Assembly (NCBI GenBank): GCA_946407095.1
Contig: CAMJMR010000001.1
Coordinates: 32,632 to 96,631, forward strand
DNA length: 64,000 nt
From: an uncultured Selenomonadales bacterium
GTDB taxonomy: Bacteria; Bacillota; Negativicutes; Selenomonadales; Selenomonadaceae
Direction of reading: 5' to 3'
In this document: piece after piece, positions 1 through 64,000 of the stretch
How positions within the stretch are numbered: the stretch's first letter is position 1
How the letters are laid out: each line of letters opens with the position of its first letter
The notes under the pieces: generated by a model
The model's database searches: none
The model's input: the letters and a program-made list of their open reading frames with translations, nothing else
What the model was told of the DNA's origin: nothing
Position numbers and translations under genes: made by a program

Positions 1-697
1 TCGGTATCCTGCGCAGAGCCGCCTCGACGTAGATGACGAACACGATCATTGCGATTGCTATCAGCGCGAAGAGCACGACGCTGAAATAATTTATCGTGCC
101 CGCCTGGACGTATTGGAAAATCGTCGCAATGTTTTTCGGCAAAGCCGCCACGATGCCCGCGAAGATTATCAGCGAAATGCCGTTGCCGACGCCCTGCGCG
201 GTTATCTGTTCGCCAATCCACATCAAGAGCGTGGTGCCCGCCGTCAGCGTTATCGCGATTATCAAGATGTTGACGGGGTTTGGATTGAGAATCGCCGCCT
301 TGAGCCCGATTGACATTCCGATTGCTTGAAGGAAAGCCAGCACGACAGTCAGCTTGCGCGTGACGCGAGTGGATTTCTTGTGACCTTCCGCGCCTTCCTT
401 CGACCACTGCTCAAGCGTGGGGACAACGACCGTCAACAGCTGCATGATAATCGCCGCGTTGATGTAGGGCGTGATGCTCATTGCGAAGATTGAGAACTTG
501 CTGAACGCGCCGCCCGAAAATAAATCCAACAGCCCGAATAAGCTTCCGTTGTTGAAAAGCTGTTCGATGGCCGAAGGGTCTACGCCGGGCACGGGGATGT
601 GCGTCCCCATGCGGAACACCGCGAACATAATCAGCGTAAAGATGATTCGTTGCCTAAGCTCAGGTATCTTGAAGATGTTTGACAGAGCCGCCAGCAC
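1..697 (-). CDS. secY: Preprotein translocase subunit SecY, N-terminal part (3' end runs off the window)
   Basis: Absent from the ORF track because the window edge truncates it. Reverse-strand translation from GTG at 697 gives VLAALSNIFKIPELRQRIIFTLIMFAVFRMGTHIPVPGVDPSAIEQLFNNGSLFGLLDLFSGGAFSKFSIFAMSITPYINAAIIMQLLTV. It lies directly after rplO, as in spc operons. Confidence 0.85.
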   Translation of the reverse strand, partial: MLAALSNIFKIPELRQRIIFTLIMFAVFRMGTHIPVPGVDPSAIEQLFNNGSLFGLLDLFSGGAFSKFSIFAMSITPYINAAIIMQLLTVVVPTLEQWSKEGAEGHKKSTRVTRKLTVVLAFLQAIGMSIGLKAAILNPNPVNILIIAITLTAGTTLLMWIGEQITAQGVGNGISLIIFAGIVAALPKNIATIFQYVQAGTINYFSVVLFALIAIAMIVFVIYVEAALRRIP

Positions 698-698
698 T

Positions 699-1139
699 TC
701 AAATCACCTCATGCGAGCCGCCTGCCGCCTCAATCTTTTGAATCGCGGATTTGGTGAAGCCTTGCGCTTTGACAGTCAATTTCTTGGTCAGTTCGCCGTT
801 GCCGAGAATGCGCACGCCGTCGAGGACGTTTTTGAGAATGCCCATTTCTACGAGCGCGACGGCGTCGACGGTCATGTCGTCATCGAAGACGTTGAGCGTT
901 TCGACGTTGACTTCGGCGTATTCCTTGCGCCAAATGTTTTTAAAGCCGCGTTTGGGCAAGCGACGATAAATGGGCATCTGCCCGCCTTCAAAGCCCGGAC
1001 GAACGCCGCCGCCGCTGCGAGACTTTTGGCCTTTGTGGCCGCGTCCCGACGTTTTGCCGCAGCCGGAGCCCGTGCCGCGTCCGAGACGAGTTTTATCCTT
1101 GCGCGCGCCATCGGCCGGCTTGAGTTCGTGCAATTTCAT
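699..1139 (-). CDS. rplO: 50S ribosomal protein L15
   Basis: The 146 aa ORF ([26 protein letters not shown]...) has the L15 Gly/Arg-rich N-terminus. Operon order fits. Confidence 0.95.
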
Positions 1140-1159
1140 AAGCTTAACCCCCTTCCGAT

Positions 1160-1366
1160 TTATTTTGCAACCTTATCTGCCGCGTCTTCGACTTCTTCGA
1201 CCTTCACGAGATGTTCGACCTTGTGAATTTGACCGCGAATGGTCGGGGAGTCGGGCAGAATCGAAAAGGAATTCAGCTTGCGCAATCCGAGCGAGCGGAC
1301 GGTTTTGCGTTGAGTTTCGGGAGTGCCGATGACGCTTCTGACCAATGTAATTTTCAGCTTAGCCAT
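1160..1366 (-). CDS. rpmD: 50S ribosomal protein L30
   Basis: 68 aa [31 protein letters not shown]..., located between rpsE and rplO. Confidence 0.9.
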
Positions 1367-1379
1367 TAATCAGCCCTCC

Positions 1380-1880
1380 TTAGTTGAAAAGTTCGGCGAC
1401 GGTCTTGCCGCGCAGTTCGGCGACGACTTGAGCGCGCTTTAGCATTTTGAGGCCTTCGAGTGTGGCGCGCACCATGTTGTTGGGGTTGGATGAGCCGAGC
1501 GATTTAGTCAAGATGTCGTGTACGCCCGCCAGTTCCAAGACGGCACGAGCGGGGCCGCCCGCGATGACGCCGGTACCTTTGGAGGCGGGGCGCAACATGA
1601 CTTTGCCCGCGCCGAAGACGCCGACGATGCCGTGAGGAATCGAACGGTCTTTGAGCGCGACCTCGATGAGATTTTTCTTCGCGTCGTCCACGCCCTTGCG
1701 AATCGCTTCGGGAACTTCGGCAGCCTTGCCGAGCCCGACGCCGACTTTACCTTCGCGGTTGCCGACGACGACCAGCGCGCTGAATGAGAATCTGCGACCG
1801 CCCTTGACGACTTTTGCGACACGATTTATAAAGACAACCTTCTCCTCGAATTCGGGAGTTTCAGTTTCATTTCGGGGCAT
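1380..1880 (-). CDS. rpsE: 30S ribosomal protein S5
   Basis: 166 aa ORF with the S5 motifs [10 protein letters not shown] and VGVGLGKA. Confidence 0.95.
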
Positions 1881-1898
1881 TAGTTCAGCCTCCTTTGC

Positions 1899-2258
1899 TT
1901 AGAATTTGAGACCGCCTTCGCGAGCCGCTTCAGCCAAAGCCGCAACGCGTCCGTGGTAAATGTAGCCGCCGCGATCGAAGACGACTTCGCTGATGCCCTT
2001 TTCCAGAGCTTTTTTGGCGATAGCCGCGCCGACAGCCTTTGCCGCCGCGATGTTGCCGCCTTTGCCTTTGAAGTCTTTATCGAGCGAGCTTGCCGCCGCG
2101 AGCGTCATGCCCTTTTCGTCGTCGATAATCTGGGCGTAGATGTGCGCCAACGAGCGGAACACATTCAAGCGCGGACGCTCTGCCGTGCCCGCCACGCGGT
2201 TGCGAACGCGCAGATGTCTCTTTTGGCGAGTTTTGTTTTTGTCTGCCTTAAGAAGCAC
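1899..2258 (-). CDS. rplR: 50S ribosomal protein L18
   Basis: 119 aa ORF ending ...[26 protein letters not shown], the canonical L18 C-terminus. Confidence 0.95.
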
Positions 2259-2297
2259 TTTCGGACTTCCTCCTTCGCCATGGATTTAAAAAATTTT

Positions 2298-2702
2298 TTA
2301 GTCGCGGAAATCGTCGTGCTCCGCGATAATTTCAATCTCGTTGCCTTCGGGGTCGACGACGACAGCCTCGTAATAGCCGTCGCCGGTGGTGCGTGCGCCG
2401 CTTACGACGATAACGCCTTCCGCGTCGAATTTTTTCATCATGTCGTCAACGTCCTTGCGGTCGCCGACACAAATCGCGATGTGGTGGTAACCCGTGCGGT
2501 AGCGGTCTTTTTTCGGGTCGGCGGAGCTGTTGCGCGTCATAATTTCCAAACGCGAGCCGTCCGCGAAGCTCAAGAAGTAATTGCTGAAGTCGTTGCGGAA
2601 GTTGGTGTACTTTGAGCCCGCCTTCGCGTTGAAGTACTTGACGAAGAAATCTTTCTCCGCCTCCAAATCGTTGACGTACATAGCGACGTGGTCGATTTTC
2701 AT
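2298..2702 (-). CDS. VOC/glyoxalase-family protein inserted between rplF and rplR
   Basis: 134 aa ORF. MKIDHVAMYVNDLEAEKDFF...HIAICV...VVDPEGNEIEI is the typical glyoxalase/bleomycin-resistance/dioxygenase fold signature. Confidence 0.8.
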   Translation of the reverse strand: MKIDHVAMYVNDLEAEKDFFVKYFNAKAGSKYTNFRNDFSNYFLSFADGSRLEIMTRNSSADPKKDRYRTGYHHIAICVGDRKDVDDMMKKFDAEGVIVVSGARTTGDGYYEAVVVDPEGNEIEIIAEHDDFRD

Positions 2703-2744
2703 GATTGTTACCTCCGTTCAAACTTTCTGATCGGCAGTCGAGAA

Positions 2745-3296
2745 TTACTTCTTGCCCTTGGCGCCTGCCTTGCCTTCCTTGCGGCGGATGTGTTCGCCCG
2801 CGTATTTGATGCCTTTGCCCTTGTAGGGTTCGGGTTCGCGCCAACCGCGAATGTTGGCGGCGACCGCGCCGACGAGTTCCTTATCGATGCCGTGGACTGT
2901 TATCGTCGTGGCAGTGGGCGCGTCGAGCGTGATACCCTTAGGCGGTTCGATAATCACGGGGTGAGAGTAGCCGAGCGACAGGTTCAAGTTCTTGCCCTGC
3001 TTGGCGGCACGATAGCCGACGCCCGCGATTTCGAGATTTTTGGTGAAGCCTGTGGTCACGCCGACGACCATGTTGTTGATCAGCGTGCGCGAGAGTCCGT
3101 GCAGACTTCTGTGCGTTTTATCGTCCGAGGGGCGCGTCACCGTCAAGACGCCGTCCTCAATGCTTATTTTCATTTCCGTGGAGATCTTGCGGGACAATTC
3201 GCCCTTGGGACCTTTGACGTGCACCAGATTATCTTCACCGACACTTACGGTGACGCCGGCGGGGATGTGTATTGGTGCCCTTCCGATTCGTGACAT
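2745..3296 (-). CDS. rplF: 50S ribosomal protein L6
   Basis: 183 aa [20 protein letters not shown]... Confidence 0.95.
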
Positions 3297-3317
3297 GTCA
3301 GCACCTCCAAAAGTTTT

Positions 3318-3716
3318 TTACCAGACGTAAGCGATAACTTCACCGCCGAGGCCTGCTTTGCGAGCCTGCTTGTCGCTCATGATGCCTTGCGAGGTGGAGA
3401 TAATCGCGATACCGAGCCCGCCGAGCACACGTGGAATATCTTTCCGTTTGGTGTATTGGCGAAGCCCCGGCCTGGAGATGCGCTTGATGCCCGTAATGAC
3501 TTTTTCGCGTTCGGGACCGTATTTAAGCTTGACGGTCAAAACGCCCTGCTTATTGTCCTCTGCGAAGGTGAAATCTTTGATGAAACCTTCCCGCTTGAGC
3601 ACGTCGGCGATAGCGACTTTGATTTTGGAGCCGGGAATTTCAACCTTGTCGTGGTAGACGGAATTGGCATTGCGAATGCGAGTGAGCATATCCGCAATAG
3701 GATCAGTCATTCCCAT
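3318..3716 (-). CDS. rpsH: 30S ribosomal protein S8
   Basis: 132 aa ORF ...[14 protein letters not shown].... An AGGAGG Shine-Dalgarno sits 11 nt upstream of the first ATG. Confidence 0.95.
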
Positions 3717-3747
3717 AGAATCGATATCCTCCTTTCGATTGAATGAA

Positions 3748-3933
3748 TTACCAACTGGATTTGGTTATACCGGGGATGTCGCCGGCGTAGCTGTGGACAC
3801 GGAAGCAGATGCGGCACATTTGGAACTTGCGGATGTAGCCGTGGGGTCTGCCGCAGATTTTGCAGCGGTTGTACTTGCGGGTCGAGAATTTGGGTTCTTT
3901 GCTCCACTTTTCGATTAAAGCTTTCTTCGCCAT
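3748..3933 (-). CDS. rpsN: 30S ribosomal protein S14, type Z (zinc-binding, 61 aa)
   Basis: 61 aa ORF with the CKICGRP...CRIC zinc-ribbon cysteines. Confidence 0.95.
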
Positions 3934-3976
3934 TTGATAATCACTTCCTGACTAACTGAAATGTTGACGTTACGAA

Positions 3977-4068
3977 GCTAGCAATGCGCAGCGTTGCGTA
4001 TGGACGCGGTGACCAACTTTGAACAGAATAACGTTGGAGCGCGACCGCAGGATGCAACGTCACGTTGC
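3977..4068 (+). repeat. Family-1 palindrome-ended element, copy 1 (subtype a)
   Basis: GCTAGCAATGCGCAGCGTTGCGTATGGACGCGG...GGATGCAACGTCACGTTGC. It aligns with the copies at 31436, 31610 and 46380, and overlaps the last codons of rplE. Confidence 0.8.
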
Positions 4069-4602
4069 GGCGAACGGCATACCCAAGAGCGAGAGGAATT
4101 CACGCGCCTCTTCGTCGGATTTGGCCGTCGTGACGATGATAATATCCATGCCGCGAATTTTTTCGATTTTGTCGTATTCGATTTCGGGGAAGATGAGCTG
4201 TTCCTTGACGCCGATAGCGTAATTGCCTCTGCCGTCGAAGGAATTTCTGCTGACGCCTCTGAAGTCGCGAACGCGCGGCAAGGCAACGTTCATGAACTTG
4301 TCGAGGAATTCATACATACGGCGGCCGCGCAGGGTGACTTTGCAACCGATAGGCATACCGGTGCGGAGTTTCCAGGCGGCAAGGGATTTGCGTGCGCGAG
4401 TGATGACGGGCTTTTGGCCTGCGATAGTGGTCAAGTCGGCAACGGCCGATTCGAGGACTTTGGCATTGCCGACGGCATCGCCGCACGCCATATTGATGAC
4501 GATTTTTTCAAGCTTGGGCACCTGCATGACGTTCTTGTAAGAGAATTTTTGGGTCAAAGCGGGAATAACTTCGGCTTTGTACTTGTCGAGAAGTCTGCTC
4601 AA
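4060..4602 (-). CDS. rplE: 50S ribosomal protein L5
   Basis: 180 aa [23 protein letters not shown].... The last codons and the stop come from the family-1 terminal hairpin. Confidence 0.95.
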
Positions 4603-4614
4603 GATAACACCTCC

Positions 4615-4938
4615 TTACTCAATGACTTCGCCGCATTTTTTGCATACGCGAGCGTTTTTGCCGTTAATGTCCTTGTGGCCGATACGAGTGGGCTTGTTGC
4701 AAGCGGGGCAAACGAGCTGAACTTTGCAAGCGTGCAAGGGCATTTCCTTGGTGATGATGCCGCCGTTGGGAACTTTGAGGCTGGGCTTGCTGTGGCGTTT
4801 GACTTTGTTGACGCCTTCGACGACGACCTTGCCTGCTTTGGGCATGGCGGTGATGATTTTGCCCTGCTTGCCCTTATCCTTGCCGGAAAGGACGACGACC
4901 GTGTCGCCCTTTTTGACGTGCAGTTTAACCAGTGACAA
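4615..4938 (-). CDS. rplX: 50S ribosomal protein L24
   Basis: 107 aa ORF with a KOW-like segment [20 protein letters not shown]. Confidence 0.95.
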
Positions 4939-4956
4939 CTCGGCACCTCCTTTCCT

Positions 4957-5325
4957 TTACAAAACTTCGGGCGCGAGAGAAATAATTTTCATGAAGTCTT
5001 TATCGCGAAGTTCGCGGGCAACGGGTCCGAAAATACGCGTGCCGCGCGGGGTTTTGTCCTCTTTGATGATGACGGCGGCATTTTCGTCGAAGCGAATGTA
5101 GGAGCCGTCGGGGCGGCGCAAGCCCTTCTTGGAACGAACGACGACCGCTTTGACGACGTCGCCCTTTTTGACTTGACCGCCGGGCGTGGCGGATTTGACG
5201 GAGGCAACGATGATGTCGCCGATGTTGGCGTAGCGGCGGAAGGAGCCGCCGAGGACGCGAATGCACATAATTTCCTTTGCGCCGGTGTTATCGCCGACGT
5301 TGAGGCGCGATTGTTGCTGAATCAC
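4957..5325 (-). CDS. rplN: 50S ribosomal protein L14
   Basis: 122 aa [21 protein letters not shown]... Confidence 0.95.
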
Positions 5326-5346
5326 GATTTAACCTCCTTTCTTTGA

Positions 5347-5423
5347 CTAGGGAATTAGGGAACTAGGTTTTAGGGAATTAGTAAAAAGCTGTTTCCCTGC
5401 TTCCCTAATGCTCTGTTTCCCTA
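5347..5423. repeat. Inverted array of TAGGGAA / TTCCCTA heptamer-like units (potential long imperfect hairpin) in the rpsQ-rplN spacer
   Basis: Three TAGGGAA units at 5347-5382 face three TTCCCT(A) units at 5391-5423. The array abuts the rpsQ stop codon. Confidence 0.6.
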
Positions 5424-5687
5424 CTTAGCCTTCTCGACGATTTGAACGAGCCGCCAACGTTTTTCCTTCGACAGCGGGCGCGTTTCCATGATAGAAACTT
5501 TATCGCCGACGTGTGCTTCGCCGTTTTCGTCATGAGCCTTGAACTTGACGGTGCGCTTGACGGCTTTTTTGTAAAGTTTGTGCTGAACGAGTTCTTCAAT
5601 GGCGACGACGATGGTCTTGTCCATTTTATCGCTGACGACCTTGCCGACGCGCACTTTGCGCTCGTTGCGTTTGATTTGTTCGCTCAC
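5421..5687 (-). CDS. rpsQ: 30S ribosomal protein S17
   Basis: 88 aa ORF ...[19 protein letters not shown]... Confidence 0.95.
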
Positions 5688-5699
5688 GATAACGCCTCC

Positions 5700-5900
5700 T
5701 TACTGACGAATGCCGAGCGCGGCTTCATGCTGAATGGTTTTGATTTGGGCGATGGAGCGTTTGACTTCGCGAATGCGCATGGGGTTTTCGAGCTGACCCG
5801 TGGCGTGCTGAAAGCGGAGGTTGAAAAGTTCTTCCTTGAGCGATTTGATTTTTTCGGTCTGTTCGTCGGCTGACAAATCGCGAATTTCATTAACTTTCAT
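5700..5900 (-). CDS. rpmC: 50S ribosomal protein L29
   Basis: Uses an internal ATG of the 5700..6164 [43 protein letters not shown] is canonical L29. The upstream part of that ORF is out-of-frame overlap with rplP. Confidence 0.9.
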
Positions 5901-6444
5901 GAGCGTCACCGCCTTCTTTGGCAGCAGATTCAGCCGCTTGAGCTTCTGCCGCGTGTTCCTGTTCGTAGGCGGCGTGAGCGGCGCGCTTGGCATCTGCGAG
6001 AGTTTCATTAACGACGGGGACGTAAACGTCACCTTGGTGGTCTGAAACGATGAATTTGGTTTTAATGGGCAACTTGTGGCCGGCAAGGCGCATTGCTTCG
6101 GCGGCAATCTCTTTCGGGACGCCTGCCATTTCAAACAAGACGCGACCGGGCTTGACGACGGCAACCCAGTATTCGGGCGAGCCTTTGCCGCTGCCCATAC
6201 GAGTTTCGGCGGGTTTGGCAGTGACGGGCTTGTCGGGGAAAATTTTTATCCAGACTTGACCGCCGCGGCGAATGTAACGCGTCATTGCGATACGAGCCGC
6301 CTCAATCTGACGATTGGTTATCCAAGCGGGCTCAAGCGCGACCAAACCGTACTGACCGTGAGCGATCGTGTTGCCGCGATTGGATTTGCCCTTCATGCGA
6401 CCGCGGAATTGCTTGCGGTACTTCGTCCTCTTCGGAATCAACAT
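5890..6444 (-). CDS. rplP: 50S ribosomal protein L16 with an Ala/Glu-rich C-terminal extension of about 45 aa
   Basis: 184 aa [22 protein letters not shown]...[10 protein letters not shown], followed by ...[39 protein letters not shown]. It overlaps the rpmC start by 11 nt. Confidence 0.9.
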
Positions 6445-7121
6445 TACGCTTCGCCCCCTTCAGCTTGACGGACGCCCTTGTCCTTTTTGTCGGGGAGAAT
6501 TTCGCCCTTGAAAATCCAAACCTTGATGCCGATGCGCCCGTAAGTGGTGTTCGCCTCCGCGAAACCGTAATCGATGTCTGCGCGCAGGGTGTGCAAGGGG
6601 ATTGAGCCTTCGCGGTAGGATTCGCTGCGAGCAATTTCCGCGCCGCCGAGGCGACCGCTGCACGCGATTTTGATACCCTTGGCACCGAGGCGCATTGTCC
6701 TGCCGACAGCCTGTTTCATGGCGCGGCGGAAGGCGATACGGCGTTCCAACTGCGAGGCGATATTTTCTGCCACGAGCAACGCGTCCAAATCGGGTTGGCG
6801 AATCTCCATGATGTTAATATCGACGCGCTTTTCGGTGAGCTTCTTGAGTTTGTTTTTGATGTCCTCTATGCCCGCGCCGCCGCGTCCGATAACCATACCG
6901 GGCTTGGCAGTGTGAATCGTAAGCTTGAGGCGTTTTTCCGAGCGTTCAATCTCAATGCGCGAGACGCCCGCCGAGGACAACTGCTTATCGGTTTTGATGG
7001 CCTTGCGGATTTTGATGTCTTCGTGAAGATTTGTCGCGAAGTCCTTATCGGCATACCATTTCGCGTCCCACGTCTTGACTATGCCGAGGCGAATTCCGTG
7101 CGGATGTACCTTCTGACCCAA
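6444..7121 (-). CDS. rpsC: 30S ribosomal protein S3
   Basis: 225 aa [27 protein letters not shown]... Confidence 0.95.
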
Positions 7122-7139
7122 ACCGTTTCCCTCCTTCGA

Positions 7140-7505
7140 TTATTTTTGTTCGTCGACAGTTTCTTTTTCGCTGACGACAACCGTGATATGCGAGGTGTGC
7201 TTGAGGATGCCGAACGCTTGACCGCGCGAGCGGGGGTGATACCTTTTGATTGTCGGTCCCTGGTCGACGAAACAAGTCGAGACGAAAAGTTTTTCGGCGT
7301 CCATGTCGAAATTGTTTTCGGCGTTGGCTACGGCACTCTTGAGCACTTTGGCAATGAGCCCCGAGCCGCGTTTGGGCGTGAATTTCAAAATCGCGAAGGC
7401 GTCCGCAACGTCCTTGCCGCGAATCAAATCCATGACGATGCGGACTTTGCGCGGCGCAATTCTCACATACTTGGCGATTGCTTTGGCTTCCTTGACTTCT
7501 GCCAC
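7140..7505 (-). CDS. rplV: 50S ribosomal protein L22
   Basis: 121 aa ORF ...[21 protein letters not shown]... Confidence 0.95.
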
Positions 7506-7541
7506 GTGATGACCTCCTTTCGACAGCCTTTAGCTGACAGA

Positions 7542-7823
7542 TTATTTGAGCGACATTTTGCGTTCTTCGCCGGCGTGACCTTTGAAAGTGCGCGTGGGAG
7601 CGAATTCGCCGAGCTTGTGCCCGACCATATCTTCCGTGACGTAAACAGGTACGTGCTTGCGGCCGTCGTGGACGGCGATTGTGTGTCCGACGAACGCAGG
7701 AAGAATCGTTGAGCTGCGCGACCAGGTGCGGATGACTTTCTTATCGTTGGCGTCGTTGAGAGCCTCGATTTTCTGCAAAAGCTTTTCCTGCACGAACGGG
7801 CCTTTCTTAACAGACCTGGACAA
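7542..7823 (-). CDS. rpsS: 30S ribosomal protein S19
   Basis: 93 aa [14 protein letters not shown]...[16 protein letters not shown]. Confidence 0.95.
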
Positions 7824-7843
7824 AGTTGTTTCCTCCTTCCCGC

Positions 7844-8668
7844 TTACTTACGCCGACGAACGATAAGCTTGTCGGATGCTTTCTTCTTGCGAGTCTTGGC
7901 ACCCATAGCGCACTTGCCCCACTTGGTGACGGGGTGCTTGCGGCCGACAGGGCTGCGACCTTCGCCGCCGCCGTGCGGATGGTCTACAGGGTTCATTGCC
8001 ACGCCGCGATTGGCGGGACGAATGCCCATCCAGCGCGAACGACCTGCCTTGCCGATTGTGATGTTCTCGTGGTCAAGGTTGCCGACCTGTCCGATAGTTG
8101 CGCGGCAGTTGATGTGAACTTTGCGCACTTCGCCCGACGGCATACGAATCGTCGCGTAAATTCCCTCTTTGGCCATGAGCTGAGCCGCTGCGCCAGCACT
8201 GCGAACGAGTTGCCCGCCCTTGCCGATTTTCAGTTCGATGTTGTGAATCATGGTGCCGACGGGGATATTTTTCAGCGGCAAGGCGTTTCCGGTCTTGATG
8301 TCGGCTTCCGCGCCAGATTCGACCTTATCGCCGACCTTGAGCCCGTTGGGCGCGAGGATGTAGCGTTTTTCGCCGTCCGCGTAGTTGAGCAGGGCGATGC
8401 GCGCGCTGCGATTCGGATCGTATTCAATCGTTGCGACCTTGGCGGGGATGCCGTCTTTGTTGCGCTTGAAGTCGATTATGCGATAGCGACGCTTATGCCC
8501 GCCGCCTTGGTGACGAACCGTCAAACGTCCCTGCTGATTGCGACCGCCGTGCTTTTTGAGCGGCGCGAGCAAAGATTTTTCGGGCTTGTCCGTCGTGATT
8601 TCCTCGAACGTCGAAACTGTCATGTGACGGCGTCCGGGCGTGTAGGGCTTGAAAGATTTAATTCCCAC
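7844..8668 (-). CDS. rplB: 50S ribosomal protein L2
   Basis: 274 aa ORF ...[16 protein letters not shown]... Confidence 0.95.
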
Positions 8669-8698
8669 TTACGTTTTACCTCCTTTGTCGAAAAATTT

Positions 8699-8980
8699 TT
8701 AAGCTCCGAAGAGTTCAATCGTCTGACCCGCCGCGAGCTTGACGATAGCTTTTTTGTAGCTGTTGGTCTTGCCGACCGTGCGGCCGCGACGTTTGGTCTT
8801 GCCCTTGACGTTAATCGTGTTGACCGCCAAAACGTCGACTTTGAAAATTTCCTCGACGGCTGCGGCGATTTGAATCTTGTTGGCGCGCTTATCGACGACG
8901 AAGACGAATTTGCCCTCCGTCATCAAGTCGGTGGAACGTTCGCTGATAAGCGGGCGAATCAAAATGTCTCTGGCCTCCAT
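8699..8980 (-). CDS. rplW: 50S ribosomal protein L23
   Basis: 93 aa ORF, positioned between rplD and rplB. Confidence 0.9.
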
Positions 8981-9606
8981 TACGCGTACACCTCCTCAAT
9001 CTTCGCGACGGCGTCCTTGGTGAGGAAGAGTTTATCGCTGTTGAGAATGTCATAGACGTTGAGCTGAAGCGCGGCGATAGCCTTGGCGTTCTGCAGGTTG
9101 TTCGACGAGCGCGTTACGTTGTCGATGAGTTCGCGGGTAATGAACAGCGACTTGCAACCGTCGACGCCGAAAGTCTTTTGAAGTTCGACGAACTTTTTGG
9201 TCTTGGGCTCGTCGAAGTCAAGCTTATCCAGGACGATTAAATTGCCTTCGTTGAGCTTGTCGGTGAGGACGCACTTCAAAGCAAGGCGACGCTGTTTGCG
9301 CGGCATGGTGAAGGCGTAGTTGCGGGGATGCGGTCCGAAGATTGTGCCGCCGCCGCGCCAAAGGGGACTTCTGCGGGAACCTGCGCGGGCGCGACCTGTG
9401 CCTTTTTGCCGCCAAGGTTTTCTGCCGCCGCCGCGAACATCTGCGCGGGTTTTGGTATCGTGCGTGCCGAGTCTCCACGACGCCATTTGCATGACGACCG
9501 CTTGATGGACAAGCCCTTCGTTAATCTCGACGCTGAAAATTTCTTCGCTGAGTTCGATATCGCCGACCTTTTTGTTGGCCATATCGTAGACTGCTACAGT
9601 TGGCAT
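8980..9606 (-). CDS. rplD: 50S ribosomal protein L4
   Basis: 208 aa ORF ...[20 protein letters not shown]... Confidence 0.95.
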
Positions 9607-9630
9607 TATCTCGTATCCTCCTTTCGATGA

Positions 9631-10281
9631 TTATTTGTGCTTGCGCGTGGGCTTAACGGTTTCGCGGACGATGACGAGGCTTTTCTTCGCGCCGGGGATT
9701 GCGCCCTTGATTAAGAGCAAATTCCTGTCGGCGTCGACCTTAACGACCGTCAACCGCTGAATCGTCGTGCGAATGCCGCCCATGCGTCCGGGAAGCCGCT
9801 TGCCTTTGATGACGCGACCGCCGGGGCCGGAAAGCATTGCGCCTGTTGAGCCGGGCTCGCGGTGTGACTTTGAGCCGTGACCCATGGGGCCGCGCGCGAA
9901 GTTGTGACGCTTGATTGAGCCCGCGAAGCCTTTGCCCTTCGACGTGCCGATAACGTCAACCAATTCGCCCGCCGCGAAGATGTCTACGCCGATGACGTCG
10001 CCGACCTTGTATTCGGACTCCGCCGCAAGACGCAATTCGCGAATGAACTTGACGGGTTTGACTTCAGCCTTCTTGAACTGACCCATGTCGGGCTTGTTGA
10101 CTCTGTCCTCTTTGACTTCGCCGAAGCCGAGCTGAACCGCGCAGTAGCCGTCGGTGTCGACGGTCTTGTTGCGAATGACGACGTTGTTGCCCGTTTCGAC
10201 TACCGTGACGGGAATGACGCGCCCTTCCTCCGTGAAGATTTGCGTCATGCCGAGCTTAATGCCTAAAATCGCCTTTGCCAA
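9631..10281 (-). CDS. rplC: 50S ribosomal protein L3
   Basis: The L3 sequence (M)AKAILGIKLGMTQIF... starts at TTG 10281, preceded by GGGAGGTG. The longer track ORF to 10386 overlaps rpsJ and is rejected. Confidence 0.9.
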   Translation of the reverse strand: MAKAILGIKLGMTQIFTEEGRVIPVTVVETGNNVVIRNKTVDTDGYCAVQLGFGEVKEDRVNKPDMGQFKKAEVKPVKFIRELRLAAESEYKVGDVIGVDIFAAGELVDVIGTSKGKGFAGSIKRHNFARGPMGHGSKSHREPGSTGAMLSGPGGRVIKGKRLPGRMGGIRTTIQRLTVVKVDADRNLLLIKGAIPGAKKSLVIVRETVKPTRKHK

Positions 10282-10297
10282 TGTTTTCACCTCCCGA

Positions 10298-10609
10298 TTA
10301 AACCTTAATCTCGATGTCAACACCGGCGGGCAAATCCAGCCGCATGAGCGCATCAACCGTCTTGTGGGTCGGCTGAAGGATGTCAATCAAGCGTTTGTGC
10401 GTGCGCATCTCGAATTGTTCACGCGAATCCTTGTTGATGTGCGGCGAGCGCAGGATTGTGTAGATGTTCTTTTCTGTCGGCAAGGGGATGGGACCCGATA
10501 CCAACGCGCCGGTTTTCTTGGCGGTCTCCACAATCTTGGCCGCGCTCTGGTCCAACGACTTGTGGTCGTAGGCTTTGAGGCGAATCCTGATTTTCTGTTG
10601 CTTTGCCAA
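10298..10609 (-). CDS. rpsJ: 30S ribosomal protein S10
   Basis: 103 aa [25 protein letters not shown]... Confidence 0.95.
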
Positions 10610-10737
10610 AACAATTCCTCCTTAGTCGGAAGTCTTAGCTTCCAACGTTGCTCCGTAGCAGTTCCCTCGACAAGGCGGAATGTTCCTTGCCTAGCAATCT
10701 GCCGTGTCAAAGCTTAGCGGCGTGTTGCGAATAAAAA

Positions 10738-10766
10738 TTATAGCAAGCGTTGCCGTCGGTTTCAAG
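10738..10766 (-). promoter_or_regulatory. Candidate sigma-A promoter of the S10 operon
   Basis: On the minus strand: TTGAAA, 17 nt spacer, TATAAT, with an A/T tract upstream. It lies about 130 nt upstream of rpsJ. Confidence 0.55.
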
Positions 10767-10780
10767 AAAAATTTTTTTAC

Positions 10781-11078
10781 AGCGTGACGTTGCAAGGGAC
10801 AGAGGCGCGCATGGACGCGCGCCGCCCGCGTCTTGTTGCGTGATGCAACAACAGCGGGCACGAGCGGCTTCGGCTTGGCTCAACGTTTCGCCCACGACGT
10901 CTGAACGCCCCCGCGAGGGGTCTTTTCTTTTGCAACTTTTCTTTGGACAAGCAAAGAAAAGTTGATCCTAAACATAAAAGTTATTGAACCGTTGAATCGA
11001 AGGGAACCGCCGCCGCCACGACAAGCCCAAGCTGTCTTTGCGCCCTTTTGCTTAGCCAACGAAAGGACGCCCGCCCCT
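10781..11078 (-). repeat. Family-2 structured element, long form (copy a); candidate ncRNA
   Basis: The reverse complement aligns with 33251-33546: 5' hairpin CCTTTCGTTGGCTAAGCAAAAGGG, P1 AACTTTTCTTTG...CAAAGAAAAGTT, an ATCAC-loop hairpin, and a terminal GC hairpin with GTCCAT loop. Confidence 0.75.
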
Positions 11079-11161
11079 AATCAGCAACAGCGGCCGGCAA
11101 TCAGTTTTTGGGCTGACTACCGACCGCCTCACCGATTTATTGACTGAGTGTCAAAAAATTT

Positions 11162-12367
11162 TTACGCTTCAAGAATCTCGATAACACGACCCGAACCGAC
11201 CGTATGACCGCCCTCGCGGATAGCGAAGAGCAAGCCTTTTTCAATCGCAATCGGGGTAATGAGCTCGACCGTCATTTCGATGTGATCGCCGGGCATGCAC
11301 ATTTCAGCGGCGTTGCCGTTGGTGTCTTTCAGGTCGCTGACTACGCCCGTGACGTCCGTCGTGCGGAAGTAGAATTGCGGACGATAGTTCGCGAAGAACG
11401 GAGTGTGACGGCCGCCTTCGTCCTTGGTCAAGACGTAAACTTGAGCTTTGAACTTCGTGTGCGGATGAATCGAACCGGGCTTGGCGATAACTTGACCGCG
11501 TTCAATTTCCTTGCGGTCGACGCCGCGCAGGAGGACACCGACGTTGTCGCCGGCAACCGCGCTGTCGAGGAGCTTGCGGAACATTTCAATGCCCGTGGCA
11601 ACCGACTTGCGGGGCTCGTCGCGAAGACCAACGATCTCAACCGGCTCGTTGAGTTTCAACATGCCGCGCTCAACACGACCCGTCGCAACCGTGCCGCGTC
11701 CCGTAATCGTGAAGACGTCTTCAACCGGCATAAGGAAGGGCTTATCGGTGTCGCGGGTAGGAGTCGGAATGTATTCGTCGACAGCGTCAAGCAGCTTGAG
11801 GATGTTTTTCTTTTGTTCTTCGTCGCCTTCGAGGGCAAGCAGAGCCGAGCCCGCGATAACGGGAATGTCGTCGCCGGGGAATTCGTATTTGCTCAAAAGT
11901 TCGCGGACTTCCATTTCGACGAGTTCAAGGAGTTCGGGGTCGTCGACTTGGTCAACCTTGTTGAGGAAAACGACAATGGCGGGGACGCCGACCTGACGGG
12001 CAAGCAGAATGTGTTCGCGCGTCTGAGGCATGGGACCGTCGGAGGCAGCAACGACGAGAATCGCGCCGTCCATTTGCGCCGCGCCCGTGATCATGTTCTT
12101 GATATAGTCGGCGTGGCCGGGGCAGTCGACGTGAGCATAATGGCGTTTTTCGGTCTCGTATTCGACGTGCGCGGTGTTAATCGTGATGCCGCGTTCGCGT
12201 TCTTCAGGCGCCTTGTCGATGTTCTCATAGGATTCGTATTTCGCGAAACCCTTTTCAGAGAGGATCTTGGTAATGGCAGCCGTCAACGTGGTCTTGCCGT
12301 GGTCGATGTGTCCGATAGTACCGATGTTTACGTGGGGTTTACTGCGGTCAAATTTCTGTTTTGCCAT
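11162..12367 (-). CDS. tuf: Elongation factor Tu
   Basis: 401 aa ORF ...[15 protein letters not shown]...DCPGHADY... Confidence 0.97.
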
Positions 12368-12410
12368 AAAATGAACAACTCCTTAGTTGTAAAAAAATTT
12401 TCTGAGCCTC

Positions 12411-12433
12411 TAATCCCTAGTTCCTAGTTCCTA
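12411..12433. repeat. CTAG-heptamer tandem array (CCTAGTT-type units) that includes the fusA stop codon
   Basis: TAATCCCTAGTTCCTAGTTCCTA. The period-7 TAGs fall in all three frames on both strands. Confidence 0.7.
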
Positions 12434-14512
12434 CACAGGCTCTCCCTTGTATCTCGCAACAATCGCTTCCGAAATATTTTTCGGAACTTCGTCGTAGTAG
12501 GCAACTTCCATTGAGTAGGTACCGCGCCCTTGAGTCTTTGAGCGCAGGTCGGTTGAGTAGCCGAACATTTCGGACAGCGGCACGAACGCGTGAATGATTT
12601 GCAAGTTGTTGCGCGGCTCCATGCCGTCAATCTTCCCGCGCCGCGAATTCAAATCGCCGATAACGTCGCCCATGTAATCTTCGGGCACGGTGACTTCAAC
12701 CTTGACGTAGGGCTCCAGCAGGACGGGCTTAGCCTTTTCGGCCGCCGCCTTGAACGCCATAGAGCCCGCGATTTTGAAGGCCGCCTCGCTCGAATCGACT
12801 TCGTGGAAGCTGCCGTCGTAAACGGTCGCCTTCACGTCGACAATCGGGAAACCGGCAAGCACGCCGTTCTCCATTGCCTGCTTAATGCCCGCCTCAATCG
12901 GATTGATGTACTCTTTGGGAATGACGCCGCCGACGATTTTATTTTCAAAGACGAAGCCGCCGCCGGTCTCGTTGGGCTCAATTTCAATCCAACAATGACC
13001 GTATTGCCCGTGACCGCCCGTTTGACGGACGAATTTGCCTTCGCCCTTTTGCGTCTTGCGAATGGTCTCGCGGTAAGCAACTTGCGGCTCGCCAACCTTG
13101 CAGTCGACGTGAAACTCTTGCAACATGCGGTCGACGATGATTTGCAAATGCAATTCGCCCATGCCCGAAATAATGACTTGTCCCGTCTCGGCGTCGGTGC
13201 GGACTTTGAAAGTCGGATCTTCCTCGGCAAGTTTTTGGAGCGCGATTCCCATTTTATCCTGGTCGTTTTTGGTGGAGGGTTCGACGGCCACGGAAATGAC
13301 GGGGTCGGGGAATTCCATTGACTCAAGGATAATCGGGTGCGCCTCGTCGCAGAGGGTGTCGCCGGTCGTCGTGTCCTTCAAGCCGACAGCCGCCGCGATG
13401 TCGCCGCTGTAAACAACGTCGATTTCCTTGCGGTTGTTGGCGTGCATTTGCAGGATTCGCCCGATGCGTTCCTTTTTGCCCTTCGTCGAGTTGTAGACGT
13501 AGCTGCCGCTTTTCAGCGAGCCGCTGTAGACGCGGAAGAACGCCAGCTTGCCAACGAACGGGTCAGTCATAATCTTGAACGCCAACGCGGCAAAAGGTTC
13601 GTCGTCGCTTGCAGGGCGGGTATCTTCGGTGCCGTCGGGCTTGGTGCCCTCAATCGGCGGAATATCTGTCGGGGCGGGCATATAGTCAACAATCGCGTCC
13701 AAAAGCGGCTGAACGCCGCGATTTCGGTAGGACGTGCCGCAAGTGACGGGCGTCATTTTGCATTCGATTGTCGCCTTGCGAATCACGGCCTTGACTTCGT
13801 CGATTGTGACTTCTTCGCCGCCGAGATATTTTTCCATGAAGTCGTCGTCGAGTTCCGCGCAGGACTCAAGCAACTTGTCGCGATAATCTTCCGCCATGTC
13901 AATCATATCGGCGGGGATGTCGACTTCCTTTGAAACTTTGCCGAGGTCGTCGTCATAGACGATAGCCTCCATCTTGACGAGGTCGACAATGCCTTGGAAG
14001 CTGTCCTCCGCGCCGATTGGCAGTTGAATCGCAACGGCATTGGTGTGAAGTCTGTCGCGCATCATCTGAATGACGTGATAGAAATCTGCGCCCGTGATGT
14101 CCATTTTGTTGACGTAAGCCATGCGCGGGACGTTGTAGCGTTCGGCTTGCCGCCAAACAGTTTCCGTTTGAGGTTCGACGCCGCCGCGAGCCGTAAGAAT
14201 CGCAAGCGCGCCGTCCAAAACTCTCAAAGACCTTTCGACTTCGACCGTGAAGTCAACGTGACCGGGCGTGTCGATGATGTTGATTCGGTGATTCTTCCAG
14301 AAACAAGTCGTTGCGGCCGACGTGATTGTAATGCCGCGTTCCTGTTCCTGCTTCATCCAGTCCATAGTCGCCGCGCCTTCGTGAACTTCGCCGAGCTTGT
14401 GATTGACACCCGTGTAAAACAAAATCCTTTCGGTCGTCGTCGTCTTGCCGGCGTCTATGTGCGCCATGATACCGATGTTGCGAGTTTTTTCCAGTGAAAA
14501 CTCTCTTGACAC
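12431..14512 (-). CDS. fusA: Elongation factor G
   Basis: 693 aa ORF ...[25 protein letters not shown]... Confidence 0.97.
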
Positions 14513-14524
14513 GAAACTTGCTCC

Positions 14525-15040
<516 letters not shown>

Positions 15041-15424
15041 TTATTTCTTCTTGGCTTTAGCTTTCTTCGCGCCGTATTTGGAACGCGCTTGCTTGCGGTC
15101 TTGCACGCCGGCGGTATCGAGTGAGCCGCGAATGATATGGTAGCGAACACCCGGCAAGTCCTTGACGCGTCCGCCGCGAATTAAAACAACGCTATGTTCC
15201 TGCAGATTATGCCCGATACCGGGAATATAAGCAGTGACTTCAATAGCGTTGGTCAAGCGGACACGGGCAACTTTGCGAAGTGCCGAATTCGGTTTCTTGG
15301 GCGTCGTCGTGTAAACGCGAGTGCACACGCCGCGTTTCTGCGGGCACTCCTTCAGAGCCGGAGCGGTTGATTTTTCCTCCAACATCTGACGACCTTTTCT
15401 GACCAGTTGATTAATGGTTGGCAT
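15041..15424 (-). CDS. rpsL: 30S ribosomal protein S12
   Basis: [13 protein letters not shown]... starts at ATG 15424, preceded by GGAAGGAGGTGGG. The track ORF start at 15442 is an upstream in-frame ATG. Confidence 0.95.
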
Positions 15425-15472
15425 GCGCCCACCTCCTTCCAAAATGTTCAGTGCCTTGTCAAAAGCGCGCCT

Positions 15473-15501
15473 ATGTTATCATTGGCAAAAATGGCTGTCA
15501 A
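15473..15501 (-). promoter_or_regulatory. Candidate sigma-A promoter upstream of rpsL
   Basis: On the minus strand: TTGACA, 17 nt spacer, TAACAT. Confidence 0.45.
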
Positions 15502-15662
15502 CGGCGTCATGACGCGACCTTTCAGCACGCCATCTCTGAACAAAATTTGTCTGACAGAAGCGGCGCAATCGGCGGCGGGGCGCGAAAGTGTTCCTCTGCA
15601 AAAAAATAATCCCTTCCGCATGAATTTTCGTTACGCAAGGGATGTTGTCAAATGATTTTTGT

Positions 15663-16511
15663 TTATAAAAGCCGTCGACGCTCCTCGACGTAAAGAGCCT
15701 TAACGCTGATGTCGACCGCGTGAACAATCATGCCCGTGGTGAACTCGACCGCCTCGCGAACATAAGCCTGCGTCTGCCGAATCAGCGTCGGGATGTGGTT
15801 GCCGTAACTCAAGACGACTTCGCAGGAAATGGTCAAGCCGTGGTCGTCGTCGCCCTTCAGCAGGTGCTTGACCGTGACGCCCTTCAAACTCTTGACGAAC
15901 TCCCGCGCCTTTACGATTCGCTCAACGACCGCCTCGATAACTCTGTCGTCGATAATCAGCTTGCCGTAGTAGCTGAACACGGGGCGCACGATTGACTTTT
16001 CGCCAAGCTTGCGGCGGCGGACGTTCGACTGCTTGAAAATCGATTGCAAAGGATTAACCAGGTAGCCCGAAAAATGCGGCTTGAGTTCAATCGTCGGGAC
16101 GGGGATTATGTGCTTGCCCTCCTTGAGGCGGTGGAATTGCGCCGTTTCAATCTCCGCGCGCGACGCAATGTCTTCAATGCGAACGATAAGCTGAATCGAC
16201 GGCAGCTTGAGCGTCTTGGCGATTTTGTGCACCATGTTTTCCGATGTGCCGATAACCAAAATTCTGTGCGGCTGAATGCGATGAATCGCCTCGCGAACGT
16301 CGTCGGCGTGACCCGGCAAAACGAAAATCGCACGCCGCACAGCCATAATTCGGCTTTTCTCGGTCTTGGCGGATTCGCCCGCTATTATGTGCCCGTCCTT
16401 AATCAAAATCCCGTCGTCGATAATCGCGTCGGCATTGTGCTCGCGGGCTACCTGCAGGGCGCGATGACTCTTCCCCGTGCCGCTCGGTCCTACCAATGCA
16501 ATCACGTCCAC
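15663..16511 (-). CDS. Hypothetical fusion protein: N-terminal P-loop NTPase-like domain plus C-terminal Asp23/Gls24-like domain
   Basis: 282 aa ORF with Walker A GPSGTGKSH at the N-terminus. The C-terminal half (...GKLIIDDRVIEAVVERIV...GVTVKHL...LTISCEVVLSYGNHIPTLIRQTQAYVREAVEFTTGMIVHAVDISVKAL) resembles the Asp23 family. Confidence 0.6.
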   Translation of the reverse strand: MDVIALVGPSGTGKSHRALQVAREHNADAIIDDGILIKDGHIIAGESAKTEKSRIMAVRRAIFVLPGHADDVREAIHRIQPHRILVIGTSENMVHKIAKTLKLPSIQLIVRIEDIASRAEIETAQFHRLKEGKHIIPVPTIELKPHFSGYLVNPLQSIFKQSNVRRRKLGEKSIVRPVFSYYGKLIIDDRVIEAVVERIVKAREFVKSLKGVTVKHLLKGDDDHGLTISCEVVLSYGNHIPTLIRQTQAYVREAVEFTTGMIVHAVDISVKALYVEERRRLL

Positions 16512-16550
16512 TTAATCACTTCCCGAAATCTTAAAGCTGTAAAAATTTTT

Positions 16551-17537
16551 TCACCGCTCGAAGGGATAGACGATACCGAATTGCCTGCGAATCTCGTCCG
16601 CTTGCCGCATGACGGCCAAAGTCTCGGCGTGAGGCATTTCGGGGCATTCGGTGCGCCCTTCGGCTATTGCCCTAAGGCAGGCAAGAACTTCGTATTCAAA
16701 GCCGGTAATCTGCGCGGGCGGAATAATTTCCCGCTTCACGTCGTAGCTGCCGCGATTCGCTCCGTAAATCGTTATCCTTTGCGGATTGATGACGTTTTGC
16801 ACGGCGATATAGCCTTCGCGCCCGTAGACAAAGCCGCTTCGGTCGGTCAAGGTGTACATCGTCGAAAACAGGCTTGCCATCTTGCCGCCCGCGTATTCAA
16901 GCATGATATTGTTCTGCCCGTCGACGCCTGTAGCCGTCGGAATCATTGACGCCGCAATTCGCTTGACTTCGGTACCCATAACCATTGCGGCGAAGTTCAG
17001 CGCGTAGACCGTCAAATCAAGCAGGCAACCGCCCGCCAAGGCAGGATTGGTCAAGCGGTCGTCCTTGTCGATGCGGAAGCCGATATTGGCGGAAACCGTC
17101 ATTGGATCGCCGATTGTGCCGCTCGCGATTATGTCCTTGATAATCTGCGCGGAAGGCAGATAGCGCGTCCACATGGCCTCGGCAAGCAAAAGATTTTTCG
17201 ACTCGGCAAGGGCAATCATTTCCTGCGCCTGCGCGGCGTTCACGGCAAGCGGCTTTTCGCAGAGGACATGCTTACCCGCTTGAAGGGCTTTAATCGTCCA
17301 CTCGCGGTGATGCGAATGCGGCAACGCCACATAAACCAAATCGACCGCGTCGTCGGCAAGCATCTCGTCGTAAGAGCCGTAAGCCCGCTTGACGCCCCAC
17401 TTGTCGGCGAAGGCTTGAGCCTTTTGCAAATTTCTTGAGGCGATAGCGTAACTTTCCGTTTCGTTGAGCGCGGCGACCGTCTTGACCATTTTCACGGCTA
17501 TTGAGCCCGCGCCGATAATTGCCACCTTCATTGCCAA
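16551..17537 (-). CDS. Gfo/Idh/MocA-family oxidoreductase
   Basis: 328 aa ORF with an N-terminal Rossmann motif KVAIIGAGSIA and an EKP motif (LCEKPLA). Confidence 0.85.
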   Translation of the reverse strand: MAMKVAIIGAGSIAVKMVKTVAALNETESYAIASRNLQKAQAFADKWGVKRAYGSYDEMLADDAVDLVYVALPHSHHREWTIKALQAGKHVLCEKPLAVNAAQAQEMIALAESKNLLLAEAMWTRYLPSAQIIKDIIASGTIGDPMTVSANIGFRIDKDDRLTNPALAGGCLLDLTVYALNFAAMVMGTEVKRIAASMIPTATGVDGQNNIMLEYAGGKMASLFSTMYTLTDRSGFVYGREGYIAVQNVINPQRITIYGANRGSYDVKREIIPPAQITGFEYEVLACLRAIAEGRTECPEMPHAETLAVMRQADEIRRQFGIVYPFER

Positions 17538-17582
17538 GTACCTCCGACCGTTTGTTGAAATATTTTATCGCAACGACGCAGC

Positions 17583-19241
17583 TTAGGCAAGGACGGCCAG
17601 CTTGAATCTCTGCGCGGAGGCAAGCATTTCGCCGGCATTTTCGATTGACGCAACCGACTCTTCGCCCGAAGCCATGCGCGCTATCTCGTTGACGCGTTCA
17701 GCCTCGTTTAGCCGCGTGACCTTCGTAAGCGTGCGCCCGTTGACCTCCGACTTGCTGATTTGCAAGTGGACGTCAGCCATGCTCGCGATTTGCGGCAGGT
17801 GCGTTATGCACAAGACTTGCCACCCGCGCGAAATTTCGGAAATGCACTCGGCAACGGTTTTGGCAGTGACGCCGCCCAAGCCCGTGTCAATCTCGTCGAA
17901 GACCATAACTCTGTCGTAATCGCCGCGCTGTTCCGACGCCAAGACGATTTTTATCGCCAAAGCTATCCTCGACAGCTCGCCGCCCGATACAATCTCCGAT
18001 AACGAAAATTTTTCCTCGCCGACGTTCGCGCAAAATAAAATGTCAGCCTTATCGCCGCCGTTCTCCGAAAGTTTTTCAGCCGCCTCAACGACTATTTCAA
18101 ACTGCGCCCGCGCCATTCCCAGCCGTTGAATTTCCCGCTCGATTTTCGCGCTTAAGTTGTTCGCCGACGCCTGCCGCAATACCAAAAGTTTCTCCGCGCA
18201 GATTTTTGTTTGACGTTCAAGCTCGCCGACTTCCGCTTGAAGCTCCGACACGTCCGAATCAAAATTTTCTACCGACGCGATGTCGACGCGAATTTTCTCC
18301 AGCCGCTGTAAAATTTCGTTGACCGACGCGCCGTATTTTTTTAACCGCGAAATTTCGTCAGCCCGCGCATGAAGTTCATTCAATCTTTCGGGCGAAAAGT
18401 CCAAGCCGTCGCCGTAGTCGCGTATCTCGTCGTAAGCCTCTCGCAAGGCAATTTCCGCGTCCTCCAAAAGTTTCCGCGCAGGGTTCAGCTTGTCGTCGTA
18501 GCGCGCCACCGCGTCCAAATGCTTCGACACTCGCGCCAATGCCGTCAAAACGTCGAAGTCGCCGTCGTTGAGAATCTGCGCGGAGGCTTGAACGCTTTCG
18601 GCTATTTTCTCGGCGTGCGAAAGTTTTTTTATCTCCGCGTCAAGCTTAACGTCTTCATCGGGCTTGAGCTTCGCCGCCGATATTTCCCGCGCCTGCCAAC
18701 GCAAAAATTCCAGCCGCTGAAGATTTTCCTCACGCGCAGAAAGTTTCTTCGCCAACGAACGTTTTTTGGAATTCAGCTCGCCGTAGGACTCCGCGAACAC
18801 TTTCAACGCGTCATAAATTTCCGCCGTGTCAATCAGCCGATAAATTTCTTTTTCGCGCAGGAGTTCAAGATTTTTATTTTGGTCGTGCATGTCCAAGAGT
18901 GCCGCGCCGTATTTCCGCAACTGCGCAAGAGTTATCGGCTTGCCGTCCACTGCGACAGAATTTTTGCCAGTGCGCGAAATTTTCCGCTCGATTGTGAGTT
19001 CGACGATGTCGCGGGCCGGAAAGCTGTTCTCTATCAAGAAAACCGCTTTGACGCGCAGGAAGTCCGCGCCCTTGCGAATCTTACTTGCGCCCAATCTGTT
19101 GCCGAGAATCGCGCCCAAAGCCTCAATCAAAATCGATTTGCCCGCGCCCGTCTCGCCCGTCAAGATGTTCAAGCCCGCGCCGAATTCGACAGTCACGTTT
19201 TCAATCAGCGCGAAATTTTCAATCGTCAAAGTCTTAAGCAT
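17583..19241 (-). CDS. recN: DNA repair protein RecN
   Basis: 552 aa ORF MLKTLTIENFALIENVTVEFGAGLNILTGETGAGKSI..., with a C-terminal SGGELSR signature. Confidence 0.93.
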   Translation of the reverse strand: MLKTLTIENFALIENVTVEFGAGLNILTGETGAGKSILIEALGAILGNRLGASKIRKGADFLRVKAVFLIENSFPARDIVELTIERKISRTGKNSVAVDGKPITLAQLRKYGAALLDMHDQNKNLELLREKEIYRLIDTAEIYDALKVFAESYGELNSKKRSLAKKLSAREENLQRLEFLRWQAREISAAKLKPDEDVKLDAEIKKLSHAEKIAESVQASAQILNDGDFDVLTALARVSKHLDAVARYDDKLNPARKLLEDAEIALREAYDEIRDYGDGLDFSPERLNELHARADEISRLKKYGASVNEILQRLEKIRVDIASVENFDSDVSELQAEVGELERQTKICAEKLLVLRQASANNLSAKIEREIQRLGMARAQFEIVVEAAEKLSENGGDKADILFCANVGEEKFSLSEIVSGGELSRIALAIKIVLASEQRGDYDRVMVFDEIDTGLGGVTAKTVAECISEISRGWQVLCITHLPQIASMADVHLQISKSEVNGRTLTKVTRLNEAERVNEIARMASGEESVASIENAGEMLASAQRFKLAVLA

Positions 19242-19820
19242 TTACTTTTTGCCCGTGGAGCCGCGTTTAGTCAAGGGGACGCCTTCCTTGCACAGCGGGC
19301 AATTATCGGGCTCGTAAGTCTCAACGTCCATGTGCAACAGCGCGAAGGCGGGCACGTCGTCGAAAGCAGCTTTGCCGCCCGACCTGTCGACAAGCATGGC
19401 AACCGCCACGGGCACGCCGCCGAATTGCTTAACCACGTCGATGACCTCGCGAACGGAGCCGCCCGTCGTGACAACATCCTCGACAATCAAGACGCGTTCG
19501 CCCTCGTGCAGGTTGAAGCCTCTGCGGAAAGTCATTTTGCCGTCGACGCGCTCGGTGAAGATAGCCCGCGTGCCCAATGCCTTACCCGTCTCGTGCGCAA
19601 GGATGATGCCGCCCGTCACGGGGCCGACGACCGTTTCAATCTGCGCGTCCTTGAAGTGTTCCGCCATAGCTTTGCAAAGTTTCTCGGTCATTTCGGGGTG
19701 CTGAAGGACGTTGAATTTCTCGACGTAGTGCGGACTGTGTTTGCCGCTGGTGAGTTTGAAGTGGCCGTGCATAATCGCGTTCGTCTCGACAAGCAAATCG
19801 TAAACTTCTTTTTCCGTCAT
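19242..19820 (-). CDS. pyrE: Orotate phosphoribosyltransferase
   Basis: 192 aa ORF with the PRPP-binding motif VLIVEDVVTTGGS. Confidence 0.9.
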   Translation of the reverse strand: MTEKEVYDLLVETNAIMHGHFKLTSGKHSPHYVEKFNVLQHPEMTEKLCKAMAEHFKDAQIETVVGPVTGGIILAHETGKALGTRAIFTERVDGKMTFRRGFNLHEGERVLIVEDVVTTGGSVREVIDVVKQFGGVPVAVAMLVDRSGGKAAFDDVPAFALLHMDVETYEPDNCPLCKEGVPLTKRGSTGKK

Positions 19821-19822
19821 GA

Positions 19823-20545
19823 TTAAATGCCTCTCATTTCGTTAAGGATTTTTAAAGCCGCGTCGCGGGGATTGGCCGCCGCCCGAATCGGTCTGCCGAT
19901 AACCAAATGCGTCGCGCCGTTTTGAAGAGCCGCCCTCGGTGTGGAAATGCGTTGCTGGTCGTTGATGTCGGCTCCCGCAGGACGGATGCCCGGCGTCACG
20001 ATTAAAAAGTTTTCGCCGCAAGCTTCCCGAATCAATTTCGCCTCCTGCGGCGAGGCGACCACGCCGTCAAGTCCTGCCGCCTGCGCCTGCTTCGCGAAGT
20101 CGACAACTTGTTCCGAAATTTTCAACGCGCCGCACCATTCCGCTTGAGCGATGCTCGTCAGGACGGTTATGGCGATTAGTTTCGGACGTTCGACGCCGCG
20201 CAGGGCTGCCTCCTTGCCGAGAGCCTCCGCCGCCGTTTTCATCATGGTGAAGCCGCCCGCCGCGTGCACGTTGAGAATGTTCGCGCCCAAGTTCATCAGC
20301 GAACACAAGCCGCCCGCCACCGTGTTGGGGATGTCGTGAAGTTTCAAGTCAAGGAAAATTTTTTTTTCCTGCGCCTTTAGCCACTCGACGACGCCCGCGC
20401 CGACGCTGTAGAAAAGTTCCATGCCGACTTTGTAAAATGTGACGCTGTCGCCCAAGGTGTCGACGAGTTTCTTTACGTCGTCGAACGTGTGGAAGTCCAG
20501 GGCAACTATCAATCGTTCGTCCGCCATGTTTGATACCTCCGCCAA
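19823..20545 (-). CDS. pyrF: Orotidine 5'-phosphate decarboxylase
   Basis: 240 aa ORF ...LIVALDF...FLDLKLHDIPNT.... The start could instead be the second ATG at 20527. Confidence 0.9.
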   Translation of the reverse strand: MAEVSNMADERLIVALDFHTFDDVKKLVDTLGDSVTFYKVGMELFYSVGAGVVEWLKAQEKKIFLDLKLHDIPNTVAGGLCSLMNLGANILNVHAAGGFTMMKTAAEALGKEAALRGVERPKLIAITVLTSIAQAEWCGALKISEQVVDFAKQAQAAGLDGVVASPQEAKLIREACGENFLIVTPGIRPAGADINDQQRISTPRAALQNGATHLVIGRPIRAAANPRDAALKILNEMRGI

Positions 20546-20639
20546 AAATTTTCTTGAAAAATTCTGTGCAAAGCCTTAAAATCCTTTTCGGCGGTCGGGA
20601 ACTAGAACGTCCTCAAAATTCAACGTAAGGAGTCGGATA

Positions 20640-21263
20640 ATGGTTCACGAAATAAACAATCCAATAATCAATCACAAACTTGCCCTGCTTCGCCGCAAAG
20701 AGACGTTGCCAAAAGATTTTCGTGCGCTCGTCGAAGATATCGCCTCCCTGTTGACTTACGAAGTCGGAAAAAATTTTGAGACGCAGACGATTGAAATTGA
20801 AACGCCGCTTCAAAGTTGCCGCGCAGAATTTCTGGACGAGAAAAATTTTGTCGTCGTGCCGATTCTCCGCGCAGGCTTGGCGATGGCGGACGGCGCGTTG
20901 AAAATTTTGCCGAACGCCTCCGTCGGGCATATCGGGCTTTATCGCGACGAAGTAACCTTCGCGCCCGTCGAATACTGTTTCAAGATGCCGCCGCACTTCA
21001 GCGAAAAAATTTTGCTCGTCGTCGACCCGATGCTTGCCACGGGCGGCAGTGCCTCCGCCGCGATTCAATTACTTAAAAATCACGGCGCGAAGAAAATTTT
21101 TTTTATGTGCATACTTTCTGCACCGCGCGGGCTCGAAAAAATTTCGGGCGACCACCCCGACGTTGAGATTTACACGACGGCGATTGACGACGGCTTGAAC
21201 GACAGCTGCCATATCGTGCCCGGGCTCGGCGACGCTGGCGACAGAATTTTCGACACGCTATAA
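20640..21263 (+). CDS. upp: Uracil phosphoribosyltransferase
   Basis: 207 aa ORF ...ILRAGLAM...LVVDPMLATGGSA... Confidence 0.93.
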   Translation: MVHEINNPIINHKLALLRRKETLPKDFRALVEDIASLLTYEVGKNFETQTIEIETPLQSCRAEFLDEKNFVVVPILRAGLAMADGALKILPNASVGHIGLYRDEVTFAPVEYCFKMPPHFSEKILLVVDPMLATGGSASAAIQLLKNHGAKKIFFMCILSAPRGLEKISGDHPDVEIYTTAIDDGLNDSCHIVPGLGDAGDRIFDTL

Positions 21264-21299
21264 AAAATTTTATGTCATACCGAAGGAGTGATTCTATAA

Positions 21300-22301
21300 A
21301 TGTGGCGCGGACTTTACACGGCGGCGACCGGCATGATAAGCGAACAGAAACGCACAGACGTTATCGCGAACAACATAGCCAACGCCGCGACGACCGGTTA
21401 CAAACGCGACTTGACCGTTCACAAGGAATTTCATGAGCTGTTGATTAAGCGCGTCAACGACTTTGAGGAGGGCGGCACTGTCGGCTTGAGCGTTGCGCCG
21501 TTCAATTCGCTGGCGGAACTGGGCACGTCTCGCGAAGACGTCACGCAAATCAAGGGCTTCAACGCCGACCCGTTCAATCGCCCGAATATCGGACGGCTCG
21601 GCTTGGGCGACTACATCGACGAAGTTGCCGTCGACTATCAGCAGGGTGCGCTTGAGTCGACGGGCAACACTTACGACTTGGCGATTGTCGGCGACGGTTT
21701 CTTTGCCGTGCAGACGCCCGAAGGCGTGCGCTACACTCGCAACGGAGCATTCTTCAAAAACAACGCGGGCTTCCTGCAAGACATTCGCGGCTACAATCTG
21801 CTGGACACGCAGGGCAACCCGATTCGCATTCCCGCCAATGTTCGCGACTCGCAAATCTCAATCATGGGCAACGGCACCGTCACTGCGCCCGGCAACGCCA
21901 CGCAGCTCAACGAAGTGACCAATCGCCTTGAAGCTGTCGGCAATATGGCGGCTCGGCAAGTGTTGGCGCAAATTCAGTTCGTCGAATTCGGCAACCGCCT
22001 CGCGACGCAAAAGCAGGGCGACAACCTTTACTACGTCGTGGCGGACAACGAAGGCAACGACCCTCAAGCGCAAGCCGTCGGGCAAAACGTTCAGGCGCGA
22101 ATCATGAATCCCAATGCCCAACCGCGTCCCGCGTCGGGCGAAATCCTTCAAGGCACGCTGGAAAAATCCAATACGGCAATCGTGACGGAAATGGTTGAAC
22201 TGATTCACAATCAGCGCATGTATGAGGCGAATGCAAAAGCCGTCCTGTCGCAAGATTCGATGCTTGACAAGTCGGTTAATACCGTCGGAGCCATGGGCTA
22301 A
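21300..22301 (+). CDS. Flagellar basal-body rod protein, FlgF/FlgG family
   Basis: 333 aa ORF with N-terminal GMISEQKRTDVIANNIANAATTGYK and C-terminal LEKSNTAIVTEMVELIHNQRMYEANAKAV motifs. Confidence 0.85.
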   Translation: MWRGLYTAATGMISEQKRTDVIANNIANAATTGYKRDLTVHKEFHELLIKRVNDFEEGGTVGLSVAPFNSLAELGTSREDVTQIKGFNADPFNRPNIGRLGLGDYIDEVAVDYQQGALESTGNTYDLAIVGDGFFAVQTPEGVRYTRNGAFFKNNAGFLQDIRGYNLLDTQGNPIRIPANVRDSQISIMGNGTVTAPGNATQLNEVTNRLEAVGNMAARQVLAQIQFVEFGNRLATQKQGDNLYYVVADNEGNDPQAQAVGQNVQARIMNPNAQPRPASGEILQGTLEKSNTAIVTEMVELIHNQRMYEANAKAVLSQDSMLDKSVNTVGAMG

Positions 22302-22330
22302 GGAGGTGACGGCAACTAGGAATGAAAAAA

Positions 22331-22361
22331 CTAGTTCCTAGTTCCCAGTTCCTAGTTCCTC
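22331..22361. repeat. CTAG-heptamer tandem array upstream of the ABC ATPase gene
   Basis: ACTAGTTCCTAGTTCCCAGTTCCTAGTTCCT. An inverted single unit AACTAGGAA lies at 22315. Confidence 0.7.
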
Positions 22362-22365
22362 AACT

Positions 22366-23085
22366 ATGATTGAGATTAAAGGCTTGAAAAAATCTTTCGG
22401 CGACCTGCACGTCCTCAAAGGCATTGACTTGCACATTGACGAGCGCGAAGTCGTCGTGATAATCGGTCCTTCGGGCAGCGGCAAGTCGACGCTCTTGCGT
22501 TGCATAAATTTTTTGGAGGAGCCCACGGGCGGCACGATAACCGTTGACGGCATCCCCATGGACAGCGAGGCTAACGTCAACAAAGTCCGCGAAGAAGTCG
22601 GCATGGTTTTCCAACGCTTCAATCTGTTCCCGCATATGACCGTTCTCGACAACATCACGCTTGCGCCGATGAAAGTTCGCAAGATTGAACGTTCACGCGC
22701 CGAACAGACCGCGCAGGATTTGCTTGACCGCGTCGGCTTGGGCGACAAGGCGGAGGCTTATCCGAATCAGCTTAGCGGCGGACAGCAACAACGCGTTGCA
22801 ATCGCGCGCGCCCTGGCAATGCAACCTAAGGTTATGCTGTTCGACGAGCCAACAAGCGCGCTTGACCCCGAAATGGTCGGCGAAGTCCTCGACGTCATGC
22901 AACGCCTCGCCGAAAGCGGAATGACTATGATAATCGTCACGCATGAGATGGGTTTTGCCCGCGAAGTCGGCACGCGGCTGCTCTTCGTCGACGGCGGCTA
23001 TATCGTCGAACAGGGCAAACCCAAAGACGTTTTTGAAAACCCGAAGGAAGAACGAACAAAAGCATTCCTGTCGAAAATTCTGTAG
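22366..23085 (+). CDS. Polar amino-acid ABC transporter ATP-binding protein (GlnQ/HisP-like), orphan
   Basis: 239 aa ORF with Walker [10 protein letters not shown], signature [15 protein letters not shown] and Walker [12 protein letters not shown]. No permease or binding-protein gene is adjacent. Confidence 0.9.
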
Positions 23086-23097
23086 GAGGCCGGACTC

Positions 23098-24226
23098 ATG
23101 AAAGTTGCGATTTGCGGTTATCCGCCACTCGCTCTGCAAGTTCAGGAGAGCTTAAAAACCAGCGGCATCGAATTCAAATTTTTTATCTAAGACTTTGTAT
23201 CGACGCGGGGAAAGGACAATTTAGTTACCAATCTTCCGCTGATAAATTTTTTTGAATTCAGGCGGCTCGTAAACGCGGACGAACTTGACGGAGTGATTAT
23301 CGCCGAAGACTTCATGAGCCCTTTCACTAAGCAGGTCGTCAATGCCCTCAAGTTTTATAACATTCCTCAAGTCGGCTTAATCTCATTCAATAACGTTAGC
23401 CCTTCGCCGATTTATTGGCTCGACACGACCAAAATTTTTCTCCCCTATCTTGAATCGGATATAACGGATCACTGTAATTTGAATTGTCGCGGCTGTTGCC
23501 ATTTCGCTAACTTCTCACTGGAAGACGAATTTTATCCGCTGGAAAATTTTAGGCGCGATATCAGCCGAATAGCACAAACGTGTGACGTTTTGAAGTTCCG
23601 CTTGCTGGGCGGCGAGCCGCTGGTCATGAAAAATTTCGACGAATACATGAACATTGCACGACAATACTTTCCGAAAAGTGCTTTGGAATTCGTGACAAAC
23701 GGCTTGCTTATTCCGTCGCTTCCACAGAAAATCCTCGATACCCTCCGCGAAACAAGATGCGTAATTCATTTTTCGCTCTATCCTCCAACCGCTAAAATAT
23801 TGGAAAAAATAACAGCCAGGTTGCGCGAGAATTCCATACCTTATGACGTAGCGAAGAAGGTTGAAAATTTTGCGGCGCAAATGACACTTAACGGCAACAA
23901 TAACCCCGGTAAATCAATCGCCGCCTGCAGATGTAACGAATGCCGTTCCATTCGCAACGGCAGAATTTACAAATGCCCGATTGATGCCGCGTGCTACAAG
24001 TTTGCCAAAAAGTTCGAGTTAAAAAAATTCGCTTCACCGACGGGCATTGACATTTTTTTCGCCGAATTTTTCTTCATTGCTTCCCTTGCTGGACGGCGAT
24101 GTTGAGCTGTGTCATTGGTGCGGCGAAATGCATCGTGAAATTCCGTGGAGCACTTCAAATAAGCCGGAGCTTGAAGATTTTCTTGTTAATCCCGATGAGA
24201 TAAAAAATTTCCGTTGAAATGTCGCG
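23098..24226 (+). pseudogene. Radical SAM protein gene, disrupted by an in-frame TAA and a frameshift in a T7 tract
   Basis: ATG 23098 opens the same frame as ORF 23293..24105 but hits TAA at 23188. A CNLNCRGCC radical SAM cluster motif is present. After TTTTTTT (24052-24058) the conserved-looking C-terminus ...LDGDVELCHWCGEMHREIPW... continues in another frame to the stop at 24224-24226. Confidence 0.65.
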
Positions 24227-24253
24227 TTCCAAACCGGTATAAGCATAAACAAG

Positions 24254-24281
24254 TGCCTCGACTTGAGTCGGGGCATTTTTT
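24254..24281 (+). terminator. Rho-independent terminator after the radical SAM gene
   Basis: Hairpin TGCCTCGACTTGAGTCGGGGCA followed by TTTTTT. Confidence 0.6.
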
Positions 24282-24283
24282 GT

Positions 24284-24312
24284 TTGACACGCAAAAAAGC
24301 TTATCTTATACT
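24284..24312 (+). promoter_or_regulatory. Candidate sigma-A promoter of the bacteriocin-export operon
   Basis: TTGACA (24284-24289), 17 nt spacer, TATACT (24307-24312), about 40 nt upstream of the ATG at 24353. Confidence 0.55.
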
Positions 24313-24352
24313 TTCAAGCGAAAAATCGCTGAAGGGAGGGCGAATATTTTAA

Positions 24353-25525
24353 ATGAAAAAATCCTACATGATTGGACTCGTCCTAATCTTGCTGTTCGCG
24401 GTCTCAATGATAGCTTACGGCGCATGGCTGAATCAAACCGGCGAAAATCAAATAGCAGAGCGCATGGAAAATCGAACAATCCCGCTTCAAGGAGCAAAGG
24501 CTCAAGTGCGCGATTTCTATCCGCGAATCGAAATGGAAACGGTAAATCTTTACTCGGAGGAAATGGCGGATGCGGTCGCGCTGATTGACGGGCGTATCGA
24601 AGGAATTTTCGTGTCGAAGAACTCAAACGTTCGGCGCGGGCAAGTTATCTTCTCTCTGGTGAACGACGACATTCCGCTGAAGATTCAGCAGGCGGAAAGT
24701 TCAATCGCCAAGGCGGAGGCTCAGCTCGCCAACGCCAAAAACAACTACGCCCGCTACACGCGCCTGATGGAACGCGACGCAACCTCTAAAGAAAAATTCG
24801 ACGAGGCGGAGGCGGCTTTCTTCGCGTCGACGGCGGCTTTGAAAGAGGCGCAAACCGTTAAGGAACAGCTTTTGGTTCAATCTGCGCGGCAAGACGTCAT
24901 TGCCCCGATAGACGGCGAAATTTTGATTCTGTACAAGCAACAGGGCGCATACGTTCAAGCGGGCACGCCGTTGGCATTGGTCGGAAATTTTTCTCGGCTG
25001 TACTTTTCCATGCCGATTGACGACAGACACGCCAAGCGCATTGCCGTGGGCGATAGCGCGGAATTGAGTTTCACAACCAGCCAAATTTTGCGCAAGGCTT
25101 ACGACACCGAATACGCGGCGGGCAATCGCGGCGACGCCGAAATTTTTACGGTTTCCGTGCGCGATATCATGCCTCCCTTGAATGAGCCCGCGACACTTCG
25201 CAAAATCGTTTGGGAAGTCGATAACCGCGTCGGGCTCCTCGAACAGCAAGCCTACAGCGGCGCAATCATAAGGTCTTCGCGCTCCAGAAAACTTTTGGCT
25301 GTCCCGCTCGACGCAATGACCGATTCAAAGCACAATGCAGTTTTCATCGTCACGCCGCAAAATACAATCGAACGCCGCTCTGTCAAGACGGGCGCGGACG
25401 ACGGCGAATACATTGAGATTCTCACGGGCTTGAAGGAGGGCGACACCGTCATCACGTCCGCTGCCGAAGGGCTCGAAGACGGCATGAAAGTCACCGTGAC
25501 TTTGACGGGAGGCGATGACACTTGA
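24353..25525 (+). CDS. HlyD-family / efflux periplasmic adaptor (membrane fusion protein)
   Basis: 390 aa ORF with an N-terminal transmembrane helix, a lipoyl-like segment GRIEGIFVSKNSNVRRGQVIFSL, a coiled-coil region and a C-terminal beta-barrel. Confidence 0.85.
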   Translation: MKKSYMIGLVLILLFAVSMIAYGAWLNQTGENQIAERMENRTIPLQGAKAQVRDFYPRIEMETVNLYSEEMADAVALIDGRIEGIFVSKNSNVRRGQVIFSLVNDDIPLKIQQAESSIAKAEAQLANAKNNYARYTRLMERDATSKEKFDEAEAAFFASTAALKEAQTVKEQLLVQSARQDVIAPIDGEILILYKQQGAYVQAGTPLALVGNFSRLYFSMPIDDRHAKRIAVGDSAELSFTTSQILRKAYDTEYAAGNRGDAEIFTVSVRDIMPPLNEPATLRKIVWEVDNRVGLLEQQAYSGAIIRSSRSRKLLAVPLDAMTDSKHNAVFIVTPQNTIERRSVKTGADDGEYIEILTGLKEGDTVITSAAEGLEDGMKVTVTLTGGDDT

Positions 25526-26484
25526 GGCAACAGAATTCGCAAATTTTCAGCCAAGAAGCTCTCGACAAATTACGCTCGCCCGAAAAACTCGATACCATGT
25601 TACCAATAACGACGCCCGTCAGCTGGATAGGACTAATCGCCGTATTGGTTTTATTATTTTCTGTCGTGCTGTGGTCGATTTATGGCGCGTTCACGGTCAA
25701 GGCGGACGGCATGGGGCTAATCATGGACTCGGCGGGCGTCATGAACGTTTCGCACACCGCCAACGGGAAAATCGCGCAGCTTTACGTTCGTCCCGGCACG
25801 CGGGTTAAAAAGGGCGACTTGATAGCGCACATGGAACAGGCTCAACAATCCGCCGACACTCGCATGGCGCAATACGGCATGGGCTTGGCGTCAAGCGACC
25901 GCGACGCTATGGGGCGCGCTTACCAATACGACGCCAAACGCTATCAGCAGGACGTGGCGGAGGATATTTACAGCGACTACGACGGCATTGTTGATGAAGT
26001 TATGGTGGACGTCGGGACGCTCGTCACTGCCGGCACCCCGATTTGCTCGGTGCGCATGACCCAAAACCGCGACGACTTGACGGGCTTGCTGTACATTCCG
26101 CTCGACAAGGGCAAGCGCGTCGAAGCGGGTATGACGATTCAGCTCGCTCCCAACGGCGCGGACGTTTCGCAAACGGGCTCGTTGCTCGGCGTCGTGCGTT
26201 CCGTTTCCCAATACCCGATAACCGCGCAGGGCATTCAGCAACACCTCGGCAATCCCCAACTCGCGCAATGGATTTTACAGGCGCAAAACTCTTCGCTAAT
26301 GGAAGTGACTTTCGACCTCGTCAAAGACGCGGACGACAAGTCGGGCTACCTGTGGACTTCTCACGTCGGCGAACACAAACCCGTAACGGCGGGCTCGTTC
26401 TGTACGGGCTCGATTATCATTGAGCGCAAGCCGCCGATTGAAAAAGTTTTCTACAAGCTCAGTCAGTGGCTAAGGAACAGATGA
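25522..26484 (+). CDS. NHLP/NHLM bacteriocin-system secretion protein (HlyD family)
   Basis: 320 aa ORF. IFSQEALDKLRSPEKLDTMLPITTPVSWI... is the typical N-terminus of the NHLM_micro_HlyD family. It is coupled to the two ABC genes downstream. Confidence 0.8.
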   Translation: MRQQNSQIFSQEALDKLRSPEKLDTMLPITTPVSWIGLIAVLVLLFSVVLWSIYGAFTVKADGMGLIMDSAGVMNVSHTANGKIAQLYVRPGTRVKKGDLIAHMEQAQQSADTRMAQYGMGLASSDRDAMGRAYQYDAKRYQQDVAEDIYSDYDGIVDEVMVDVGTLVTAGTPICSVRMTQNRDDLTGLLYIPLDKGKRVEAGMTIQLAPNGADVSQTGSLLGVVRSVSQYPITAQGIQQHLGNPQLAQWILQAQNSSLMEVTFDLVKDADDKSGYLWTSHVGEHKPVTAGSFCTGSIIIERKPPIEKVFYKLSQWLRNR

Positions 26485-28700
26485 TGGAAATAATTGACAA
26501 GATAAAAGATTTTTTCGGCCTCGGTAAGTCTCGCGTCAAAGTGCCGACGATTTTGCAAATGGAGGCGACCGAATGCGGCGCGGCTTCCTTGTCGATGATT
26601 TTGTCTCATTACGGCTTGTGGCTGCCGCTGGAAAAGCTTCGTCAAGAATGCGGCGTCAATCGCGACGGCTCAAAGGCAAGTTGCGTGATTCGGGCGGCTC
26701 GCAATCGCGGGTGCACCGCCAACGGCTATCGCTGGAAGGCCGACCGACTCAAAGAGCTGATGGAGTTCCCGCTGATTATTCACTGGGAATTTAATCACTT
26801 CGTCGTGCTGGAGGGCATTAAGGGCGACACGGTTTATCTGAACGACCCCGCGATGGGCAGGCGCACCGTCAAGTGGGATGATTTCCGCACGTCTTACACG
26901 GGCGTGGCGTTGCACGTCGTCCCCAATGAGGCTTTCAAGCGCGAAGGCGAACGCTACAACATCTTCAAGGACGTGGCAAGGAAACTCGCGAAGGACAAGT
27001 GGGCGGTGCTGTTCATTGTCCTGCTCAACCTCGGCATGATTATTCCGGGGCTCGCCTCGCCGGTCTTCAGCCAAATTTTCCTCGACGACATACTGACCAA
27101 AAAGCATCCCGATTGGATGTTCAACTTCTGCCTGGCAATGACGGTGTCTTGGGTCGTGTGCGGCTTCATGACGTGGCTACAAGCCGTTATCTTGACGCGC
27201 TGGCAACAAAAATTGACGCTCGCCGACTCAAGCAGTTTCTTCTGGCACCTGTTGCGCTTGCCCATGCAGTTTTTCAATCAGCGTTTCGCGGGCGAAGTGG
27301 CGTCGCGCGTCAACTTCAACGAATCAATCGCGGGCGTCTTATCGGGGCCGGCGGCATTGGCGATTCTGAATTTCCTCGTCGCGATTTTTTATTTGCTGTT
27401 GCTGCTCCAATATCACGTGACCTTGACGCTGATAGGCATTTTCTTTTCCAGTATCAACATAATAATTTTCTTCGCCCTGCGCCGACACCTAACCGATATG
27501 AACATGAAAATTCAGCAGGACGCGGGCAAGGAATACGGCACGACCATGAACGGGCTCATGATGATTGAGACGATTAAGGCGAACGGCAACGAGTCCGATT
27601 TCTTCGCGAAGTGGGCGGGCTACCGCGCCAAAGTCCTCAAGGCGGGTCAAGACGTCGCGCTGTGGCAGATGACGGCAACGATTATCCCGACGCTGTTCGG
27701 CGGCATTAACGGCGCGCTGATTATGACAATCGGCGGCTTCTCGATAATGGACGGCGTTTTGACGGCGGGCATGTTCACTGCCTTCCAAAGTTTGATGGGC
27801 AGCTTTCAAGCACCTGTCGGCGCATTGCTCGGCTTAGGCTCGACGCTCCAGACGACCGAAATGCAAATGCAACGCCTCGACGACGTGCGCAAGTATGAAA
27901 TTGACGATTTGAATTGCTGCGATGAAAAACTTCCCGAAGGCAAGCCGATTGAACGCCTCAACGGCGAACTTGAGCTTAAAGATATCGACTTCGGCTACAG
28001 CCCGCTGGAAAAGCCGCTTATCAGCAAATTTTCTCTGCACATTGAGCCGGGGCATTGGGTGGCGGTCGTCGGCGAGAGCGGTTCGGGCAAATCGACCGTC
28101 GCCAAGGTCGTCACGGGCATTTACGAGGAATGGAGCGGCGAAGTTCGTTTCGACGGCGTGATTCGGCGTGAATTGCCCCGCGCTGTTATCGTCAATTCGA
28201 TTTCCGCCGTCGACCAAGACGTTTTCCAAATCACGGGCACGATTGCGCAAAACCTGTCGCTGTTCGACGATTCTGTTCGGCGCACGGACATCATTCAGGC
28301 GGCGAAGGACGCTTGCATTCACGAAGACATTTTGCAACTGGAAAAGGGCTACGATTCGGAAGTGTCGGAAGGCGGCTTGAACTTCAGCGGCGGGCAACGT
28401 CAACGCCTGGAGATAGCTCGCGCCCTTGCCACCAATCCGTCACTGCTTGTCCTGGACGAAGCAACCAGCGCGCTCGACCCCATGACGGAGCAAACCGTTC
28501 TTGAAAACATTCGGCGGCGCGGCTGTTCGTGCTTAATCGTTGCGCACAGACTTTCTACGATTCGCGATTGCGACGAGATTATCGTCTTGCAACACGGACA
28601 AGTCGTCGAACGCGGCACGCATCGCGAAATGATTCAGCACGACGGAGCGTATAAGCGGCTGATTGAGGAACGAAGTCAGGAGAGTGACGCGCTTGAGTAA
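26466..28700 (+). CDS. Bacteriocin export ABC transporter, C39 peptidase/permease/ATPase subunit
   Basis: 744 aa ORF with a C39 domain (QMEATECGAASLSMIL...HFVVLEG), six transmembrane helices, Walker A GESGSGKST and signature FSGGQRQRLEIARAL. Confidence 0.9.
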   Translation: MAKEQMMEIIDKIKDFFGLGKSRVKVPTILQMEATECGAASLSMILSHYGLWLPLEKLRQECGVNRDGSKASCVIRAARNRGCTANGYRWKADRLKELMEFPLIIHWEFNHFVVLEGIKGDTVYLNDPAMGRRTVKWDDFRTSYTGVALHVVPNEAFKREGERYNIFKDVARKLAKDKWAVLFIVLLNLGMIIPGLASPVFSQIFLDDILTKKHPDWMFNFCLAMTVSWVVCGFMTWLQAVILTRWQQKLTLADSSSFFWHLLRLPMQFFNQRFAGEVASRVNFNESIAGVLSGPAALAILNFLVAIFYLLLLLQYHVTLTLIGIFFSSINIIIFFALRRHLTDMNMKIQQDAGKEYGTTMNGLMMIETIKANGNESDFFAKWAGYRAKVLKAGQDVALWQMTATIIPTLFGGINGALIMTIGGFSIMDGVLTAGMFTAFQSLMGSFQAPVGALLGLGSTLQTTEMQMQRLDDVRKYEIDDLNCCDEKLPEGKPIERLNGELELKDIDFGYSPLEKPLISKFSLHIEPGHWVAVVGESGSGKSTVAKVVTGIYEEWSGEVRFDGVIRRELPRAVIVNSISAVDQDVFQITGTIAQNLSLFDDSVRRTDIIQAAKDACIHEDILQLEKGYDSEVSEGGLNFSGGQRQRLEIARALATNPSLLVLDEATSALDPMTEQTVLENIRRRGCSCLIVAHRLSTIRDCDEIIVLQHGQVVERGTHREMIQHDGAYKRLIEERSQESDALE

Positions 28701-31383
28701 AAATTTTTCGCTTAAGGCCGGCGAACGCTTTCGATTGCAGGACGGCGAACGGCTCGCGCTGATTGAGTCGGGCAAGGTCGAAGTCTACGTCGTCACTCGC
28801 GCCGAGGGTTCCTTCCGTCAGCAATTCTTGGTTGAGTTGACGGCGGGGGAGGCGGCTTTCCCGTCGCTTGACGAATTTGAGCAGACCGAAACGCTGATTT
28901 ACGCCGCCGAAGACTCGCAAATAAAAATCCTCACGTTCGACGAAGCAGAGCCCGCCGCGTTGAAAAATTTCATGCGCAACTGGTTCGCCGAGCTGATTAA
29001 GTTGCCGTGGCTGCGCCTGCTTGCCGACAAGGGCGACGACGTTCTAATCACGTGGCTGGACGGCACGGTTCTGGAGGGCGCGGACGATTTGACCGACGCC
29101 TTCCGCGAAAACGAAGAAATTTTTTCAATGCTGTTGGGCGTGCGCTTCCAAGCGGAGGATAAGCGTTTCTCTCAACGCGTCGAAGTCCGCACGCGCAATC
29201 AGCGGCGACTGCTTGACAACTCGATAGCAAACCTCCTCGGCGAAGAAACGACCCAATACAGCGAAACGACCGAACGCGCCGAACTTTTGGAGGAGGCGTC
29301 TTTTATCGTGCGGCGGGCTGCCGTTGCGCTGAACATGCCGACCGACAACATCAAACTCGACCCCGAAATCGTTCGCAAGCTCGACCAAATCAGATTGATT
29401 CGGCGGCTCGTTCAAAAGGGCAACATGCAGATGCGCCTTATCGAACTCGTCGAAGACTGGCATAAAAACGACAGCGGCGTCATAATCGGCTACTACGGCG
29501 AACGAAAGACCCTTGCCGTCTTCGTGCCGACCGCGCCCGACAAATACAAGCTAATCACCAAGGACAAGCCCGAAGGCATCCCGATAACCGACGACGTTGC
29601 CGCGCAGATTGACAGGAGTGCCTTTGAATGCTACGGCGGCTTCCCTGCGCGGGAACTGGGCATTCTCGACCTGATGAAGTTCATTTTCAAGCAGTGCTGG
29701 ATTTCCGACTACAAAACCGTCATCGTTATCAGCCTCGTATCGGGTTTGATTCCGTTGGCAATGCCGCTGGTGACGGAAACGATTTTCGCCGACATAATCC
29801 CGATTCTCGACCGTCAAGGGCTCGCGACCGTCACGCAGGTCATCATGGTCACAAGCTTCACGACGGCGTCATTGGGCATCGTCCGCACGATAGCCGTCAT
29901 GCGAATCACAACGCGCATGAACATGGCGACGGAGGCGGCTCTTTGGGGACGACTGCTCACCTTGCCGACGAAATTTTTCCGCCGGTTCACCTCCGGCGAA
30001 TTGGCAAGCCGCATGAACGGTATCAGCGTCATCAAAGGGCTCGTCAGCGCAGATTTTATCGGCGGGCTGTTCGGCTTCGTCTTCAGCTTCTGGAGCATCT
30101 TTTTGATGTGCTACTACAGCCTCAAGCTCACTGCGGTGGCGGTGGTTATCTGGTTCGTCTACGCGATTGTCACGGCGTTCATCTATCGGCGCGTCATAAA
30201 CTTTCAGCGCAGCCTTATCGCCGCCAACAACAAGGAGGCGGGCATTGTCCAACAGATTTTCAAAGGGCTTGCCAAGTTCCGCGAACACGGCGCGGAGAAT
30301 CAAGCTTACTGGTTGTGGAGCGGCGTCTTCGGCGAAACGTGGAAATGGAACTTGAAACTGCGCTGGCAAAGCAACTACAACATGATTATCGGCAGCGTTC
30401 AGCCGTTTATCTTGACGATGGCACTTTACTATATCGCGGTCTACGGCATTAACGAGGTCGGCCCCAACGGGCAAATGGTTCAAGGCATAACCTACGCGCA
30501 GTTCATTGCGTTCCAAGGAGCCTTCTCAAGCTTCAACGCCACGCTGAACGGGATTGTTCCGCTTGTCGGTCAATACTTCGCGATTCAGCCGCACATTGAA
30601 AACTTGCGCCCGATACTCAAGGAAGTGCCCGAAAGCGTCGGCGAAAAGGCGGACGCGGGCATTTTGAGTGGCGCGATTGAACTCAACGGCGTGACGTTCG
30701 CCTACAACGAGGGGCATGACGTTTTGCACGAAGTCAGCTTCAAGATAGCGGCGGGCGAGAACGTTGCGATAGTCGGGCGGTCGGGTTGCGGCAAGTCGAC
30801 GCTTGTAAGGTTGCTTTTGGGTTTCGAGACGCCGCGCAAGGGCTCAATCTACTTCGACGGTCAAGACTTGGCTGAACTCAACTTGCCGAGCGTCAGAACT
30901 CAAATGGGCGTCGTGTTGCAAAACGGTCAGCTCATGCAAGGCGACATCTTCACGAACATAATCGGCACCAACGCCTTGACGCAGGAGGACGCATGGCAGG
31001 CGGCCGAGGCGGCGGGCATTGCGGCTGATATCGCGATGATGCCCATGGGTATGCAAACCGTCATCAGCGAGGGCTCAACCAATATCAGCGGCGGACAACG
31101 GCAAAGGATTTTGATAGCCCGCGCCCTGGTTACCAAACCGTCAATCCTAATCTTCGACGAGGCGACCAGCGCGCTTGACAACCGAACTCAAGCCATCGTC
31201 ACAAAGAGCCTGGACAGCCTCAACGCCACGCGAATAATCGTTGCCCACCGCTTGTCGACGATTCGCAACTGCGACAGGATTTTGGTCATGGACGCGGGCA
31301 GGATTGTCGAGAACGGCACCTTCGACGATTTGGTTGCGCAAGGCGGGATTTTTGCTAACTTGGTCAAACGTCAGACGGCTTAA
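28684..31383 (+). CDS. Bacteriocin export ABC transporter, permease/ATPase subunit with an N-terminal cNMP-binding-like domain
   Basis: About 900 aa, with Walker A GRSGCGKST and signature ISGGQRQRILIARAL. The GTG at 28684 is preceded by AGGAGA. The track ORF begins at TTG 28663. Confidence 0.88.
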   Translation: MTRLSKNFSLKAGERFRLQDGERLALIESGKVEVYVVTRAEGSFRQQFLVELTAGEAAFPSLDEFEQTETLIYAAEDSQIKILTFDEAEPAALKNFMRNWFAELIKLPWLRLLADKGDDVLITWLDGTVLEGADDLTDAFRENEEIFSMLLGVRFQAEDKRFSQRVEVRTRNQRRLLDNSIANLLGEETTQYSETTERAELLEEASFIVRRAAVALNMPTDNIKLDPEIVRKLDQIRLIRRLVQKGNMQMRLIELVEDWHKNDSGVIIGYYGERKTLAVFVPTAPDKYKLITKDKPEGIPITDDVAAQIDRSAFECYGGFPARELGILDLMKFIFKQCWISDYKTVIVISLVSGLIPLAMPLVTETIFADIIPILDRQGLATVTQVIMVTSFTTASLGIVRTIAVMRITTRMNMATEAALWGRLLTLPTKFFRRFTSGELASRMNGISVIKGLVSADFIGGLFGFVFSFWSIFLMCYYSLKLTAVAVVIWFVYAIVTAFIYRRVINFQRSLIAANNKEAGIVQQIFKGLAKFREHGAENQAYWLWSGVFGETWKWNLKLRWQSNYNMIIGSVQPFILTMALYYIAVYGINEVGPNGQMVQGITYAQFIAFQGAFSSFNATLNGIVPLVGQYFAIQPHIENLRPILKEVPESVGEKADAGILSGAIELNGVTFAYNEGHDVLHEVSFKIAAGENVAIVGRSGCGKSTLVRLLLGFETPRKGSIYFDGQDLAELNLPSVRTQMGVVLQNGQLMQGDIFTNIIGTNALTQEDAWQAAEAAGIAADIAMMPMGMQTVISEGSTNISGGQRQRILIARALVTKPSILIFDEATSALDNRTQAIVTKSLDSLNATRIIVAHRLSTIRNCDRILVMDAGRIVENGTFDDLVAQGGIFANLVKRQTA

Positions 31384-31435
31384 GGGGGATTTGGCATGAA
31401 GAATTTTTTGACGACCTTAAGCGCGGCGATTGAGT

Positions 31436-31528
31436 GGGCTAGCAATGCGCAGCGTTGCGTTTTGACGCGGCGAATACGTTTGAATCATGAGCGACACGGC
31501 GCGCTATCCGGATGCAACGTCACGTTGC
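31436..31528 (+). repeat. Family-1 element, copy 2 (subtype a)
   Basis: GGGCTAGCAATGCGCAGCGTTGCGTTTTGACGCGGCGAATACGTTTGAATCATGAGCGACACGGCGCGCTATCCGGATGCAACGTCACGTTGC. Confidence 0.85.
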
Positions 31529-31609
31529 CGAACTTAGTCAAGCGTCAGACGGCTTAAGGGGGATTTGGCATGAAGAATTTTTTGACGACCTTAAGCGCGG
31601 CGATTGAGT

Positions 31610-31702
31610 GGGCTAGCAATGCGCAGCGTTGCGTTTTGACGCGGCGAATACGTTTGAATCATGAGCGACACGGCGCGCTATCCGGATGCAACGTCACGTT
31701 GC
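31610..31702 (+). repeat. Family-1 element, copy 3 (identical to copy 2)
   Basis: Identical sequence, 174 nt downstream of copy 2. Confidence 0.85.
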
Positions 31703-31744
31703 CGAACTTAGTCAAGCGTCAGACGGCTTAAGGAGTGATTCGTT

Positions 31745-33250
31745 ATGAAAAAATTTTTGGCGGCTTTAGCGACAGCGGCGTTACTTTTTCCGAACACGAC
31801 TCAAGCCGCCGAAGGCGTGAGTTTGACGCTTGACGACGCGATTGAACTTGCGCTGAAGAACAACCGCCTAATCGAGCAGTCGACGGCGGACAGGGAGGCA
31901 GCCAAGTGGAATTTGTCAGCCGTGCGCCGCAATGCGGGTCCCATACTCAGCTGGTCTTCGTCGTTAAACCATATCGGCGGCAGATTTTATCGCAGAAACT
32001 ATCGCAACATCAGGGACGATGTCAAAGCGCGAAATGCGGAGTACAGAGCGACTTACGGCTACGAGCCCTACAACATGAATCTTTACCCGAATTACAATTA
32101 CGAAGGCACGCACAGCTTGACGTTGCGAATGCCGGTGTACACGGGCGGGCGTCTTGAGAATCAGCGGGAGTCAGCGCGCTACACTCTGAACGCTGCCGAT
32201 TTGACGCTTGAAAATTCTCGTCAGCAAGTCAAGTACCAAGCGGCGGCGGCTTACTATCGCGTCCTTCAGCAAGAAAGTTTGGTCGGCGTGCAGGAGCAGG
32301 CGGTTCGGCTTTTGCAAGAGCACTTGCGCATGGTTTCCACCCAATACGAAGTCGGCACCGTCGCCAAGTCGGATGTGCTTGCCACCAACGTTCAGCTTGC
32401 CAACAGCCAACAGAGCTTGACCACCGCGCAGGGCAATTATCAAACCGCCGTCGCGCAACTCAACAACGTTTTGGGTTTGCCCGTCGACACCGAAATTGCC
32501 GCGAGCGATAAGATTAATTTCGTCAAATACGGCTTGAGCGAGGCTGATTGCCTTGACTACGCCTTGAGCCACCGCCCCGACGGAATTGCCGCCGTTTACG
32601 CCGCCAAGCGAGCCGGAGCTGATGTTTCCGCCGCAAAGAGCGGTTTTCGCCCGAATGTTTCGGCTATCGTGCAAGGAATAGCCACGGGCGAAAGTTACTT
32701 CAAAGCAGACCATCGAAGCGAACGTTTGTCGGTCGGCGTCGAGATGACTTGGAATATTTTCGACAACGGCATTACCTCCGCGCAGGTTCAGCAATACAAG
32801 GCCGTCGAGCGCAGAGCCGAGTCGGTCGCCCGCCAACAGATTGAAACGATTCAGCTTGAAGTGCACAGCGCGTATATCGCCTTGAAGACCGCCGAGAAAA
32901 ATATCGAGACGACAGCCGCCGCCGTCGACAAGGCGGAGGAGGAATTCGCCATCGCGCAAGTCCGCTACGTCGAGGGCGTCGACACCAACTTGAACGTCAT
33001 GAACGCGCAGGAAAAGGTCGTCGAGACGCGCAACAACTACTACGCCGCCGTTTACAACTACAACACGAGCCGCGCGCAACTGGAAAAGGCAATGGGCGTT
33101 CCCGTCGCGATTGACGCGTTGCTTTACGCCGAAGCGGAACAGGAAGGCAAATCGTCGCCGAAGTCCTTGGAGGCGGCCGCCGTCAATCAAAATGATTCGT
33201 CGGAGGCTGAAGTCGTCAAAGAATCGCCCGCGCCCTTCGACAAGCAATGA
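31745..33250 (+). CDS. TolC-family outer-membrane efflux protein
   Basis: 501 aa ORF with a signal peptide MKKFLAALATAALLFPNTTQA and two repeated TolC halves (...LTLDDAIELALKNNRLIEQ...). Confidence 0.9.
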   Translation: MKKFLAALATAALLFPNTTQAAEGVSLTLDDAIELALKNNRLIEQSTADREAAKWNLSAVRRNAGPILSWSSSLNHIGGRFYRRNYRNIRDDVKARNAEYRATYGYEPYNMNLYPNYNYEGTHSLTLRMPVYTGGRLENQRESARYTLNAADLTLENSRQQVKYQAAAAYYRVLQQESLVGVQEQAVRLLQEHLRMVSTQYEVGTVAKSDVLATNVQLANSQQSLTTAQGNYQTAVAQLNNVLGLPVDTEIAASDKINFVKYGLSEADCLDYALSHRPDGIAAVYAAKRAGADVSAAKSGFRPNVSAIVQGIATGESYFKADHRSERLSVGVEMTWNIFDNGITSAQVQQYKAVERRAESVARQQIETIQLEVHSAYIALKTAEKNIETTAAAVDKAEEEFAIAQVRYVEGVDTNLNVMNAQEKVVETRNNYYAAVYNYNTSRAQLEKAMGVPVAIDALLYAEAEQEGKSSPKSLEAAAVNQNDSSEAEVVKESPAPFDKQ

Positions 33251-33546
33251 CGGGCGGACTCCTTTCGTTTGCTAAGCAAAAGGGCGCAAAGACAGCTCGG
33301 CTTGACATTCGCGGCGTGTCTCTTCGATTCAACGTTTGAATGATTTTTATGTTTAGGATCTACTTTCTTTCACTGGCGAAAGAAAGTAGCAAAGAAAGCC
33401 ACCACTGCGCGTGGGGCGGATACCGACCACCGCCGCAACGTTCGCGTCCCAGTCAGCCACTCGTGCCGCTGTCGACGCATCACGCGTCGAAGTCGCGGCG
33501 GCCGCCCGTCCATGGGCGGCCTCGTCCTCTGCAACGTATCACTGCA
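33251..33546 (+). repeat. Family-2 structured element, long form (copy b); candidate ncRNA
   Basis: Starts directly after the tolC stop. The segment 33361-33501 is identical to 53139-53279. Confidence 0.8.
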
Positions 33547-33592
33547 TAAAAAATCCCCTCAACCTGCGCGGTTGCGGGGATAATTTTTTTTC
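33547..33592. terminator. Bidirectional rho-independent terminator (family-2 element/tolC on plus, leuB on minus)
   Basis: AAAAAA TCCCCTCAACCTGCGCGGTTGCGGGGA TAATTTTTTTTT. Confidence 0.65.
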
Positions 33593-33602
33593 GTATTCGA
33601 GC

Positions 33603-34667
33603 TTAGAGGTTGTCGCAAATGATTTCGGTAACCTGCGCGGTGCCGACTTTCTTAAAGCCGTCGGTGTAAATGTCAGCGGTGCGCCAGCCGTCAGCGAGCG
33701 TCTTGTCAATCGCCGCTTCAATCGCCTTAGCCGCCGCCTCCTGCCTTAGGCTGTAACGCAAAAGCATCGCCGCGCTCAAAATCGTGCCCATGGGGTTGGC
33801 GAGGTCTTTGCCGGCAATGTCGGGCGCGGAGCCGTGAATCGGTTCGTAAAGGCTGGTCAGTTCGCCGATTGACGCGCTGGGCATTAAGCCTATCGAGCCG
33901 CCGATAACCGCCGCTTCGTCGCTGAGGATGTCGCCGAAAATGTTGTTCGTGACGATAACGTCGAATTGCTTCGGGTTGAGGACGAGCTGCATGGCGGCGT
34001 TGTCGACGTAAAGATGATTCAGCTCAACGTCGGGGAAATGCTTCGCCACATCGACGACGACTTTCCGCCAGAGCCTGCTTGCCGCCAGGACGTTCGCCTT
34101 GTCGACCGAAGTCACTTTGCCGCGCCGCAACTTCGCCGTCTCAAATGCGAGCTTCGTGATTCGTTCGATTTCGGGCACGGAATAAATTTCGGTGTCCCAA
34201 GCCTGTTCGACGCCGTTGACTTGTTCAGATTCGCAACGCGGTCCGAAGTAAATGCCGCCGACCAATTCGCGGACGATAAGCAAATCGGAGCCGCCGACGA
34301 GTTCGGGCTTGAGCGGCGAAGAGTTAATCAGTTCGGGATAAACTTTCGTCGGGCGCAGGTTCGCGAAGAGTCCGAGCCCTTTGCGCAAGCCGAAGATAGC
34401 TTTTTCGGGGCGCAGGTGCACGGGCAGGCTGTCCCACTTCTTGCCGCCGACCGCGCCGAATAAAACGCCGTCAGCCTTTTTGCACGCGTCGAGGGCTTCG
34501 TCAGTGAGCGGCGTCCCGAATTTTTCATAGGACGTGCCGCCCGCGTCGCGATAATCGTATTCCAAGCCGAGCTTGAACTTTTCGTCGACCTTCTGCAAAA
34601 CCTTGACGGCGGAGGCGGTTATCTCTTGCCCAATGCCGTCGCCGGGTATGACAATGATTTTTTTCAT
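33603..34667 (-). CDS. leuB: 3-isopropylmalate dehydrogenase
   Basis: [16 protein letters not shown]... from ATG 34667. The longer track ORF overlaps the PFOR 3' end. Confidence 0.92.
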
Positions 34668-34671
34668 GGTA

Positions 34672-37600
34672 TCACTTTCCTGCGAGAATTTTGTAGCCGT
34701 TAATGCGTTCTTCGGCATCGTGCTGTGTCTTTTCAAAGAGAGCCTGCGCGGCGTCGGGGAAGTTGCGCTTCAAGGACGAATAACGGACTTCGCCCATAAG
34801 GAATTCTTGGAACTTGCTGAAGTCGGGCTCCTTGCTGTCGAGCGTGAAAGGATTCTTGCCCGCCGCTGCGAGTTGAGGATTGAAACGCCAATTAGCCCAG
34901 TAGCCGCACTGAACGGCGAGCTTGCCCTCCAGTTGGCTTGAACCCATGCCCTTGCGTATGCCGTGATTGATGCAGGGCGCGTAGGCGATAATCAACGACG
35001 GACCGGGATAAGCCTCCGCCTCCGTGACGGCTTTGAGCAGCTGATTCTGGTCTGCGCCCATCGAGACTTGCGCAACGTAGACGTAGCCGTAACTCATCGC
35101 CATCTTGCCTAGGTCTTTCTTCTTGGTGCGCTTGCCTGTCGCCGCGAATTGCGCGATAGCCGCAGCCGGAGTCGCCTTCGACGCTTGACCGCCCGTGTTC
35201 GAGTAGACTTCCGTATCGAAGACAAAGACGTTGACATCTTCGCCGCTTGCCAAAACGTGGTCAAGCCCGCCGTAGCCGATATCGTAAGCCCAGCCGTCGC
35301 CGCCGAGTATCCATTGCGAGCGCTTCACGAAAAAGTCGCGGTTGTCGAAGATTTTATTCAGCAGTTCGTCCGAGCCCTTTTGAGCGGCAAGCAACGCCGT
35401 CAACTTATCTGCGCGGTCGCGAGTGCCTTCGCTGACGTCGCGGTTGTCCTTCCAGTCGGTCAAAGCCGCTACCAGTTCCTTGTTCCTTGTTCCTTGTTCC
35501 TGAATTGCTTGTTCGACTTCGTTGGCCAACATTTCACGAATCGCCTTGACGCCGAGGAACATGCCCAAGCCGTATTCGGCGTTGTCTTCAAAGAGCGAAT
35601 TGCCCCAAGCGGGACCGTGACCCTTGAAATTTTTGGTGTAGGGCATTGCCGGTGCCGACGCGCCCCAAATCGACGAGCAACCCGTAGCGTTGGCAATCAT
35701 CATGCGGTCGCCGTAAAGTTGCGTCAAAAGTTTTGCGTAAGGCGTTTCGCCGCAACCCGCGCAGGCTCCGCTGAACTCAAACAGCGGCTTTTCAAACTGA
35801 CTGCCGATAACGGTCGTCTTCTTCGTCGGATTCTCTTTTTGAGCGAGCTTGACGCCGTAATCGAAAATTTTCTGCCGAGCCATCGCCTTGTCGTCGAACT
35901 TGACCATTTCCAACGCCTGCTTCGGACAAACCTGCGCGCAGTTGCCGCAGCCGAGGCAGTCGTAGGTTGAGACGGCGATTGTCACGTCATACTTGCCGCG
36001 AGAAATTTTCGACGGAATAGCCTCCATGCCTTCGGGCGCGGCCTTGAGTTCGTCTTCGGTCGTGAGAATCGGGCGAATAGCGGCATGCGGGCAAACGAAC
36101 GAACATTGATTACAGCCGATGCATTTTGACTTGTCCCACGCGGGAACTTTGATAGCCGTGCCGCGTTTTTCGTAGGCCGTGCCGCCGACGGGGAATGTGC
36201 CGTCCGCCAAGTCGACAAACTTGCTGACAGCCAACTCGTCGCCTTCCTGCCGATTCATGACGTTTTGGATGTCGGTGACGAATTCGGGCGGGTCGACTTG
36301 TTTCAGGTTGCGATTCATGCTTGTGTCGTCGACGTCCCACGTGCTTGTGTCGACTTTGTGCAGAGCCTCAATGCCCTTGTCAATCGCGCCGCAGTTCATG
36401 TCGACGACGTTTTGCCCCTTCGAGCCGTAAGATTTTTCGACGGCGTCCTTGAGGTACTTAACAGCCTCGTCAATCGGAATGATGTTCGCCAGCTTGAAGA
36501 AGGCGGCTTGCATGACCATGTTGAAGCGTCCGCCCAAGCCGAGTTCGCCCGCGATTTTCACGGCGTTGACGGTGTAGACTTGAATGTCGTTGTCCTTGAT
36601 GTAGCGTTTCATTGCGGGCTTGAGCTTATGACCGAGCTTTTCGTCGCTCCAGTCGGTGTTGAGCAGGAAGGTGCCGCCCTTTTTCAAGCCCGCGATAAGA
36701 TTGTAATGATGAACGTAGCTTTTCTGCGAGCAGCTTACGAAGTCGGGCTTGGTGATAAGATACGGCGAGGTTATGGGCAACTTGCCGAAGCGCAGGTGGC
36801 TCATGGTGATGCCGCCGGATTTTTTCGAGTCGTAGGCGAAGTAAGCTTGCGCGTAAAGGTCGGTGTTGTCGCCGATGATTTTAATCGCGGACTTGTTCGC
36901 GCCGACGGTGCCGTCAGAGCCGAGACCCCAGAACTTGCAAGCGGTCGTGCCTTCGGGCGTCAAGTCAACGTCGTGATGACCCGTCACGAGGGATTTGTTG
37001 GACACGTCGTCGTTAATGCCGATAGTGAAGCCGTCAAGCGGCGAATCCTTTTTGAGTTCGTCGAAGACCGCAAGCAGTTGGTCGGGCGTGGTGTCCTTGC
37101 CGCCCAAGCCGAAACGTCCGCCGACGATAACGGGCTTGTCGGCCACGTCGTAGAAAGCGGCTTTAACGTCAAGATACAGGGGCTCGCCGACGGAGCCGCT
37201 TTCCTTCGTGCGGTCGAGGACGGCGATTTTCTTTACGGTTTTGGGAATGGCGTTGAGGAAGTGCTTGACGCTGAACGGGCGGTAGAGGTGGACGCTCACG
37301 ACGCCGACTTTTTCGCCCTGCGCGTTGAGGTAAGCCGCCGCCTCGTTTGCGGTTTGACAGCCCGAACCGATAGCGATAATGACGCGGTCGGCATCGGGCG
37401 CGCCGCTGTAGTCGAAGATGTGATGTTCGCGCCCCGTGACCTTTGCCACGTCAGTCATAATCTCTTCGACGATATCGGGCAGGCGGTCGTAGTTGTTGTT
37501 GACGGTTTCGCGAATCTGGAAGTAGACGTCGGGATTGGTGGCGGTGCCGCGCATGACGGGGTGGTCGGGATTGAGGGCGTTGCGGCGGAAGGCGTTGACC

Positions 37601-38196
37601 GCGTCGAAGTCCAAAAGCTTTGCCAAGTCGGCGTAGTCAATCAGCTCAATCTTTTGAATCTCGTGACTGGTGCGGAAGCCGTCGAAGAAATTTATAAACG
37701 GAATGCGTCCCTTAATCGCCGCAAGGTGAGCCACTGCCGACAAGTCCATGACTTCTTGCACGCTTGACTCGGCGAACATGGCGCAACCCGTCTGCCGCGC
37801 CGCCATTACGTCTTGATGGTCGCCGAAGATTGACAGCGTCGACGTGGCCAGTGCCCGCGCAGATACGTGGAAGACGCCCGGCAACATTTCGCCCGCGATT
37901 TTGTACAGATTTGGTATCATGAGCAGGAAGCCTTGCGAGGCGGTGTAAGTCGTCGTGAGTGCGCCCGCTTGCAACGAGCCGTGAACGGTGCCTGCCGCGC
38001 CCGCCTCCGATTGCATTTCCACCAAACGAACTTTCTGCCCGAAAATATTTTTGACGCCATGCGCTGCCATAACGTCGACATCTTCAGCCATAGGCGACGA
38101 CGGCGTTATCGGGTAAATCGCGGCCACGTCCGTGAATGCGTAGGACACATACGCCGCTGCCTGATTGCCGTCCATCGTCTTCATTTTCTTGCCCAT
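34672..38196 (-). CDS. nifJ: Pyruvate:ferredoxin (flavodoxin) oxidoreductase
   Basis: 1174 aa ORF MGKKMKTMDGNQAAAYVSYAFTDVAAIYPITPSSPMAE..., with two 4Fe-4S ferredoxin motifs (CIGCNQCSFVCPH and CLGCGNCAQVCP). Confidence 0.96.
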   Translation of the reverse strand: MGKKMKTMDGNQAAAYVSYAFTDVAAIYPITPSSPMAEDVDVMAAHGVKNIFGQKVRLVEMQSEAGAAGTVHGSLQAGALTTTYTASQGFLLMIPNLYKIAGEMLPGVFHVSARALATSTLSIFGDHQDVMAARQTGCAMFAESSVQEVMDLSAVAHLAAIKGRIPFINFFDGFRTSHEIQKIELIDYADLAKLLDFDAVNAFRRNALNPDHPVMRGTATNPDVYFQIRETVNNNYDRLPDIVEEIMTDVAKVTGREHHIFDYSGAPDADRVIIAIGSGCQTANEAAAYLNAQGEKVGVVSVHLYRPFSVKHFLNAIPKTVKKIAVLDRTKESGSVGEPLYLDVKAAFYDVADKPVIVGGRFGLGGKDTTPDQLLAVFDELKKDSPLDGFTIGINDDVSNKSLVTGHHDVDLTPEGTTACKFWGLGSDGTVGANKSAIKIIGDNTDLYAQAYFAYDSKKSGGITMSHLRFGKLPITSPYLITKPDFVSCSQKSYVHHYNLIAGLKKGGTFLLNTDWSDEKLGHKLKPAMKRYIKDNDIQVYTVNAVKIAGELGLGGRFNMVMQAAFFKLANIIPIDEAVKYLKDAVEKSYGSKGQNVVDMNCGAIDKGIEALHKVDTSTWDVDDTSMNRNLKQVDPPEFVTDIQNVMNRQEGDELAVSKFVDLADGTFPVGGTAYEKRGTAIKVPAWDKSKCIGCNQCSFVCPHAAIRPILTTEDELKAAPEGMEAIPSKISRGKYDVTIAVSTYDCLGCGNCAQVCPKQALEMVKFDDKAMARQKIFDYGVKLAQKENPTKKTTVIGSQFEKPLFEFSGACAGCGETPYAKLLTQLYGDRMMIANATGCSSIWGASAPAMPYTKNFKGHGPAWGNSLFEDNAEYGLGMFLGVKAIREMLANEVEQAIQEQGTRNKELVAALTDWKDNRDVSEGTRDRADKLTALLAAQKGSDELLNKIFDNRDFFVKRSQWILGGDGWAYDIGYGGLDHVLASGEDVNVFVFDTEVYSNTGGQASKATPAAAIAQFAATGKRTKKKDLGKMAMSYGYVYVAQVSMGADQNQLLKAVTEAEAYPGPSLIIAYAPCINHGIRKGMGSSQLEGKLAVQCGYWANWRFNPQLAAAGKNPFTLDSKEPDFSKFQEFLMGEVRYSSLKRNFPDAAQALFEKTQHDAEERINGYKILAGK

Positions 38197-38263
38197 AAGC
38201 TATCAAAGTTCTCCTCTCAATTAAATTGCGGGGAATTATATCACGCGTCTATAAAAAAGTAAA

Positions 38264-38285
38264 CCGCGCCGCATATATTGAAAAG
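38264..38285 (+). repeat. Left 22-bp direct repeat bounding the low-GC insertion
   Basis: CCGCGCCGCATATATTGAAAAG, versus CCGCGCCGCATACATTGAAAAG at 39488-39509. Confidence 0.8.
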
Positions 38286-38335
38286 TTTCAAGCAAACATT
38301 TATAATAATAGAAAATAATTTTGGAGGGGAATTTA

Positions 38336-39480
38336 ATGATACGAATTCATCAAGGTCAAGTTTCGACTTCAGAAGACAATTCGACCCTGTCCACAGTGAT
38401 TGACATCGGTGATGTGAAAAAAAACGTTTGCCTTTCCGTCAGTAAAGAATATGGGCAATTTTTGTCGCCCGAACGCGCTGATTACGGACTTGTCGGAATG
38501 CTCGCCTATGCTCTGCGGAATAAGCACGACATCATTTGCGAGGCTCCCGTCACCGACGAATTACTCTACAACATTCGCGAATTGCTTATCCCGACGTTCG
38601 TCCGCAGCGACGCAAGAAATTATCCCGTCAAGATTAACGCGGAAGTTGCCCCGCCGCTTGATAAACTCGACGTTGCACAAGTAACGTGTGGGGGGGGGTT
38701 GGTACCGGTATCTCTTGCGGCGTAGACAGCTTTTATGCCGTTCTCAAACACTTTAATTCCGTTTATCCGAGCCGGAACTTAACGCACCTTTGCATTTTCA
38801 ATAACGGTTCGATTAACAGCTGCTATGGCGTGGAAAATATTCCGTACATTAAGCAGAAAGTTTTTGAGCGGGCGGAAGCCGTGGCTAAGGAATTTAATCT
38901 GCCGCTCCTCAAGCTTGAATCGAATTTCCAAGACGTAGTCCCGCAAAGTCACCTGCGAACGCATACCTATATGGATGCTTTAGCGATTTATTCCCTCCAA
39001 AAACTTTGGCGAACGTATTATTACAGCAGTACGTACTCTTTCGCTGATTTCTCCTTGCAAAAAAATTTTGATAACGATCCTGCGCATTTTGAGCCGCTCT
39101 TATGGGATTGTTTTTCCACTTCCAAGTTGAAAATAATTTCATCGGGCAGTGAGGGCGACCGCAACGATAAAGTTGATTTTATAGCCGACAACCCGATTGC
39201 GCAAAAATATCTGCACGTCTGTTTGAAAAAGGCTACGAATTGCGGCTGGTGTCCAAAATGCTTGCGGACACTCTTGGCACTGGACGCGGCGAACAAACTC
39301 GATAACTTCAGAGAATGTTTTAACATCGACGCCTACCTTAAAGCGCGCAATAAAGCTTTCGTCTATTTGTACAATACAATCAAAAAAGAACCCGACCAGC
39401 CTTTCTTCGCGAAGACTTACAAAATTCTTTACGAGCGCCATAAAAATTTTTTCGATAATCTGAGTAGTAAGAACAAATAA
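38336..39480 (+). pseudogene. PP-loop (adenine nucleotide alpha-hydrolase, QueC-like) protein gene split at a G9 tract; candidate phase-variable gene
   Basis: ORFs 38321..38725 and 38686..39480 overlap at GGGGGGGGG (38690-38698). Adding one G fuses them into about 381 aa carrying GISCGVDS (SGGxDS-like) and a C-terminal NCGWCPKCLRT zinc-ribbon-like motif. ATG 38336 is preceded by GGAGGGG. Confidence 0.6.
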
Positions 39481-39487
39481 TAGCACT

Positions 39488-39509
39488 CCGCGCCGCATAC
39501 ATTGAAAAG
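39488..39509 (+). repeat. Right 22-bp direct repeat bounding the low-GC insertion
   Basis: 21 of 22 positions identical to 38264-38285. Confidence 0.8.
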
Positions 39510-39546
39510 AGCCTCCCGCTTGCCGAGAGGCTCTAAATTTTTTTTT
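39508..39546 (+). terminator. Rho-independent terminator
   Basis: AGAGCCTC...GAGGCTCT stem followed by a T9 run. Confidence 0.6.
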
Positions 39547-39555
39547 ACGCCAAGT

Positions 39556-41106
39556 TTATTTGAGGAAGGGGAATTTCGCCTTCAAGTCGTCGGACACTTC
39601 GTCTTTGAGGTGCGGGTGCGGAATGCCGAAGTCCAGCTTGTAAAATTCCAATCGGTCAATCTCAAGCAGTTCGTTTTCGGGCACGAAGATAATTTTCTGC
39701 GAAGTGCGCTTGGGATAAATCCGCGCCGAAAGAACTTCCGCGCCGTCGTTTATGAAGACTTCGACGCTTGAGCGGTCGATAAAGATGTGGAGCTTGAGCT
39801 TTTCTTGCGGTTCGATTTGAATTTCGCGGACGGGAGTGAAGCCGCCGATAGGTTCGCCCGAATTGGTGCGGTCAAATTTGAATGTGCCGTCCGAATTGTA
39901 AGTCAAAACGGTTTGCTCGATGTCGGAGGCGCGCAGGGCAATGGAAAACTTTTTCGACTCTGCCGCGTCAATCGTCAAGACAAGTTCGCAAGCCTCGCCC
40001 GCCACGCCGTCGAAGGTCGTCGCCTCGTCAATCACAACGTCTTCAAGGATTATCGGCTTCCACTTGCGGAGCTTTTCAAGTTCTTTAACGGGCGTGGAGA
40101 AAATTTTTCCGTCCTTGACGTGAAGTTCGCGCGGGATACTCATATGCCCCGCCCAACCGTCTTTGGTCTCGTGCATTTCGACATTCCACATATCCAGCCA
40201 GCCGATCATGACCGTCCTGCCGTCGGGCGTTTCCATGACTTGCGGCGCATAGAAGTCAAAGCCTTTGTCGAGATATTGAAAGTCGCCGTGCGCGAAGAGT
40301 CCGTTTCTGTAGTTGAGCTTGCCGATAAGCACGCCCGCTACCTTGTCGAAATAAAATCTGCCGTCGTCGGTCGGCAAGTCCATAGGCGAGAAAACCAGCA
40401 CGTCTTCCCCGTCAATCTCTGCGAAGTTCGGGCATTCCCACATGCCGCCGAGAGTTCCGTCACTGCGCGCGGAAATTGCCTTGCACCGCCACGACTTGGT
40501 CAAGTCTTTCGACTCAAACAAAAGGATTTGCCCGTGAGCCATGTCGGGCGTGCGCGAGCCGAGTACCGCGTAATATTTGCCGTTGTGCACCCAAACTTTC
40601 GGGTCGCGGATGTCATGGATGGAAACGTCTTTGTCCGCAACTTCAATCTCTTCGATAATCGGATTCTTCGCGGACTTTTCAAAGTGAATGCCGTCTTCCG
40701 AGCTTGCAAGGCATTGGAATTCGATATGCCCGTAACCTATCGCGGCTTCCTCCTCCGGCGTCGCACTGAGGTGGCCGGTGTACATGAGGTAAAGCTTGCC
40801 GTCCTTTTCGATAGCGGAGCCCGAAAAACAGCCGCCGCCCGCCTCGTAGGGCTCTTCGGGCGTCAAAGCAATGGGCAAATGTTTCCAATAGGCCAAATCG
40901 TCGCTTACGACGTGACCCCAATGCATGGGACCCCAGCGCGGCTCGTAAGGGTAATGCTGATAGAAAAAGTGGTATTGCCCTTTGTAAAAGCACATGCCGT
41001 TAGGGTCGTTGCACCAGCCGAAGGGCGGCGCAATGTGATAGCGCGGGTACCAACGGGCGTCGGTTATTTGCGCGAAGGGTTGAAAGTTTTCAATTTGTTC
41101 TGCCAT
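39556..41106 (-). CDS. Glycoside hydrolase family 32 (sucrose-6-phosphate hydrolase / beta-fructofuranosidase-like)
   Basis: 516 aa ORF with the motifs WCNDPNG, RDPKV and MWECP. Confidence 0.9.
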   Translation of the reverse strand: MAEQIENFQPFAQITDARWYPRYHIAPPFGWCNDPNGMCFYKGQYHFFYQHYPYEPRWGPMHWGHVVSDDLAYWKHLPIALTPEEPYEAGGGCFSGSAIEKDGKLYLMYTGHLSATPEEEAAIGYGHIEFQCLASSEDGIHFEKSAKNPIIEEIEVADKDVSIHDIRDPKVWVHNGKYYAVLGSRTPDMAHGQILLFESKDLTKSWRCKAISARSDGTLGGMWECPNFAEIDGEDVLVFSPMDLPTDDGRFYFDKVAGVLIGKLNYRNGLFAHGDFQYLDKGFDFYAPQVMETPDGRTVMIGWLDMWNVEMHETKDGWAGHMSIPRELHVKDGKIFSTPVKELEKLRKWKPIILEDVVIDEATTFDGVAGEACELVLTIDAAESKKFSIALRASDIEQTVLTYNSDGTFKFDRTNSGEPIGGFTPVREIQIEPQEKLKLHIFIDRSSVEVFINDGAEVLSARIYPKRTSQKIIFVPENELLEIDRLEFYKLDFGIPHPHLKDEVSDDLKAKFPFLK

Positions 41107-41118
41107 AAGATCACTCCT

Positions 41119-41325
41119 TTAAATAAAACCGTGATGTTTGAGTTGCCGATAAAGCGACCAGCCCGCGACGGGGAAGCCCAAGAAAATTCCTGCAAGCCGC
41201 CCTTTGCCGCCGAGCCCGAAATAATCGTCGACCAGCCCGCCGACGTACAGGCAAATAAAAATTACGGCAGCGATATAAATCCCAACGCCTGAGAGAATCG
41301 CCGCCGCCTTCCAAAAATTATTCAT
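41119..41325 (-). CDS. Small membrane protein, AtpZ/AtpI-like
   Basis: 68 aa ORF with two predicted transmembrane helices (...ILSGVGIYIAAVIFICLYVGGLVDDYFG...LAGIFLGFPVAGWSLY). Confidence 0.55.
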   Translation of the reverse strand: MNNFWKAAAILSGVGIYIAAVIFICLYVGGLVDDYFGLGGKGRLAGIFLGFPVAGWSLYRQLKHHGFI

Positions 41326-41328
41326 GCC

Positions 41329-42291
41329 TTAGACAAGCACGCTTGCCAAACGAACAAGTTCGGGGTCAAGCGGCTTTTTGTTGTTGACTGAATCGAACAG
41401 ATTAATCGAAACGACTTTGCCTTCGTCGAAACCGAAAACGACATCGGACACGCCCGAAATTATTGCCAAGGCCGCACGTTCGCCGAGCTGGGAAGCCTTC
41501 ATGCGGTCTTCGACAGTCGGCGAGCCGCCGCGCTGAATGTGTCCGAGAATCGATACGCGGGTGTCAATGCCCGTCTTTTCCTCGACGACGTTCTTCAAGC
41601 CGACGCCGCTGCACGCGCCTTCCGCCACGACGATTATGCTGTAGCGGCGGCCGCCCTTGTACGATTCGACAATCTCTTCGCACATCTCATCGATATTGTA
41701 TTTGACTTCGGGAACGATAATGTATTCCGCGCCCGAGGCAATGCCCGAAACCATAGCCAGCCAGCCCGACGTGTGACCCATGACCTCAACGACCATGATG
41801 CGCCGATGCGCCGACGCCGTGTCGCGCAGTTTATTTATCGCCTCGACTGCCGTATTCGCCGCCGTGTCGCAGCCGATTGTGTAGTCCGTGCCCCAAACGT
41901 CGTTGTCTATCGTGCCCGGCAAGCCGACTATCGGAATGCCGCCCATCTTCGACAAAAGAGAGCCGCCCGTCAAAGAGCCGTCGCCGCCGATTATGACCAG
42001 ACCTTCAATCCCGTGCTTCTGCAAGTTCTCCAAGCCCTTGCGGCGTCCTTCCTCCGTCTTGAACTCTTTGCAACGTGCCGTGCCCAAAAACGTGCCGCCG
42101 CGCTGAATCAAATCGCTGACGCTCCGACGCTCCAATTCTTTAATTTCGTCGTTAAGCATGCCCCTGAATCCGTTAAAGATACCAAAAACTTTGACACCTT
42201 CGAAAAGCGCCGTGCGGACAACAGCCCTCGCCGCCGCGTTCATGCCGGGGCTGTCGCCGCCCGATGTCATTACCGCTAAACTTTTCAGCAT
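41329..42291 (-). CDS. pfkA: ATP-dependent 6-phosphofructokinase
   Basis: MLKSLAVMTSGGDSPGMNAA... from ATG 42291, preceded by GGGAGGGG. Confidence 0.93.
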   Translation of the reverse strand: MLKSLAVMTSGGDSPGMNAAARAVVRTALFEGVKVFGIFNGFRGMLNDEIKELERRSVSDLIQRGGTFLGTARCKEFKTEEGRRKGLENLQKHGIEGLVIIGGDGSLTGGSLLSKMGGIPIVGLPGTIDNDVWGTDYTIGCDTAANTAVEAINKLRDTASAHRRIMVVEVMGHTSGWLAMVSGIASGAEYIIVPEVKYNIDEMCEEIVESYKGGRRYSIIVVAEGACSGVGLKNVVEEKTGIDTRVSILGHIQRGGSPTVEDRMKASQLGERAALAIISGVSDVVFGFDEGKVVSINLFDSVNNKKPLDPELVRLASVLV

Positions 42292-42505
42292 AAATTTTTC
42301 CCCTCCCACTCAATCTTCTGCATAGGTACTACCGCGAACATTTTAAAGAATTTCGTTGCAAAAGTAAAGCAAATTTTCAACGGCGTTGCTTGAAATTTTA
42401 AAGCCCGTTGGTTAGAATAACGTTGTCAACGTAACCAACCGCAGGGCTCAAAGTATTTTCGTTATTTTAACCGCCCTGCAGGATTTTTGCAAGGAGGAAT
42501 TTTCC

Positions 42506-43270
42506 ATGAGGAGCACAGAGACAAAACGCCGCATCCTCAAAGAGGCGAAGCTCGCCTTCGACGCGCTGATGAAATGCTATCCGTTCACGACGGACGACAT
42601 CGAAGGGGAAGAATGGCGCGACTACCCCAACTACGGCAACGGGGACTACCAAATCTCCACTTTCGCGCGCATTAAGTCTTTGAAAAACGGTCGCGTCAAA
42701 ATTTTGAAACCCTGGTTTAGCGGGGAATACATGCAAATCGAACTTTGCCAAGACGGCGTTCAAAAGACGTTCCAAGTCCATCGCCTCGTCGCCGAAACTT
42801 TCATCCCCAATTCCGATAACCTGCCTGAGGTGAATCATCGCGACGGGCGGAAGTACAACAACCACGTGTCAAATCTGGAATGGGTGACCCACGCCCAGAA
42901 CATGCGCCACGCCGTTGATACGGGTTTGCAAATTGGCTTGAGTGGCGAAGACAATCCGCGAGCTAAACTCATCGGTGAACAGATTGTTTACATTCGCGAG
43001 AATCCCGACGGCTTGACAGGCAAAGAATTGGCAGAAATGTTTGGCGTGTCTGAAATTGCGGTCAGTGATATTCAAACTGGTAAAACCTACAAAAATGTGG
43101 GCGGCAAAATTCGCGAGACAAAACGGAAACGCACCCCCGACGAGATTCGCGCCAAAATCCGCGCAGAGTACAGAAAGGGCGTCCCCGGTTGCGGCTTGCA
43201 GGCTCTTGCTAAAAAGTACAAGCTCAATCCAACGACAATACGCGACATAGTCAACAAGGACGAAGACTGA
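42506..43270 (+). CDS. Free-standing HNH homing-endonuclease-like protein (NUMOD4 + HNH_3 + C-terminal HTH repeats)
   Basis: 254 aa ORF ...EEWRDYPNYGNGDYQISTFARIKSL...VHRLVAETFIPNSDNLPEVNHRDGRKYNNHVSNLEWVTHAQN... Confidence 0.85.
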   Translation: MRSTETKRRILKEAKLAFDALMKCYPFTTDDIEGEEWRDYPNYGNGDYQISTFARIKSLKNGRVKILKPWFSGEYMQIELCQDGVQKTFQVHRLVAETFIPNSDNLPEVNHRDGRKYNNHVSNLEWVTHAQNMRHAVDTGLQIGLSGEDNPRAKLIGEQIVYIRENPDGLTGKELAEMFGVSEIAVSDIQTGKTYKNVGGKIRETKRKRTPDEIRAKIRAEYRKGVPGCGLQALAKKYKLNPTTIRDIVNKDED

Positions 43271-43370
43271 CAGCTTAACCTGACGAGCCGCGCCGCAAGC
43301 GATTGTTAATTGGCGGTGACCGTGATAAAATGCTTCCGCAGTGAAAATCGACATGAAGGGAGCTTTTCAA

Positions 43371-44228
43371 ATGGGTTCTTCTGAAATAAAAAACTTCGGT
43401 ATCCTCGGCTACCCGGTGGGTCACTCAATGTCGCCGCGCATCTACAGGGCGGCGTTCGACGCGGCAGGCTTCCCGAATTACAATTACGTTCCGTTGCCAA
43501 CGCACGCAGGCAAGCTTTACTTCGCGGTCGAGGGGCTCAAGGGCTTGGACTTTCGCGGGGCGAACGTGACGATACCGCACAAGTCGACGATAATGAAATT
43601 CCTGGACGCGGTCGACGCAGACGCAATGATAATCGGCGCGGTGAACACGGTCGTAAACGACGGCGGCATCTTGACGGGCTACAACACGGACGTTTACGGC
43701 TTCCTTGCCGCGCTTGCCGAGGCGAATTTTTTGGCTGAAGACTGCCACGCGGTGATATTGGGAGCGGGCGGCGCGGCTCGTGCGGTTTTGTGGGGCTTGT
43801 GCAAGCGGCGGGCTGAATGCATAACGATAGGCGCGCGCAATCCTCAAAAGGCTGACGCATTGGCGAAAGATTTTCTGAACTACGGGCGCGTCGAGGGCTT
43901 CGATTGGCATTCGGACGAGTTCAAGGAAATGGTTCGGACGGCCGATATCGTCATAAACACGACGCCGCTGGGCATGTATCCCGAAGTGGACGATATGCCG
44001 CCGATTGACTTAAAGCTTTTGCCGGAAGGCGCGCTGGTCTACGATATAATTTACAATCCCGCCGAAACTAAACTGCTTAGGACTGCGCGGGCGATGGGTT
44101 TGCCGACGCTTGACGGCTTGTCGATGTTGCTGTTGCAGGGCAAAGAGGCTTATCGGCTGTTCACGGGCGAGTTGCCCGACTTGGACGTCATGAAGGCCGC
44201 ATTGGAAGAGGGGCTCAACCTTCGCTGA
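43371..44228 (+). CDS. aroE: Shikimate dehydrogenase
   Basis: ...FGILGYPVGHSMSPRIY...NVTIPHK...NTD.... ATG 43371 is preceded by AAGGGAG. The track ORF starts earlier, at 43341. Confidence 0.88.
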   Translation: MGSSEIKNFGILGYPVGHSMSPRIYRAAFDAAGFPNYNYVPLPTHAGKLYFAVEGLKGLDFRGANVTIPHKSTIMKFLDAVDADAMIIGAVNTVVNDGGILTGYNTDVYGFLAALAEANFLAEDCHAVILGAGGAARAVLWGLCKRRAECITIGARNPQKADALAKDFLNYGRVEGFDWHSDEFKEMVRTADIVINTTPLGMYPEVDDMPPIDLKLLPEGALVYDIIYNPAETKLLRTARAMGLPTLDGLSMLLLQGKEAYRLFTGELPDLDVMKAALEEGLNLR

Positions 44229-44287
44229 ATAATCGCAATGGTGGCGGGCGCGTCCCTTCAATTCGTCATTCGATTAAATTTATTTTT

Positions 44288-44461
44288 TAAATCTACTTTC
44301 TTTGTGCGGACAAAGAAAGTAGCAAAGAAAACCGCCGCTACGCGCGGGGCGAAGGGTCGTTACCCGCGCCGCCCGATATTTTCAGCGTGCTTGCGCCGAC
44401 GGTATTTGCGTCACGCAAATGCGTCGGCGACGGCCGCCCATCCTTGGGCGGCCTCTTTTTT
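44288..44461 (+). repeat. Family-2 structured element, short form (copy c), ending in a canonical terminator; candidate ncRNA
   Basis: P1 TACTTTCTTTGTGCGGACAAAGAAAGTA, a TCAC-loop hairpin ATTTGCGTCACGCAAAT, and a terminal hairpin GGCCGCCCATCCTTGGGCGGCC followed by TCTTTTTT. Confidence 0.75.
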
Positions 44462-44482
44462 AGATGATTGTCTTAAAAATTT

Positions 44483-45685
44483 TTGACGGTGATATTCATG
44501 ACGGACTTTGACGAGCAACTTAGGAAATTGATTCACATGGAGCGGCACAACTTCGCAGGCTCTTCGTCGCGCGCCATAGTGGAGCTGGTGAATTTGCTTT
44601 TCGACTTCGCGATAAAAATGCGGGCGTCCGACTTGCACCTGGAGCCGTATGAAAAATCGTTGCGCGTGCGCTATCGAATCGACGGGCAATTACAGGAACT
44701 TCATCAGCCGTTACCGCTAAGCTTGGCGGATGCGCTGACTTCCCGAATAAAAATTTTGGCGCGCATGGATACGACTGCCGCCTTCCTGCCGCTGGACGGA
44801 GCAATTCGTTTCGGGAACGTCGAAATGCGCGTGGCAAGTATGCCGTCGTTCGGCGCGGAGAGTTTGACGATACGCCTGCTTGATTCGTCGTTGGAATTGC
44901 ACCGCCTCAAAGATTTGGGCTTCACGGCGGAGAATGAAAAAATTTTCCGGCAAATGACGAACACGGCGGCGGGCATGATAATTTTGACGGGGCCGATGAA
45001 TTCGGGCAAGTCGACGACGCTTTACGCCGCGTTGCGCGAACTCAACCAGCCGTCGCGTTCGATAATGACGCTTGAAGATCCGATTGAACAGCACGTCGAG
45101 GGAATAAGTCAAGTGCAAGTCAACGAGAAAACGGGTTTGACGTTCGCGGCGGGCTTGCGAGCGATGTTGCGCATGGACTGCAACGTTTTAATGGTCGGGG
45201 AGGCTCGTGACGCGGAGACTTCCAAAATAGCGGTGCGCGCCGCGCTGACGGGTCATTTGATTTTCACGACGTTGCACGCCAACGATTCATGCAGTGCGGT
45301 CTTCCGCATGTTGGAAATGGGCGTTGAACCGTATTTGTTGGCGGCGACGCTTAACGGCGTGGTGGCACAGCGGTTGGTTAGGCGGCTTTGTCCGAAGTGC
45401 AAGAAAATCTGCGCGGACGGGACGTTTGAGGCGGTCGGTTGCTCGGAATGTCGTGGCACGGGCTACAGCGGACGAATCGCCTTGCATGAGATTTTGCGCG
45501 TCGATAAGGATTTGCGCTCGCTGATTCTTACCAGCCGCGACTTGGATGAGATAAGAGCCTTTGCCCTTGACGCGGGCTTGAAGACTTTGGCTGACGACGC
45601 TTTTGAAAAAGTCCGCGCAGGTGTCACGACACTTGACGAAATCAGACGCGTGTTGGGCATGGATTTTATCAAAGGAGCTGATTAA
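44483..45685 (+). CDS. GspE/PilB-family secretion ATPase (lacks the N-terminal N1E domain)
   Basis: 400 aa ORF with Walker A GPMNSGKST, Asp/His boxes and a tetracysteine CPKC...CSEC motif. The start codon is uncertain (TTG 44483 or ATG 44498). Confidence 0.85.
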   Translation: MTVIFMTDFDEQLRKLIHMERHNFAGSSSRAIVELVNLLFDFAIKMRASDLHLEPYEKSLRVRYRIDGQLQELHQPLPLSLADALTSRIKILARMDTTAAFLPLDGAIRFGNVEMRVASMPSFGAESLTIRLLDSSLELHRLKDLGFTAENEKIFRQMTNTAAGMIILTGPMNSGKSTTLYAALRELNQPSRSIMTLEDPIEQHVEGISQVQVNEKTGLTFAAGLRAMLRMDCNVLMVGEARDAETSKIAVRAALTGHLIFTTLHANDSCSAVFRMLEMGVEPYLLAATLNGVVAQRLVRRLCPKCKKICADGTFEAVGCSECRGTGYSGRIALHEILRVDKDLRSLILTSRDLDEIRAFALDAGLKTLADDAFEKVRAGVTTLDEIRRVLGMDFIKGAD

Positions 45686-45687
45686 TT

Positions 45688-46371
45688 TTGCTTGACGAAA
45701 AAAAAGTTGCGTTCATAACGTGCGTGAACAGCGATTGGTGGTACAGCGAGTGCCGCCTTTACCTGGAGCACTTGACGATACCCGACGGCATGACGGCCGA
45801 GTTTATCGACGTGCGCGACGCAAAATCCATGACGGCGGGCTACAACCGCGCAATGAAAAATTCCGACGCCAAGTACAAAATTTATCTGCACCAAGACACT
45901 TTCGTCGTCAACAAGAATCTTATCGCCGACTTGCTGAAAATTTTTCGCGACGAGACAATCGGTGTCGTGGGAGTGATTGGTTGCATGAACTTGCCCGCGA
46001 CGGGCGTTTGGTGGGACGGCTTGAGGACTTACGGGCGCGTGCTTCATGCTTGCGAGCCCGAAAGTGTCGTCGATTCGCATTGCGACGAACCCGAAGGCGA
46101 TTATCAGGAAGTCGAATCGGTTGACGGTTTATTTTTGGCGACGCAGTACGATTTGCCGTGGCGCGAAGATTTGTTCGACGGTTGGCATCTTTACGACACA
46201 TCGCTCTGCAAGGAAATGAGCCGAGCCGGTTATCGGGTTGTCGTGCCGAATCAGTCGGCGGATTTTTGGTGCATACACTGCCCGAAGGAAAAACCGCTTG
46301 ACCCGCGCTATCGCCGCTACCAAAAAATTTTCCTTGCCGAATACGGCGACGAACTTAATCCCGAAGTTTAA
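45688..46371 (+). CDS. Glycosyltransferase-like protein (GT2-like fold)
   Basis: 227 aa ORF ...VAFITCVNSDWWYSECRLYLEHL...YNRAMKNSDAKYKIYLHQD...VDGLFLATQ... Confidence 0.7.
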   Translation: MLDEKKVAFITCVNSDWWYSECRLYLEHLTIPDGMTAEFIDVRDAKSMTAGYNRAMKNSDAKYKIYLHQDTFVVNKNLIADLLKIFRDETIGVVGVIGCMNLPATGVWWDGLRTYGRVLHACEPESVVDSHCDEPEGDYQEVESVDGLFLATQYDLPWREDLFDGWHLYDTSLCKEMSRAGYRVVVPNQSADFWCIHCPKEKPLDPRYRRYQKIFLAEYGDELNPEV

Positions 46372-46379
46372 AAGTTGGT

Positions 46380-46473
46380 GGGCTAGAAATGCGCATGCAT
46401 TTCGTATCGGCGCGGCGATACCGTTTGAATTACGGAAGCTAAGGCGCGCTATCAGGATGCAACGTCACGTTGC
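46380..46473 (+). repeat. Family-1 element, copy 4 (subtype a, diverged 5' arm)
   Basis: GGGCTAGAAATGCGCATGCATTTCGTATCGGCGCGGCGATACCGTTTGAATTACGG...GCGCGCTATCAGGATGCAACGTCACGTTGC. Confidence 0.8.
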
Positions 46474-46568
46474 CGCCGCTACCAAAAAATTTTCCTTGCC
46501 GAATACGGCGACGAACTCAATCCGGAGGTGTAAAGTGGAAGACATCAAACCGAGCTTGAGCCGCTTTA

Positions 46569-46663
46569 AAAGCGGCGAAACATATAACGCGTTTAAGCGT
46601 CCGGTAACTTCAGCCAGTCGCCGCGCATAAAATTTATCAACGAACTTTATTGGGAGGTTTGAC
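46569..46663 (-). repeat. Family-1 element, copy 5 (subtype b, diverged or truncated)
   Basis: The plus strand reads CCGCTTTAAAAGCGGCGAAACA...GTCGCCGCGCATAAAAT.... It aligns with 59846 and 63517. Confidence 0.6.
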
Positions 46664-47548
46664 GTGGAAGACATTAAACCGAGCTTGACCGAATTCATTT
46701 ACGGCGAAGATTTTTGGCAAAGAATTTTGGTCGTCGAGAGCGCAGATTATCTTGCCGAGTTGCGCGAGCGGTTCCCGACGGATGAAATTTTTTTTGTCAC
46801 TACGAACGAGGATTTTCATTCCGACGGCGTGAAAACTTTCGTGCTTGACTATCGCGAGGAGCGACTGCCCTTCGACGAAGAATTTTTCGACGCGATTATC
46901 GGAGACTTGACGCTTGAGGTCGTGACTAACCCGCAAGACATAGCGGCGGGCTTTTCGACGTTCATTAAGCAGACGGGCTGTTGGCTGACGAGTTTCCGCA
47001 ACCTTCGCCATTGGAAGGTCATCGAAAAGCTGATGCGCGGCGTTTCGGGAGGAATAGTTTCGCGGCTGTACACGCGCACCGAATTCGAGCGGTTGCTTTA
47101 CGCGTCGTTCTATAAGGAAGTGCAACTGTTGCCGCTGAAAAAAAACGCGCCGCCCGAACTTTTGGCGCGGCTTATCGATTGCGGCTTCGACAACTTCGAC
47201 GACGACTTGCAGACAGAATTTTGGCTGGTAAGAGCGGCGCGCTCAATGCCGGAACTTGCGCTGTTGAAGTCAATGTTCACGCCCGACATCCGCGCAGAGC
47301 TGTCGCGCCTCCTTCACCGCATCGAATACGACGTTGCAACCGAGGACAGCGTTCAAAAGTTTTGGCGGCTATTCGACGCACAGGGTCTTTTCACGGACTA
47401 CGCGGCGGCGTTCATTCGGTCGGTCGTCGTGCACCGCGAACATTTTTGGCGCAACATGAAAATTTTTTCCGCCCGCGCAGAGCTTGACGCGATAATCGAC
47501 GAGGCGGAATCAATGTACGACTTCGATACGGGTAATCGTCTGCTGTGA
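46664..47548 (+). CDS. Hypothetical protein (weak class-I methyltransferase-like features)
   Basis: 294 aa ORF from GTG 46664, preceded by GGGAGG. No strong motif recognised. Confidence 0.6.
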   Translation: MEDIKPSLTEFIYGEDFWQRILVVESADYLAELRERFPTDEIFFVTTNEDFHSDGVKTFVLDYREERLPFDEEFFDAIIGDLTLEVVTNPQDIAAGFSTFIKQTGCWLTSFRNLRHWKVIEKLMRGVSGGIVSRLYTRTEFERLLYASFYKEVQLLPLKKNAPPELLARLIDCGFDNFDDDLQTEFWLVRAARSMPELALLKSMFTPDIRAELSRLLHRIEYDVATEDSVQKFWRLFDAQGLFTDYAAAFIRSVVVHREHFWRNMKIFSARAELDAIIDEAESMYDFDTGNRLL

Positions 47549-47603
47549 GCAATAACAGCGAACGAAAGGGCAACCCGCCGCCTAAGATATTGACAACTCG
47601 CCC

Positions 47604-47632
47604 TTGACACAAAAAAATCGCTCGTCTATAAT
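47604..47632 (+). promoter_or_regulatory. Consensus sigma-A promoter of the rpmH operon
   Basis: TTGACA (47604-47609), 17 nt spacer, TATAAT (47627-47632), 40 nt upstream of the rpmH start. Confidence 0.7.
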
Positions 47633-47671
47633 CGGCGTTGTCTTGAATCTCTTTGTAAGGAGGTGTCGGGC

Positions 47672-47806
47672 TTGAAGAGAACTTTTCAACCAAACACACA
47701 CTGGCGCAAAAAAACGCACGGCTTTCGCGAACGCATGAAGACGAAGGGCGGTCGGCTTGTCATCAAAAGACGCCGCGCTCGTGGCAGGAAAGTGCTTACA
47801 GCTTAA
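47672..47806 (+). CDS. rpmH: 50S ribosomal protein L34
   Basis: Too short for the ORF track. TTG start after AAGGAGG. Translation: [44 protein letters not shown]. Confidence 0.9.
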
Positions 47807-47814
47807 GCTACGGC

Positions 47815-47842
47815 AGGTCACTATCGAAGTGGCCTTTTTTTT
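47815..47842 (+). terminator. Hairpin plus T-run between rpmH and rnpA (terminator or attenuator)
   Basis: GGTCAC TATCGAA GTGGCC followed by T8. Confidence 0.5.
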
Positions 47843-47867
47843 CGCTTATCGGCAGACGGAGGACGCC

Positions 47868-48215
47868 ATGTTTCGATTGAGCAAGGCTGAAATATTTCGC
47901 GGCAAACACGACTTCAACGCGGTACACAATCACGGACGCTCGTTCGCGAATCATGCATTGGTTTTGCTTGTCGTCCAAGACGAACGCTACAACGGCAAAG
48001 TCGGCTTCGCGGCGGGCAAAAAGCTCGGCGGTGCTGTCGTTCGCAACCGCGTCAAGCGTTTGATGCGCGAGTCTTATCGCCTCAATAAAAATTCCCTCCG
48101 TCGTGATTGCGGAATGATTCTTGTCGGGCGCAAGTTTCTGGTTACCGCCAAGTTCAAGGACGCCGAAAAGGCTTTCCGCGACTTGTGCAGGCGCGCCAAA
48201 CTCTTAAAGCCATGA
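47868..48215 (+). CDS. rnpA: Ribonuclease P protein component
   Basis: [26 protein letters not shown]...[15 protein letters not shown] (RNR motif). Uses an internal ATG of track ORF 47757..48215. Confidence 0.88.
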
Positions 48216-48421
48216 CAAGATTTCTTATAGCTTTGATAAAGTTTTATAGGCGGTGGTTATCGCCTTTGAAGCCGCCGTGTTGCCGATTCGTGCCGACGTG
48301 TTCGGCTTATGCCGTCGACGCGCTGAAAAAATACGGCTGGGCTCGCGGCAGTTGGTTGACGCTTAAACGAATTCTGCGTTGCAACCCGTGGAGCAAAGGC
48401 GGCTACGACCCCGTTCCCTAA
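48212..48421 (+). CDS. yidD: Membrane protein insertion efficiency factor YidD
   Basis: [42 protein letters not shown].... ATGA overlap with the rnpA stop. Confidence 0.9.
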
Positions 48422-48442
48422 GTCCTTAAAGGATGTGATGTT

Positions 48443-49120
48443 TTGGACGAACCCGGAATCTTCGGCAGTATCTTCGCCCCGATAGAATATCTTTTGAGCA
48501 CCGCGCTGAATGCGCTTTATTCCTTCCTTGAAATTGTCGGCGTGCCCAATTACGGCTGGGCGATTGCTTTGCTGACCATACTGATAAAAATTTTGCTCTA
48601 CCCGCTCACGAAAAAGCAAATCGAATCGGCCAAGGCCATGCAACGTCTTCAGCCACAAATGAAAAAAATTCAGGAGAAGCACAAGGACAATCCGCAACTG
48701 ATGCAACAAAAAATGATGGAGCTTTACCAGAAAGAGGGCGCCAATCCGATGTCGGGTTGCCTGCCCATGTTGGCTCAAATGCCGATTTTGATGGGCATGT
48801 ACTACACGCTGTACAATTTCGATTACGGCAACGCAGACCCGTCGTTCCTGTGGGTACCGCATTTGTCAAACACCGACCCGACTTACGTTTTGCCCTTCCT
48901 GAGCGCGGCAACAACTTTCCTCATGCAAAAGACGATGTCGTCAAGCAGTGCCGACGGCAATCCGCAAATGCGAATCATGATGGCGATTATGCCGATTTTT
49001 ATTGGTTGGATAAGCTTAAATTTCCCAGCGGGGCTCGTGCTTTATTGGGTAGTCAATAACTTGGCGCAAATAGCTCAACAGCTGTGGATGAACAGAAAAG
49101 ACGATAAGGAGGCCGCTTAA
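48443..49120 (+). CDS. yidC: Membrane protein insertase YidC (short Firmicute/Oxa1 type)
   Basis: 225 aa ORF ...LLYPLTKKQIESAKAMQRLQPQMKKIQEKHKDNPQ...GANPMSGCLPMLAQMPIL... Confidence 0.92.
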   Translation: MDEPGIFGSIFAPIEYLLSTALNALYSFLEIVGVPNYGWAIALLTILIKILLYPLTKKQIESAKAMQRLQPQMKKIQEKHKDNPQLMQQKMMELYQKEGANPMSGCLPMLAQMPILMGMYYTLYNFDYGNADPSFLWVPHLSNTDPTYVLPFLSAATTFLMQKTMSSSSADGNPQMRIMMAIMPIFIGWISLNFPAGLVLYWVVNNLAQIAQQLWMNRKDDKEAA

Positions 49121-49921
49121 ATGGCGAATGTGATTGAAAAGACCGGCAAGACGGTAGACGAGGCACTTCAAGCGGCAGCCGCAGAACTCGGCGTGGCGGC
49201 AAGCGAAGTGGAATACGAAATTTTGGAGACGCCGACGAAAAGATTGTTCGGCTTATTCGGAGAGACGCCCGCGAAAATCCGCGCTTCAATCAAAGTCAGC
49301 GAGCCGCCGCCCGTCGTCGAGGAGCCTGCAACGGTCGCCGTCGAAGGATCTGCGCGGACGGTCGAAGAGCCCGTTCAACCTGCTCAACCCGAACAGCCCA
49401 CGATTGAACCGATATTGGAGCCGTCGCCCGTCGAAGAGTTTTCGGACGAAGCAGACTTTGAAAAGGCTGTCGACGCGGCGAAAAATTTCTTGCGGGAAGT
49501 TTTCGCGGCAATGCAGTTGGAGGCAACAATCGAAGTCGAAGAGACGGAGGAAAGCGTCAAGCTCAACCTTAGCGGCAAGGGCTTGGGCATTCTAATCGGC
49601 AGGCGCGGGCAAGCACTGGACGCCTTGCAATATCTGCTGAACTTGGCGGTCAATCGCAAGAGCGAGGAGAAATTTTTCTTCACGCTGGATGTCGAGGATT
49701 ATCGCCGCCGCCGCGAAGAGGCTTTGATTAAGCTTGCCAAAAGTGTCGCCGAACGCGCCATTAAAACCCGTCGCGAAGTCCGCTTGGAGCCGATGAGCCG
49801 TCACGAGCGAAAAATCATTCACACCATTCTGCAGGACAACGACCGCGTCGAAACGCACAGCACGGGCGAAGAGCCTTATCGTTACGTCATTGTCACGCCT
49901 GTCAAGCGCGGCAGGAGGTAA
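49121..49921 (+). CDS. jag: RNA-binding protein Jag/KhpB (Jag_N, KH, R3H)
   Basis: 266 aa ORF with a C-terminal LEPMSRHERKIIHTILQDNDRVETHSTGEEPYRYVIV (R3H domain). Confidence 0.9.
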   Translation: MANVIEKTGKTVDEALQAAAAELGVAASEVEYEILETPTKRLFGLFGETPAKIRASIKVSEPPPVVEEPATVAVEGSARTVEEPVQPAQPEQPTIEPILEPSPVEEFSDEADFEKAVDAAKNFLREVFAAMQLEATIEVEETEESVKLNLSGKGLGILIGRRGQALDALQYLLNLAVNRKSEEKFFFTLDVEDYRRRREEALIKLAKSVAERAIKTRREVRLEPMSRHERKIIHTILQDNDRVETHSTGEEPYRYVIVTPVKRGRR

Positions 49922-49924
49922 AGC

Positions 49925-50611
49925 ATGGGTTTCTACGACGATTATAATTTCGACGGGCTGAAATTTTTTTCTAAACTGCAAGACAAAACTTGGATCACTG
50001 TTTCCAAGCCTTGCCAAAAATTTTTGTCCGTCATCAATCAACTAAAGACATCTTCAACGCTAACGGTTGCTGAAGTCGGCATCGGTTTCGGCGCAACGGC
50101 TTTGCAGGTTTTGAAAATGCTTCGCACAGATGACGTTTATTATGCCTTCGACTTTGAAGACCGTCTTCAAGATTTTGCGAGCGATTTGCAGGCGCGCGAT
50201 TTCGGCATAACGTGTGAAGTTGTTTTGGCGGGCAACTCTCACAACGAGTGGGATTCGTACAACTGGAACTTGAGCAACATGATTTTCCGAATGCGCGAAC
50301 GGAAACAGGCGGGCATTTTCGACGCGGTCTATCTGGACGGCGCGCATACGTTCCTGCATGACGGGCTGGCGGTTTGCTTGCTGAAGGAGCTCATCAAAGA
50401 CGGAGGCTTTCTGATTCTTGACGATCTGTTTTGGAGGTACTCGAACAGTAAATTGGGACAAAAGCATTCCGGCGGACGCCTCACGCGGGAACAGATGGAA
50501 GATTATCAAGTCTTGCGCGTGCAGGAGCTTTTCCTAAGCAACGACCCGAATTTTGAAAAGCTTTCGCCGCCGAATGCTTATCGCGGTGTTTTCCGCAAGC
50601 GTCCGCGCTGA
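49925..50611 (+). CDS. Class I SAM-dependent methyltransferase (TylF/Methyltransf_24-like)
   Basis: 228 aa ORF ...VAEVGIGFGATAL...VYLDGAHTFLHDGLAVCLLKELIKDGGFLILDD... Confidence 0.7.
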   Translation: MGFYDDYNFDGLKFFSKLQDKTWITVSKPCQKFLSVINQLKTSSTLTVAEVGIGFGATALQVLKMLRTDDVYYAFDFEDRLQDFASDLQARDFGITCEVVLAGNSHNEWDSYNWNLSNMIFRMRERKQAGIFDAVYLDGAHTFLHDGLAVCLLKELIKDGGFLILDDLFWRYSNSKLGQKHSGGRLTREQMEDYQVLRVQELFLSNDPNFEKLSPPNAYRGVFRKRPR

Positions 50612-50635
50612 CAACACAAACGACATAAAAAAACG

Positions 50636-50664
50636 CCCTTCCGATTTCGGAGGGGCATTTTTTA
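50636..50664. terminator. Bidirectional rho-independent terminator (methyltransferase on plus, flgE on minus)
   Basis: AAAAAAA CGCCCTTCCGATTTCGGAGGGGC ATTTTTT. Confidence 0.7.
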
Positions 50665-50681
50665 TTTCAAGCCGCCAAAGC

Positions 50682-52439
50682 TTAACGTTTCATGTTGACG
50701 ACCGTTTCAAGCATCTCGTCGGCGACCGTCGTCATCTTGGAGTTGGCTTGGAAGCCGCGCTGCGTGACAATCATATCGGCGAACTCGGTTGCCAAATCGA
50801 CGTTCGACATTTCAAGCGCGGAAGCCGTGACCGTCAAGCCGAAACTGTCGACCGTCCTGACGTTTGCTTGGCCGGAGTTGTTCGACTCTTGGTAAATCGT
50901 CGTGCCGACCTTCGTCAAGCCGGCGGCGTTGGTGAACTGCGCGACTGCGATTTGAGCCTCGGTGCGAATCAAGCCGTTGGTGTAGGTGCCCGTGATGATT
51001 CCGCTGGAGTCTACCGCCACGCTCTGGAGGATGCCCGCCGCGTTGCCGTTGGTCGTCGGGAAGGAGCTCGTTGCGCTGGCATATTGCGTCAAGCCGTCGA
51101 AGCTTATGATAGCCTGGTTCGACGCCGCGCCGTTGCCCTCGGAATATTCAAAGGTGATGGAGGCGTTTTCGTCTTGCCCGTTGGAAATGAATTGTCCTCT
51201 GTCGTTGAAGTAAATGTAGTTGACGTTGTTCATGGTGCCTACGGTTCTTGAGCCGTCCGTTTCGGGGTTGCCGTTGGCTTGGCTACGCTCGTATCTGTTC
51301 GTGAAGTTTTCGGAGGCAGGACCCGCTTCCCCGACGCCCGGTGCGATATAAACTCTCCAGCGGTTGTAGAAAACGACTTGGTCGGTAGTAGCCGTACCTT
51401 CCTGAGGCTCACCGTTCGCGTCCGTGTAAGTGTAAGTGTAGCCCGTAATGGTTCTTGTCGGACGACCTTGATCATCTGTTCCCTCTTCCACTGTGGGAGT
51501 TATGTTGGTGATGTTGGTGGCACCTTCGGGCGGATTCAGGATTGTTGCCGAAGCTGCCGCGTTGATGTCGCTCAAGTTGCCGTCTTGTGAATCGTAGTCC
51601 TTGTCGATAAGCACGGTGACTTCGTGCTTGCTACCCAAAGAATCGTAAACGGTGGCGAGCGTCGTCACGGGGACGCTGTGATTGACTTCATAGTAGCCGT
51701 CGGTGACGTTCATTTTGGTGCCGTCTCTGAAGGTTATCTGCGCGGCGATGATTGTTTTCCCGTCGACGTTGACGCTTGTGGTTATGGGGCCGGGAGCACC
51801 TTCGCCTTCTTCGCCTTCAGCTGTAGTTGTTACGGCATTTATTTCGTCCTGAGTGACGCCCGTGGCGGCGGTGAAAGTGATTCTTTCGATAATGCGCGAT
51901 TCTCTGTCGAGATTGCCGTTGTATGTCATTTGAGTTGTCTCGGCGGCGTCCATAGTTTTGCCCGTGGGGACTATGACATCGGTCGCCAAGCCGTTGGTAT
52001 CAAGGACGCCGTCGGAGGTGGCATTCCAGCCTTGCACGCGCAAGCCGTTGCCGGGCATGACGTAATAGCCTCGCTCGTCGAACATGAACGCGCCGTTGCG
52101 GGTGTAGTAATTTTGTTCGCCGTCGCCGAGGACGAAAAGCCCGTTGCCCGCCAGTGCAAGGTCGGTATTCTTGCCGGTCTGTTGCGGCGAGGCATCTTGG
52201 AACAAGAGGTCGATACTTTCTACGTTGACGCCCAAGCCGATTTGGCGCGGGTTGACGCCGCCGCGTGTGTCCGTTGCCGCCGAGGCGTTGCGGCTCAGTT
52301 GCGAAAGCATATCGGAAAAAGTCGTGCGGCTGGATTTAAAGCCGATTGTGTTGATGTTGGCGATGTTGTTGCCAATAACGTCCATGCGTGTCTGGTGACT
52401 CTTTAAGCCGGAAACGCCGGAGTACAGGGAACGCATCAT
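50682..52439 (-). CDS. flgE: Flagellar hook protein FlgE
   Basis: 585 aa ORF MMRSLYSGVSGLKSHQTRMDVIGNNIANINTIGFK...ALEMSNVDLATEFADMIVTQRGFQANSK... Confidence 0.92.
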   Translation of the reverse strand: MMRSLYSGVSGLKSHQTRMDVIGNNIANINTIGFKSSRTTFSDMLSQLSRNASAATDTRGGVNPRQIGLGVNVESIDLLFQDASPQQTGKNTDLALAGNGLFVLGDGEQNYYTRNGAFMFDERGYYVMPGNGLRVQGWNATSDGVLDTNGLATDVIVPTGKTMDAAETTQMTYNGNLDRESRIIERITFTAATGVTQDEINAVTTTAEGEEGEGAPGPITTSVNVDGKTIIAAQITFRDGTKMNVTDGYYEVNHSVPVTTLATVYDSLGSKHEVTVLIDKDYDSQDGNLSDINAAASATILNPPEGATNITNITPTVEEGTDDQGRPTRTITGYTYTYTDANGEPQEGTATTDQVVFYNRWRVYIAPGVGEAGPASENFTNRYERSQANGNPETDGSRTVGTMNNVNYIYFNDRGQFISNGQDENASITFEYSEGNGAASNQAIISFDGLTQYASATSSFPTTNGNAAGILQSVAVDSSGIITGTYTNGLIRTEAQIAVAQFTNAAGLTKVGTTIYQESNNSGQANVRTVDSFGLTVTASALEMSNVDLATEFADMIVTQRGFQANSKMTTVADEMLETVVNMKR

Positions 52440-52661
52440 AGTAAATCACTTCTCCTTTGCTAATTCGGCATTTTTGCCGGAGGTCAGATTCGTTTGACTG
52501 TTCCTTGTCTGCCGAGATTCCATTAAATCGTCTGACCCGATGTTTCAAAATTTTATCAAGCTTGCGCTTGACTTGCTAACTATATCGGAAGTCGTCGTCG
52601 GCAACTTAAATTTTTTTACAAGCGGCAATGTGACGGCCTCAAACTTCGCAACGTGTTCGTG

Positions 52662-53015
52662 CTAAAAAAGGCTGTTTCGACGGCGTTGCGCGGCAAGGCG
52701 ACGGGCAGCGGCTATTTGTCCGTGCGATTTATCTATCTTGTAGACGTAAGCCATGACTTCGGCTATCGCCTTGTAAAGTTCGGGCGGGATTTCGCGGTCA
52801 ATCTCAAGAGCCATCAGCATATTGACGAGCGTCTTGTCTTGGTAGACGGGAACGGAATTTTTCTGCGCGGCCTCCAAAATATGTTCGGCTACGTGCCCGC
52901 GTCCTTTGGCTATCACTTTCGGTGCAAGGTCGCGTTCTGCCTCATACTTCAAGGCGACGGCTTTGCGTTGAGCTGTGGCGTTCGCCGCCGAAGGGTTGTT
53001 TGCTATTCCTGCCAT
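52662..53015 (-). CDS. FlhB C-terminal-domain-like protein (EscU/YscU/HrcU family)
   Basis: 117 aa ORF ...AVALKYEAERDLAPKVIAKGRGHVAEHILEAAQKNSVPVYQDKTLV... Confidence 0.85.
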   Translation of the reverse strand: MAGIANNPSAANATAQRKAVALKYEAERDLAPKVIAKGRGHVAEHILEAAQKNSVPVYQDKTLVNMLMALEIDREIPPELYKAIAEVMAYVYKIDKSHGQIAAARRLAAQRRRNSLF

Positions 53016-53085
53016 TTCAATCCATCCTTGTCAGTGAACTTTAACCGATTATATTTGCCGCCAACTTTACCGTCAAGGAGTGGTT

Positions 53086-53324
53086 GCCCTTTCGTTTGCT
53101 AAGCAAAAGGGCTCAAAGACAGCTTTTGATTTTAAATCTACTTTCTTTCACTGGCGAAAGAAAGTAGCAAAGAAAGCCACCACTGCGCGTGGGGCGGATA
53201 CCGACCACCGCCGCAACGTTCGCGTCCCAGTCAGCCACTCGTGCCGCTGTCGACGCATCACGCGTCGAAGTCGCGGCGGGCGCGCGTCCATGCGCGCCCT
53301 CATTCTCTGCAACTCATTCGTTGC
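53086..53324 (+). repeat. Family-2 structured element, intermediate form (copy d); candidate ncRNA
   Basis: Carries the 5' hairpin CCCTTTCGTTTGCTAAGCAAAAGGG. The core is identical to copy b. The terminal hairpin GGGCGCGCGTCCATGCGCGCCC differs from copy b by compensatory changes. Confidence 0.8.
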
Positions 53325-53338
53325 TTTATCAACAGTCC

Positions 53339-55264
53339 CTAACTATCACGTTTCTTGCGGAGCTGAAGGAAGAGAATTGCCGCGAAAATCGCAACGCCCG
53401 CAATATCCGTGACGAGCCCCGGCTTAATCATCAAGAGGCCGCCCGCGCCCAAAAGCACGCGTTGCCACTTCAACAGCGGAGCGGCAAGATAGCCGATAAG
53501 CGACGCGCTCAACGCGACCATGCCGACAATCGCCGTCAAAAGCGACAATATCAGCCCGCCCGTCACGCCGTTGACGAGCAACAGTTCAGGGCTGAGCACG
53601 AACATGTAAGGGATTATGAACGCCGCGATTGCCAGCTTTGACGCGTTGATTCCCGTCCTTAACGCATTGCCACCCGATATGCCCGACCCCGCGTAGGCCG
53701 CCAAGGCTACGGGCGGAGTGACGTCCGCGATTATCCCGAAGTAGAAAACGAACATGTGAGCCGCCAAAATCGGCACGCCCATTTGAATCAGCGCGGGCGC
53801 GGCTATCGTCGACGTGATGACGTAATTTGCTGTGGTAGGCACGCCCATGCCCAAAAGTATCGCCGTTATCATCGTGAGGAACATTGCGGGCAACGCCATG
53901 CCGCCCGACAAATCCAAAAGTGCGGACGCAAGCTTGAGCCCGACGCCCGTCTTCGTCACGACGCCGATTATAATGCCGGCCGCCGCGCAGGCTACCAAGA
54001 CGCCCAAAACATTCCGTGCGCCCGTCTCCAATCCTTTGACGATTGCGGCGGGCGTCATTCTTGTTTCCTTGCGCAAGCTGCTGACGACGATTGACAAGAT
54101 TATCGCGACCAAGGCCGCGCGCATGGGCGTGTAGCCGCTGACGAGCAGATAGACGATAACAATCAGCGGTATCGCCAAATGCCCGCGCGTCCTGAACAGT
54201 TCGCCGAGCTTCGGCAGTTCTGCGCGGGGCAAGCCCTTTAAGTCGTTGCGCTTAGCCTCGAAGTGCACGCCGAGCCATACGCCGATAAAATACAACGCCG
54301 CAGGGATGACGGCCGCCTTGACGATTTCGACGTAGGGCACGCCGACGAATTCCGCCATAAGGAAGGCCGCCGCGCCCATAACCGGAGGCATCAGCTGACC
54401 GCCCGTAGACGCCGCCGCTTCGACCGCGCCCGCGAAGTCTTTGTGATAGCCGAGCTTTTTCATCATCGGTATGGTTAGCGAGCCCGTCCCGACGACATTG
54501 GCGACCGAAGAGCCGCTGACCGTCCCCATCAGCCCGCTTGACAACACTGCCACTTTAGCGGGGCCGCCGCTTGCCCAACCCGCGATTGAATTCGCAACGT
54601 CTATGAAAAATTTTCCGAGACCCGTCCCCTCCAAGTACGCGCCGAACAGGATAAACAGGAATATGAACGTCGACGAGACGCCCAGCGGTATGCCGAAAAT
54701 GCCTTCCGTCGTGAAGTAGACATGGCTGACGAAATGATCTATCGTCAAGCCTCTGTGCGCCAAAATCCCCGGCATGTACGGTCCCGCGAAGGCGTAACTT
54801 ATGAAAAACAAAACGACGCAGACCATCGGGATTCCGACCACGCGTCGCGCCGCCTCAATTACTAAAATGATTCCAATCGCGCCAATTATTACGTCCGTCG
54901 ACGTTGGCAAGGCCGCCCGCAAAATTAATTCGCGATAGTTCAGGACGATATAGGCGGGCATTGCTGCGCCCAAGACTGCAAGCACTCCGTCAAGCGGGTG
55001 AAGTTTGTCGCGCCGCCAAGATTTTCGCGTCGGGTAAAGCAGAAACGATAAGCATAAGCCGAAGCCCAAATGAATCGCCCGCTGGATTTGCGCGTCGAGC
55101 AGTCCGAAGCTTGCCGTATAGAGTTGGAAGACCGAAAAGCTTATCGCCAAGGCGGAAACTACTTTTGCCATAGCTCCCGCATATTCCATGGTGTTCGATT
55201 CGGCGTCGTACTTTTTCAAGACCTCCTCGGCAGACATTTCTTTTTTTTCGGGCACAGGTTGCAC
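53339..55264 (-). CDS. TRAP transporter fused permease subunit (TAXI-type)
   Basis: 641 aa polytopic membrane ORF with the typical fused DctQM-like organisation. Confidence 0.88.
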   Translation of the reverse strand: MQPVPEKKEMSAEEVLKKYDAESNTMEYAGAMAKVVSALAISFSVFQLYTASFGLLDAQIQRAIHLGFGLCLSFLLYPTRKSWRRDKLHPLDGVLAVLGAAMPAYIVLNYRELILRAALPTSTDVIIGAIGIILVIEAARRVVGIPMVCVVLFFISYAFAGPYMPGILAHRGLTIDHFVSHVYFTTEGIFGIPLGVSSTFIFLFILFGAYLEGTGLGKFFIDVANSIAGWASGGPAKVAVLSSGLMGTVSGSSVANVVGTGSLTIPMMKKLGYHKDFAGAVEAAASTGGQLMPPVMGAAAFLMAEFVGVPYVEIVKAAVIPAALYFIGVWLGVHFEAKRNDLKGLPRAELPKLGELFRTRGHLAIPLIVIVYLLVSGYTPMRAALVAIILSIVVSSLRKETRMTPAAIVKGLETGARNVLGVLVACAAAGIIIGVVTKTGVGLKLASALLDLSGGMALPAMFLTMITAILLGMGVPTTANYVITSTIAAPALIQMGVPILAAHMFVFYFGIIADVTPPVALAAYAGSGISGGNALRTGINASKLAIAAFIIPYMFVLSPELLLVNGVTGGLILSLLTAIVGMVALSASLIGYLAAPLLKWQRVLLGAGGLLMIKPGLVTDIAGVAIFAAILFLQLRKKRDS

Positions 55265-55268
55265 CTCC

Positions 55269-55673
55269 TCAAATTTTGTAAATCATCGGGCTGACGTATT
55301 CGGCAATGCGTTCGTCGTGTGTAATGAAAAGCATATCGTCGACAATCGCCTGGCACAGCATGAGCCTGTCGAACGGGTCGCAGTGCGGCGGCGTGTTTTC
55401 CTTGCGCGTCAAATTTTTTACTTCGAGTGCGTGCAAAACATCGAGCGGTAGCGGCTTAAAGCCGGCTTGCAGACAGTACAGCAAAATTTCTTCGCCGCTG
55501 TAAGGCATTTGGTCGGGATGATTCGTGTGCTTGAAGTCAATCTCAAAAATCGACAACGAGCTGAAATAAATTTCGTTGGATTCGTCCAATATCATGTTGC
55601 GGGCTTTGAGCGACAACCTTTCATCGCCTTTGAAATACCAAACAAGAATGTGCGTGTCGAGTAAAAGTTTCAT
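55269..55673 (-). CDS. PIN-domain toxin (VapC family)
   Basis: MKLLLDTHILVWYFKGDERLS...DPFDRLMLCQAIVDDMLFITHDERI from ATG 55673. 4-nt overlap with the upstream antitoxin gene. Confidence 0.88.
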   Translation of the reverse strand: MKLLLDTHILVWYFKGDERLSLKARNMILDESNEIYFSSLSIFEIDFKHTNHPDQMPYSGEEILLYCLQAGFKPLPLDVLHALEVKNLTRKENTPPHCDPFDRLMLCQAIVDDMLFITHDERIAEYVSPMIYKI

Positions 55674-55966
55674 TTCTTCACCTCGTAACTGTCGGCAACA
55701 TCGCGCCAAATTTCCGCGTCCATAGCGTTGAAGAGTTCGTCGAAGTTGGGCGGAAGGTCGTGCTTATCCTTGGCGATACCGAAGAGGCGGCGGCGAGACG
55801 TAACGGGTTTTTCCTCTTTGACGCGGGGCAAGTCTTCCTTAATCGGGCTCATCTTGATAATCGGCTTGCCCTGGAAGGTCAAGTACACTTCCTCCAGCGG
55901 GTCGCTCAAAAGCGTCACCAGTTCGGAAAATTTTTCCTTGGCGTCGATAACGTTTATGTACTTCAT
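55670..55966 (-). CDS. Type II antitoxin (Phd/YefM-like N-terminus)
   Basis: MKYINVIDAKEKFSELVTLLSDPLEEVYLTFQGKPIIKMSPI... from ATG 55966. Confidence 0.75.
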   Translation of the reverse strand: MKYINVIDAKEKFSELVTLLSDPLEEVYLTFQGKPIIKMSPIKEDLPRVKEEKPVTSRRRLFGIAKDKHDLPPNFDELFNAMDAEIWRDVADSYEVKK

Positions 55967-56156
55967 CTCAATCGCTCCTTTGATTTTGGTCGACGGAAAA
56001 TTTCTACAGGCGGCGGCGTTTTTCCTGCAGAGGGCTTGCGGTTGAAATTGCGCTGGCATTGAACTATAATCAATCGGATTATCTAGGGGCAGTTGGTAAC
56101 GTCAAACAGTGACGGTTCTTTTTTCGCCTGACGAAAGTTGTCGCGCGCTCGCCGGT

Positions 56157-56250
56157 CGCTTTAAAAGCGACGGAACAGCAAGGGCGCGGCGATTCCCTTA
56201 AGTCATCGACGAGTTTCAACGCGCTATCTGGGTCAAGCTTCAAGCTTGCG
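56157..56250 (+). repeat. Family-1-related element, copy 6 (mosaic: subtype-b hairpin at the 5' end, subtype-a-like hairpin at the 3' end)
   Basis: GTCGCTTTAAAAGCGACGGAACAGCAAGGGCGCGGCGA...GCGCTATCTGGGTCAAGCTTCAAGCTTGC. The 3' hairpin covaries with GCAACGTCACGTTGC. Confidence 0.6.
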
Positions 56251-56328
56251 CCTCGTCATACGAAAAAATTCCTCGTCACATCCCGATTTTGAATTACCAA
56301 CACACCCTAAGCAAGGAGGATTCTTTCA

Positions 56329-56775
56329 ATGAAAGTTATATTGCAGGAAGACGTTAAGAAAGTCGGCTTAAAGGGCGACGTCGTCGAAGTGTCGGACGGC
56401 TACGGCCGCAATTATCTTTTGCCGCGCAAGTTGGCGATTGAGGCGAACGTTGCCAATCTGAATTCGGCGAAAGTCAAGGCCGAAAACAAGGCGCGCAAGG
56501 CTCGGCAGGAGGCTGACGAGGCTAAGCTTTTGGGCGCACAGCTTGAGAAAATTTCCGTGAAAATCCCCGTGCGAATCGGTAAGGACGGAAAACTTTTCGG
56601 CTCGGTGGGCGGCTCGGACGTCGCCAAGGCTCTCAAGGAAAATCACGGGCTGAACGTCGACAAGCGCAAAATTTCCGTCCAAGGCGAAGTGACGGGCGCG
56701 GGCACCTACGACGCCGTCATCAAGCTTCACCCCGAAGTCACGACGAAAATCAAGCTTGAAGTCGTCGAAGGCTGA
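56329..56775 (+). CDS. rplI: 50S ribosomal protein L9
   Basis: 148 aa ORF MKVILQEDVKKVGLKGDVVEVSDGYGRNYLLPRKLA... Confidence 0.95.
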   Translation: MKVILQEDVKKVGLKGDVVEVSDGYGRNYLLPRKLAIEANVANLNSAKVKAENKARKARQEADEAKLLGAQLEKISVKIPVRIGKDGKLFGSVGGSDVAKALKENHGLNVDKRKISVQGEVTGAGTYDAVIKLHPEVTTKIKLEVVEG

Positions 56776-56778
56776 ATC

Positions 56779-58944
56779 ATGTTTAGAAAATTTTTTAAGG
56801 CATTGAGCGGGAAGAAAGAATCGCGCCGACAGCGACAGGAAACCGACATTGAGCGCGAAATTTCCGCGATTTACGCCATCCTCGTCGAAGTCATGGGCTC
56901 CGACAGATTGGTTTTGCAGGCGGGCAAGATGGACGCCCTCCGCTACATGCGCTCGAATGACCCCGCCGAACGCGTCCTTGCCCTGCGCAGAATCCTTGAG
57001 GAAAATCCTACGCTCGCGCCGCCGCCCAAGCCCAACGAACTTAAAGAACAAGTCATGGCTCTTTCGGAGCTGATAGCCGACATCATGGCGCGTCGACAGG
57101 TTGAAGACAAAATTGAACGCAAGATTAACGAGAAGCTTGAAAAGGAACATCAAGACTACGTCAAGGATATTCGTATGCAAGTTTTGCGCGAAGAGAACAA
57201 TTCCGAATCGCCGCACGACCAAAAGAAGCGCGAAGACCTTCAAGCCCTCGAAGACATTCACTTGACGCAATCGGTTATGGAATTGCTTAGGCCGAAGACG
57301 CTTGAAGAAATCGTCGGGCAGGGACGCGCCGTCAAGTCGTTGCGCTCAAAGCTTGCGTCGCCCTACCCGCAACATCTGATTTTGTACGGCCCGCCGGGCG
57401 TCGGCAAAACCACGGCGGCGCGGCTGATATTGGAGGCGGTGCGCGGCACAGAACTAAGTCCCTTCGGCGAAAATGCGCCCTTCGTGGAAACGGACGGCAC
57501 GACCCTCCGCTGGGACCCGCGTGACGTGACGAATCCGCTTTTGGGCTCGGTGCACGATCCGATTTATCAGGGCGCGCAACGTCAGCTTGCCGACAGCGGC
57601 GTCCCCGAACCGAAACCCGGTCTTGTCACGGACGCGCACGGCGGCATCCTGTTCATCGACGAAATCGGCGAAATGGATATCATGTTGCAGAACAAGCTGC
57701 TGAAAGTCTTGGAGGACAAGCGAGTTTTCTTCGAGTCGAGCTACTACGACCCTGCCGACGAAAAAGTTCCGCCTTACGTCAAAATGCTGTTCGAGAACGG
57801 TGCGCCCGCCGACTTCGTGCTTATCGGTGCCACGACCCGCGAACCTTCCGCGCTCAATCCCGCATTGCGTTCGCGTTGTGCAGAAATTTACTTCGAGCCG
57901 TTGACGCCCGCTCATATCGTCGAAATCGTCAACAACGCCGCGCAGAAGCTCAACGTCGAGCTTGAGGACGGGCTTGCCGAAACAATCAGCGAATACACGA
58001 TTGAAGGGCGCAAGGCGATTAACATTCTTGCCGACGCCTACAGCTTGGCTCTTGACCGCGCCGAGGAAAAAGTTTTGCACATCGACCGCCCCGTCAAAAT
58101 CGAAATGCGCGACGTGTACGAAGTGGCGCAAGTTAGCCGGCTTTATCAATACGTCACGCGCAAGGCGTCGAGCAAGGCGGCAGTCGGGCACATCTTCGGG
58201 CTGGGCGTCAGCGGCTTTATCGGCTCCGTCATCGAGATTGAGGCTGTCGTCTTCGCGGCGGAAAAGGGCAAGGGCACGATTCGCTTCAACGAGACGGCGG
58301 GCTCCATGGCGAAGGATTCGGTCTTCAATGCGGCGAGCGTCCTGCGCGGCGTGACGGGCAAAGACATTCACGACTTCGACGTGCACATAAACGTTATCGG
58401 CGGCGGCAACATCGACGGACCGAGCGCGGGCACGGCGATTTTGGCGGCGTTGGTCAGTGCAGTCACGGGCAAGCGCATTCGGCAAGACGTGGCTGTTACG
58501 GGCGAAATTTCCTTGCAGGGCAAAGTTCGGCCTGTCGGCGGCGTCTTCGAGAAGGCTTACGGCGCAAAGCAGGCGGGCATTAAGACGTTGGTTATCCCGA
58601 AGGAAAACGCCAAAGACATTCCGAAAGGACACTTGGGCTTGAAGATATTCGCAGTCGAGACGGCGGAGGAGGCTTTCAAAAAAATTTTCGCGGACGCGGT
58701 TGAATTCGTCGGCAAGCAAACGGTTTCGTTGGACAAAGACGAACAAACAGCTTTGACACCCACGCCATCGTCGAAAGACGAACAGATAAAAAAAAGCAAC
58801 GTGACGTTGCACCCAGATAGCGCGCTGAAAGATTGCGCCGACATTGATTCGACCCCCGCGTCGTCGTCGAAAGACGAACAGATAAAAAAAATTTCCTCAA
58901 CGACTGTGACGTCGGAGGAATTGGAAATGCTTACGAGCGATTGA
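56779..58944 (+). CDS. Lon-family ATP-dependent protease (LonC/LonB-like) with a repeat-derived C-terminal tail
   Basis: 721 aa ORF with Walker A GPPGVGKTT and a Lon protease Ser motif DGPSAGTAILAALVS. The tail after about residue 650 contains duplicated SSKDEQIKK and an embedded family-1 fragment. Confidence 0.88.
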   Translation: MFRKFFKALSGKKESRRQRQETDIEREISAIYAILVEVMGSDRLVLQAGKMDALRYMRSNDPAERVLALRRILEENPTLAPPPKPNELKEQVMALSELIADIMARRQVEDKIERKINEKLEKEHQDYVKDIRMQVLREENNSESPHDQKKREDLQALEDIHLTQSVMELLRPKTLEEIVGQGRAVKSLRSKLASPYPQHLILYGPPGVGKTTAARLILEAVRGTELSPFGENAPFVETDGTTLRWDPRDVTNPLLGSVHDPIYQGAQRQLADSGVPEPKPGLVTDAHGGILFIDEIGEMDIMLQNKLLKVLEDKRVFFESSYYDPADEKVPPYVKMLFENGAPADFVLIGATTREPSALNPALRSRCAEIYFEPLTPAHIVEIVNNAAQKLNVELEDGLAETISEYTIEGRKAINILADAYSLALDRAEEKVLHIDRPVKIEMRDVYEVAQVSRLYQYVTRKASSKAAVGHIFGLGVSGFIGSVIEIEAVVFAAEKGKGTIRFNETAGSMAKDSVFNAASVLRGVTGKDIHDFDVHINVIGGGNIDGPSAGTAILAALVSAVTGKRIRQDVAVTGEISLQGKVRPVGGVFEKAYGAKQAGIKTLVIPKENAKDIPKGHLGLKIFAVETAEEAFKKIFADAVEFVGKQTVSLDKDEQTALTPTPSSKDEQIKKSNVTLHPDSALKDCADIDSTPASSSKDEQIKKISSTTVTSEELEMLTSD
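58796..58860 (-). repeat. Family-1 element fragment, copy 7, inside the Lon-like ORF
   Basis: The plus strand reads GCAACGTGACGTTGCACCCAGATAGCGCGC.... It is flanked by 28-bp direct repeats at 58768-58795 and 58864-58891. Confidence 0.75.
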
Positions 58945-58953
58945 ACTTTACGA

Positions 58954-58976
58954 GCTGCCTGCGGGCGGCTTTTTTT
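58954..58976 (+). terminator. Rho-independent terminator after the Lon-like gene
   Basis: GCTGCCTGCGGGCGGC followed by TTTTTTT. Confidence 0.6.
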
Positions 58977-59002
58977 ATTAGGATTAAGACTGCAAACACG
59001 CC

Positions 59003-59791
59003 CTAATAAAAGACTTCTTGCAAGCACAAGCCCTGCGCGGGCGCGGTGGCGGGTACGAGGCTCCTGTCGCAAGCGGCGAAAATTTTTCGGAAGCCGTCGA
59101 CGCTCACCCTGCCTCTGCCGACCGCCGCCGTCAACGCCACGATGTTGCGCGCCATGTGGTACAGAAAGCCGCTCGCGTGAATTTTTATCGTCAAAACCTC
59201 GCTGCCGAAAAGTTCATCGTCGAAAATCTCCGCCGCGTAAATCGTTCGGACAGGATTCATATTCGGCGCGCCGCCCGCCGCCTTGAAGCTCGAATAGTCG
59301 TGCGTGCCGACCAAGACGCTCAAAGCCTCGCGCATGGCCGCAACGTCCAATGCTCTGAACTCGTGCCAAGCAAACCTGTTGGCAAAGGGATTCGACGCCG
59401 CGCCGCGCAGGATTCGATACAGATAGATTTTGCTCTTCGCGCTGTGCAATGCGCTGAAATTTTTATCGACCTCTCGCGCCTCGCGAACGACGATATCGGC
59501 GGGCAAGACCGAACTCGCCGCCAACGGGATTTTGTCCAAGGCAATGCGTCCGTCCGTAAAAAAATTGACGACCTGCCCGAATGCGTGAACGCCCGCGTCC
59601 GTCCTGCCTGCCGCCGCCAATTCTATCTTGTCGCCGAAAATTTTCGTCAGCCGCTCCTCCAAAACGTTTTGGACTGCCACGCGCGGCGGACTTTGCCACT
59701 GAAAGCCGTTGTAGTTCGTGCCGTCGTAAGCAACCGTCAGCGCGATGTTCCGCCGCCGAAGTTTCATTGCCTGTCTGTTTTCAAACCGCAT
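59003..59791 (-). CDS. truA: tRNA pseudouridine(38-40) synthase TruA
   Basis: 262 aa ORF ...IALTVAYDGTNYNGFQWQ...AAGRTDAGVHA... Confidence 0.92.
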   Translation of the reverse strand: MRFENRQAMKLRRRNIALTVAYDGTNYNGFQWQSPPRVAVQNVLEERLTKIFGDKIELAAAGRTDAGVHAFGQVVNFFTDGRIALDKIPLAASSVLPADIVVREAREVDKNFSALHSAKSKIYLYRILRGAASNPFANRFAWHEFRALDVAAMREALSVLVGTHDYSSFKAAGGAPNMNPVRTIYAAEIFDDELFGSEVLTIKIHASGFLYHMARNIVALTAAVGRGRVSVDGFRKIFAACDRSLVPATAPAQGLCLQEVFY

Positions 59792-59840
59792 CCGTTATTC
59801 TCCGATAAATTTTTCTTGCCGACCTTCGACTCAAGCCGCC

Positions 59841-59943
59841 GCCGCCCGCTTTAAAAGCGGGGGAACAGTTAGCGCGTTGCAACTGACGACAAAGGAAACG
59901 TTATCGCCGCGTTCATACGCAACGCCGGCGCATTGCTAGCCCG
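59841..59943 (-). repeat. Family-1 element, copy 8 (subtype b)
   Basis: The plus strand reads GCCGCCCGCTTTAAAAGCGGGGGAACAGTTAGCGCGTTGCAACTGACG...GCCGCGTTCATACGCAACGCCGGCGCATTGCTAGCCC. Confidence 0.8.
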
Positions 59944-59960
59944 ATAAAATGGTTGGATTC

Positions 59961-62450
59961 TCAATTTTTCTTGCCGACCTTCGACTCAAGCCGCCTACGC
60001 AGTTCGTTATGAAAATCTTCCGCGCCCGCCTTGAATTTGACCTCGACGCAGATGACGTAGACCGGAATGCTCCACGCCTGCCGCGCCACTTCGTCCGGAA
60101 TTTTAACGGCGTCCTTTTCCGTCACAACAATCATTTCCGCCGCGAACGACTCCGCCCGCCGCAAGATGTCTTCCATTTCCGCAACCGTGTAGTCGTGGTG
60201 GTCGGGATAGCGCAGGCTCGAAATTATTTCCGCTCCCAAATCGCTTAGCGTCCTCTCGAACGACGCGGGGTTGCCGATAGCCGAAACCGCCATCACCTTC
60301 CGCCCGCGTAAAATCTCGACGCTGACGCCCTCGCCCGCCAAATCGACCGACCAATCGGCAAGCGGTATCAGGCAGCGCGGCTCGTGTATGCTCTCGACAA
60401 TCTGCGCGGCGGCATTGTACTTTTGAACGGTCTCGCGAATCAGCTCGCAAGAACCCTCGCGGGCTTGGTCAACCTTCGTCATGAGGCAAACATCTGCGCG
60501 GCTGATATGGGAAATGGATTCGCGCAACGTGCCGCGCGGCAAAAGGTGCCCGTTCCCGAAGACGGACACCGCGTCAATCAGCAGAATGTCGAAGTCGCGA
60601 ATGATTTGCCAATGTTGAAAGCCGTCGTCAAGAATCACGACCTCCGCGCCGAAATTTTCAATGGCGTATTGCCCCGTGACGGCTCGCCGCGCTCCGATTA
60701 GCACAGGGACATTCGGCAGGTGCTTGGCAAGCATGTAGGCTTCGTCGCCCGCCTCCGTCGCGTCCATTTTGAGCGTCTTGCCGTCGCTTACGATGCCGAC
60801 TTCGCCGTAAAATTTCGCCCGGTAGCCGCGATTGAGAATCACGACGCGATAGCCCATGTCGCGAATTTCCTTCGCCAGCCGTTGAGCCGTAGGCGTTTTG
60901 CCCGTCCCGCCGACCGTTATGTTGCCCAGGCTTATGACGAAACATTTCAGCCGCTCCTTGCCCGAAAAGCCCAAATCGTAGCCGAGTAGCCGCAGATTGA
61001 CCAGCCCTTTGTAGACCAGCGAGGCAAGATACATGACGAAAATCATCAGCGGCGTGAAGGCTCCGCGAACTTCTTCGTCGTGAATCAGCTTGAGGAAATA
61101 CGTTTGAACGTTTTCAATTTTCTCTGTCGTGCGGAGGCGGCGGGCGTTTTCCTTGGCCTCGTATTCGGTGAGCATTTGCCTTAGCAGGACGGCCGACTTG
61201 CGCGACGCGCCGCGATTCTCATGGACAATCTTAATCGTCTCTTCCTCAAGGCGTTGGCGTTCGGCGGGTTCGTCGAAAAGTTTCTTCGCCTGCGCGGCAA
61301 GTTCGTCAGCGTCCTTGACCGTGACGCAAGCGTTGCGATTCTTGAACAGCGCGTGCAAGTCTTTAAAATTTTCCATGTGGTGCCCGACGATAATCGCCTT
61401 GCCGTGCGCCGCCGGCTCAAGGATATTGTGGCCGCCGTGAGAAACCAGACTGCCGCCGACGTAAATCACGTTGCCGACGCTGTAGACTTGACCGAGTTCG
61501 CCGATAGTGTCGAGGATGATTATGTCTTCGCCCTTGGGCGGACGCTTTTGGAGTTCGGTGCGCGTGCCGACGGTGAAGCCTGCCGCCTTGCACAGCGCGA
61601 CGACTTCACGGGTGCGCAAAAGTTCGCGCGGGGCAATGACGAGCCGAGCCTTGGGATGATCTTCGCGAATAGCCTTGAACGCCTTGAGCACGAAATTTTC
61701 TTCGCCGCGATGCGTGCTGCCCGCCAAAAAAATTTCCGTGGCGTCCGTCAAGCCCATGTCCGACAAAATCTTGGCGCGTTGAGCGTCCGTGACATCGGTG
61801 TAGGTTTGGTCGAATTTCGTATTGCCCGTGACGATGACGAGGTCTTCAGGCGCACCGAGCTGCTTGACGTAGCCCGCGTCGACACTTGACGCCATAGCGA
61901 ACAGCTTGACCGTGCCGATCATATCGCGCAGGATTGAGAACATGTACTTGTAACGCTTGACGCTCTTTTCGGAAATGCGCCCGTTGACCATCATGACGGG
62001 CACTTGATGTTCGCGCGCCGCTTTGAGGAAGTTCGGCCACAGCTCCGTTTCGACGTTCAGAAAGACGCGCGGGAAAATTTTTTTGAAGACCGACTCCGAA
62101 ACGAACGGCAAATCCAGCGGGAAGTAGATTATGCTGTCCGCGTCTTTGATGATTCGGTTCGCCATTTCGTAGCCTGAAGTCGTCACGACCGACACGAGGA
62201 TTGGCGATTTGGGGAATTCGCGGCGGAACTCTTTAATCAGCGGGCTTGTGGCGACGATTTCTCCGACCGACGCCGCGTGCACCCATATGCAATTTTTTTT
62301 CGCCACGGGGTCCAGTGCGCCCTTCGGGAAGAAGCCGAAGCTTTGACGGATTCGCTCCACGAAGCCGCGCTCCCGTATCGAACGAATCATGAACACCGGG
62401 ATAATCAGTATCACGACGAGTATCGCCGCCAAGTTGTAAAGTAATTGCAA
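59961..62450 (-). CDS. Bifunctional fusion: Kdo transferase (WaaA/KdtA) plus tetraacyldisaccharide 4'-kinase (LpxK)
   Basis: 829 aa ORF. The N-terminal half has WVHAASVGE and GT30 features. The C-terminal half has VISLGNITVGGTGKTP (LpxK P-loop). Confidence 0.88.
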   Translation of the reverse strand: MQLLYNLAAILVVILIIPVFMIRSIRERGFVERIRQSFGFFPKGALDPVAKKNCIWVHAASVGEIVATSPLIKEFRREFPKSPILVSVVTTSGYEMANRIIKDADSIIYFPLDLPFVSESVFKKIFPRVFLNVETELWPNFLKAAREHQVPVMMVNGRISEKSVKRYKYMFSILRDMIGTVKLFAMASSVDAGYVKQLGAPEDLVIVTGNTKFDQTYTDVTDAQRAKILSDMGLTDATEIFLAGSTHRGEENFVLKAFKAIREDHPKARLVIAPRELLRTREVVALCKAAGFTVGTRTELQKRPPKGEDIIILDTIGELGQVYSVGNVIYVGGSLVSHGGHNILEPAAHGKAIIVGHHMENFKDLHALFKNRNACVTVKDADELAAQAKKLFDEPAERQRLEEETIKIVHENRGASRKSAVLLRQMLTEYEAKENARRLRTTEKIENVQTYFLKLIHDEEVRGAFTPLMIFVMYLASLVYKGLVNLRLLGYDLGFSGKERLKCFVISLGNITVGGTGKTPTAQRLAKEIRDMGYRVVILNRGYRAKFYGEVGIVSDGKTLKMDATEAGDEAYMLAKHLPNVPVLIGARRAVTGQYAIENFGAEVVILDDGFQHWQIIRDFDILLIDAVSVFGNGHLLPRGTLRESISHISRADVCLMTKVDQAREGSCELIRETVQKYNAAAQIVESIHEPRCLIPLADWSVDLAGEGVSVEILRGRKVMAVSAIGNPASFERTLSDLGAEIISSLRYPDHHDYTVAEMEDILRRAESFAAEMIVVTEKDAVKIPDEVARQAWSIPVYVICVEVKFKAGAEDFHNELRRRLESKVGKKN

Positions 62451-62478
62451 TTAACGCGCTCCTGTTCGTAAAAATATT

Positions 62479-63324
62479 TCAAGCGTCCCATTCACAGACG
62501 AAACCGGAATTTTCAAGGTTGTAAAAGGGTAATACTCCGTCGCCTCCTGATTCAACCATATCATTCCAAAATCCATTAAATCCCGGATGCCTGTATATGG
62601 TCAAGACATTTTCACCATATTTTCCGCCATTGTTCGGTTCTCCCTTGTACCAGTTGGAATAAGAAAATTTTTCGCCGGTAATCCAAACAAAATTGCCGTC
62701 CGAATCTCTGATGCCGCCCGTCCAATAGTAGCCTTTCGTTCCGCGATTGATTATCAAATCTTGAACGAACGCCTGCTCCACGCCCGAAGTTATGGTTACC
62801 AAATGACCTCCGAGGGATTCGCAATAAGTTTTGGCGTCATTCCAAGTGAGCCCCGTGTCGATAATTTTGTAGCTGTGACCGTTGTGTTCGTATTTTACGG
62901 CATCGGCGGGGATATTTTTAGCGTGAATATTTCCATGAGAGTCAATGAAGTCGTCAATATTCCGTTTCAGCTCGTCGCTGTCGATTATTACCGTGATCGT
63001 CACGAAAACTTGAACTGCATCGTTGACCAAAGTTTTTTCTATCTGCGTGTCCGTGATTTTCAAGACACCCGCTGTCATCGTTATGATGTCGTCCTCGACA
63101 AGCTCAAAATCGCGGAGTTCGGAACGAGTTCTGATATAGACGCCGGCTTTTTCGCGCGCATTCCGCAGAGCATAAGTTTTCGCCCGTTCGATGATTTGTT
63201 CCTGCGTCTCGGCTTCGCTCATTGTCGCCTTGCCCTCGCCGGTGTAAGTTTCAACCTCGGCCTGCGCGGCGGACATAAAAAATAAACTGCAGACGATAAG
63301 CAGCGTTGCCAAAAACTTTTTCAC
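62479..63324 (-). CDS. Secreted protein or lipoprotein with a C-terminal C-type lectin domain
   Basis: GTG 63324 after GGGAGGTG. Signal peptide (M)KKFLATLLIVCSLFFMSAAQA. C-terminus ...LTWNDAKTYCESLGGHLVTITSGVEQAFV...YWTGG...WYKGEPNN...WNDM...FVCEW. Confidence 0.8.
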   Translation of the reverse strand: MKKFLATLLIVCSLFFMSAAQAEVETYTGEGKATMSEAETQEQIIERAKTYALRNAREKAGVYIRTRSELRDFELVEDDIITMTAGVLKITDTQIEKTLVNDAVQVFVTITVIIDSDELKRNIDDFIDSHGNIHAKNIPADAVKYEHNGHSYKIIDTGLTWNDAKTYCESLGGHLVTITSGVEQAFVQDLIINRGTKGYYWTGGIRDSDGNFVWITGEKFSYSNWYKGEPNNGGKYGENVLTIYRHPGFNGFWNDMVESGGDGVLPFYNLENSGFVCEWDA

Positions 63325-63515
63325 GAGCCCGCACCTCCCACAAAAAATTTTGTCGATTATAACACAGCGCACAAAAAAAATCTGCCGCTTGTAAGTGACA
63401 GATTAAATTTTTTAAAATTACGAAGTGCTCTTTAGCATTTATCAAAAACGATTCGTAACTTTAGGAGAATGGAAGATGAACTTATCGGCTGAAAACATTT
63501 CGGTGACGCTCGGCG

Positions 63516-63597
63516 CCCGCTTTAAAAGCGGGGGAACAGCGGACGCGCCTCAACGTTTCACTGCTTAAAGTTGGTCGCCCGCGTCCATACGCATTGC
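63516..63597 (-). repeat. Family-1 element, copy 9 (subtype b)
   Basis: The plus strand reads CCCGCTTTAAAAGCGGGGGAACAGCGGACGCGCC...GTCGCCCGCGTCCATACGCATTGC. It is flanked by direct repeats of about 65 bp. Confidence 0.8.
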
Positions 63598-63623
63598 TTC
63601 GTAACTTTAGGAGGGATTGAAAG

Positions 63624-64000
63624 ATGAACTTATCGGCTGAAAATATTTCGGTGACGCTCGGCGGCAAAGAGATTTTGCGCGATTTGAATTACGAATTCCC
63701 TTCGGGCAAGCGCACGGCGATAATCGGCGCGAACGGCGCGGGCAAGTCCACTTTGCTGAAGGTGCTTTGCCTGCTCAACGAAAATTTTTCGGGACGCGTG
63801 ACGCTCGACGGGCAAGACATTCGCGCACTCGGCAGAAAAAATTTGGCAAAGGTAATGGCAATCTTGCCGCAAGAACGCGACGCGCCGCAAGATACGACCG
63901 TCAAGCAGTTGGTTTCATTTGGACGCTTTCCGCACAGAAAATTTTTCAGCGGCACCTCGAAGGAGGACGACGCGGCTGTTCAAAACGCCTTGGCACTCAC
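63624..64000 (+). CDS. ABC transporter ATP-binding protein (iron-siderophore/cobalamin FecE/FepC-like), 5' part
   Basis: MNLSAENISVTLGGKEILRDLNYEFPSGKRTAIIGANGAGKSTLLK.... Runs off the window end. Confidence 0.85.
   Translation, partial: MNLSAENISVTLGGKEILRDLNYEFPSGKRTAIIGANGAGKSTLLKVLCLLNENFSGRVTLDGQDIRALGRKNLAKVMAILPQERDAPQDTTVKQLVSFGRFPHRKFFSGTSKEDDAAVQNALAL

What the first reader, a model, noticed from the sequence alone, without database searches (positions are those of the whole stretch)
31357..31744. 174-bp tandem duplication between the ABC exporter and tolC creates a chain of chimeric relay ORFs
Seen directly:
- Each unit carries the last 27 nt of the ABC gene (NLVKRQTA*), a Shine-Dalgarno-like AAGGGGGA, an ATG with a tolC-like start (MKNFLTTLSAA versus the real MKKFLAALATAA), and a family-1 element.
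- This yields two identical 53-aa ORFs at 31396-31557 and 31570-31731: MKNFLTTLSAAIEWASNAQRCVLTRRIRLNHERHGALSGCNVTLPNLVKRQTA.
- Each ORF starts 12 nt after the previous stop and ends with the ABC gene's own C-terminal octapeptide.
- The real tolC ATG follows 13 nt after the last stop.
- The ABC-end copies differ from the functional end only by TTG/TTA and AAA/AAG, both synonymous.
- The SD and signal-peptide part is much more diverged and includes non-synonymous changes.

Inference. The arrangement would preserve stop-to-start translational coupling from the exporter to tolC across two inserted elements. Alternatively it is simply the by-product of insertion followed by unequal crossing-over.
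Basis: partly seen in the sequence, partly recalled or inferred. Interest (0 to 1): 0.75.

Follow-up and report, generated by a model that had tools for sequence, protein, structure and literature searches.

The report
Mobile hairpin repeat duplicating a gene junction
The 174-bp tandem repeat is two copies of a small hairpin-ended mobile repeat that duplicated the stop-to-start junction between an ABC exporter gene and tolC when it inserted, so each copy carries a short reading frame that may pass ribosomes on to tolC; I found no published description of this repeat family, which makes unusually long target duplications and shares an end motif across bacterial phyla and phages.

Summary
There are 2.3 copies of a 174-bp unit, two identical 53-aa ORFs, and 12/12/13-nt stop-to-start gaps.

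**What each unit is.** It is not a plain duplication. Each unit is a ~95-nt non-coding repeat ending in GGATGCAACGTCACGTTGC, plus an ~80-nt duplication of its target: the ABC 3' end, the Shine-Dalgarno (SD) spacer and the first ~12 tolC codons.

**Long flank duplications are typical of the family.**
- The window holds nine copies; seven (counting the two here) are bracketed by clear duplications of 29-69 nt.
- Among the copies with full flanks in fetched bacterial and viral loci and the window, 34 of 174 have such repeats, against 0.18% of random positions.
- The 3' end of the element is fixed. The 5' end varies and shows microhomology.

**Relatives.** Eight related TolC lineages have an empty junction. 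The closest relative has one 174-nt unit with a different element tail. A third lineage has a 138-nt unit.

**Second unit.** In the window it most likely arose by unequal crossing-over between the 29-nt ABC-end repeats.

**Relay ORFs.** They are an automatic by-product of a duplication that spans stop, SD and start. However, all three filled lineages keep an open, in-frame relay through three different inner sequences (about 0.1-0.2 each by chance). That mildly supports selection for continued translation into tolC. The insertion enzyme is unknown.

The parts
28663..31383 (+). ABC exporter gene (906 aa); its last 29 nt form the left copy of the target duplication
   Evidence: ORF list; Pfam ABC_membrane + ABC_tran
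31357..31385 (+). A1: the functional ABC 3' end, first copy of the 29-nt direct repeat (AACTTGGTCAAACGTCAGACGGCTTAAGG)
   Evidence: D15
31386..31431 (+). Pseudo-junction 1: SD spacer GGGATTTGGC plus a 36-nt copy of a tolC start (ATGAAGAATTTTTTGACGACCTTAAGCGCGGCGATT). This is the right-hand part of the old target duplication and ends in the 9-nt microhomology GCGGCGATT.
   Evidence: L177's real tolC start is of the same TTL type
31396..31557 (+). Relay ORF 1 (53 aa): pseudo-tolC start, then element read-through, then the duplicated ABC C-terminal octapeptide and stop
   Evidence: no Pfam family or homologue
31429..31532 (+). Family-1a element, copy 1 (5' hairpin GCAATGC-GCA-GCGTTGC, CGCGG box, GCGCG box, terminal motif)
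   Evidence: nhmmer E=8e-24; family alignment
31510..31528 (+). Terminal motif GGATGCAACGTCACGTTGC (7-1-7 palindrome). The duplicated flank starts immediately after it.
31531..31559 (+). A2: second copy of the ABC end (TTA, AAG variants)
   Evidence: D15
31560..31605 (+). Pseudo-junction 2, identical to pseudo-junction 1
31570..31731 (+). Relay ORF 2 (53 aa), identical to relay ORF 1
31603..31706 (+). Family-1a element, copy 2 (identical to copy 1)
31684..31702 (+). Terminal motif of copy 2
31705..31733 (+). A3: third copy of the ABC end, identical to A2; its stop codon lies 13 nt before the real tolC ATG
   Evidence: D15
31732..31744 (+). Native SD spacer GGAGTGATTCGTT, the same as in empty-site relatives
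31745..33250 (+). tolC-like outer-membrane factor gene (501 aa)
   Evidence: Pfam OEP; homologues named TolC family, Selenomonadaceae
3967..4072 (+). Family copy (1a) with no clear flanking repeat
46312..46534 (+). Family copy 1a (46372-46479) bracketed by a 61-nt duplication of the glycosyltransferase gene's 3' end (46312-46372 and 46474-46534). All 4 differences between the copies are synonymous.
   Evidence: (D13)
46511..46708 (-). Family copy 1b (46557-46650, minus strand) bracketed by a ~69-nt duplication that spans the stop of the upstream gene and the GTG start of the next gene
   Evidence: (D12)
56148..56254 (+). Composite family copy with terminal palindrome CAAGCTT-C-AAGCTTG (1c). 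The orthologous site in L009 carries a 1a element.
58755..58891 (-). 5'-short family copy (58796-58850, minus strand) with a 41-nt flank duplication. It is inserted in frame (96 nt, 32 codons) in the C-terminal tail of a Lon-like protease gene.
59808..60000 (-). Family copy 1b (59843-59950, minus strand) bracketed by 38-nt direct repeats (95% identical)
   Evidence: (D7)
63455..63661 (-). Family copy 1b (63513-63598, minus strand) bracketed by a ~60-nt duplication of SD + ATG + 13 codons. The pseudo-start ORF stops inside the element.

Best explanation
**What the repeat is.** It consists of two tandem copies of one insertion unit. Each unit is a ~95-nt non-coding, non-autonomous repeat element plus a long duplication of its target. 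The element has a 5' hairpin, conserved CGCGG and GCGCG boxes 36 nt apart, and a terminal 7-1-7 palindrome preceded by GGAT.

**How it arose (inferred).** In an ancestor of this Selenomonadaceae lineage an element inserted about 36 nt into tolC.
- Its invariant 3' end was joined to a point inside the last 30-70 nt of the ABC gene.
- Its 5' side was joined at a 9-nt microhomology (GCGGCGATT) shared by tolC and the element.
- Everything between those two points was duplicated: the ABC end, its stop, the SD spacer and the tolC start.
- Later events replaced the element body in different lineages.
- In this genome, unequal crossing-over or slippage between the 29-nt ABC-end repeats added a second, identical unit.

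**Why relay ORFs exist.** The duplication spans stop, SD and start. Each unit therefore automatically has a start 12 nt after a stop and a stop 13 nt before the next start.

**What they probably do (inferred, less certain).** Alleles in which the frame through the element stays open are the ones retained. Ribosomes translating the relay ORFs would keep the 174-348 nt insert covered and deliver termination next to the tolC SD. That would preserve coupling and avoid polarity or occlusion of the tolC start.

**Mobility of the family (inferred).** It is most consistent with a 3'-end-anchored, copy-in mechanism at staggered or nicked targets. The enzyme acts in trans and is not identified.
For: **Shown**
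- Anatomy and identity of the units.
- Nine family copies in the window. Seven of them, counting the two here, are bracketed by clear duplications of 29-69 nt of the local sequence; 56148 has only a degenerate match and 3967 none.
- The 19-mer occurs in at least 118 genome stretches from several phyla and in 46 viral contigs.
- 34 of 174 motif copies have a direct repeat starting within 3 nt of the motif end, against 0.18% of 5000 control positions.
- Element length between the repeats is 32-143 nt with a fixed 3' end.
- Eight related TolC lineages have an empty junction of 12-16 nt.
- L119 (97% TolC identity) has one 174-nt unit. L129 has a 138-nt unit with a called 41-aa ORF.
- The pseudo-start matches a real tolC allele type, and the junction lies at GCGGCGATT.
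- The region contains no promoter-like or terminator-like site.
- The relay frame is open and in frame in three lineages with three different inner sequences. The chance per event is about 0.08, 0.17 and 0.11.

**Weak support**
- The predicted fold pairs the pseudo-start with the tolC SD/AUG region, but the z-score is only -1.39.
Against: - No expression data exist. tolC has its own good SD (GGAG, 9 nt from the ATG), so it may not need coupling.
- Relay ORFs are not a family-wide feature. At 46.5 kb, at 63.5 kb and in L034, L093 and L101 the pseudo-start ORF stops inside the element.
- The three filled lineages share one ancestral left junction, so they are not fully independent trials.
- L119 and the window have exactly the same 174-nt unit length although their inner 97 nt are unrelated. 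My history does not explain this.
- The two-unit state rests on a single assembly.
- No partner enzyme was found: there is no shared neighbouring ORF and no Y1 transposase nearby.
- The non-functional repeat copies differ from the functional ones almost only at synonymous sites (33:3). A simple duplicate-then-decay model does not predict that.
Confidence: 0.7

Rival explanations
1. The origin is the same (element insertion with a long target duplication, then unequal crossing-over), but the relay ORFs are neutral debris. tolC is translated from its own SD, and the open frames persist by chance and shared ancestry.
For: - tolC keeps a canonical SD and spacing.
- Pseudo-start ORFs at other insertions of the family end inside the element.
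- The three filled alleles share one left junction.
- The chance of an open in-frame relay is about 0.1-0.2 per event, which is not negligible.
- The fold z-score is not significant.
Against: - Three different inner sequences (1a full length, 1b, 1a short) are all open and in frame.
- The joint chance is about 0.002 if the events are independent and about 0.01-0.02 if only two are.
- The SD and ATG of the pseudo-start are intact in lineages that are only about 80-85% identical at the nucleotide level.
Confidence: 0.4
2. The flanking repeats are not target-site duplications made at insertion. They are junctions where DNA from a diverged strain was joined at the element, or the repeats are continually overwritten by homologous recombination with alleles from strains lacking the insertion.
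For: - The non-functional copies differ from the functional ones almost only synonymously. The counts (synonymous:non-synonymous) are: ABC end in L129 10:0, L119 5:1, window 2:0; window glycosyltransferase end 4:0; L044 4:0; L042 2:0; L045 2:0; L011 3:1; L112 1:1.
- About 44% synonymous would be expected if one copy drifted freely (my estimate).
- The spacer types are swapped between L129 and the window.
Against: - Many repeats are 95-100% identical, as expected for fresh duplications.
- Empty sites contain exactly one copy.
- There is no discontinuity in relatedness between the ABC and tolC sides.
- Recombination-dominated divergence after a true duplication explains the synonymous bias without abandoning target duplication.
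Confidence: 0.2
3. The second unit is an assembly artefact, and the genome has a single 174-nt unit.
For: The two units are identical apart from the first ABC end, and the closest relative's contig has one unit.
Against: Assemblers normally collapse rather than expand tandem repeats. Tandem arrays of element plus flank occur in several other genomes: L012, L015, L023, L095, L101. The first and second ABC-end copies differ at two positions, which anchors distinct copies.
Confidence: 0.08
4. The 53-aa product is itself a functional small protein, for example a mimic of the exporter's C-terminus.
For: The C-terminal NLVKRQTA is conserved at the amino-acid level in all three lineages despite synonymous change.
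Against: - The middle of the peptide is unrelated in the three lineages.
- It has no homologue and no family.
- The same synonymous-only pattern is seen in duplicated gene ends that lie in no ORF, such as window 46474-46534.
Confidence: 0.03

Closest known systems
Bacterial MITEs and other small dispersed repeats (Correia/NEMIS, ERIC, RUP, BOX) - from general knowledge
   Same: Short (~100 nt), non-coding, multi-copy and non-autonomous. They sit at gene boundaries and inside operons, and can be co-transcribed and alter expression of the neighbouring genes.
   Different: MITEs have terminal inverted repeats and short target duplications of fixed length. Here there are no terminal inverted repeats, only the 3' end is fixed, and the flank duplications are 13-120 nt and variable.
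REP/BIME/REPIN elements with RAYT (Y1 HUH) transposases (PMC3733652, PMC3333891)
   Same: A short palindrome preceded by a conserved tetranucleotide tag (GGAT here, GTAG or CGTC there). They are preferentially located just after genes, and different palindrome variants coexist in one genome.
   Different: That paper does not mention duplication, target site or direct repeats for REPs. REP families are usually lineage-specific, whereas this 19-mer is identical across phyla and in phages. No Y1 transposase was seen nearby.
IS1634/IS1549-type insertion sequences (IS4 family) - recalled from memory, not checked here
   Same: They are reported to generate unusually long direct repeats of variable length (tens to hundreds of bp).
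   Different: They are kilobase-sized, encode a DDE transposase and have two inverted ends. None of this is present here.
SINE/LINE target-primed reverse transcription in eukaryotes - general knowledge
   Same: An invariant 3' end, variable 5' truncation, microhomology at the 5' junction, target duplications of variable length, and mobilisation in trans.
   Different: There is no evidence of an RNA intermediate, a poly(A) tail or a reverse transcriptase. The duplications here are longer. No bacterial precedent is known to me.
Rep (HUH)-mediated integration of adeno-associated virus at AAVS1 - recalled from memory
   Same: One junction is fixed next to a hairpin/nick site. Replication with template switching produces partial duplication of the target and head-to-tail arrays.
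   Different: That is a eukaryotic virus with its own Rep protein. Here no Rep is linked to the element. The motif occurs in two divergent Microviridae contigs that encode a Rep, but only as part of a shared non-coding module.
Rickettsia palindromic elements - general knowledge
   Same: Small palindromic repeats that insert in frame into protein-coding genes and are translated, as with the copy inside the Lon-like gene here.
   Different: No long target duplication is described for them, and they belong to a different lineage with a different sequence.
Translational coupling by termination-reinitiation in operons - general knowledge
   Same: A stop codon lies within about 13 nt of the next SD/ATG, and translating ribosomes keep the downstream start accessible.
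   Different: Here coupling would pass through one or two inserted, otherwise meaningless ORFs created by a mobile element.

Membership tests
MITE (miniature inverted-repeat transposable element) | Terminal inverted repeats at both ends | tested here: not met
   Inverted-repeat search of three copies finds only the internal 7-1-7 palindrome and the 5' hairpin, with no end-to-end inverted repeat
MITE (miniature inverted-repeat transposable element) | Short target-site duplication of fixed length | tested here: not met
   Flank repeats are 13-120 nt and variable
MITE (miniature inverted-repeat transposable element) | Related autonomous IS with the same ends | tested here: not met
   No protein cluster recurs at a consistent position or orientation next to 137 motif copies
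REP/REPIN-RAYT | 20-40-nt imperfect palindrome with a conserved 5' tetranucleotide | tested here: inconclusive
   The terminal 15-nt palindrome is preceded by GGAT/GGGT, but it is only the tail of a ~95-nt element and the tag is not GTAG or CGTC (PMC3733652)
REP/REPIN-RAYT | Cognate RAYT (Y1 HUH) gene in the genome, flanked by the repeats | tested here: inconclusive
   tblastn with an IS608 TnpA sequence written from memory found nothing in the window or the loci fetched up to then (L001-L175). Whole genomes were not available.
IS200/IS605-derived PATE | Left- and right-end subterminal hairpins; insertion 3' of a fixed tetra- or pentanucleotide without target duplication | tested here: not met
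   Long flank duplications are present and the 5' end is variable
Non-LTR/SINE-like retroelement (TPRT) | Fixed 3' end, 5' truncation and a variable target duplication | tested here: met
   9-nt microhomology at the 5' junction of the tolC insertion
Non-LTR/SINE-like retroelement (TPRT) | RNA intermediate and a partner reverse transcriptase | not testable with these tools
   No transcript or cDNA data are available, and no reverse transcriptase gene is linked
Integron attC / gene cassette | R''/R' core sites RYYYAAC ... GTTRRRY | tested here: not met
   By inspection the element ends GTTGCCG / GTTGCTT, which is not GTTRRRY
CRISPR array | Identical repeats separated by unique spacers | tested here: not met
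   In the arrays the flank part and the element part are both repeated; for example the L012 and L095 units are identical
Described RNA families (Rfam 15) | Match to a curated covariance model | tested here: not met
   No hit at gathering thresholds in the whole window and none at E<=10 in 31300-31800
Translationally coupled operon junction | Stop codon within a few nt of the downstream SD/start; both genes on the same strand in one operon | tested here: met
   12/12/13-nt gaps, with the SD overlapping or adjoining each stop; empty-site relatives have the same 12-16-nt junction
Translationally coupled operon junction | Downstream translation depends on upstream translation | not testable with these tools
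   This needs reporter fusions or ribosome profiling

The most novel reading that the evidence does not exclude
The family-1 repeat may belong to an undescribed class of ultra-small, protein-less mobile elements. Members would be defined by a variable hairpin plus an invariant terminal hairpin (GGATGCAACGTCACGTTGC). The class would be shared by Selenomonadaceae, Clostridia, Fusobacteria, Verrucomicrobiota, Planctomycetota and phages, including Microviridae. Members would insert by a 3'-anchored copy-in mechanism, either nick-and-join with template switching or target-primed synthesis. That mechanism would generate target duplications tens of nucleotides long. Because such duplications regenerate gene ends and starts, the elements could colonise operon junctions. 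There they would create translated relay ORFs that selection then maintains.
Probability: 0.3. Interest if true: 0.85.

Novelty: new variant of a known kind. Interest (0 to 1): 0.65.

Why it matters
**Annotation.** Duplicated gene ends, pseudo-starts and small chimeric ORFs at operon junctions in these genomes are footprints of one repeat family. They should not be called as genes or read as gene fusions.

**Mobile-element biology.** A protein-less element with a fixed hairpin end, a variable 5' end and 13-120-nt target duplications does not fit any bacterial transposition scheme I could match. The identical 19-mer is also found across phyla and in phages. Identifying the enzyme that acts on it could reveal a new insertion mechanism.

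**Gene expression.** The exporter-tolC junction is a natural experiment. It asks whether ribosome relay through inserted ORFs is needed to keep a downstream gene expressed, and alleles with 0, 1 and 2 units are available for comparison.

Tried and rejected
**Known RNA or published element**
- Rfam scan of the whole window and a permissive scan of the locus: nothing.
- Exact-sequence search of the paper library for the palindrome as DNA or RNA, on both strands: no paper.
- Four keyword searches for long or variable target duplications in small bacterial elements: nothing relevant. The REP paper does not mention duplications.
- BLAST of the element against the reference plasmid and phage collections: only chance-level hits or none.

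**Partner enzyme**
- Clustering all ORFs within 4 kb of 137 copies found no recurrent neighbour.
- tblastn with a recalled IS608 TnpA sequence found nothing.

**RNA structure**
- The element does not fold better than shuffled sequence on either strand (z -0.08 and +1.14).
- RNAalifold on 18 Selenomonadales copies shows invariant boxes but no covariation.
- Across 175 copies, a hairpin ending 3-8 nt before the motif is modestly enriched (58% against 36%; MFE p=0.004).

**Locus look-ups**
- The exact TolC sequence is not on record.
- A metagenome scan with the junction 20-mer found only two contigs; both are the contigs that carry P0007, and one is the source of the empty-site locus L121.

**Method and ideas dropped**
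- My automated synonymous/non-synonymous count was confounded by spurious open frames. I replaced it with counts in verified gene frames.
- Rejected as explanations: CRISPR array, integron attC, intrinsic terminator or promoter in the unit, and a DGR template/variable repeat pair (the differences are not adenine-specific).


Full report
**1. The observation**

- Tandem Repeats Finder gives 31357-31759, period 174, 2.3 copies, 96% matches.
- Units 31357-31530 and 31531-31704 differ only at TTG/TTA and AAA/AAG.
- Two identical 53-aa ORFs (31396-31557 and 31570-31731) lie between the ABC gene (28663-31383) and tolC (31745-33250). The gaps are 12, 12 and 13 nt.
- Pfam confirms the operon: HlyD-like, C39-peptidase ABC, a second ABC, then OEP/TolC. 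The 53-aa ORF matches no family and has no database homologue.
- TolC homologues are all from Selenomonadaceae, mostly rumen or gut metagenomes.

**2. What a unit is made of**

The inner ~95 nt of each unit is a dispersed repeat.
- Its last 19 nt, GGATGCAACGTCACGTTGC, are a 7-1-7 palindrome preceded by GGAT. They occur 6 times in the window against 0.02 expected.
- An nhmmer profile finds nine family copies in 64 kb.
- Aligned copies share four features:
  - a 5' hairpin (GCAATGC-GCA-GCGTTGC; other copies have GAAATGC/GCATTTC or GCAAGCC/GGCTTGC);
  - an invariant CGCGG box;
  - a GCGCG box 36 nt downstream of it, with a variable stretch between them;
  - a terminal palindrome.
- The terminal palindrome comes in three versions within this one window: 1a GCAACGT-C-ACGTTGC, 1b CCCGCTTT-TAAAGCGGG and 1c CAAGCTT-C-AAGCTTG.
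- There are no terminal inverted repeats, no Rfam match, and no promoter-like or terminator-like site inside the unit.

**3. Long flank duplications are the family's signature**

At six other places in the window the element is bracketed by a direct repeat of the local sequence.

| Element position | Flank repeat | Content of the repeat |
|---|---|---|
| 46372-46479 | 61 nt (46312-46372 / 46474-46534) | 3' end of a glycosyltransferase gene |
| 46557-46650 (minus) | ~69 nt (46511-46579 / 46640-46708) | a stop and the next GTG start |
| 58796-58850 (minus) | 41 nt | inside a Lon-like gene; 96 nt in total, in frame |
| 59843-59950 (minus) | 38 nt | intergenic |
| 63513-63598 (minus) | ~60 nt | SD + ATG + 13 codons |
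| 56148-56254 | degenerate | see section 8 |

They come from Selenomonadaceae/Quinella, many Clostridia, Fusobacteriaceae, Verrucomicrobiota, Planctomycetota and others. Isolate genomes are included, for example Propionigenium maris DSM 9537, so the motif is not an artefact of metagenome binning. Forty-six viral contigs also carry it.

In every case the 19-mer is the 3' end of a variable element.
- Among the 174 copies with full flanks, 34 have a repeat (score 15 or more) that starts within 3 nt of the motif's end and matches sequence upstream of the element. Only 0.18% of 5000 random positions do.
- The repeats are 13-120 nt long.
- The element between them is 32-143 nt, always with the same 3' end.
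- The 5' side is therefore variable. Where it can be resolved it sits at microhomology: L034, and the tolC site below.
- Head-to-tail arrays of flank plus element occur in L012, L015, L023, L095 and L101.
- The repeats often contain a stop codon and/or an SD and start. Long duplications let the element land near gene boundaries without destroying either gene.

**4. The exporter-tolC junction in relatives**

- Eight TolC lineages, 81-85% identical to the window's TolC, have an empty junction: ABC stop, a 12-16-nt SD spacer, then the tolC ATG. They are L120, L121/L122, L123, L126, L176, L177, L178 and L179.
- L119, the closest relative (TolC 97% identical; about 95% nucleotide identity on both sides), has exactly one 174-nt unit.
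  - It shares the left part with the window: the spacer, the pseudo-start and GCGGCGATTGA.
  - It then continues with a 1b-type tail and a longer copy of the ABC end (69 nt).
- L129, a third clade, has a 138-nt unit with a short 1a element. The gene caller annotated its 41-aa ORF.
- The pseudo-start (MKNFLTTLSAAI) is a true copy of a tolC allele. The empty-site relative L177 begins MKKFLTTLATAAIL, and the duplication ends at GCGGCGATT. That 9-mer is shared by tolC and the element's CGCGGCGATTGAC box.

From this I infer one old insertion with a ~85-110-nt target duplication. I also infer later replacement of the element body and right junction in different lineages, and loss by recombination between the repeats (or absence) in the empty lineages.

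The two units in the window are identical, and A2 equals A3. The simplest origin of the second unit is therefore unequal crossing-over or slippage within CGTCAGACGGCTTAAGG, the identical 17 nt that end the 29-nt ABC-end repeat (inference).

**5. The relay ORFs**

Because the duplication spans stop, SD and start, the stop-to-start spacing is reproduced automatically. ABC and tolC are in the same frame. The only extra requirement is that the element keeps the frame and contains no stop.
- The chance of that is about 0.08 for the window, 0.17 for L119 and 0.11 for L129.
- All three filled lineages satisfy it, with unrelated inner peptides. They also keep the pseudo-start SD and ATG despite only 80-85% nucleotide identity between clades.
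- This is moderate evidence that alleles permitting continuous translation are the ones that persist.
- A predicted fold pairs the pseudo-start with the tolC SD/AUG region, but it is not better than shuffled sequence (z -1.39).

Against a general role: pseudo-start ORFs at other insertions stop inside the element. This holds for window 46.5 kb and 63.5 kb and for L034, L093 and L101. tolC also has its own good SD. The function is therefore plausible but unproven.

**6. An unexpected pattern: synonymous-only divergence**

The supposedly non-functional repeat copies differ from the functional ones almost only at synonymous sites. Counting codon differences in verified gene frames:

| Repeat pair | Synonymous : non-synonymous |
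|---|---|
| L129 ABC end | 10:0 |
| L119 ABC end | 5:1 (the one change is in the functional copy's lineage) |
| window ABC end | 2:0 |
| window glycosyltransferase end | 4:0 |
| L044 | 4:0 |
| L042 | 2:0 |
| L045 | 2:0 |
| L011 | 3:1 |
| L112 | 1:1 |
| Total | 33:3 |

If one copy drifted freely I estimate about 44% synonymous. The pattern also occurs where the copy lies in no ORF (46474-46534), so translation of relay ORFs cannot be the general cause.

The explanation I favour is inference. Most differences would be imported by homologous recombination from diverged functional alleles, so each repeat copy is overwritten together with its adjoining gene. I could not test this.

**7. How the family moves**

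No protein is encoded, and no protein family recurs next to the copies. The features are:
- an invariant hairpin 3' end joined precisely to the start of the duplication, which usually begins with C, CG or CC;
- a variable 5' end with microhomology;
- long, variable duplications;
- arrays;
- different element variants at the same site. Window 56.1 kb has 1c where L009 has 1a, and the exporter-tolC site carries three variants.

These fit a 3'-anchored copy-in process. Two models match.
- Nick-and-join by a hairpin-recognising enzyme, followed by replication and template switching. This would resemble Rep-mediated AAV integration, which I recall from memory.
- Target-primed synthesis of the SINE type.

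The data do not decide between them. Across phyla, a variable hairpin ending 3-8 nt before the motif is enriched (58% against 36% of controls). The palindrome arms also change symmetrically between variants. Both point to a folded single strand or a symmetric binding site.

Two Microviridae lineages whose capsids are only 24% identical share a non-coding module containing the motif: roughly 130 nt upstream of it, by inspection about 90% identical, and about 30 nt beyond it. The module therefore moves between phages too.

**8. Comparison with known systems, and novelty**

- The element fails the defining tests for MITEs (no terminal inverted repeats, no fixed short duplication), PATEs, attC sites and CRISPR arrays.
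- It resembles REPs in having a tagged palindrome.
- It resembles SINEs and AAV integration in its junction anatomy.
- I found no description of it in the searchable literature, and nothing in Rfam or in the reference plasmid and phage collections. That library is incomplete.

I file the finding as a new variant of a known kind: a small non-autonomous repeat reshaping an operon junction. There is a real chance, about 0.3, that the family represents a new insertion mechanism.

**9. Unexplained**

- L119 and the window have the same 174-nt unit length although their inner 97 nt are unrelated.
- The spacer types are swapped between the left and right junctions in L129 relative to the window.
- The cause of the synonymous-only divergence is not established.
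- The enzyme is unknown.

Noticed in passing
window 33260-33535, 53076-53313, 10789-11078 (inverted), 44279-44351; L127 1-88, L128 1-87: A second dispersed repeat family ('family 2', with the hairpin CTACTTTCTTTC...GAAAGAAAGTAG) lies just downstream of tolC and at three other places in the window. In another lineage (P0008) the contig ends in a copy of it immediately upstream of tolC, in place of the ABC gene.
   Followed up: partly
window 56779-58944 (insertion at 58755-58891): A 5'-short family-1a copy plus its 41-nt flank duplication is inserted in frame (96 nt, 32 codons; SSKDEQIKK is repeated) in the C-terminal tail of a Lon-like protease, so the element is translated on its reverse strand.
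   Followed up: partly
window 46312-46534; L042, L044, L045, L011, L112; L119 1230-1472; L129 350-521: Duplicated gene ends that should be non-functional differ from the functional copy almost only at synonymous sites (33 synonymous against 3 non-synonymous codon differences). Recombination with diverged functional alleles is my guess, and it is untested.
   Followed up: partly
L119 1297-1470 compared with window 31384-31557: The closest relative's single unit is exactly 174 nt, like the window's, although the inner 97 nt are unrelated (a 1b tail plus a 69-nt ABC copy, against a full 1a element plus a 29-nt copy). This is unexplained.
   Followed up: no
L137, L147, L149, L159, L165 (one lineage) and L168 (another): Two Microviridae lineages (Phage_F capsid plus REP_ORF2-G2P; capsids 24% identical) share a non-coding intergenic module of roughly 130 nt upstream of the 19-mer (by inspection about 90% identical) plus about 30 nt beyond it. 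It could be an exchanged origin-like cassette or an insertion of the element.
   Followed up: partly
window 56060-56330 compared with L009 470-720: At an orthologous intergenic site in two Selenomonadales genomes the resident element has the same CGCGGCGATT box but a different terminal palindrome (CAAGCTT-C-AAGCTTG against GCAACGT-C-ACGTTGC). The two arms change symmetrically.
   Followed up: partly
L003 ~1445-1470, L091, L088: Directly after the motif, some copies carry short tandem reiterations of its 3' half (TCACGTTGC repeated two or three times). This suggests slippage or repeated processing at this end.
   Followed up: no
L023 7496-7760: A three-unit array has the same 22-nt flank in each unit, but the third unit has a different central variable region. 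It looks like either repeated insertion at one site or cassette-like replacement of the centre.
   Followed up: no
window 15012-15041, 22331-22360, 35475-35501, 12402-12432: Short heptamer tandem repeats (CTAGTTC x4.3 twice; GTTCCTT x3.9) recur at several places in the window.
   Followed up: no
window 59843-59870, 63513-63540 (1b terminal hairpin): The 1b end GTTCCCCCGC-TTTTAAA-GCGGG looks superficially like the stem of type I-E CRISPR repeats (GTTCCCCGCGCCAGCGGGG, recalled from memory). This is probably a coincidence.
   Followed up: no
L024, L033, L048, L063, L105 (Propionigenium maris DSM 9537); L085, L087: In Fusobacteriaceae the motif ends a conserved ~85-nt element that follows gene terminators and is itself followed by a T-run. 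There it could act as a small transcription unit or terminator. No flank duplications were seen in this clade.
   Followed up: no

What the first reader, a model, noticed from the sequence alone, without database searches (positions are those of the whole stretch)
31436..31528. Family 1: REPIN/MITE-like palindrome-ended element, 9 copies in 64 kb, always at gene boundaries
Copies and architecture, seen directly:
- Copies lie at 3977, 31436, 31610, 46380, 46569, 56157, 58796, 59841 and 63516, in both orientations.
- The common architecture is a 5' arm GGGCTAGCAATGCGC(A/C)GCGTTGCGT, then a core GCGGCGA..ACGTT..GCGCGCTA, then one of two 3' arms.
- Subtype a ends in GGATGCAACGTCACGTTGC, which contains a perfect 15-nt palindrome.
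- Subtype b ends in CTGTTCCCCCGCTTTTAAAGCGGG.
- The 5' arm is an imperfect inverted copy of the subtype-a 3' arm, so the ends behave like terminal inverted repeats that are themselves hairpins.
- Copy 6 is a mosaic of the two arm types. Its 3' hairpin GCAAGCTTCAAGCTTGC covaries with GCAACGTCACGTTGC.
- Every copy lies within 0-70 nt of a start or stop codon, or inside a coding terminus.

Interpretation, by inference: REP doublets (REPINs) mobilised by RAYT transposases, and IS200/IS605-derived PATEs, are the closest known analogues. No transposase gene is in the window.
Basis: partly seen in the sequence, partly recalled or inferred. Interest (0 to 1): 0.7.

Follow-up and report, generated by a model that had tools for sequence, protein, structure and literature searches.

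The report
Hairpin-tipped mobile DNA with long duplications
The nine repeats are real copies of a small parasitic DNA element whose only invariant part is a 19-base hairpin at one end; that same hairpin turns up in bacteria of at least four phyla and in their viruses, and in this bacterial group each insertion duplicates 30-80 bases of the gene end or gene start it lands in, a combination no described bacterial repeat family shows.

Summary
A profile of the copies finds exactly the nine reported copies in the window and nothing else.

The REPIN/RAYT label does not fit.
- Seven of the nine copies are bracketed by direct duplications of the target of 31-66 nt. These duplications carry gene ends or gene starts.
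- The duplication starts at the base right after the 3' hairpin, and that base is a pyrimidine in 92% of cases. The 5' end of the insert is variable, giving inserts of 30-130 nt.
- The 3' hairpin GGATGCAACGTCACGTTGC occurs exactly in more than 117 stretches of reference genomes, against about 4 expected by chance. These are Selenomonadales, Clostridia, Fusobacteriaceae, Verrucomicrobiota and Planctomycetota. It also occurs in 46 viral contigs, including Microviridae, and in frame inside terminase genes. The element bodies differ by lineage.
- Sister alleles of the form GGGT-NNAGCG-TCA-CGCTNN covary perfectly in the stem.

Rfam and the paper library hold neither a matching family nor the sequence. 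No transposase or reverse transcriptase lies in the window or near any copy.

My best reading is a trans-mobilised, one-ended copy-and-paste element anchored at a single-stranded hairpin. An HUH-type rolling-circle logic is most likely, and target-primed reverse transcription is the main rival. The enzyme is unidentified.

The parts
3975..4068 (+). Copy 1. Full length, a-type: 5' hairpin, core, and GGAT-GCAACG-TCA-CGTTGC at 4050-4068. No flanking duplication.
   Evidence: The rplE (L5) ORF 4063-4602(-) ends in the TGA inside the hairpin. The S14 gene starts at 3933(-).
31357..31759 (+). Tandem array of 2.3 units of 174 nt. Each unit is a target duplication plus an element.
   Evidence: TRF gives period 174, 96% matches. 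The repeat finder family D2.
31436..31528 (+). Copy 2 (the reported locus), a-type. The terminal hairpin motif is at 31510-31528. The stretch 31418-31435 holds a fragment of a second core (AAGCGCGGCGATTGAGT).
31610..31702 (+). Copy 3, identical to copy 2. The terminal hairpin motif is at 31684-31702.
31357..31387 (.). Target duplication of copies 2 and 3 (AACTTrGTCAArCGTCAGACGGCTTAAGG..), repeated at 31531-31561 and 31705-31735. It contains the last codons and stop of the ABC-transporter gene. A diverged continuation runs to about 79 nt and contains a gene-start-like segment.
46373..46473 (+). Copy 4, a-type, a 101-nt insert. The hairpin motif is at 46455-46473. It is flanked by a 61-nt duplication, 46312-46372 and 46474-46534 (93% identical), which carries the end and stop of the glycosyltransferase gene.
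46560..46639 (-). Copy 5, b-type, an 80-nt insert. The hairpin GCCGCTTTAAAAGCGGC is at 46560-46576. It is flanked by a 49-nt duplication, 46511-46559 and 46640-46688 (84% identical), which carries the ribosome-binding site and GTG start of the next gene.
56150..56250 (+). Copy 6, composite: an inverted b-type hairpin at 56155-56171, the core, and GGGT-CAAGCT-TCA-AGCTTG at 56230-56248. No duplication was found. The orthologous copy in L009 has the canonical GGAT hairpin and lacks the 44-nt b-type part.
58796..58850 (-). Copy 7, 5'-truncated (55 nt), GGGT-GCAACG-TCA-CGTTGC on the minus strand at 58796-58814. It is flanked by a 41-nt duplication, 58755-58795 and 58851-58891 (90% identical). It lies in frame in the tail of the Lon-like protease.
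59846..59962 (-). Copy 8, b-type, a 117-nt insert. The hairpin is at 59845-59861. It is flanked by a 38-nt duplication, 59808-59845 and 59963-60000 (95% identical), lying between truA and the kdtA-lpxK fusion gene.
63516..63597 (-). Copy 9, b-type, an 82-nt insert lacking most of the 5' hairpin. The hairpin is at 63516-63532. It is flanked by a 64-66-nt duplication, 63452-63515 and 63598-63663, which carries the ribosome-binding site, the ATG and 13 codons of an ABC ATPase gene.

Best explanation
The repeats are copies of a short (30-130 nt) non-autonomous mobile element.

What defines the element. The only defining part is a terminal signal: GG(A/G)T followed by a perfect 6-bp hairpin with a TCA loop. 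The canonical form is GGAT-GCAACG-TCA-CGTTGC.

Proposed mechanism:
- The signal is read on a single strand by a trans-acting enzyme encoded elsewhere in the genome.
- That enzyme nicks or joins exactly at the 3' foot of the hairpin, next to a pyrimidine.
- A copy of the element is made starting from this fixed end. It runs a variable distance into the body and sometimes into the donor's upstream flank. This is one-ended copy-and-paste, as in IS91 or Helitron-type rolling-circle transposition from a single origin-like end.
- The single strand is then joined into a target.
- In Selenomonadales and Clostridia, completion of the insertion re-copies 17-130 nt of target on the other side. The resulting long duplication regenerates the gene end or gene start that was hit. 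This is why copies survive inside operon junctions and coding termini.
- Recombination between the duplicated flanks then produces tandem arrays or clean loss.

Shown here: mobility, the fixed 3' edge, the pyrimidine at +1, the variable 5' edge, the duplications, the stem covariation, and the distribution across phyla and phages.

Inferred, not shown: the single-stranded intermediate, an HUH-type nickase as the mobiliser, and the replication or repair origin of the duplications.
For: Family and edges:
- Nine copies in the window, nothing else.
- In 172 non-redundant copies nothing is conserved beyond +2. Position +1 is C in 57% and T in 35%.
- 46 of 273 hairpins are followed within 3 nt by a copy of upstream sequence, against 0 in a displaced control. 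In 32 single events the duplication is 17-130 nt (median 45), the insert is 30-128 nt (median 70), and the duplication starts at offset 0 in 30 of 32.

Filled versus empty orthologous sites: L250 vs L134 (+99 nt, about 18-nt duplication), L015 vs L235 (+94 nt), L133 vs L146 (+40 nt), L006 vs L083 (+89 nt).

The hairpin is read as a structure:
- Seven different outer stem pairs are all complementary in 24 sister-allele copies.
- Three alleles sit in one otherwise constant microvirus module. All cells are paired, 4 pairs change on both sides, and 0 of 500 shuffles reach the observed value.

Distribution:
- The exact 19-mer occurs in more than 117 genome stretches from four or more phyla, against about 4 expected.
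- It occurs in 46 viral stretches. The two sister alleles occur in 33 and 58 viral stretches.
- A 17-mer control hairpin gives only 4 viral hits.

Fit to HUH logic:
- HUH enzymes recognise a hairpin plus flanking bases and join at a base-specific site.
- They normally make no duplication, which matches most viral and Verrucomicrobiota/Planctomycetota copies.
- Variable-length duplications and fuzzy ends are documented for the HUH-mobilised Replitron-1 and for Chlamydomonas Helitrons (PMC10288648).
Against: - No HUH, RAYT, TnpA or Rep gene was found associated with the copies in about 2 Mb of loci or in the window.
- Long duplications are not a canonical outcome of HUH transposition.
- The 5' ends of inserts show no pyrimidine preference (about 10 of 23), so the second junction is not made by the same site-specific cleavage.
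- The microvirus Rep proteins next to identical hairpins are only about 29% identical, and most related microviruses lack the hairpin. They are therefore not the cognate enzyme.
- A conserved 3' end, a truncated 5' end and variable duplications are the classical signature of target-primed reverse transcription.
Confidence: 0.4

Rival explanations
1. SINE-like retroposon. Transcripts that end at the hairpin, their 3' end defined by processing or exonuclease arrest at the stem, are copied by a trans-acting reverse transcriptase. Copying is primed on a nicked target, as in target-primed reverse transcription. It starts at the hairpin end and stops at variable points, and a staggered second-strand break gives the duplication.
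For: - The 3' end is invariant and sharp, and the 5' end is variable or truncated. Duplications are long and of variable length, starting at offset 0.
- The last 9 nt are occasionally reiterated after the hairpin (L088, L003, L085).
- Some copies carry 5' extensions that look like the donor's upstream flank (window 31388-31435, L006).
- Different lineage-specific bodies share one 3' tail, as SINEs share the tail of their LINE partner.
- There is GTT(T)GC microhomology at one junction.
Against: - No reverse transcriptase was found in the window or near any copy.
- No bacterial element of this kind is known (established knowledge; literature searches found none).
- Most viral, Fusobacteriaceae and Verrucomicrobiota/Planctomycetota copies lack duplications.
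- There are no A tails or CCA tails.
- Single-mismatch hairpin variants show no excess of G-T over A-C mismatches (4 against 4).
Confidence: 0.17
2. There is no dedicated transposase. The hairpin protects or defines the 3' end of single-stranded DNA taken up or displaced in the cell. A piece made of a gene end plus the element is integrated by homology on one side and by an illegitimate, microhomology join at the hairpin end on the other. This would be homology-facilitated illegitimate recombination, or template switching of nascent strands at forks. On this view the 'duplications' are partly donor-derived.
For: - L006 vs L083: the extra 57-nt copy of the gene start encodes the same peptide (MRKQLRLSGSGGQG) but is only 68% identical in DNA. 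The diverged copy is the one fused to the gene body.
- In L115 and window copies 3 and 5 the paired flanks differ in the way paralogues or orthologues differ.
- Duplications are common only in some host groups.
- In microviruses the hairpin lies on the packaged strand in an intergenic region. In G4 and phiX174-type phages the F-G intergenic region holds the complementary-strand priming hairpins (my own knowledge).
Against: - This does not explain how the element reaches unrelated loci.
- It does not explain why one exact 19-mer, with a conserved GGRT head and TCA loop, is kept across phyla.
- Only 9 of the 28 ungapped single events are at least 95% identical, but whole units repeat at 100% in the arrays of L092 and L098, and 18 further flank pairs are 85-95% identical. 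This indicates duplication in place.
- The sharp pyrimidine preference at +1 points to an enzyme.
Confidence: 0.1
3. A classical MITE derived from a DDE insertion sequence that makes long, variable duplications. IS1634 and IS1549 give 8-514-bp direct repeats.
For: Long, variable direct repeats are documented for IS1634 and IS1549, and no mechanism is known for them (PMC2266710). In this lineage the 5' and 3' hairpins resemble each other.
Against: - Inserts bracketed by duplications can be as short as 30-34 nt and have no second inverted repeat (L010, L040, L043, L036).
- The 5' hairpin is absent from 4 of the 9 window copies and from other lineages.
- Stem covariation indicates recognition of a folded single strand, not of duplex terminal repeats.
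- No pair of inverted hairpins flanks a transposase gene in any locus.
Confidence: 0.04
4. Not mobile DNA. On this view the repeat is a regulatory or structural hairpin, such as a terminator, an mRNA stabiliser or a protein operator, which has been recruited repeatedly at gene ends.
For: The copies lie at gene boundaries. In Fusobacteriaceae the hairpin is followed by a T run.
Against: - Filled and empty orthologous sites exist.
- Copies carry flanking duplications.
- Insertions lie in frame inside terminase and protease genes.
- Copies occur in both orientations.
- There is sporadic presence in 6 of about 64 related microviruses.
- No Rfam family matches.
Confidence: 0.03

Closest known systems
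REP / REPIN elements mobilised by RAYT (TnpA-REP), and IS200/IS605-derived PATEs
   Same: They are short, high-copy and non-autonomous, and lie at gene ends. They are defined by a hairpin plus a short conserved head that is read as single-stranded DNA. The mobiliser acts in trans.
   Different: - REPINs are two inverted REPs, and PATEs have two defined ends. Here only one end is defined.
- Those families make no target duplication. Here duplications are 17-130 nt in Bacillota.
- REP heads are GTAG or CGTC (PMC3733652 abstract). Here the head is GGAT or GGGT.
- REP sequences are specific to a genome or species (my own knowledge). This 19-mer is identical across phyla and phages.
- No RAYT or TnpA was found.
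IS91/ISCR one-ended transposition and Helitron or Replitron rolling-circle elements (HUH Rep transposases)
   Same: - The ends are asymmetric. One origin-like or terminator-like end has a hairpin and a base-specific junction with the target, and the other end is variable or 'fuzzy'.
- The mode is copy-and-paste.
- Variable-length duplications are reported for Replitron-1 and for Chlamydomonas Helitrons (PMC10288648).
   Different: - Those are kilobase elements that encode their own Rep.
- Their variable end usually extends into the flank, rather than truncating the element.
- Duplications are the exception in those families, and much shorter.
- No Rep or Y2 gene has been linked to this element.
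Eukaryotic SINE/LINE retroposition (target-primed reverse transcription)
   Same: The 3' tail is conserved and shared by otherwise unrelated bodies. Copies are 5'-truncated. Target duplications are of variable length and start right after the 3' end. Flanking sequence is occasionally transduced.
   Different: There is no reverse transcriptase partner, no A-rich tail and no evidence of an RNA intermediate. Many copies lack duplications. Nothing of this kind is described in bacteria.
IS1634 / IS1549 (IS1634 family, DDE)
   Same: These are the only bacterial elements I could document that make long direct repeats of variable length (8-514 bp; PMC2266710).
   Different: They are autonomous 1.5-2 kb insertion sequences with terminal inverted repeats and a DDE transposase. 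The present inserts have a single defined end and can be as short as 30 nt.
Rickettsia palindromic elements (RPE)
   Same: They are short palindromic elements that are tolerated in frame inside protein-coding genes (my own knowledge). Here the 19-mer has a stop codon in only 1 of 6 frames, and it is found in frame in terminase and Lon-like genes.
   Different: RPEs are restricted to one genus, are about 100-150 nt long with two defined ends, and are not reported to have long duplications.

Membership tests
REPIN / RAYT system | Two REP hairpins in inverted orientation, separated by a short spacer, make up the mobile unit. | tested here: not met
   Inserts bracketed by duplications contain one terminal hairpin. 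The 5' hairpin is missing in 4 of the 9 window copies and in the 30-60-nt inserts.
REPIN / RAYT system | A RAYT (Y1 HUH) gene lies in the genome, typically flanked by the REPs. | tested here: inconclusive
   None was found in the window (Pfam). None was found in about 1.3 Mb of loci searched with phmmer using remembered RAYT and IS608 TnpA seed sequences. Whole genomes could not be searched.
REPIN / RAYT system | A conserved GTAG or CGTC head next to the palindrome, and no target duplication. | tested here: not met
   The head is GGAT or GGGT. Duplications of 17-130 nt are present.
IS200/IS605-derived PATE | Defined left and right ends, each with a subterminal hairpin, and insertion 3' of a fixed tetra- or pentanucleotide without duplication. 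| tested here: not met
   The 5' end is variable. There is no conserved target apart from a pyrimidine at +1 on the hairpin side. Duplications are present.
IS91 / Helitron-type rolling-circle elements | One end has a hairpin and a base-specific junction, and the opposite end is variable. | tested here: met
   The 3' edge is sharp and +1 is a pyrimidine in 92% of copies. Inserts run from 30 to 128 nt.
IS91 / Helitron-type rolling-circle elements | A Y2 or Y1 Rep-type HUH transposase that recognises the end. | not testable with these tools
   No candidate lies in the held loci. Genome-wide co-occurrence could not be computed.
DDE MITE (including the IS1634 type) | Terminal inverted repeats at both ends, matching those of an autonomous insertion sequence. 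| tested here: not met
   Short inserts have no second repeat. No locus has inverted 19-mers around a transposase gene.
Non-LTR retroposon / SINE | A conserved 3' end, 5' truncation and variable target duplications. | tested here: met
   This holds for Bacillota copies only. Duplications are rare in viral and Verrucomicrobiota/Planctomycetota copies.
Non-LTR retroposon / SINE | A partner reverse transcriptase and an RNA intermediate. | tested here: inconclusive
   No reverse transcriptase was found by regex search of about 1.3 Mb of loci, by Pfam on the window, or among the 10 most recurrent neighbour-ORF clusters in the 2 Mb set. An RNA intermediate cannot be tested in silico.
Rfam RNA families | A match to a curated covariance model. 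| tested here: not met
   The window gives 0 hits at gathering score. The region 31340-31720 gives 0 hits at E<=10. Twelve loci give only rRNA, tRNA and chance hits. The microvirus module gives only a sub-threshold Clostridiales-2 hit, 16 bits against a gathering score of 58.6.

The most novel reading that the evidence does not exclude
The family is a bacterial and phage counterpart of SINEs. Any transcript or single strand that ends in the GGRT-hairpin would be copied into nicked DNA by an as yet unrecognised trans-acting polymerase, either a reverse transcriptase or a template-jumping enzyme. This would give 5'-truncated inserts, transduced flanks and long target duplications. The process would operate across at least four bacterial phyla and on double-stranded and single-stranded DNA phages.
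Probability: 0.17. Interest if true: 0.95.

Novelty: new variant of a known kind. Interest (0 to 1): 0.74.

Why it matters
If the anatomy described here holds, this would be one of the most widely distributed small mobile elements in bacteria. One identical 19-nt signal is found in rumen and gut Firmicutes, Fusobacteria, soil Verrucomicrobia and Planctomycetes, tailed phages and microviruses. It appears to be undescribed.

Consequences for genomes:
- It rewrites gene ends. It supplies stop codons, adds peptides in frame, duplicates gene starts and ends, and builds tandem arrays.
- The long duplications are a built-in way to insert into compact operons without killing genes.

Open questions it could address:
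- Finding the mobilising enzyme would either extend HUH biology to one-ended mini-elements that make long duplications, or reveal a bacterial retroposition pathway.
- It could also shed light on the unexplained long duplications of IS1634 and IS1549.

Practical use: the exact 19-mer is a convenient marker for annotating these insertions in metagenome-assembled genomes and viral contigs.

Tried and rejected
Searches for the mobiliser, all negative:
- All-against-all clustering of ORFs in 117, then 164, then 251 loci. The recurrent neighbours are ABC transporters, response regulators and HK97-type head genes (capsid, portal, TerL, protease), not enzymes of transposition.
- phmmer with IS608 TnpA and E. 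coli RAYT sequences written from memory, plus reverse-transcriptase motif regexes: nothing.
- Pfam on 40 window ORFs gave only housekeeping genes and one free-standing HNH_3+NUMOD4 endonuclease. That endonuclease has no homologue in any locus.

Autonomous element bounded by two inverted hairpins:
- L018 holds ordinary genes between the hairpins.
- L130 is two separate in-frame insertions in a terminase gene.

Microvirus Rep as the cognate enzyme, or the hairpin as an intrinsic microvirus origin: rejected. Only 6 of about 64 related microviruses carry the hairpin. Two lineages whose Rep proteins are about 29% identical share the same module.

Database searches:
- Annotated plasmids: no real hit.
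- Cultured phages: no full 19-mer.
- Exact-sequence searches of about 8 million papers: none relevant.
- Rfam: nothing.
- The look-up of encoding contigs for a window protein: not on record.

Weak or uninformative tests:
- Orientation relative to flanking genes: 29 antisense against 15 sense, a weak bias.
- Wobble asymmetry to identify the functional strand: too few variants.
- A conserved upstream hairpin at a fixed distance: only a mild enrichment, so not claimed.
- Coupling of the prefix A/G with stem position 4: 13 concordant against 4 discordant among unbiased copies, suggestive only.
- The b-type hairpin is not widespread: 4 viral hits for a 17-mer.
Full report
**1. The observation**

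- The sequence at 31436-31528 is as described.
- A profile built from eight copies finds exactly the nine reported copies in the 64-kb window, with E-values from 3e-18 to 5e-9, and no further credible hit.
- All nine copies share a core, GCGCGGCGA...about 30 nt...GCGCGCTA.
- Five copies also have a 5' hairpin, GCAATGC-GCA-GCGTTGC. Its stem covaries in copy 4 (GAAATGC/GCATTTC) and in related genomes.
- The 3' end takes one of three forms:
  - a-type, GGAT-GCAACG-TCA-CGTTGC, in copies 1-4. Copy 7 has a GGGT head.
  - the variant GGGT-CAAGCT-TCA-AGCTTG in copy 6.
  - b-type, CTGTTCC-CCCGCTT-TTA-AAGCGGG, in copies 5, 8 and 9.
- Copies 2 and 3 are two units of a 174-nt tandem array.
- The window encodes ordinary genes of a diderm Firmicute: ribosomal proteins, EF-Tu and EF-G, PFOR, LpxK/KdtA, an OEP-family protein and flagellar rod proteins. 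It has no transposase, reverse transcriptase or HUH gene.
- The closest element copies in public genomes come from Selenomonadaceae and Quinella MAGs.

**2.

Seven of the nine copies are bracketed by long direct duplications of the target.

| Copy | Duplication |
|---|---|
| 2 and 3 | 31 nt clean, up to 79 nt diverged |
| 4 | 61 nt |
| 5 | 49 nt |
| 7 | 41 nt |
| 8 | 38 nt |
| 9 | 64-66 nt |

- The duplicated pieces are the last codons and stop codon of the upstream gene, or the ribosome-binding site, start codon and first codons of the downstream gene. One intact copy of each gene end therefore survives.
- Copy 1 has no duplication. The rplE reading frame instead ends in the TGA inside the hairpin.
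- Copy 7 lies in frame in the tail of a Lon-like protease. It adds SNVTLHPDSALKDCADIDSTPA and a second SSKDEQIKK.
- This explains the 'always at gene boundaries' pattern. It reflects what selection lets through once the insertion regenerates the boundary it hit.

**3. The terminal hairpin is shared across phyla and phages**

- The exact 19-mer GGATGCAACGTCACGTTGC occurs in at least 117 stretches of the 596-Gb species-representative genome set.
- I counted these by record title:

| Group | Stretches |
|---|---|
| Selenomonadales | 41 |
| Clostridia | 47 |
| Fusobacteriaceae (including the isolate Propionigenium maris DSM 9537) | 10 |
| Verrucomicrobiota | 14 |
| Planctomycetota | 3 |
| Alphaproteobacterial MAG | 1 |
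| Unclassified | 1 |

- It occurs in 46 stretches of viral contigs. A 17-mer control, the b-type hairpin, gives only 4.
- The sequence upstream of the 19-mer differs by lineage, so the hits are not contamination.
- In 172 non-redundant copies, information content falls to zero after +1. Position +1 is C in 57% and T in 35%. Upstream there is only a weak AAYT before GGAT. The element therefore has one sharp edge.

**4. The hairpin is read as a folded single strand**

- In the same loci there are 24 copies of sister alleles, GGGT-NNAGCG-TCA-CGCTNN. Seven different outer stem pairs occur and all are complementary. About 0.04 such hairpins are expected by chance in that amount of DNA.
- Two sister alleles are themselves frequent in viral contigs, at 33 and 58 stretches.
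- The cleanest case is a roughly 170-nt non-coding module shared at 90% identity or more by two microvirus lineages. Their capsid and Rep proteins are only 24-30% identical.
  - Inside this constant context three hairpin alleles occur.
  - A small upstream hairpin also switches from GCC/GGC to CGC/GCG.
  - On the alignment, all 63 cells are paired, 4 of 9 pairs change on both sides, and none of 500 shuffles reaches the observed covariation.
- Hairpins with a single mismatch are rare: 12 against about 300 perfect ones.

**5. Mobility and the geometry of insertion**

- Of 273 non-redundant hairpins, 46 are followed within 3 nt by a copy of sequence lying upstream. A control displaced by 400 nt gives 0.
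- In 32 single-unit events:
  - the duplication is 17-130 nt, median 45;
  - the inserted segment is 30-128 nt, median 70;
  - the duplication starts at the very next base in 30 of 32.
- Within the Selenomonadales family the inserts form a continuum: 32 nt (L040, L043), 66 nt (L105), 86-107 nt, and 120 nt (L074). All share the 3' end, and they begin at different points of the consensus or with unrelated 5' sequence.
- Tandem arrays of duplication plus element occur in L011, L022, L092, L098 and in the window.
- Filled and empty orthologous sites confirm insertion:

| Pair | Extra DNA | Duplication |
|---|---|---|
| L250 vs L134 | +99 nt | about 18 nt, starting right after the hairpin |
| L015 vs L235 | +94 nt | none; GTT(T)GC microhomology |
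| L133/L150 vs L146 | +40 nt, in frame in a terminase gene | none |
| L006 vs L083 | +89 nt | 57-nt copy of the gene start, only 68% identical |

- Long duplications depend on the host group. The first 12 nt after the hairpin recur upstream in these proportions:

| Group | With recurrence |
|---|---|
| Selenomonadales | 22 of 45 |
| Clostridia | 12 of 55 |
| Fusobacteriaceae | 0 of 8 |
| Verrucomicrobiota/Planctomycetota | 1 of 20 |
| Viral copies | 2 of 130 |

**6. The search for the mobiliser failed**

- No protein family recurs next to the copies except common transporters and, in viral contigs, HK97-type head genes.
- No RAYT, IS200-type TnpA or reverse-transcriptase signature was found.
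- The one nuclease gene in the window, an HNH_3+NUMOD4 gene at 42506-43267, has no relative in any locus.
- The microvirus Rep is not the partner, and the hairpin is not an intrinsic microvirus origin. Only the six members of one clade, out of about 64 related microviruses, carry the hairpin. Their relatives have an intergenic region about 110 nt shorter.
- Whole genomes could not be searched with the tools at hand.

**7. How it most likely works**

Shown here:
- the element is mobile;
- the edge at the hairpin is fixed and abuts a pyrimidine;
- the other edge is variable;
- duplications run from 0 to 130 nt;
- the hairpin is recognised as a structure;
- the mobiliser acts in trans.

Inferred:
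- A hairpin with a short conserved head, read on single-stranded nucleic acid and joined at a base-specific site, is how HUH nucleases work. IS200/IS605 TnpA, RAYT, Rep proteins and relaxases all do this (established knowledge; PMC10288648).
- The asymmetry between one fixed origin-like end and one variable end is that of one-ended IS91-type, Helitron-type or Replitron-type rolling-circle copying.
- HUH elements normally leave no duplication, which matches most viral and Verrucomicrobiota/Planctomycetota copies.
- Variable-length duplications and fuzzy ends have nevertheless been seen for Replitron-1 and for Chlamydomonas Helitrons. There too they occur in one host only, and the cause is unknown.
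- I therefore rank a trans-acting HUH-type, one-ended copy-and-paste mechanism first (0.4).
- The classical signature of target-primed reverse transcription fits the Bacillota data well and is the main rival (0.17). That signature is a shared 3' tail, 5' truncation, variable duplications and transduced flanks. It has no enzyme and no bacterial precedent behind it.
- A model without a dedicated enzyme comes next (0.1). It involves uptake or template switching with one homologous anchor. It is prompted by cases in which the two 'duplicated' flanks differ like paralogues (L006, L115).
- A DDE MITE of the IS1634 kind (0.04) is contradicted by the data.
- A non-mobile regulatory hairpin (0.03) is also contradicted.

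**8. Comparison with known families, and novelty**

- The element works like hairpin-dependent single-strand transposons. It fails the membership tests for REPIN/RAYT, IS200/IS605 PATEs and DDE MITEs.
- It matches no Rfam family.
- Neither the 15-mer, its complement, nor the sister alleles occur in the text of about 8 million papers and preprints.
- IS1634 and IS1549 are the only bacterial elements I could document with long, variable direct repeats. Their mechanism is likewise unknown (PMC2266710).
- I class the finding as a new variant of a known kind: hairpin-defined non-autonomous elements.
- It has three unusual properties:
  - a single defined end;
  - long duplications that regenerate gene ends;
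  - an identical terminal signal across phyla, tailed phages and microviruses.
- The most novel reading not excluded is a bacterial SINE-like retroposon.

**9. Unexplained**

- In L006, the copy of the gene start fused to the gene body is the diverged one. It is 68% identical, with synonymous multi-base codon changes. The relic copy still matches the orthologue in L083 at about 90%.
- The head base (A or G) tends to match stem position 4 (A-T or G-C). Among copies not used as search queries this is 13 concordant against 4 discordant, which is not significant on its own.
- It is not known why duplications are frequent in Selenomonadales and nearly absent in viral copies.

Noticed in passing
window 10789-11078, 33260-33535, 44279-44351, 53076-53313: A second, unrelated repeat family of up to about 280 nt. 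It contains the palindrome CTACTTTCTTTC-ACTGGC-GAAAGAAAGTAG. Copies lie in both orientations, and the family is also present in several Selenomonadales loci (L007, L039, L050, L058, L062, L099, L109).
   Followed up: partly
window 15012-15041, 22331-22360, 35475-35501: Short heptamer arrays, about 4 units each (CTAGTTC twice, GTTCCTT once). They lie directly next to gene boundaries: between the S12 and S7 genes, and just before the ABC ATPase start at 22366.
   Followed up: no
window 42506-43267 (+): A free-standing HNH_3 + NUMOD4 (+HTH) endonuclease gene of the homing-endonuclease type, lying between pfk and the shikimate dehydrogenase gene. It has no homologue in any fetched locus, so it is not linked to the element.
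   Followed up: partly
window 38321-39477: A low-GC stretch (0.46 against about 0.54) with two ORFs that have no Pfam match. It may be foreign DNA.
   Followed up: no
L125, L135, L137, L147, L153, L241 and L156, L170, L172, L173, L224 (e.g. L137:4590-4775): Two microvirus lineages, whose proteins are 24-30% identical, share a roughly 170-nt non-coding module at 90% identity or more. It lies downstream of the capsid-side genes on the coding strand and contains the hairpin in three compensating alleles. About 58 related microviruses lack it. In these microviruses conservation runs 27 nt past the hairpin, unlike in the chromosomal copies.
   Followed up: yes
L130:623-2638 (-), L133:3835-5535 (-), L150: Hairpin elements are inserted in frame inside phage terminase large-subunit genes. 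They add peptides such as QRDVAS..., or DATSRC in the opposite orientation. The 19-mer has a stop codon in only one of six frames.
   Followed up: yes
L006:4384-4472 versus L083:~560-600: A filled versus empty orthologous site. The extra 57-nt copy of the gene start encodes the same 14 residues but is only 68% identical in DNA, and it is the copy now fused to the gene. The relic copy still matches the orthologue. This suggests a donor-derived flank or a homology-guided 5' junction.
   Followed up: partly
L023:~4042, L091, L048:~4104: Some copies abut the 3' end of tRNA genes directly, with the hairpin foot next to the encoded CCA. In Fusobacteriaceae copies sit right after terminator T runs.
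   Followed up: no
L088:~330-360 (-), L003:~1446, L085:~276: The last 9 nt (TCACGTTGC), or partial hairpins, are reiterated immediately after the terminal hairpin. This looks like stuttering at the fixed end.
   Followed up: no

What the first reader, a model, noticed from the sequence alone, without database searches (positions are those of the whole stretch)
38264..39509. 1.2-kb low-GC insertion bounded by 22-bp direct repeats, carrying a PP-loop gene interrupted at a G9 tract
Seen directly:
- CCGCGCCGCATATATTGAAAAG (38264-38285) and CCGCGCCGCATACATTGAAAAG (39488-39509) bracket a visibly A/T-rich segment in an otherwise high-GC region.
- The right repeat runs straight into a terminator, consistent with a duplicated target or att site.
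- The segment has its own TATAAT and GGAGGGG signals and one gene, split into ORFs 38321..38725 and 38686..39480 at GGGGGGGGG (38690-38698).
- Adding one G, or removing two, gives a single protein of about 381 aa carrying GISCGVDS (PP-loop SGGxDS-like) and NCGWCPKCLRT (QueC-like zinc-ribbon).

Inference. This looks like a horizontally acquired single-gene cassette. Its expression may be switched by slipped-strand mispairing (phase variation). Alternatively the G9 is a homopolymer sequencing error.
Basis: partly seen in the sequence, partly recalled or inferred. Interest (0 to 1): 0.65.

Follow-up and report, generated by a model that had tools for sequence, protein, structure and literature searches.

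The report
Poly-G switched orphan PP-loop enzyme gene
A rumen-type Selenomonadaceae genome carries a small, mobile, uncharacterised enzyme gene that a run of nine G's currently puts out of frame, and relatives show the same run flipping the gene on and off, which is the mark of a phase-variable gene.

Summary

- **One gene.** It belongs to a large unnamed family (3,377 clusters at E<=1e-10). Full-length members are about 380 aa.
- **Fold.** The AlphaFold model (pLDDT 93.7) is a QueC/QatC-like PP-loop ATPase with a four-cysteine motif. No Pfam, NCBIfam, PADLOC or PHROGs model matches.
- **Phase variation is well supported.** The tract sits at the same codons in divergent relatives, with G7-G11, both in frame and out of frame. 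One ortholog is G10 (intact) in some assemblies and G9 (broken) in others across 4,300 otherwise identical bases. The window has no other G/C run of 6 or more.
- **Likely role.** Distant members lie in surface-polysaccharide loci or are fused to cell-wall enzymes, which suggests a surface-glycan modifying enzyme.
- **The insertion reading is only partly right.** At least seven relatives have the gene beside PFOR, the left 22-mer is conserved promoter-region DNA, and no empty site was found. However, three or four homologous loci elsewhere also carry locus-specific flanking duplications, and the gene tree conflicts with location. The gene is mobile by an unknown route.

The parts
34672..38196 (-). 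Left neighbour: pyruvate:ferredoxin oxidoreductase (PFOR/NifJ, 1174 aa)
   Evidence: Pfam POR_N, POR, EKR, PFOR_II, Fer4 and TPP_enzyme_C. It is 90-96% identical to the PFOR that lies next to the same gene in L001, L005, L082, L085 and L164.
38235..38263 (-). Promoter-like site for PFOR (TTTACT-17-TATAAT with TG)
   Evidence: The sequence AAAAAGTAAAC is conserved in the PFOR-adjacent relatives.
38264..38285 (+). Left copy of the 22-mer. It lies between the two divergent -35 boxes and is conserved in relatives.
   Evidence: Orthologous copies of AAAC(C/T)GCGCCGCATAT.TTG..AAT occur in L005, L081, L082/83, L085, L164 and L174.
38278..38306 (+). Promoter-like site for the gene (TTGAAA-17-TATAAT). 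Its -35 box lies inside the left 22-mer.
   Evidence: 11 of 12 positions match.
38323..38329 (+). Ribosome-binding site GGAGGGG, 6 nt before ATG 38336
   Evidence: Read directly from the sequence.
38336..38725 (+). ORF1: the N-terminal domain (residues 1-117), then the Gly run and an out-of-frame tail ending at TAG (129 aa)
   Evidence: It aligns with residues 1-120 of full-length homologues.
38690..38698 (+). G9 tract (the switch). It is in frame at G10 or G7 and encodes the Gly linker before the P-loop strand.
   Evidence: Homologous tracts of G7-G11 occur in relatives. The model's pLDDT drops to 69 at residues 111-120.
38686..39480 (+). ORF2: PP-loop core, four-cysteine motif and C-terminal helices. 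The true coding part starts at the tract.
38713..38730 (+). P-loop codons S-C-G-V-D-S (residues 127-132 of the repaired protein)
   Evidence: S127, G129, D131 and S132 are invariant in 36 sequences. S[CG]GxDS occurs in 35 of 36 and SGGxDS in none.
39220..39261 (+). Cys motif C-x6-C-x2-C-x2-C (C296, C303, C306, C309), a putative Zn site
   Evidence: All four Cys are invariant. The motif is present in 36 of 36 sequences.
39488..39509 (+). Right copy of the 22-mer (one mismatch), found only in this lineage
39508..39546 (.). Two-way intrinsic terminator: hairpin 39508-39534 followed by AAA and T9
   Evidence: -15.4 kcal/mol on the + strand, -20.3 on the - strand.
39556..41106 (-). Right neighbour: GH32 beta-fructofuranosidase. 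Synteny with the closest GH32 relative ends at 39549.
   Evidence: Pfam. L169 matches the window at 90% DNA identity only up to 39549.

Best explanation
The segment holds one gene for a roughly 381-aa cytoplasmic enzyme of an unnamed family with a QueC/QatC-like PP-loop fold. I infer that it forms an adenylated intermediate. The gene is currently in the OFF phase of a homopolymer switch.

**How the switch works.** A poly-G tract encodes the flexible Gly linker between the N-terminal domain and the P-loop strand. Slipped-strand mispairing during replication changes its length.
- G10 or G7 gives the full enzyme.
- G9, as here, stops translation after 129 aa and leaves the catalytic part untranslated.

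**What is shown.**
- The tract is conserved.
- Its length is polymorphic, and both ON and OFF states occur in relatives.

**What is inferred.**
- The same switching happens within this population.
- The enzyme modifies a cell-surface glycan or its peptide or acid substituent, probably by ATP-dependent amide formation. ON/OFF switching would then vary the cell surface, for example against phages.

**Mobility.** In this Selenomonadaceae clade the gene is an orphan, away from any polysaccharide locus. It behaves as a mobile or replaceable single-gene unit. The right-hand 22-mer is a lineage-specific duplicate of PFOR promoter-region DNA at a synteny break.
For: **One gene.**
- 271 homologues were found, with full-length members of 372-390 aa covering both ORFs.
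- All 36 invariant residues are intact in the repaired protein.
- dN/dS against intact alleles is 0.09-0.18, with dS above 1.

**The switch.**
- Out-of-frame alleles: window G9, L003 G8, L004 G7, L023 G7, L085 G8 and L167/L168 G9.
- In-frame alleles: L173 G8, L164 G9, L013 G9, L165/L166 G10 and L163 G11.
- L165/L166 and L167/L168 are identical over 4,300 nt apart from one G in the tract.
- About 22 of the roughly 60 closest database proteins begin at or just after the tract.
- GGG accounts for only 5 of 92 Gly codons outside the tract.
- The window has no other G/C run of 6 or more. In about 150 kb of related loci, every G/C run of 7 or more is this tract.
- The tract also occurs in a gene of 29% GC (L013).
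- OFF alleles would need a correction of +1 in some cases and -1 in others, and no stimulatory structure follows the tract.

**Fold.**
- The model has pLDDT 93.7 and pTM 0.92.
- The best PDB match is QatC (9y02_B, E 2e-5, aligned over 411 columns), followed by NAD synthetase and LarE.
- The best viral matches are phage QueC.

**Role.**
- Of about 165 loci, 56 have a Wzx-type flippase (PF01943) adjacent to or overlapping the gene.
- 73 of them have an FrhB/polysaccharide pyruvyl-transferase gene within 5 kb. GT2 and Acyl_transf_3 genes recur as well.
- Some members are fused to Mur ligase+VanY, Peptidase_S11, PGA_cap or sugar-transfer ATP-grasp domains.
- The tract-bearing alleles L013 and L023 lie in such polysaccharide loci.
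Against: - No read-level data exist for this window, so G9 is only a consensus. The two assemblies showing it may share reads.
- No ON version of this exact allele is in the database.
- Several clade members carry lesions away from the tract. L001 has an ACG start and extra frameshifts, L005 and L081 have frameshifts elsewhere, and L084 has a deletion of about 60 nt that removes the P-loop. Some lineages are therefore simply losing the gene.
- The window shows no polysaccharide locus next to the gene, so the substrate is unknown.
- The closest solved structure, QatC, is a defence protein rather than a glycan enzyme.
- The function is inferred only from context and fusions.
Confidence: 0.65

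Rival explanations
1. The G9 is a homopolymer miscall. The real gene has G10 and is a plain intact gene with no switching.
For: - Runs of 9-10 G are the lengths short reads call least reliably.
- Only consensus sequences were available.
- L080 may derive from the same reads as the window contig.
Against: - Orthologs with only G7, a length called reliably, are also out of frame (L004, L023).
- Both states of one allele recur: G10 appears in 2 assemblies and G9 in at least 2 BioSamples.
- About a third of the close homologues in the protein database are split at this spot.
- Random error does not explain why the tract is kept when synonymous sites are saturated.
Confidence: 0.1
2. The gene is an irreversibly decaying pseudogene. 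The tract is merely where the first lesion happened.
For: L001, L005, L081, L082/83 and L084 carry lesions that tract slippage cannot restore, or that lie outside the tract.
Against: - The window gene has no second lesion in 381 codons, and all invariant residues are kept.
- Long-term dN/dS is about 0.12.
- The tract is maintained in at least 10 divergent alleles, half of them in frame, and one allele is seen in both states.
Confidence: 0.12
3. Full-length protein is made from the G9 allele by programmed -1 ribosomal frameshifting or by transcriptional slippage on the G run.
For: - G GGG GGG is formally a slippery heptamer.
- RNA polymerase is known to slip on long homopolymers (established knowledge).
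Against: - OFF alleles in relatives would need shifts in opposite directions.
- ON alleles with in-frame tracts exist.
- No significant structure follows the tract (z = -1.4).
Confidence: 0.05
4. This rival concerns function. The orphan clade is an anti-phage defence gene working like QatC or Cap9, by ATP-dependent modification of a protein N-terminus, and is not a glycan-modifying enzyme.
For: - The best solved structural match is QatC, with the same three-part build: N-terminal extension, QueC-like core and C-terminal helices.
- The gene is an orphan with low GC and shows mobility.
- A PD-(D/E)xK-type HSDR_N_2 gene lies directly downstream in L164 and L082/83.
- Defence genes are often phase-variable (established knowledge).
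Against: - There is no PADLOC hit.
- The QatC signature motifs, and the strictly conserved SGGxDS, are absent.
- No QatA, QatB or QatD partner is present.
- Most family members sit in polysaccharide or cell-wall contexts.
- There is no phage homologue.
Confidence: 0.18

Closest known systems
QatC of the QatABCD anti-phage system (PDB 9y02; PMC13279940, PMC13376578)
   Same: - It is the best structural match (Foldseek E 2e-5, probability 1.00, aligned over almost the full length).
- It has the same build: an N-terminal beta/alpha extension, a QueC-like Rossmann core with a four-Cys site, and C-terminal helices.
   Different: - Identity is only 13%, TM-score 0.43 and rmsd 9.8.
- There is no PADLOC or Pfam match.
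- The P-loop is SCGVDS, not SGGxDS.
- The Cys spacing is C-x6-C-x2-C-x2-C, not C-x19-CGxC.
- The QatC motifs are absent.
- There are no qatA, qatB or qatD neighbours.
QueC, 7-cyano-7-deazaguanine synthase (PF06508; PMC13329287)
   Same: - It shares the PP-loop ATP-pyrophosphatase fold with a C-terminal Cys4 site.
- Phage QueC models are the best viral structural matches (TM-score 0.55-0.60 relative to the target).
   Different: - There is no PF06508 hit even at E<=1.
- YxQxHxxE, VPxRN, YPDC and C-x8-C-x2-C-x2-C are all absent.
- This protein has about 115 extra residues at the N terminus and about 70 at the C terminus.
- No queuosine-pathway genes lie nearby.
WbpG/WbuX-type N-acetyl sugar amidotransferases (PP-loop enzymes of O-antigen loci; PMC13329287, cluster 5)
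   Same: - They have a PP-loop enzyme of 300-400 aa with a Cys-rich motif.
- They are encoded inside surface-polysaccharide gene clusters.
- This is the closest functional analogy.
   Different: - There is no NCBIfam or Pfam match.
- The motifs SGGxDSxY, CxxC-x6-CxC and YDC are absent.
- The gene partners differ: a Wzx flippase, pyruvyl transferase, Mur ligase, VanY and ATP-grasp domains.
Poly-G/C contingency loci of Campylobacter, Neisseria, Haemophilus and Helicobacter (established knowledge, not searched here)
   Same: - An intragenic homopolymer of 7-11 G shifts the frame.
- ON and OFF alleles coexist.
- The typical cargo is a surface-glycan modifying enzyme.
   Different: - The host is a Negativicutes (Selenomonadaceae) gut or rumen commensal.
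- The gene family is uncharacterised.
- No paper linking homopolymeric phase variation with Selenomonas, or slipped-strand mispairing with rumen bacteria, was found.
Integron cassettes, mobile insertion cassettes and Neisseria minimal mobile elements (established knowledge)
   Same: A single gene with minimal non-coding DNA occurs at varied sites, with divergent alleles occupying the same site.
   Different: - No attC-like or terminal inverted repeats lie at the ends.
- No recombinase lies nearby.
- The flanking direct repeats are locus-specific copies of the left junction, of variable length: 22 nt, 43 nt and about 43-75 nt.

Membership tests
QueC family (PF06508) | Match to the Pfam model PF06508 | tested here: not met
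   No Pfam family at E<=1 for the repaired protein.
QueC family (PF06508) | SGGxDS phosphate-binding loop | tested here: not met
   The loop is SCGVDS. SGGxDS occurs in 0 of 36 family members and S[CG]GxDS in 35 of 36.
QueC family (PF06508) | C-x8-C-x2-C-x2-C zinc motif, plus the YxQxHxxE, VPxRN and YPDC motifs | tested here: not met
   All are absent. A related C-x6-C-x2-C-x2-C motif is invariant. The motif definitions come from PMC13329287.
PP-loop ATP pyrophosphatase superfamily (fold level) | Rossmann-like alpha/beta core with an N-terminal P-loop after strand 1, structurally similar to known members | tested here: met
   The model has pLDDT 93.7. Foldseek hits are QatC, NAD synthetase, LarE and phage QueC.
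QatC (QatABCD defence) | PADLOC QatC model, the QatC motifs, and a C-x19-CGxC Zn site | tested here: not met
   No PADLOC hit at E<=1 for 4 family members. The motifs are absent.
QatC (QatABCD defence) | Operon with qatA, qatB and qatD | tested here: not met
   The neighbours are PFOR and GH32. No such partners recur in about 165 loci.
WbpG/WbuX N-acetyl sugar amidotransferase | NCBIfam/TIGRFAM model match, plus the SGGxDSxY, CxxC-x6-CxC and YDC motifs | tested here: not met
   No NCBIfam family at E<=1. The motifs occur in 0 of 36.
Homopolymer (SSR) contingency locus | Homopolymer of 7 or more bases inside the reading frame, unusual for the genome | tested here: met
   G9 is the only G/C run of 6 or more in 64 kb.
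Homopolymer (SSR) contingency locus | The tract is conserved as a homopolymer across diverged alleles despite synonymous alternatives | tested here: met
   G7-G11 occurs in at least 10 alleles with dS above 1. GGG is 5 of 92 Gly codons elsewhere in the gene.
Homopolymer (SSR) contingency locus | Tract length is the only difference between otherwise identical sequences, giving ON and OFF states | tested here: met
   This is met for an ortholog: L165/L166 (G10) versus L167/L168 (G9), with 0 mismatches in 4,300 nt. It was not seen for the window's own allele.
Homopolymer (SSR) contingency locus | Length heterogeneity within one population (reads or colonies) | not testable with these tools
   No reads are available.
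Insertion sequence / mobile insertion cassette | Terminal inverted repeats and a fixed-length target duplication, with a transposase in cis or trans | tested here: not met
   No inverted repeats lie at the segment ends. There is only one gene. The flanking repeats vary in length between loci.
Site-specific integrated element (att sites) | An empty site with a single copy of the repeat in relatives, and an integrase | tested here: inconclusive
   No empty site was found. The GH32 relatives L169 and L170 diverge right after GH32. There is no integrase and no tRNA. Only a few relatives could be examined.

The most novel reading that the evidence does not exclude
The orphan form of this gene may be a recombinase-less mobile unit of about 1.2 kb, consisting of little more than a ribosome-binding site and the coding sequence. 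On this reading it inserts beside sites containing TTGAAAA and duplicates a variable stretch of the left junction: 22 nt in the window, 43 nt in L023 and about 43-75 nt in L173. That would be a way of moving a phase-variable surface-modification gene between genomes that matches no described cassette system.
Probability: 0.15. Interest if true: 0.8.

Novelty: new member of a known kind. Interest (0 to 1): 0.6.

Why it matters
**Phase variation in a new setting.** Homopolymer phase variation is textbook biology in a few pathogens but is hardly documented in gut and rumen commensals of the Negativicutes. This is a clean, testable example. It also includes a natural ON/OFF pair that differs by a single G.

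**An unnamed, widespread family.** The family has 3,377 clusters at 50% identity and is annotated everywhere as hypothetical. It now has several leads:
- a confident QueC/QatC-like model;
- a distinctive P-loop (SCGxDS) and Cys4 motif;
- consistent links to Wzx flippases, pyruvyl transferases, Mur ligase, D,D-carboxypeptidases and ATP-grasp enzymes.

Together these point to an unrecognised step in decorating cell-surface polymers.

**An open question about gene movement.** The recurring locus-specific flanking duplications raise the question of how single genes move without a recombinase.

Tried and rejected
**Searches that found nothing.**
- Sequence-family searches were empty: Pfam and NCBIfam at E<=1 and PADLOC. 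PHROGs gave only weak chance-level hits for other family members, and a PDB sequence-profile search gave one chance hit.
- Rfam found nothing around the locus, and the window holds no tRNA.
- There is no phage homologue. Only two Paracoccus yeei plasmid copies were found, also orphan and annotated hypothetical.
- RefSeq and UniProt name every checked member 'hypothetical protein'.
- No relevant paper turned up in the literature searches.

**Empty-site hunt.** I looked up the window's GH32 and its closest relatives at 95%, 85% and 83% identity.
- None has PFOR, the 22-mer or the gene downstream.
- The test is therefore negative but shallow.

**Ideas rejected.**
- Programmed frameshifting is rejected. 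The shift directions in relatives are inconsistent, and no downstream structure follows the tract.
- A transposase role for the N-terminal domain was considered because of weak RNase H-like Foldseek hits (probability up to 0.84). I rejected it: strand 1 has no conserved acidic residue, and most family members sit stably in operons.
- The L047 top score in the flank test was an indexing artefact and was ignored.
- L002's flanking similarity may simply be two similar terminators.
Full report
**1.
- The two 22-mers lie at 38264-38285 and 39488-39509 and differ at one base. They are the only matches in the window at up to three mismatches, and none occurred in 100 shuffles.
- The DNA between them has GC 0.44 against 0.54 for the window. 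The gene's GC3 is 0.52 against 0.68-0.73 for PFOR, GH32 and PFK.
- A near-consensus promoter (TTGAAA-17-TATAAT, 38278-38306) and GGAGGGG precede ATG 38336.
- ORF1 (to 38725) and ORF2 (38686-39480) overlap at G9 (38690-38698). One extra G gives a 381-aa protein.
- The right 22-mer overlaps by two bases a hairpin at 39508-39534, which is followed by T9. It folds well on both strands and also terminates the convergent GH32 gene.
- A second assembly is identical over 2.6 kb and also has G9.

**2. It is one gene of a large, unnamed family.**
- The repaired protein finds 271 homologues. More than 40 are full-length at 372-390 aa, with up to 78% identity.
- An alignment of 36 sequences has 36 invariant positions, all intact in the window protein. 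They include TG-S-G-DS around the P-loop and H-x-C-x5-NC-x2-C-K-C-x-R.
- A profile search of 1.84 billion representatives gives 3,377 clusters at E<=1e-10.
- Members checked in RefSeq genomes are all named 'hypothetical protein'.
- No Pfam, NCBIfam, PADLOC or PDB-sequence match exists.
- The closest relatives come from rumen and gut Selenomonadaceae, including Quinella MAGs. The window therefore comes from such an organism.

**3. The G tract behaves as a phase-variation switch.** In relatives, the DNA just 5' of the V/I-G-T-G-x-S-C-G-x-D-S codons carries a poly-G run at the same place:

| State | Alleles |
|---|---|
| Out of frame | window G9, L003 G8, L004 (Quinella) G7, L023 (Ruminiclostridium) G7, L085 G8, L167/L168 G9 |
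| In frame | L173 G8, L164 G9, L013 (Lachnospiraceae, 29% GC gene) G9, L165/L166 G10, L163 G11 |
| Tract interrupted, gene intact | L174, L161, L002 |

- **The ON/OFF pair.** L165/L166 and L167/L168 are the same locus. They are identical over 4,300 nt apart from one G, giving a 377-aa protein in one pair and a split gene in the other.
- **Split proteins are common.** About 22 of the roughly 60 closest database proteins start at or just after the tract.
- **The tract is not a composition effect.**
  - The window has no other G/C run of 6 or more. In about 150 kb of related loci, every run of 7 or more is this tract.
  - GGG is 5 of 92 Gly codons elsewhere in these genes.
  - Synonymous sites between alleles are saturated, with dS 1.2-3.5 and dN/dS about 0.12.
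- **The tract lies in a tolerant region.** It encodes a Gly linker where model confidence dips (pLDDT 69 for residues 111-120). Changes of three bases should be tolerated there.

**4. Rival readings of the frameshift.**
- **Sequencing error.** Only reads can exclude it for this window. It does not explain the out-of-frame G7 alleles, the recurrence of both states across assemblies, or the conservation of the tract.
- **Decay.** Some clade members are decaying. L001 has an ACG start and several frameshifts, L005 and L081 have frameshifts elsewhere, and L084 has a deletion that removes the P-loop. The window gene has no second lesion.
- **Programmed frameshifting.** It is unlikely, because relatives would need shifts in both directions and no structure follows the tract (z = -1.4).

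**5. What the protein is.**
- The AlphaFold model is confident (pLDDT 93.7, pTM 0.92). It has an N-terminal beta/alpha domain (1-115), a Rossmann-like core that begins right after the linker, a four-Cys site and C-terminal helices.
- The best PDB match is QatC of the QatABCD defence system (9y02_B, E 2e-5, near full-length, TM-score 0.43), followed by NAD synthetase and LarE. The best viral matches are phage QueC.
- The published QatC description has the same three-part build. However, the defining motifs of QueC, QatC and WbpG-type amidotransferases are all absent. The P-loop is SCGxDS and the Cys spacing is C-x6-C-x2-C-x2-C.
- It is therefore a separate family of the PP-loop superfamily. An ATP-dependent adenylating activity is inferred, not shown.

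**6. Likely role.**
- I compared about 165 loci. In 56, a roughly 510-aa Wzx-type flippase (PF01943) lies adjacent to or overlapping the gene. In 73, an FrhB-plus-polysaccharide pyruvyl-transferase gene lies within 5 kb. GT2 and Acyl_transf_3 genes recur as well.
- Long family members are fused to Mur ligase+VanY, Peptidase_S11, PGA_cap, sugar-transfer ATP-grasp or methyltransferase domains.
- Two tract-bearing alleles (L013, L023) sit in such polysaccharide loci.
- This points to decoration of a cell-surface glycan or its acid or peptide substituent, analogous to but distinct from WbpG.
- A QatC-like defence role for the orphan clade remains a minority alternative. An HSDR_N_2 gene follows the gene in L164 and L082/83.

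**7. Is it an insertion?**
- **Not a recent one at this site.** PFOR (90-96% identical) and the conserved element AAAC(C/T)GCGCCGCATAT.TTG..AAT precede the gene in L001, L005, L081, L082/83, L085, L164 and L174/175.
- **The left 22-mer is promoter-region DNA.** It lies between the PFOR -35 box (38263-38258, - strand) and the gene's own -35 box.
- **The right copy is a recent duplicate.** Only the window has one, and it resembles the window's own left copy more than any ortholog's.
- **The right flank varies.** The downstream neighbour differs between most of these relatives; only L082/83 and L164 share one. The closest GH32 relative (L169) loses similarity to the window at 39549. The right 22-mer therefore sits at a synteny break, and no empty site was found.
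- **The gene is nevertheless mobile.**
  - Its contexts are unrelated.
  - PFOR-adjacent alleles are not monophyletic. L085 is closest to L161, L005 to L002, and the window to L173.
  - I compared the upstream and downstream flanks of 136 gene copies against mismatched pairs (99th percentile score 13). Four orphan-clade loci stand out: L173 at 35.5, L002 at 27, L023 at 23 and the window at 19.5.
  - In L173 and L023 the left copy is the 3' end of the upstream gene, and the right copy is a displaced, partly decayed duplicate placed just after the stop codon.
  - The repeats of the window, L173 and L023 all contain TTGAAAA.
- **The route is unresolved.** Possibilities are insertion with a long, variable target duplication, one-sided homologous recombination with an illegitimate second join, or a tandem duplication followed by loss.

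**8. Verdict.**
- The window holds the OFF allele of a poly-G contingency gene encoding an uncharacterised QueC/QatC-fold enzyme, probably acting on the cell surface.
- The gene is carried as an orphan, replaceable single-gene unit.
- The switch is a known kind of mechanism in a new host group and a new gene family. The flanking duplications are the truly unexplained part.
- The main limits are the absence of read-level data and of any biochemical evidence.

Noticed in passing
L173:190-250 and 1417-1475; L023:7931-7973 and 9582-9624; L002:328-367 and 1626-1665: Homologous orphan genes at unrelated sites are also bracketed by locus-specific direct repeats of the left junction. In L173 this is the 3' end of an ABC ATPase gene, with a 17-nt gap in the right copy. 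In L023 it is the 3' end of a pyruvyl-transferase gene. The window, L173 and L023 repeats all contain TTGAAAA. The mechanism is unknown.
   Followed up: partly
window 42506-43270: A free-standing HNH_3 + NUMOD4 endonuclease gene (254 aa) starts in a low-GC patch between PFK and a shikimate dehydrogenase gene. A similar HNH/NUMOD4 gene splits an nrdD gene in L165 (about 15625-17134). These are likely homing-type mobile genes.
   Followed up: no
window 24353-33250: A type I secretion-like cluster: two HlyD-type proteins, a C39-peptidase ABC exporter, a second ABC exporter and a TolC-like OEP. The 3' end of an ABC ATPase gene about 77% identical in DNA to the second exporter's 3' end is the 'target' duplicated around the gene in L173.
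   Followed up: no
L164:1998-2486; L082 and L083 downstream of the gene: A small HSDR_N_2 (type I restriction R-subunit N-terminal, PD-(D/E)xK-like) gene follows the family gene directly in three PFOR-adjacent relatives. It is absent from the window.
   Followed up: partly
L002:1577-1630: Three tandem 18-nt units (TTGGACGCCGAAGAAAAA, translating to LDAEEK three times) extend the 3' end of the ortholog.
   Followed up: no
L169:2330-2560: Two copies of a hairpin element of about 50 nt (AAAACCCC..GCGCAG...CTG.ACGGGG.CTTCGTTTTGCCT) lie downstream of the closest GH32 relative, exactly where similarity to the window ends.
   Followed up: no
L013:6449-7492 and 8001-9029; also L016, L031, L037, L045, L049, L052, L054: Many genomes, including Methanomassiliicoccales archaea, carry two paralogues of the family in one locus. 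In L013 only one of the two has the G9 tract.
   Followed up: partly
L176 (Paracoccus yeei plasmid pTT13-1) 6440-8116: A 558-aa family member with an N-terminal extension sits alone among catabolic genes on a 328-kb plasmid, near an IS1182 transposase. It is another orphan copy.
   Followed up: no
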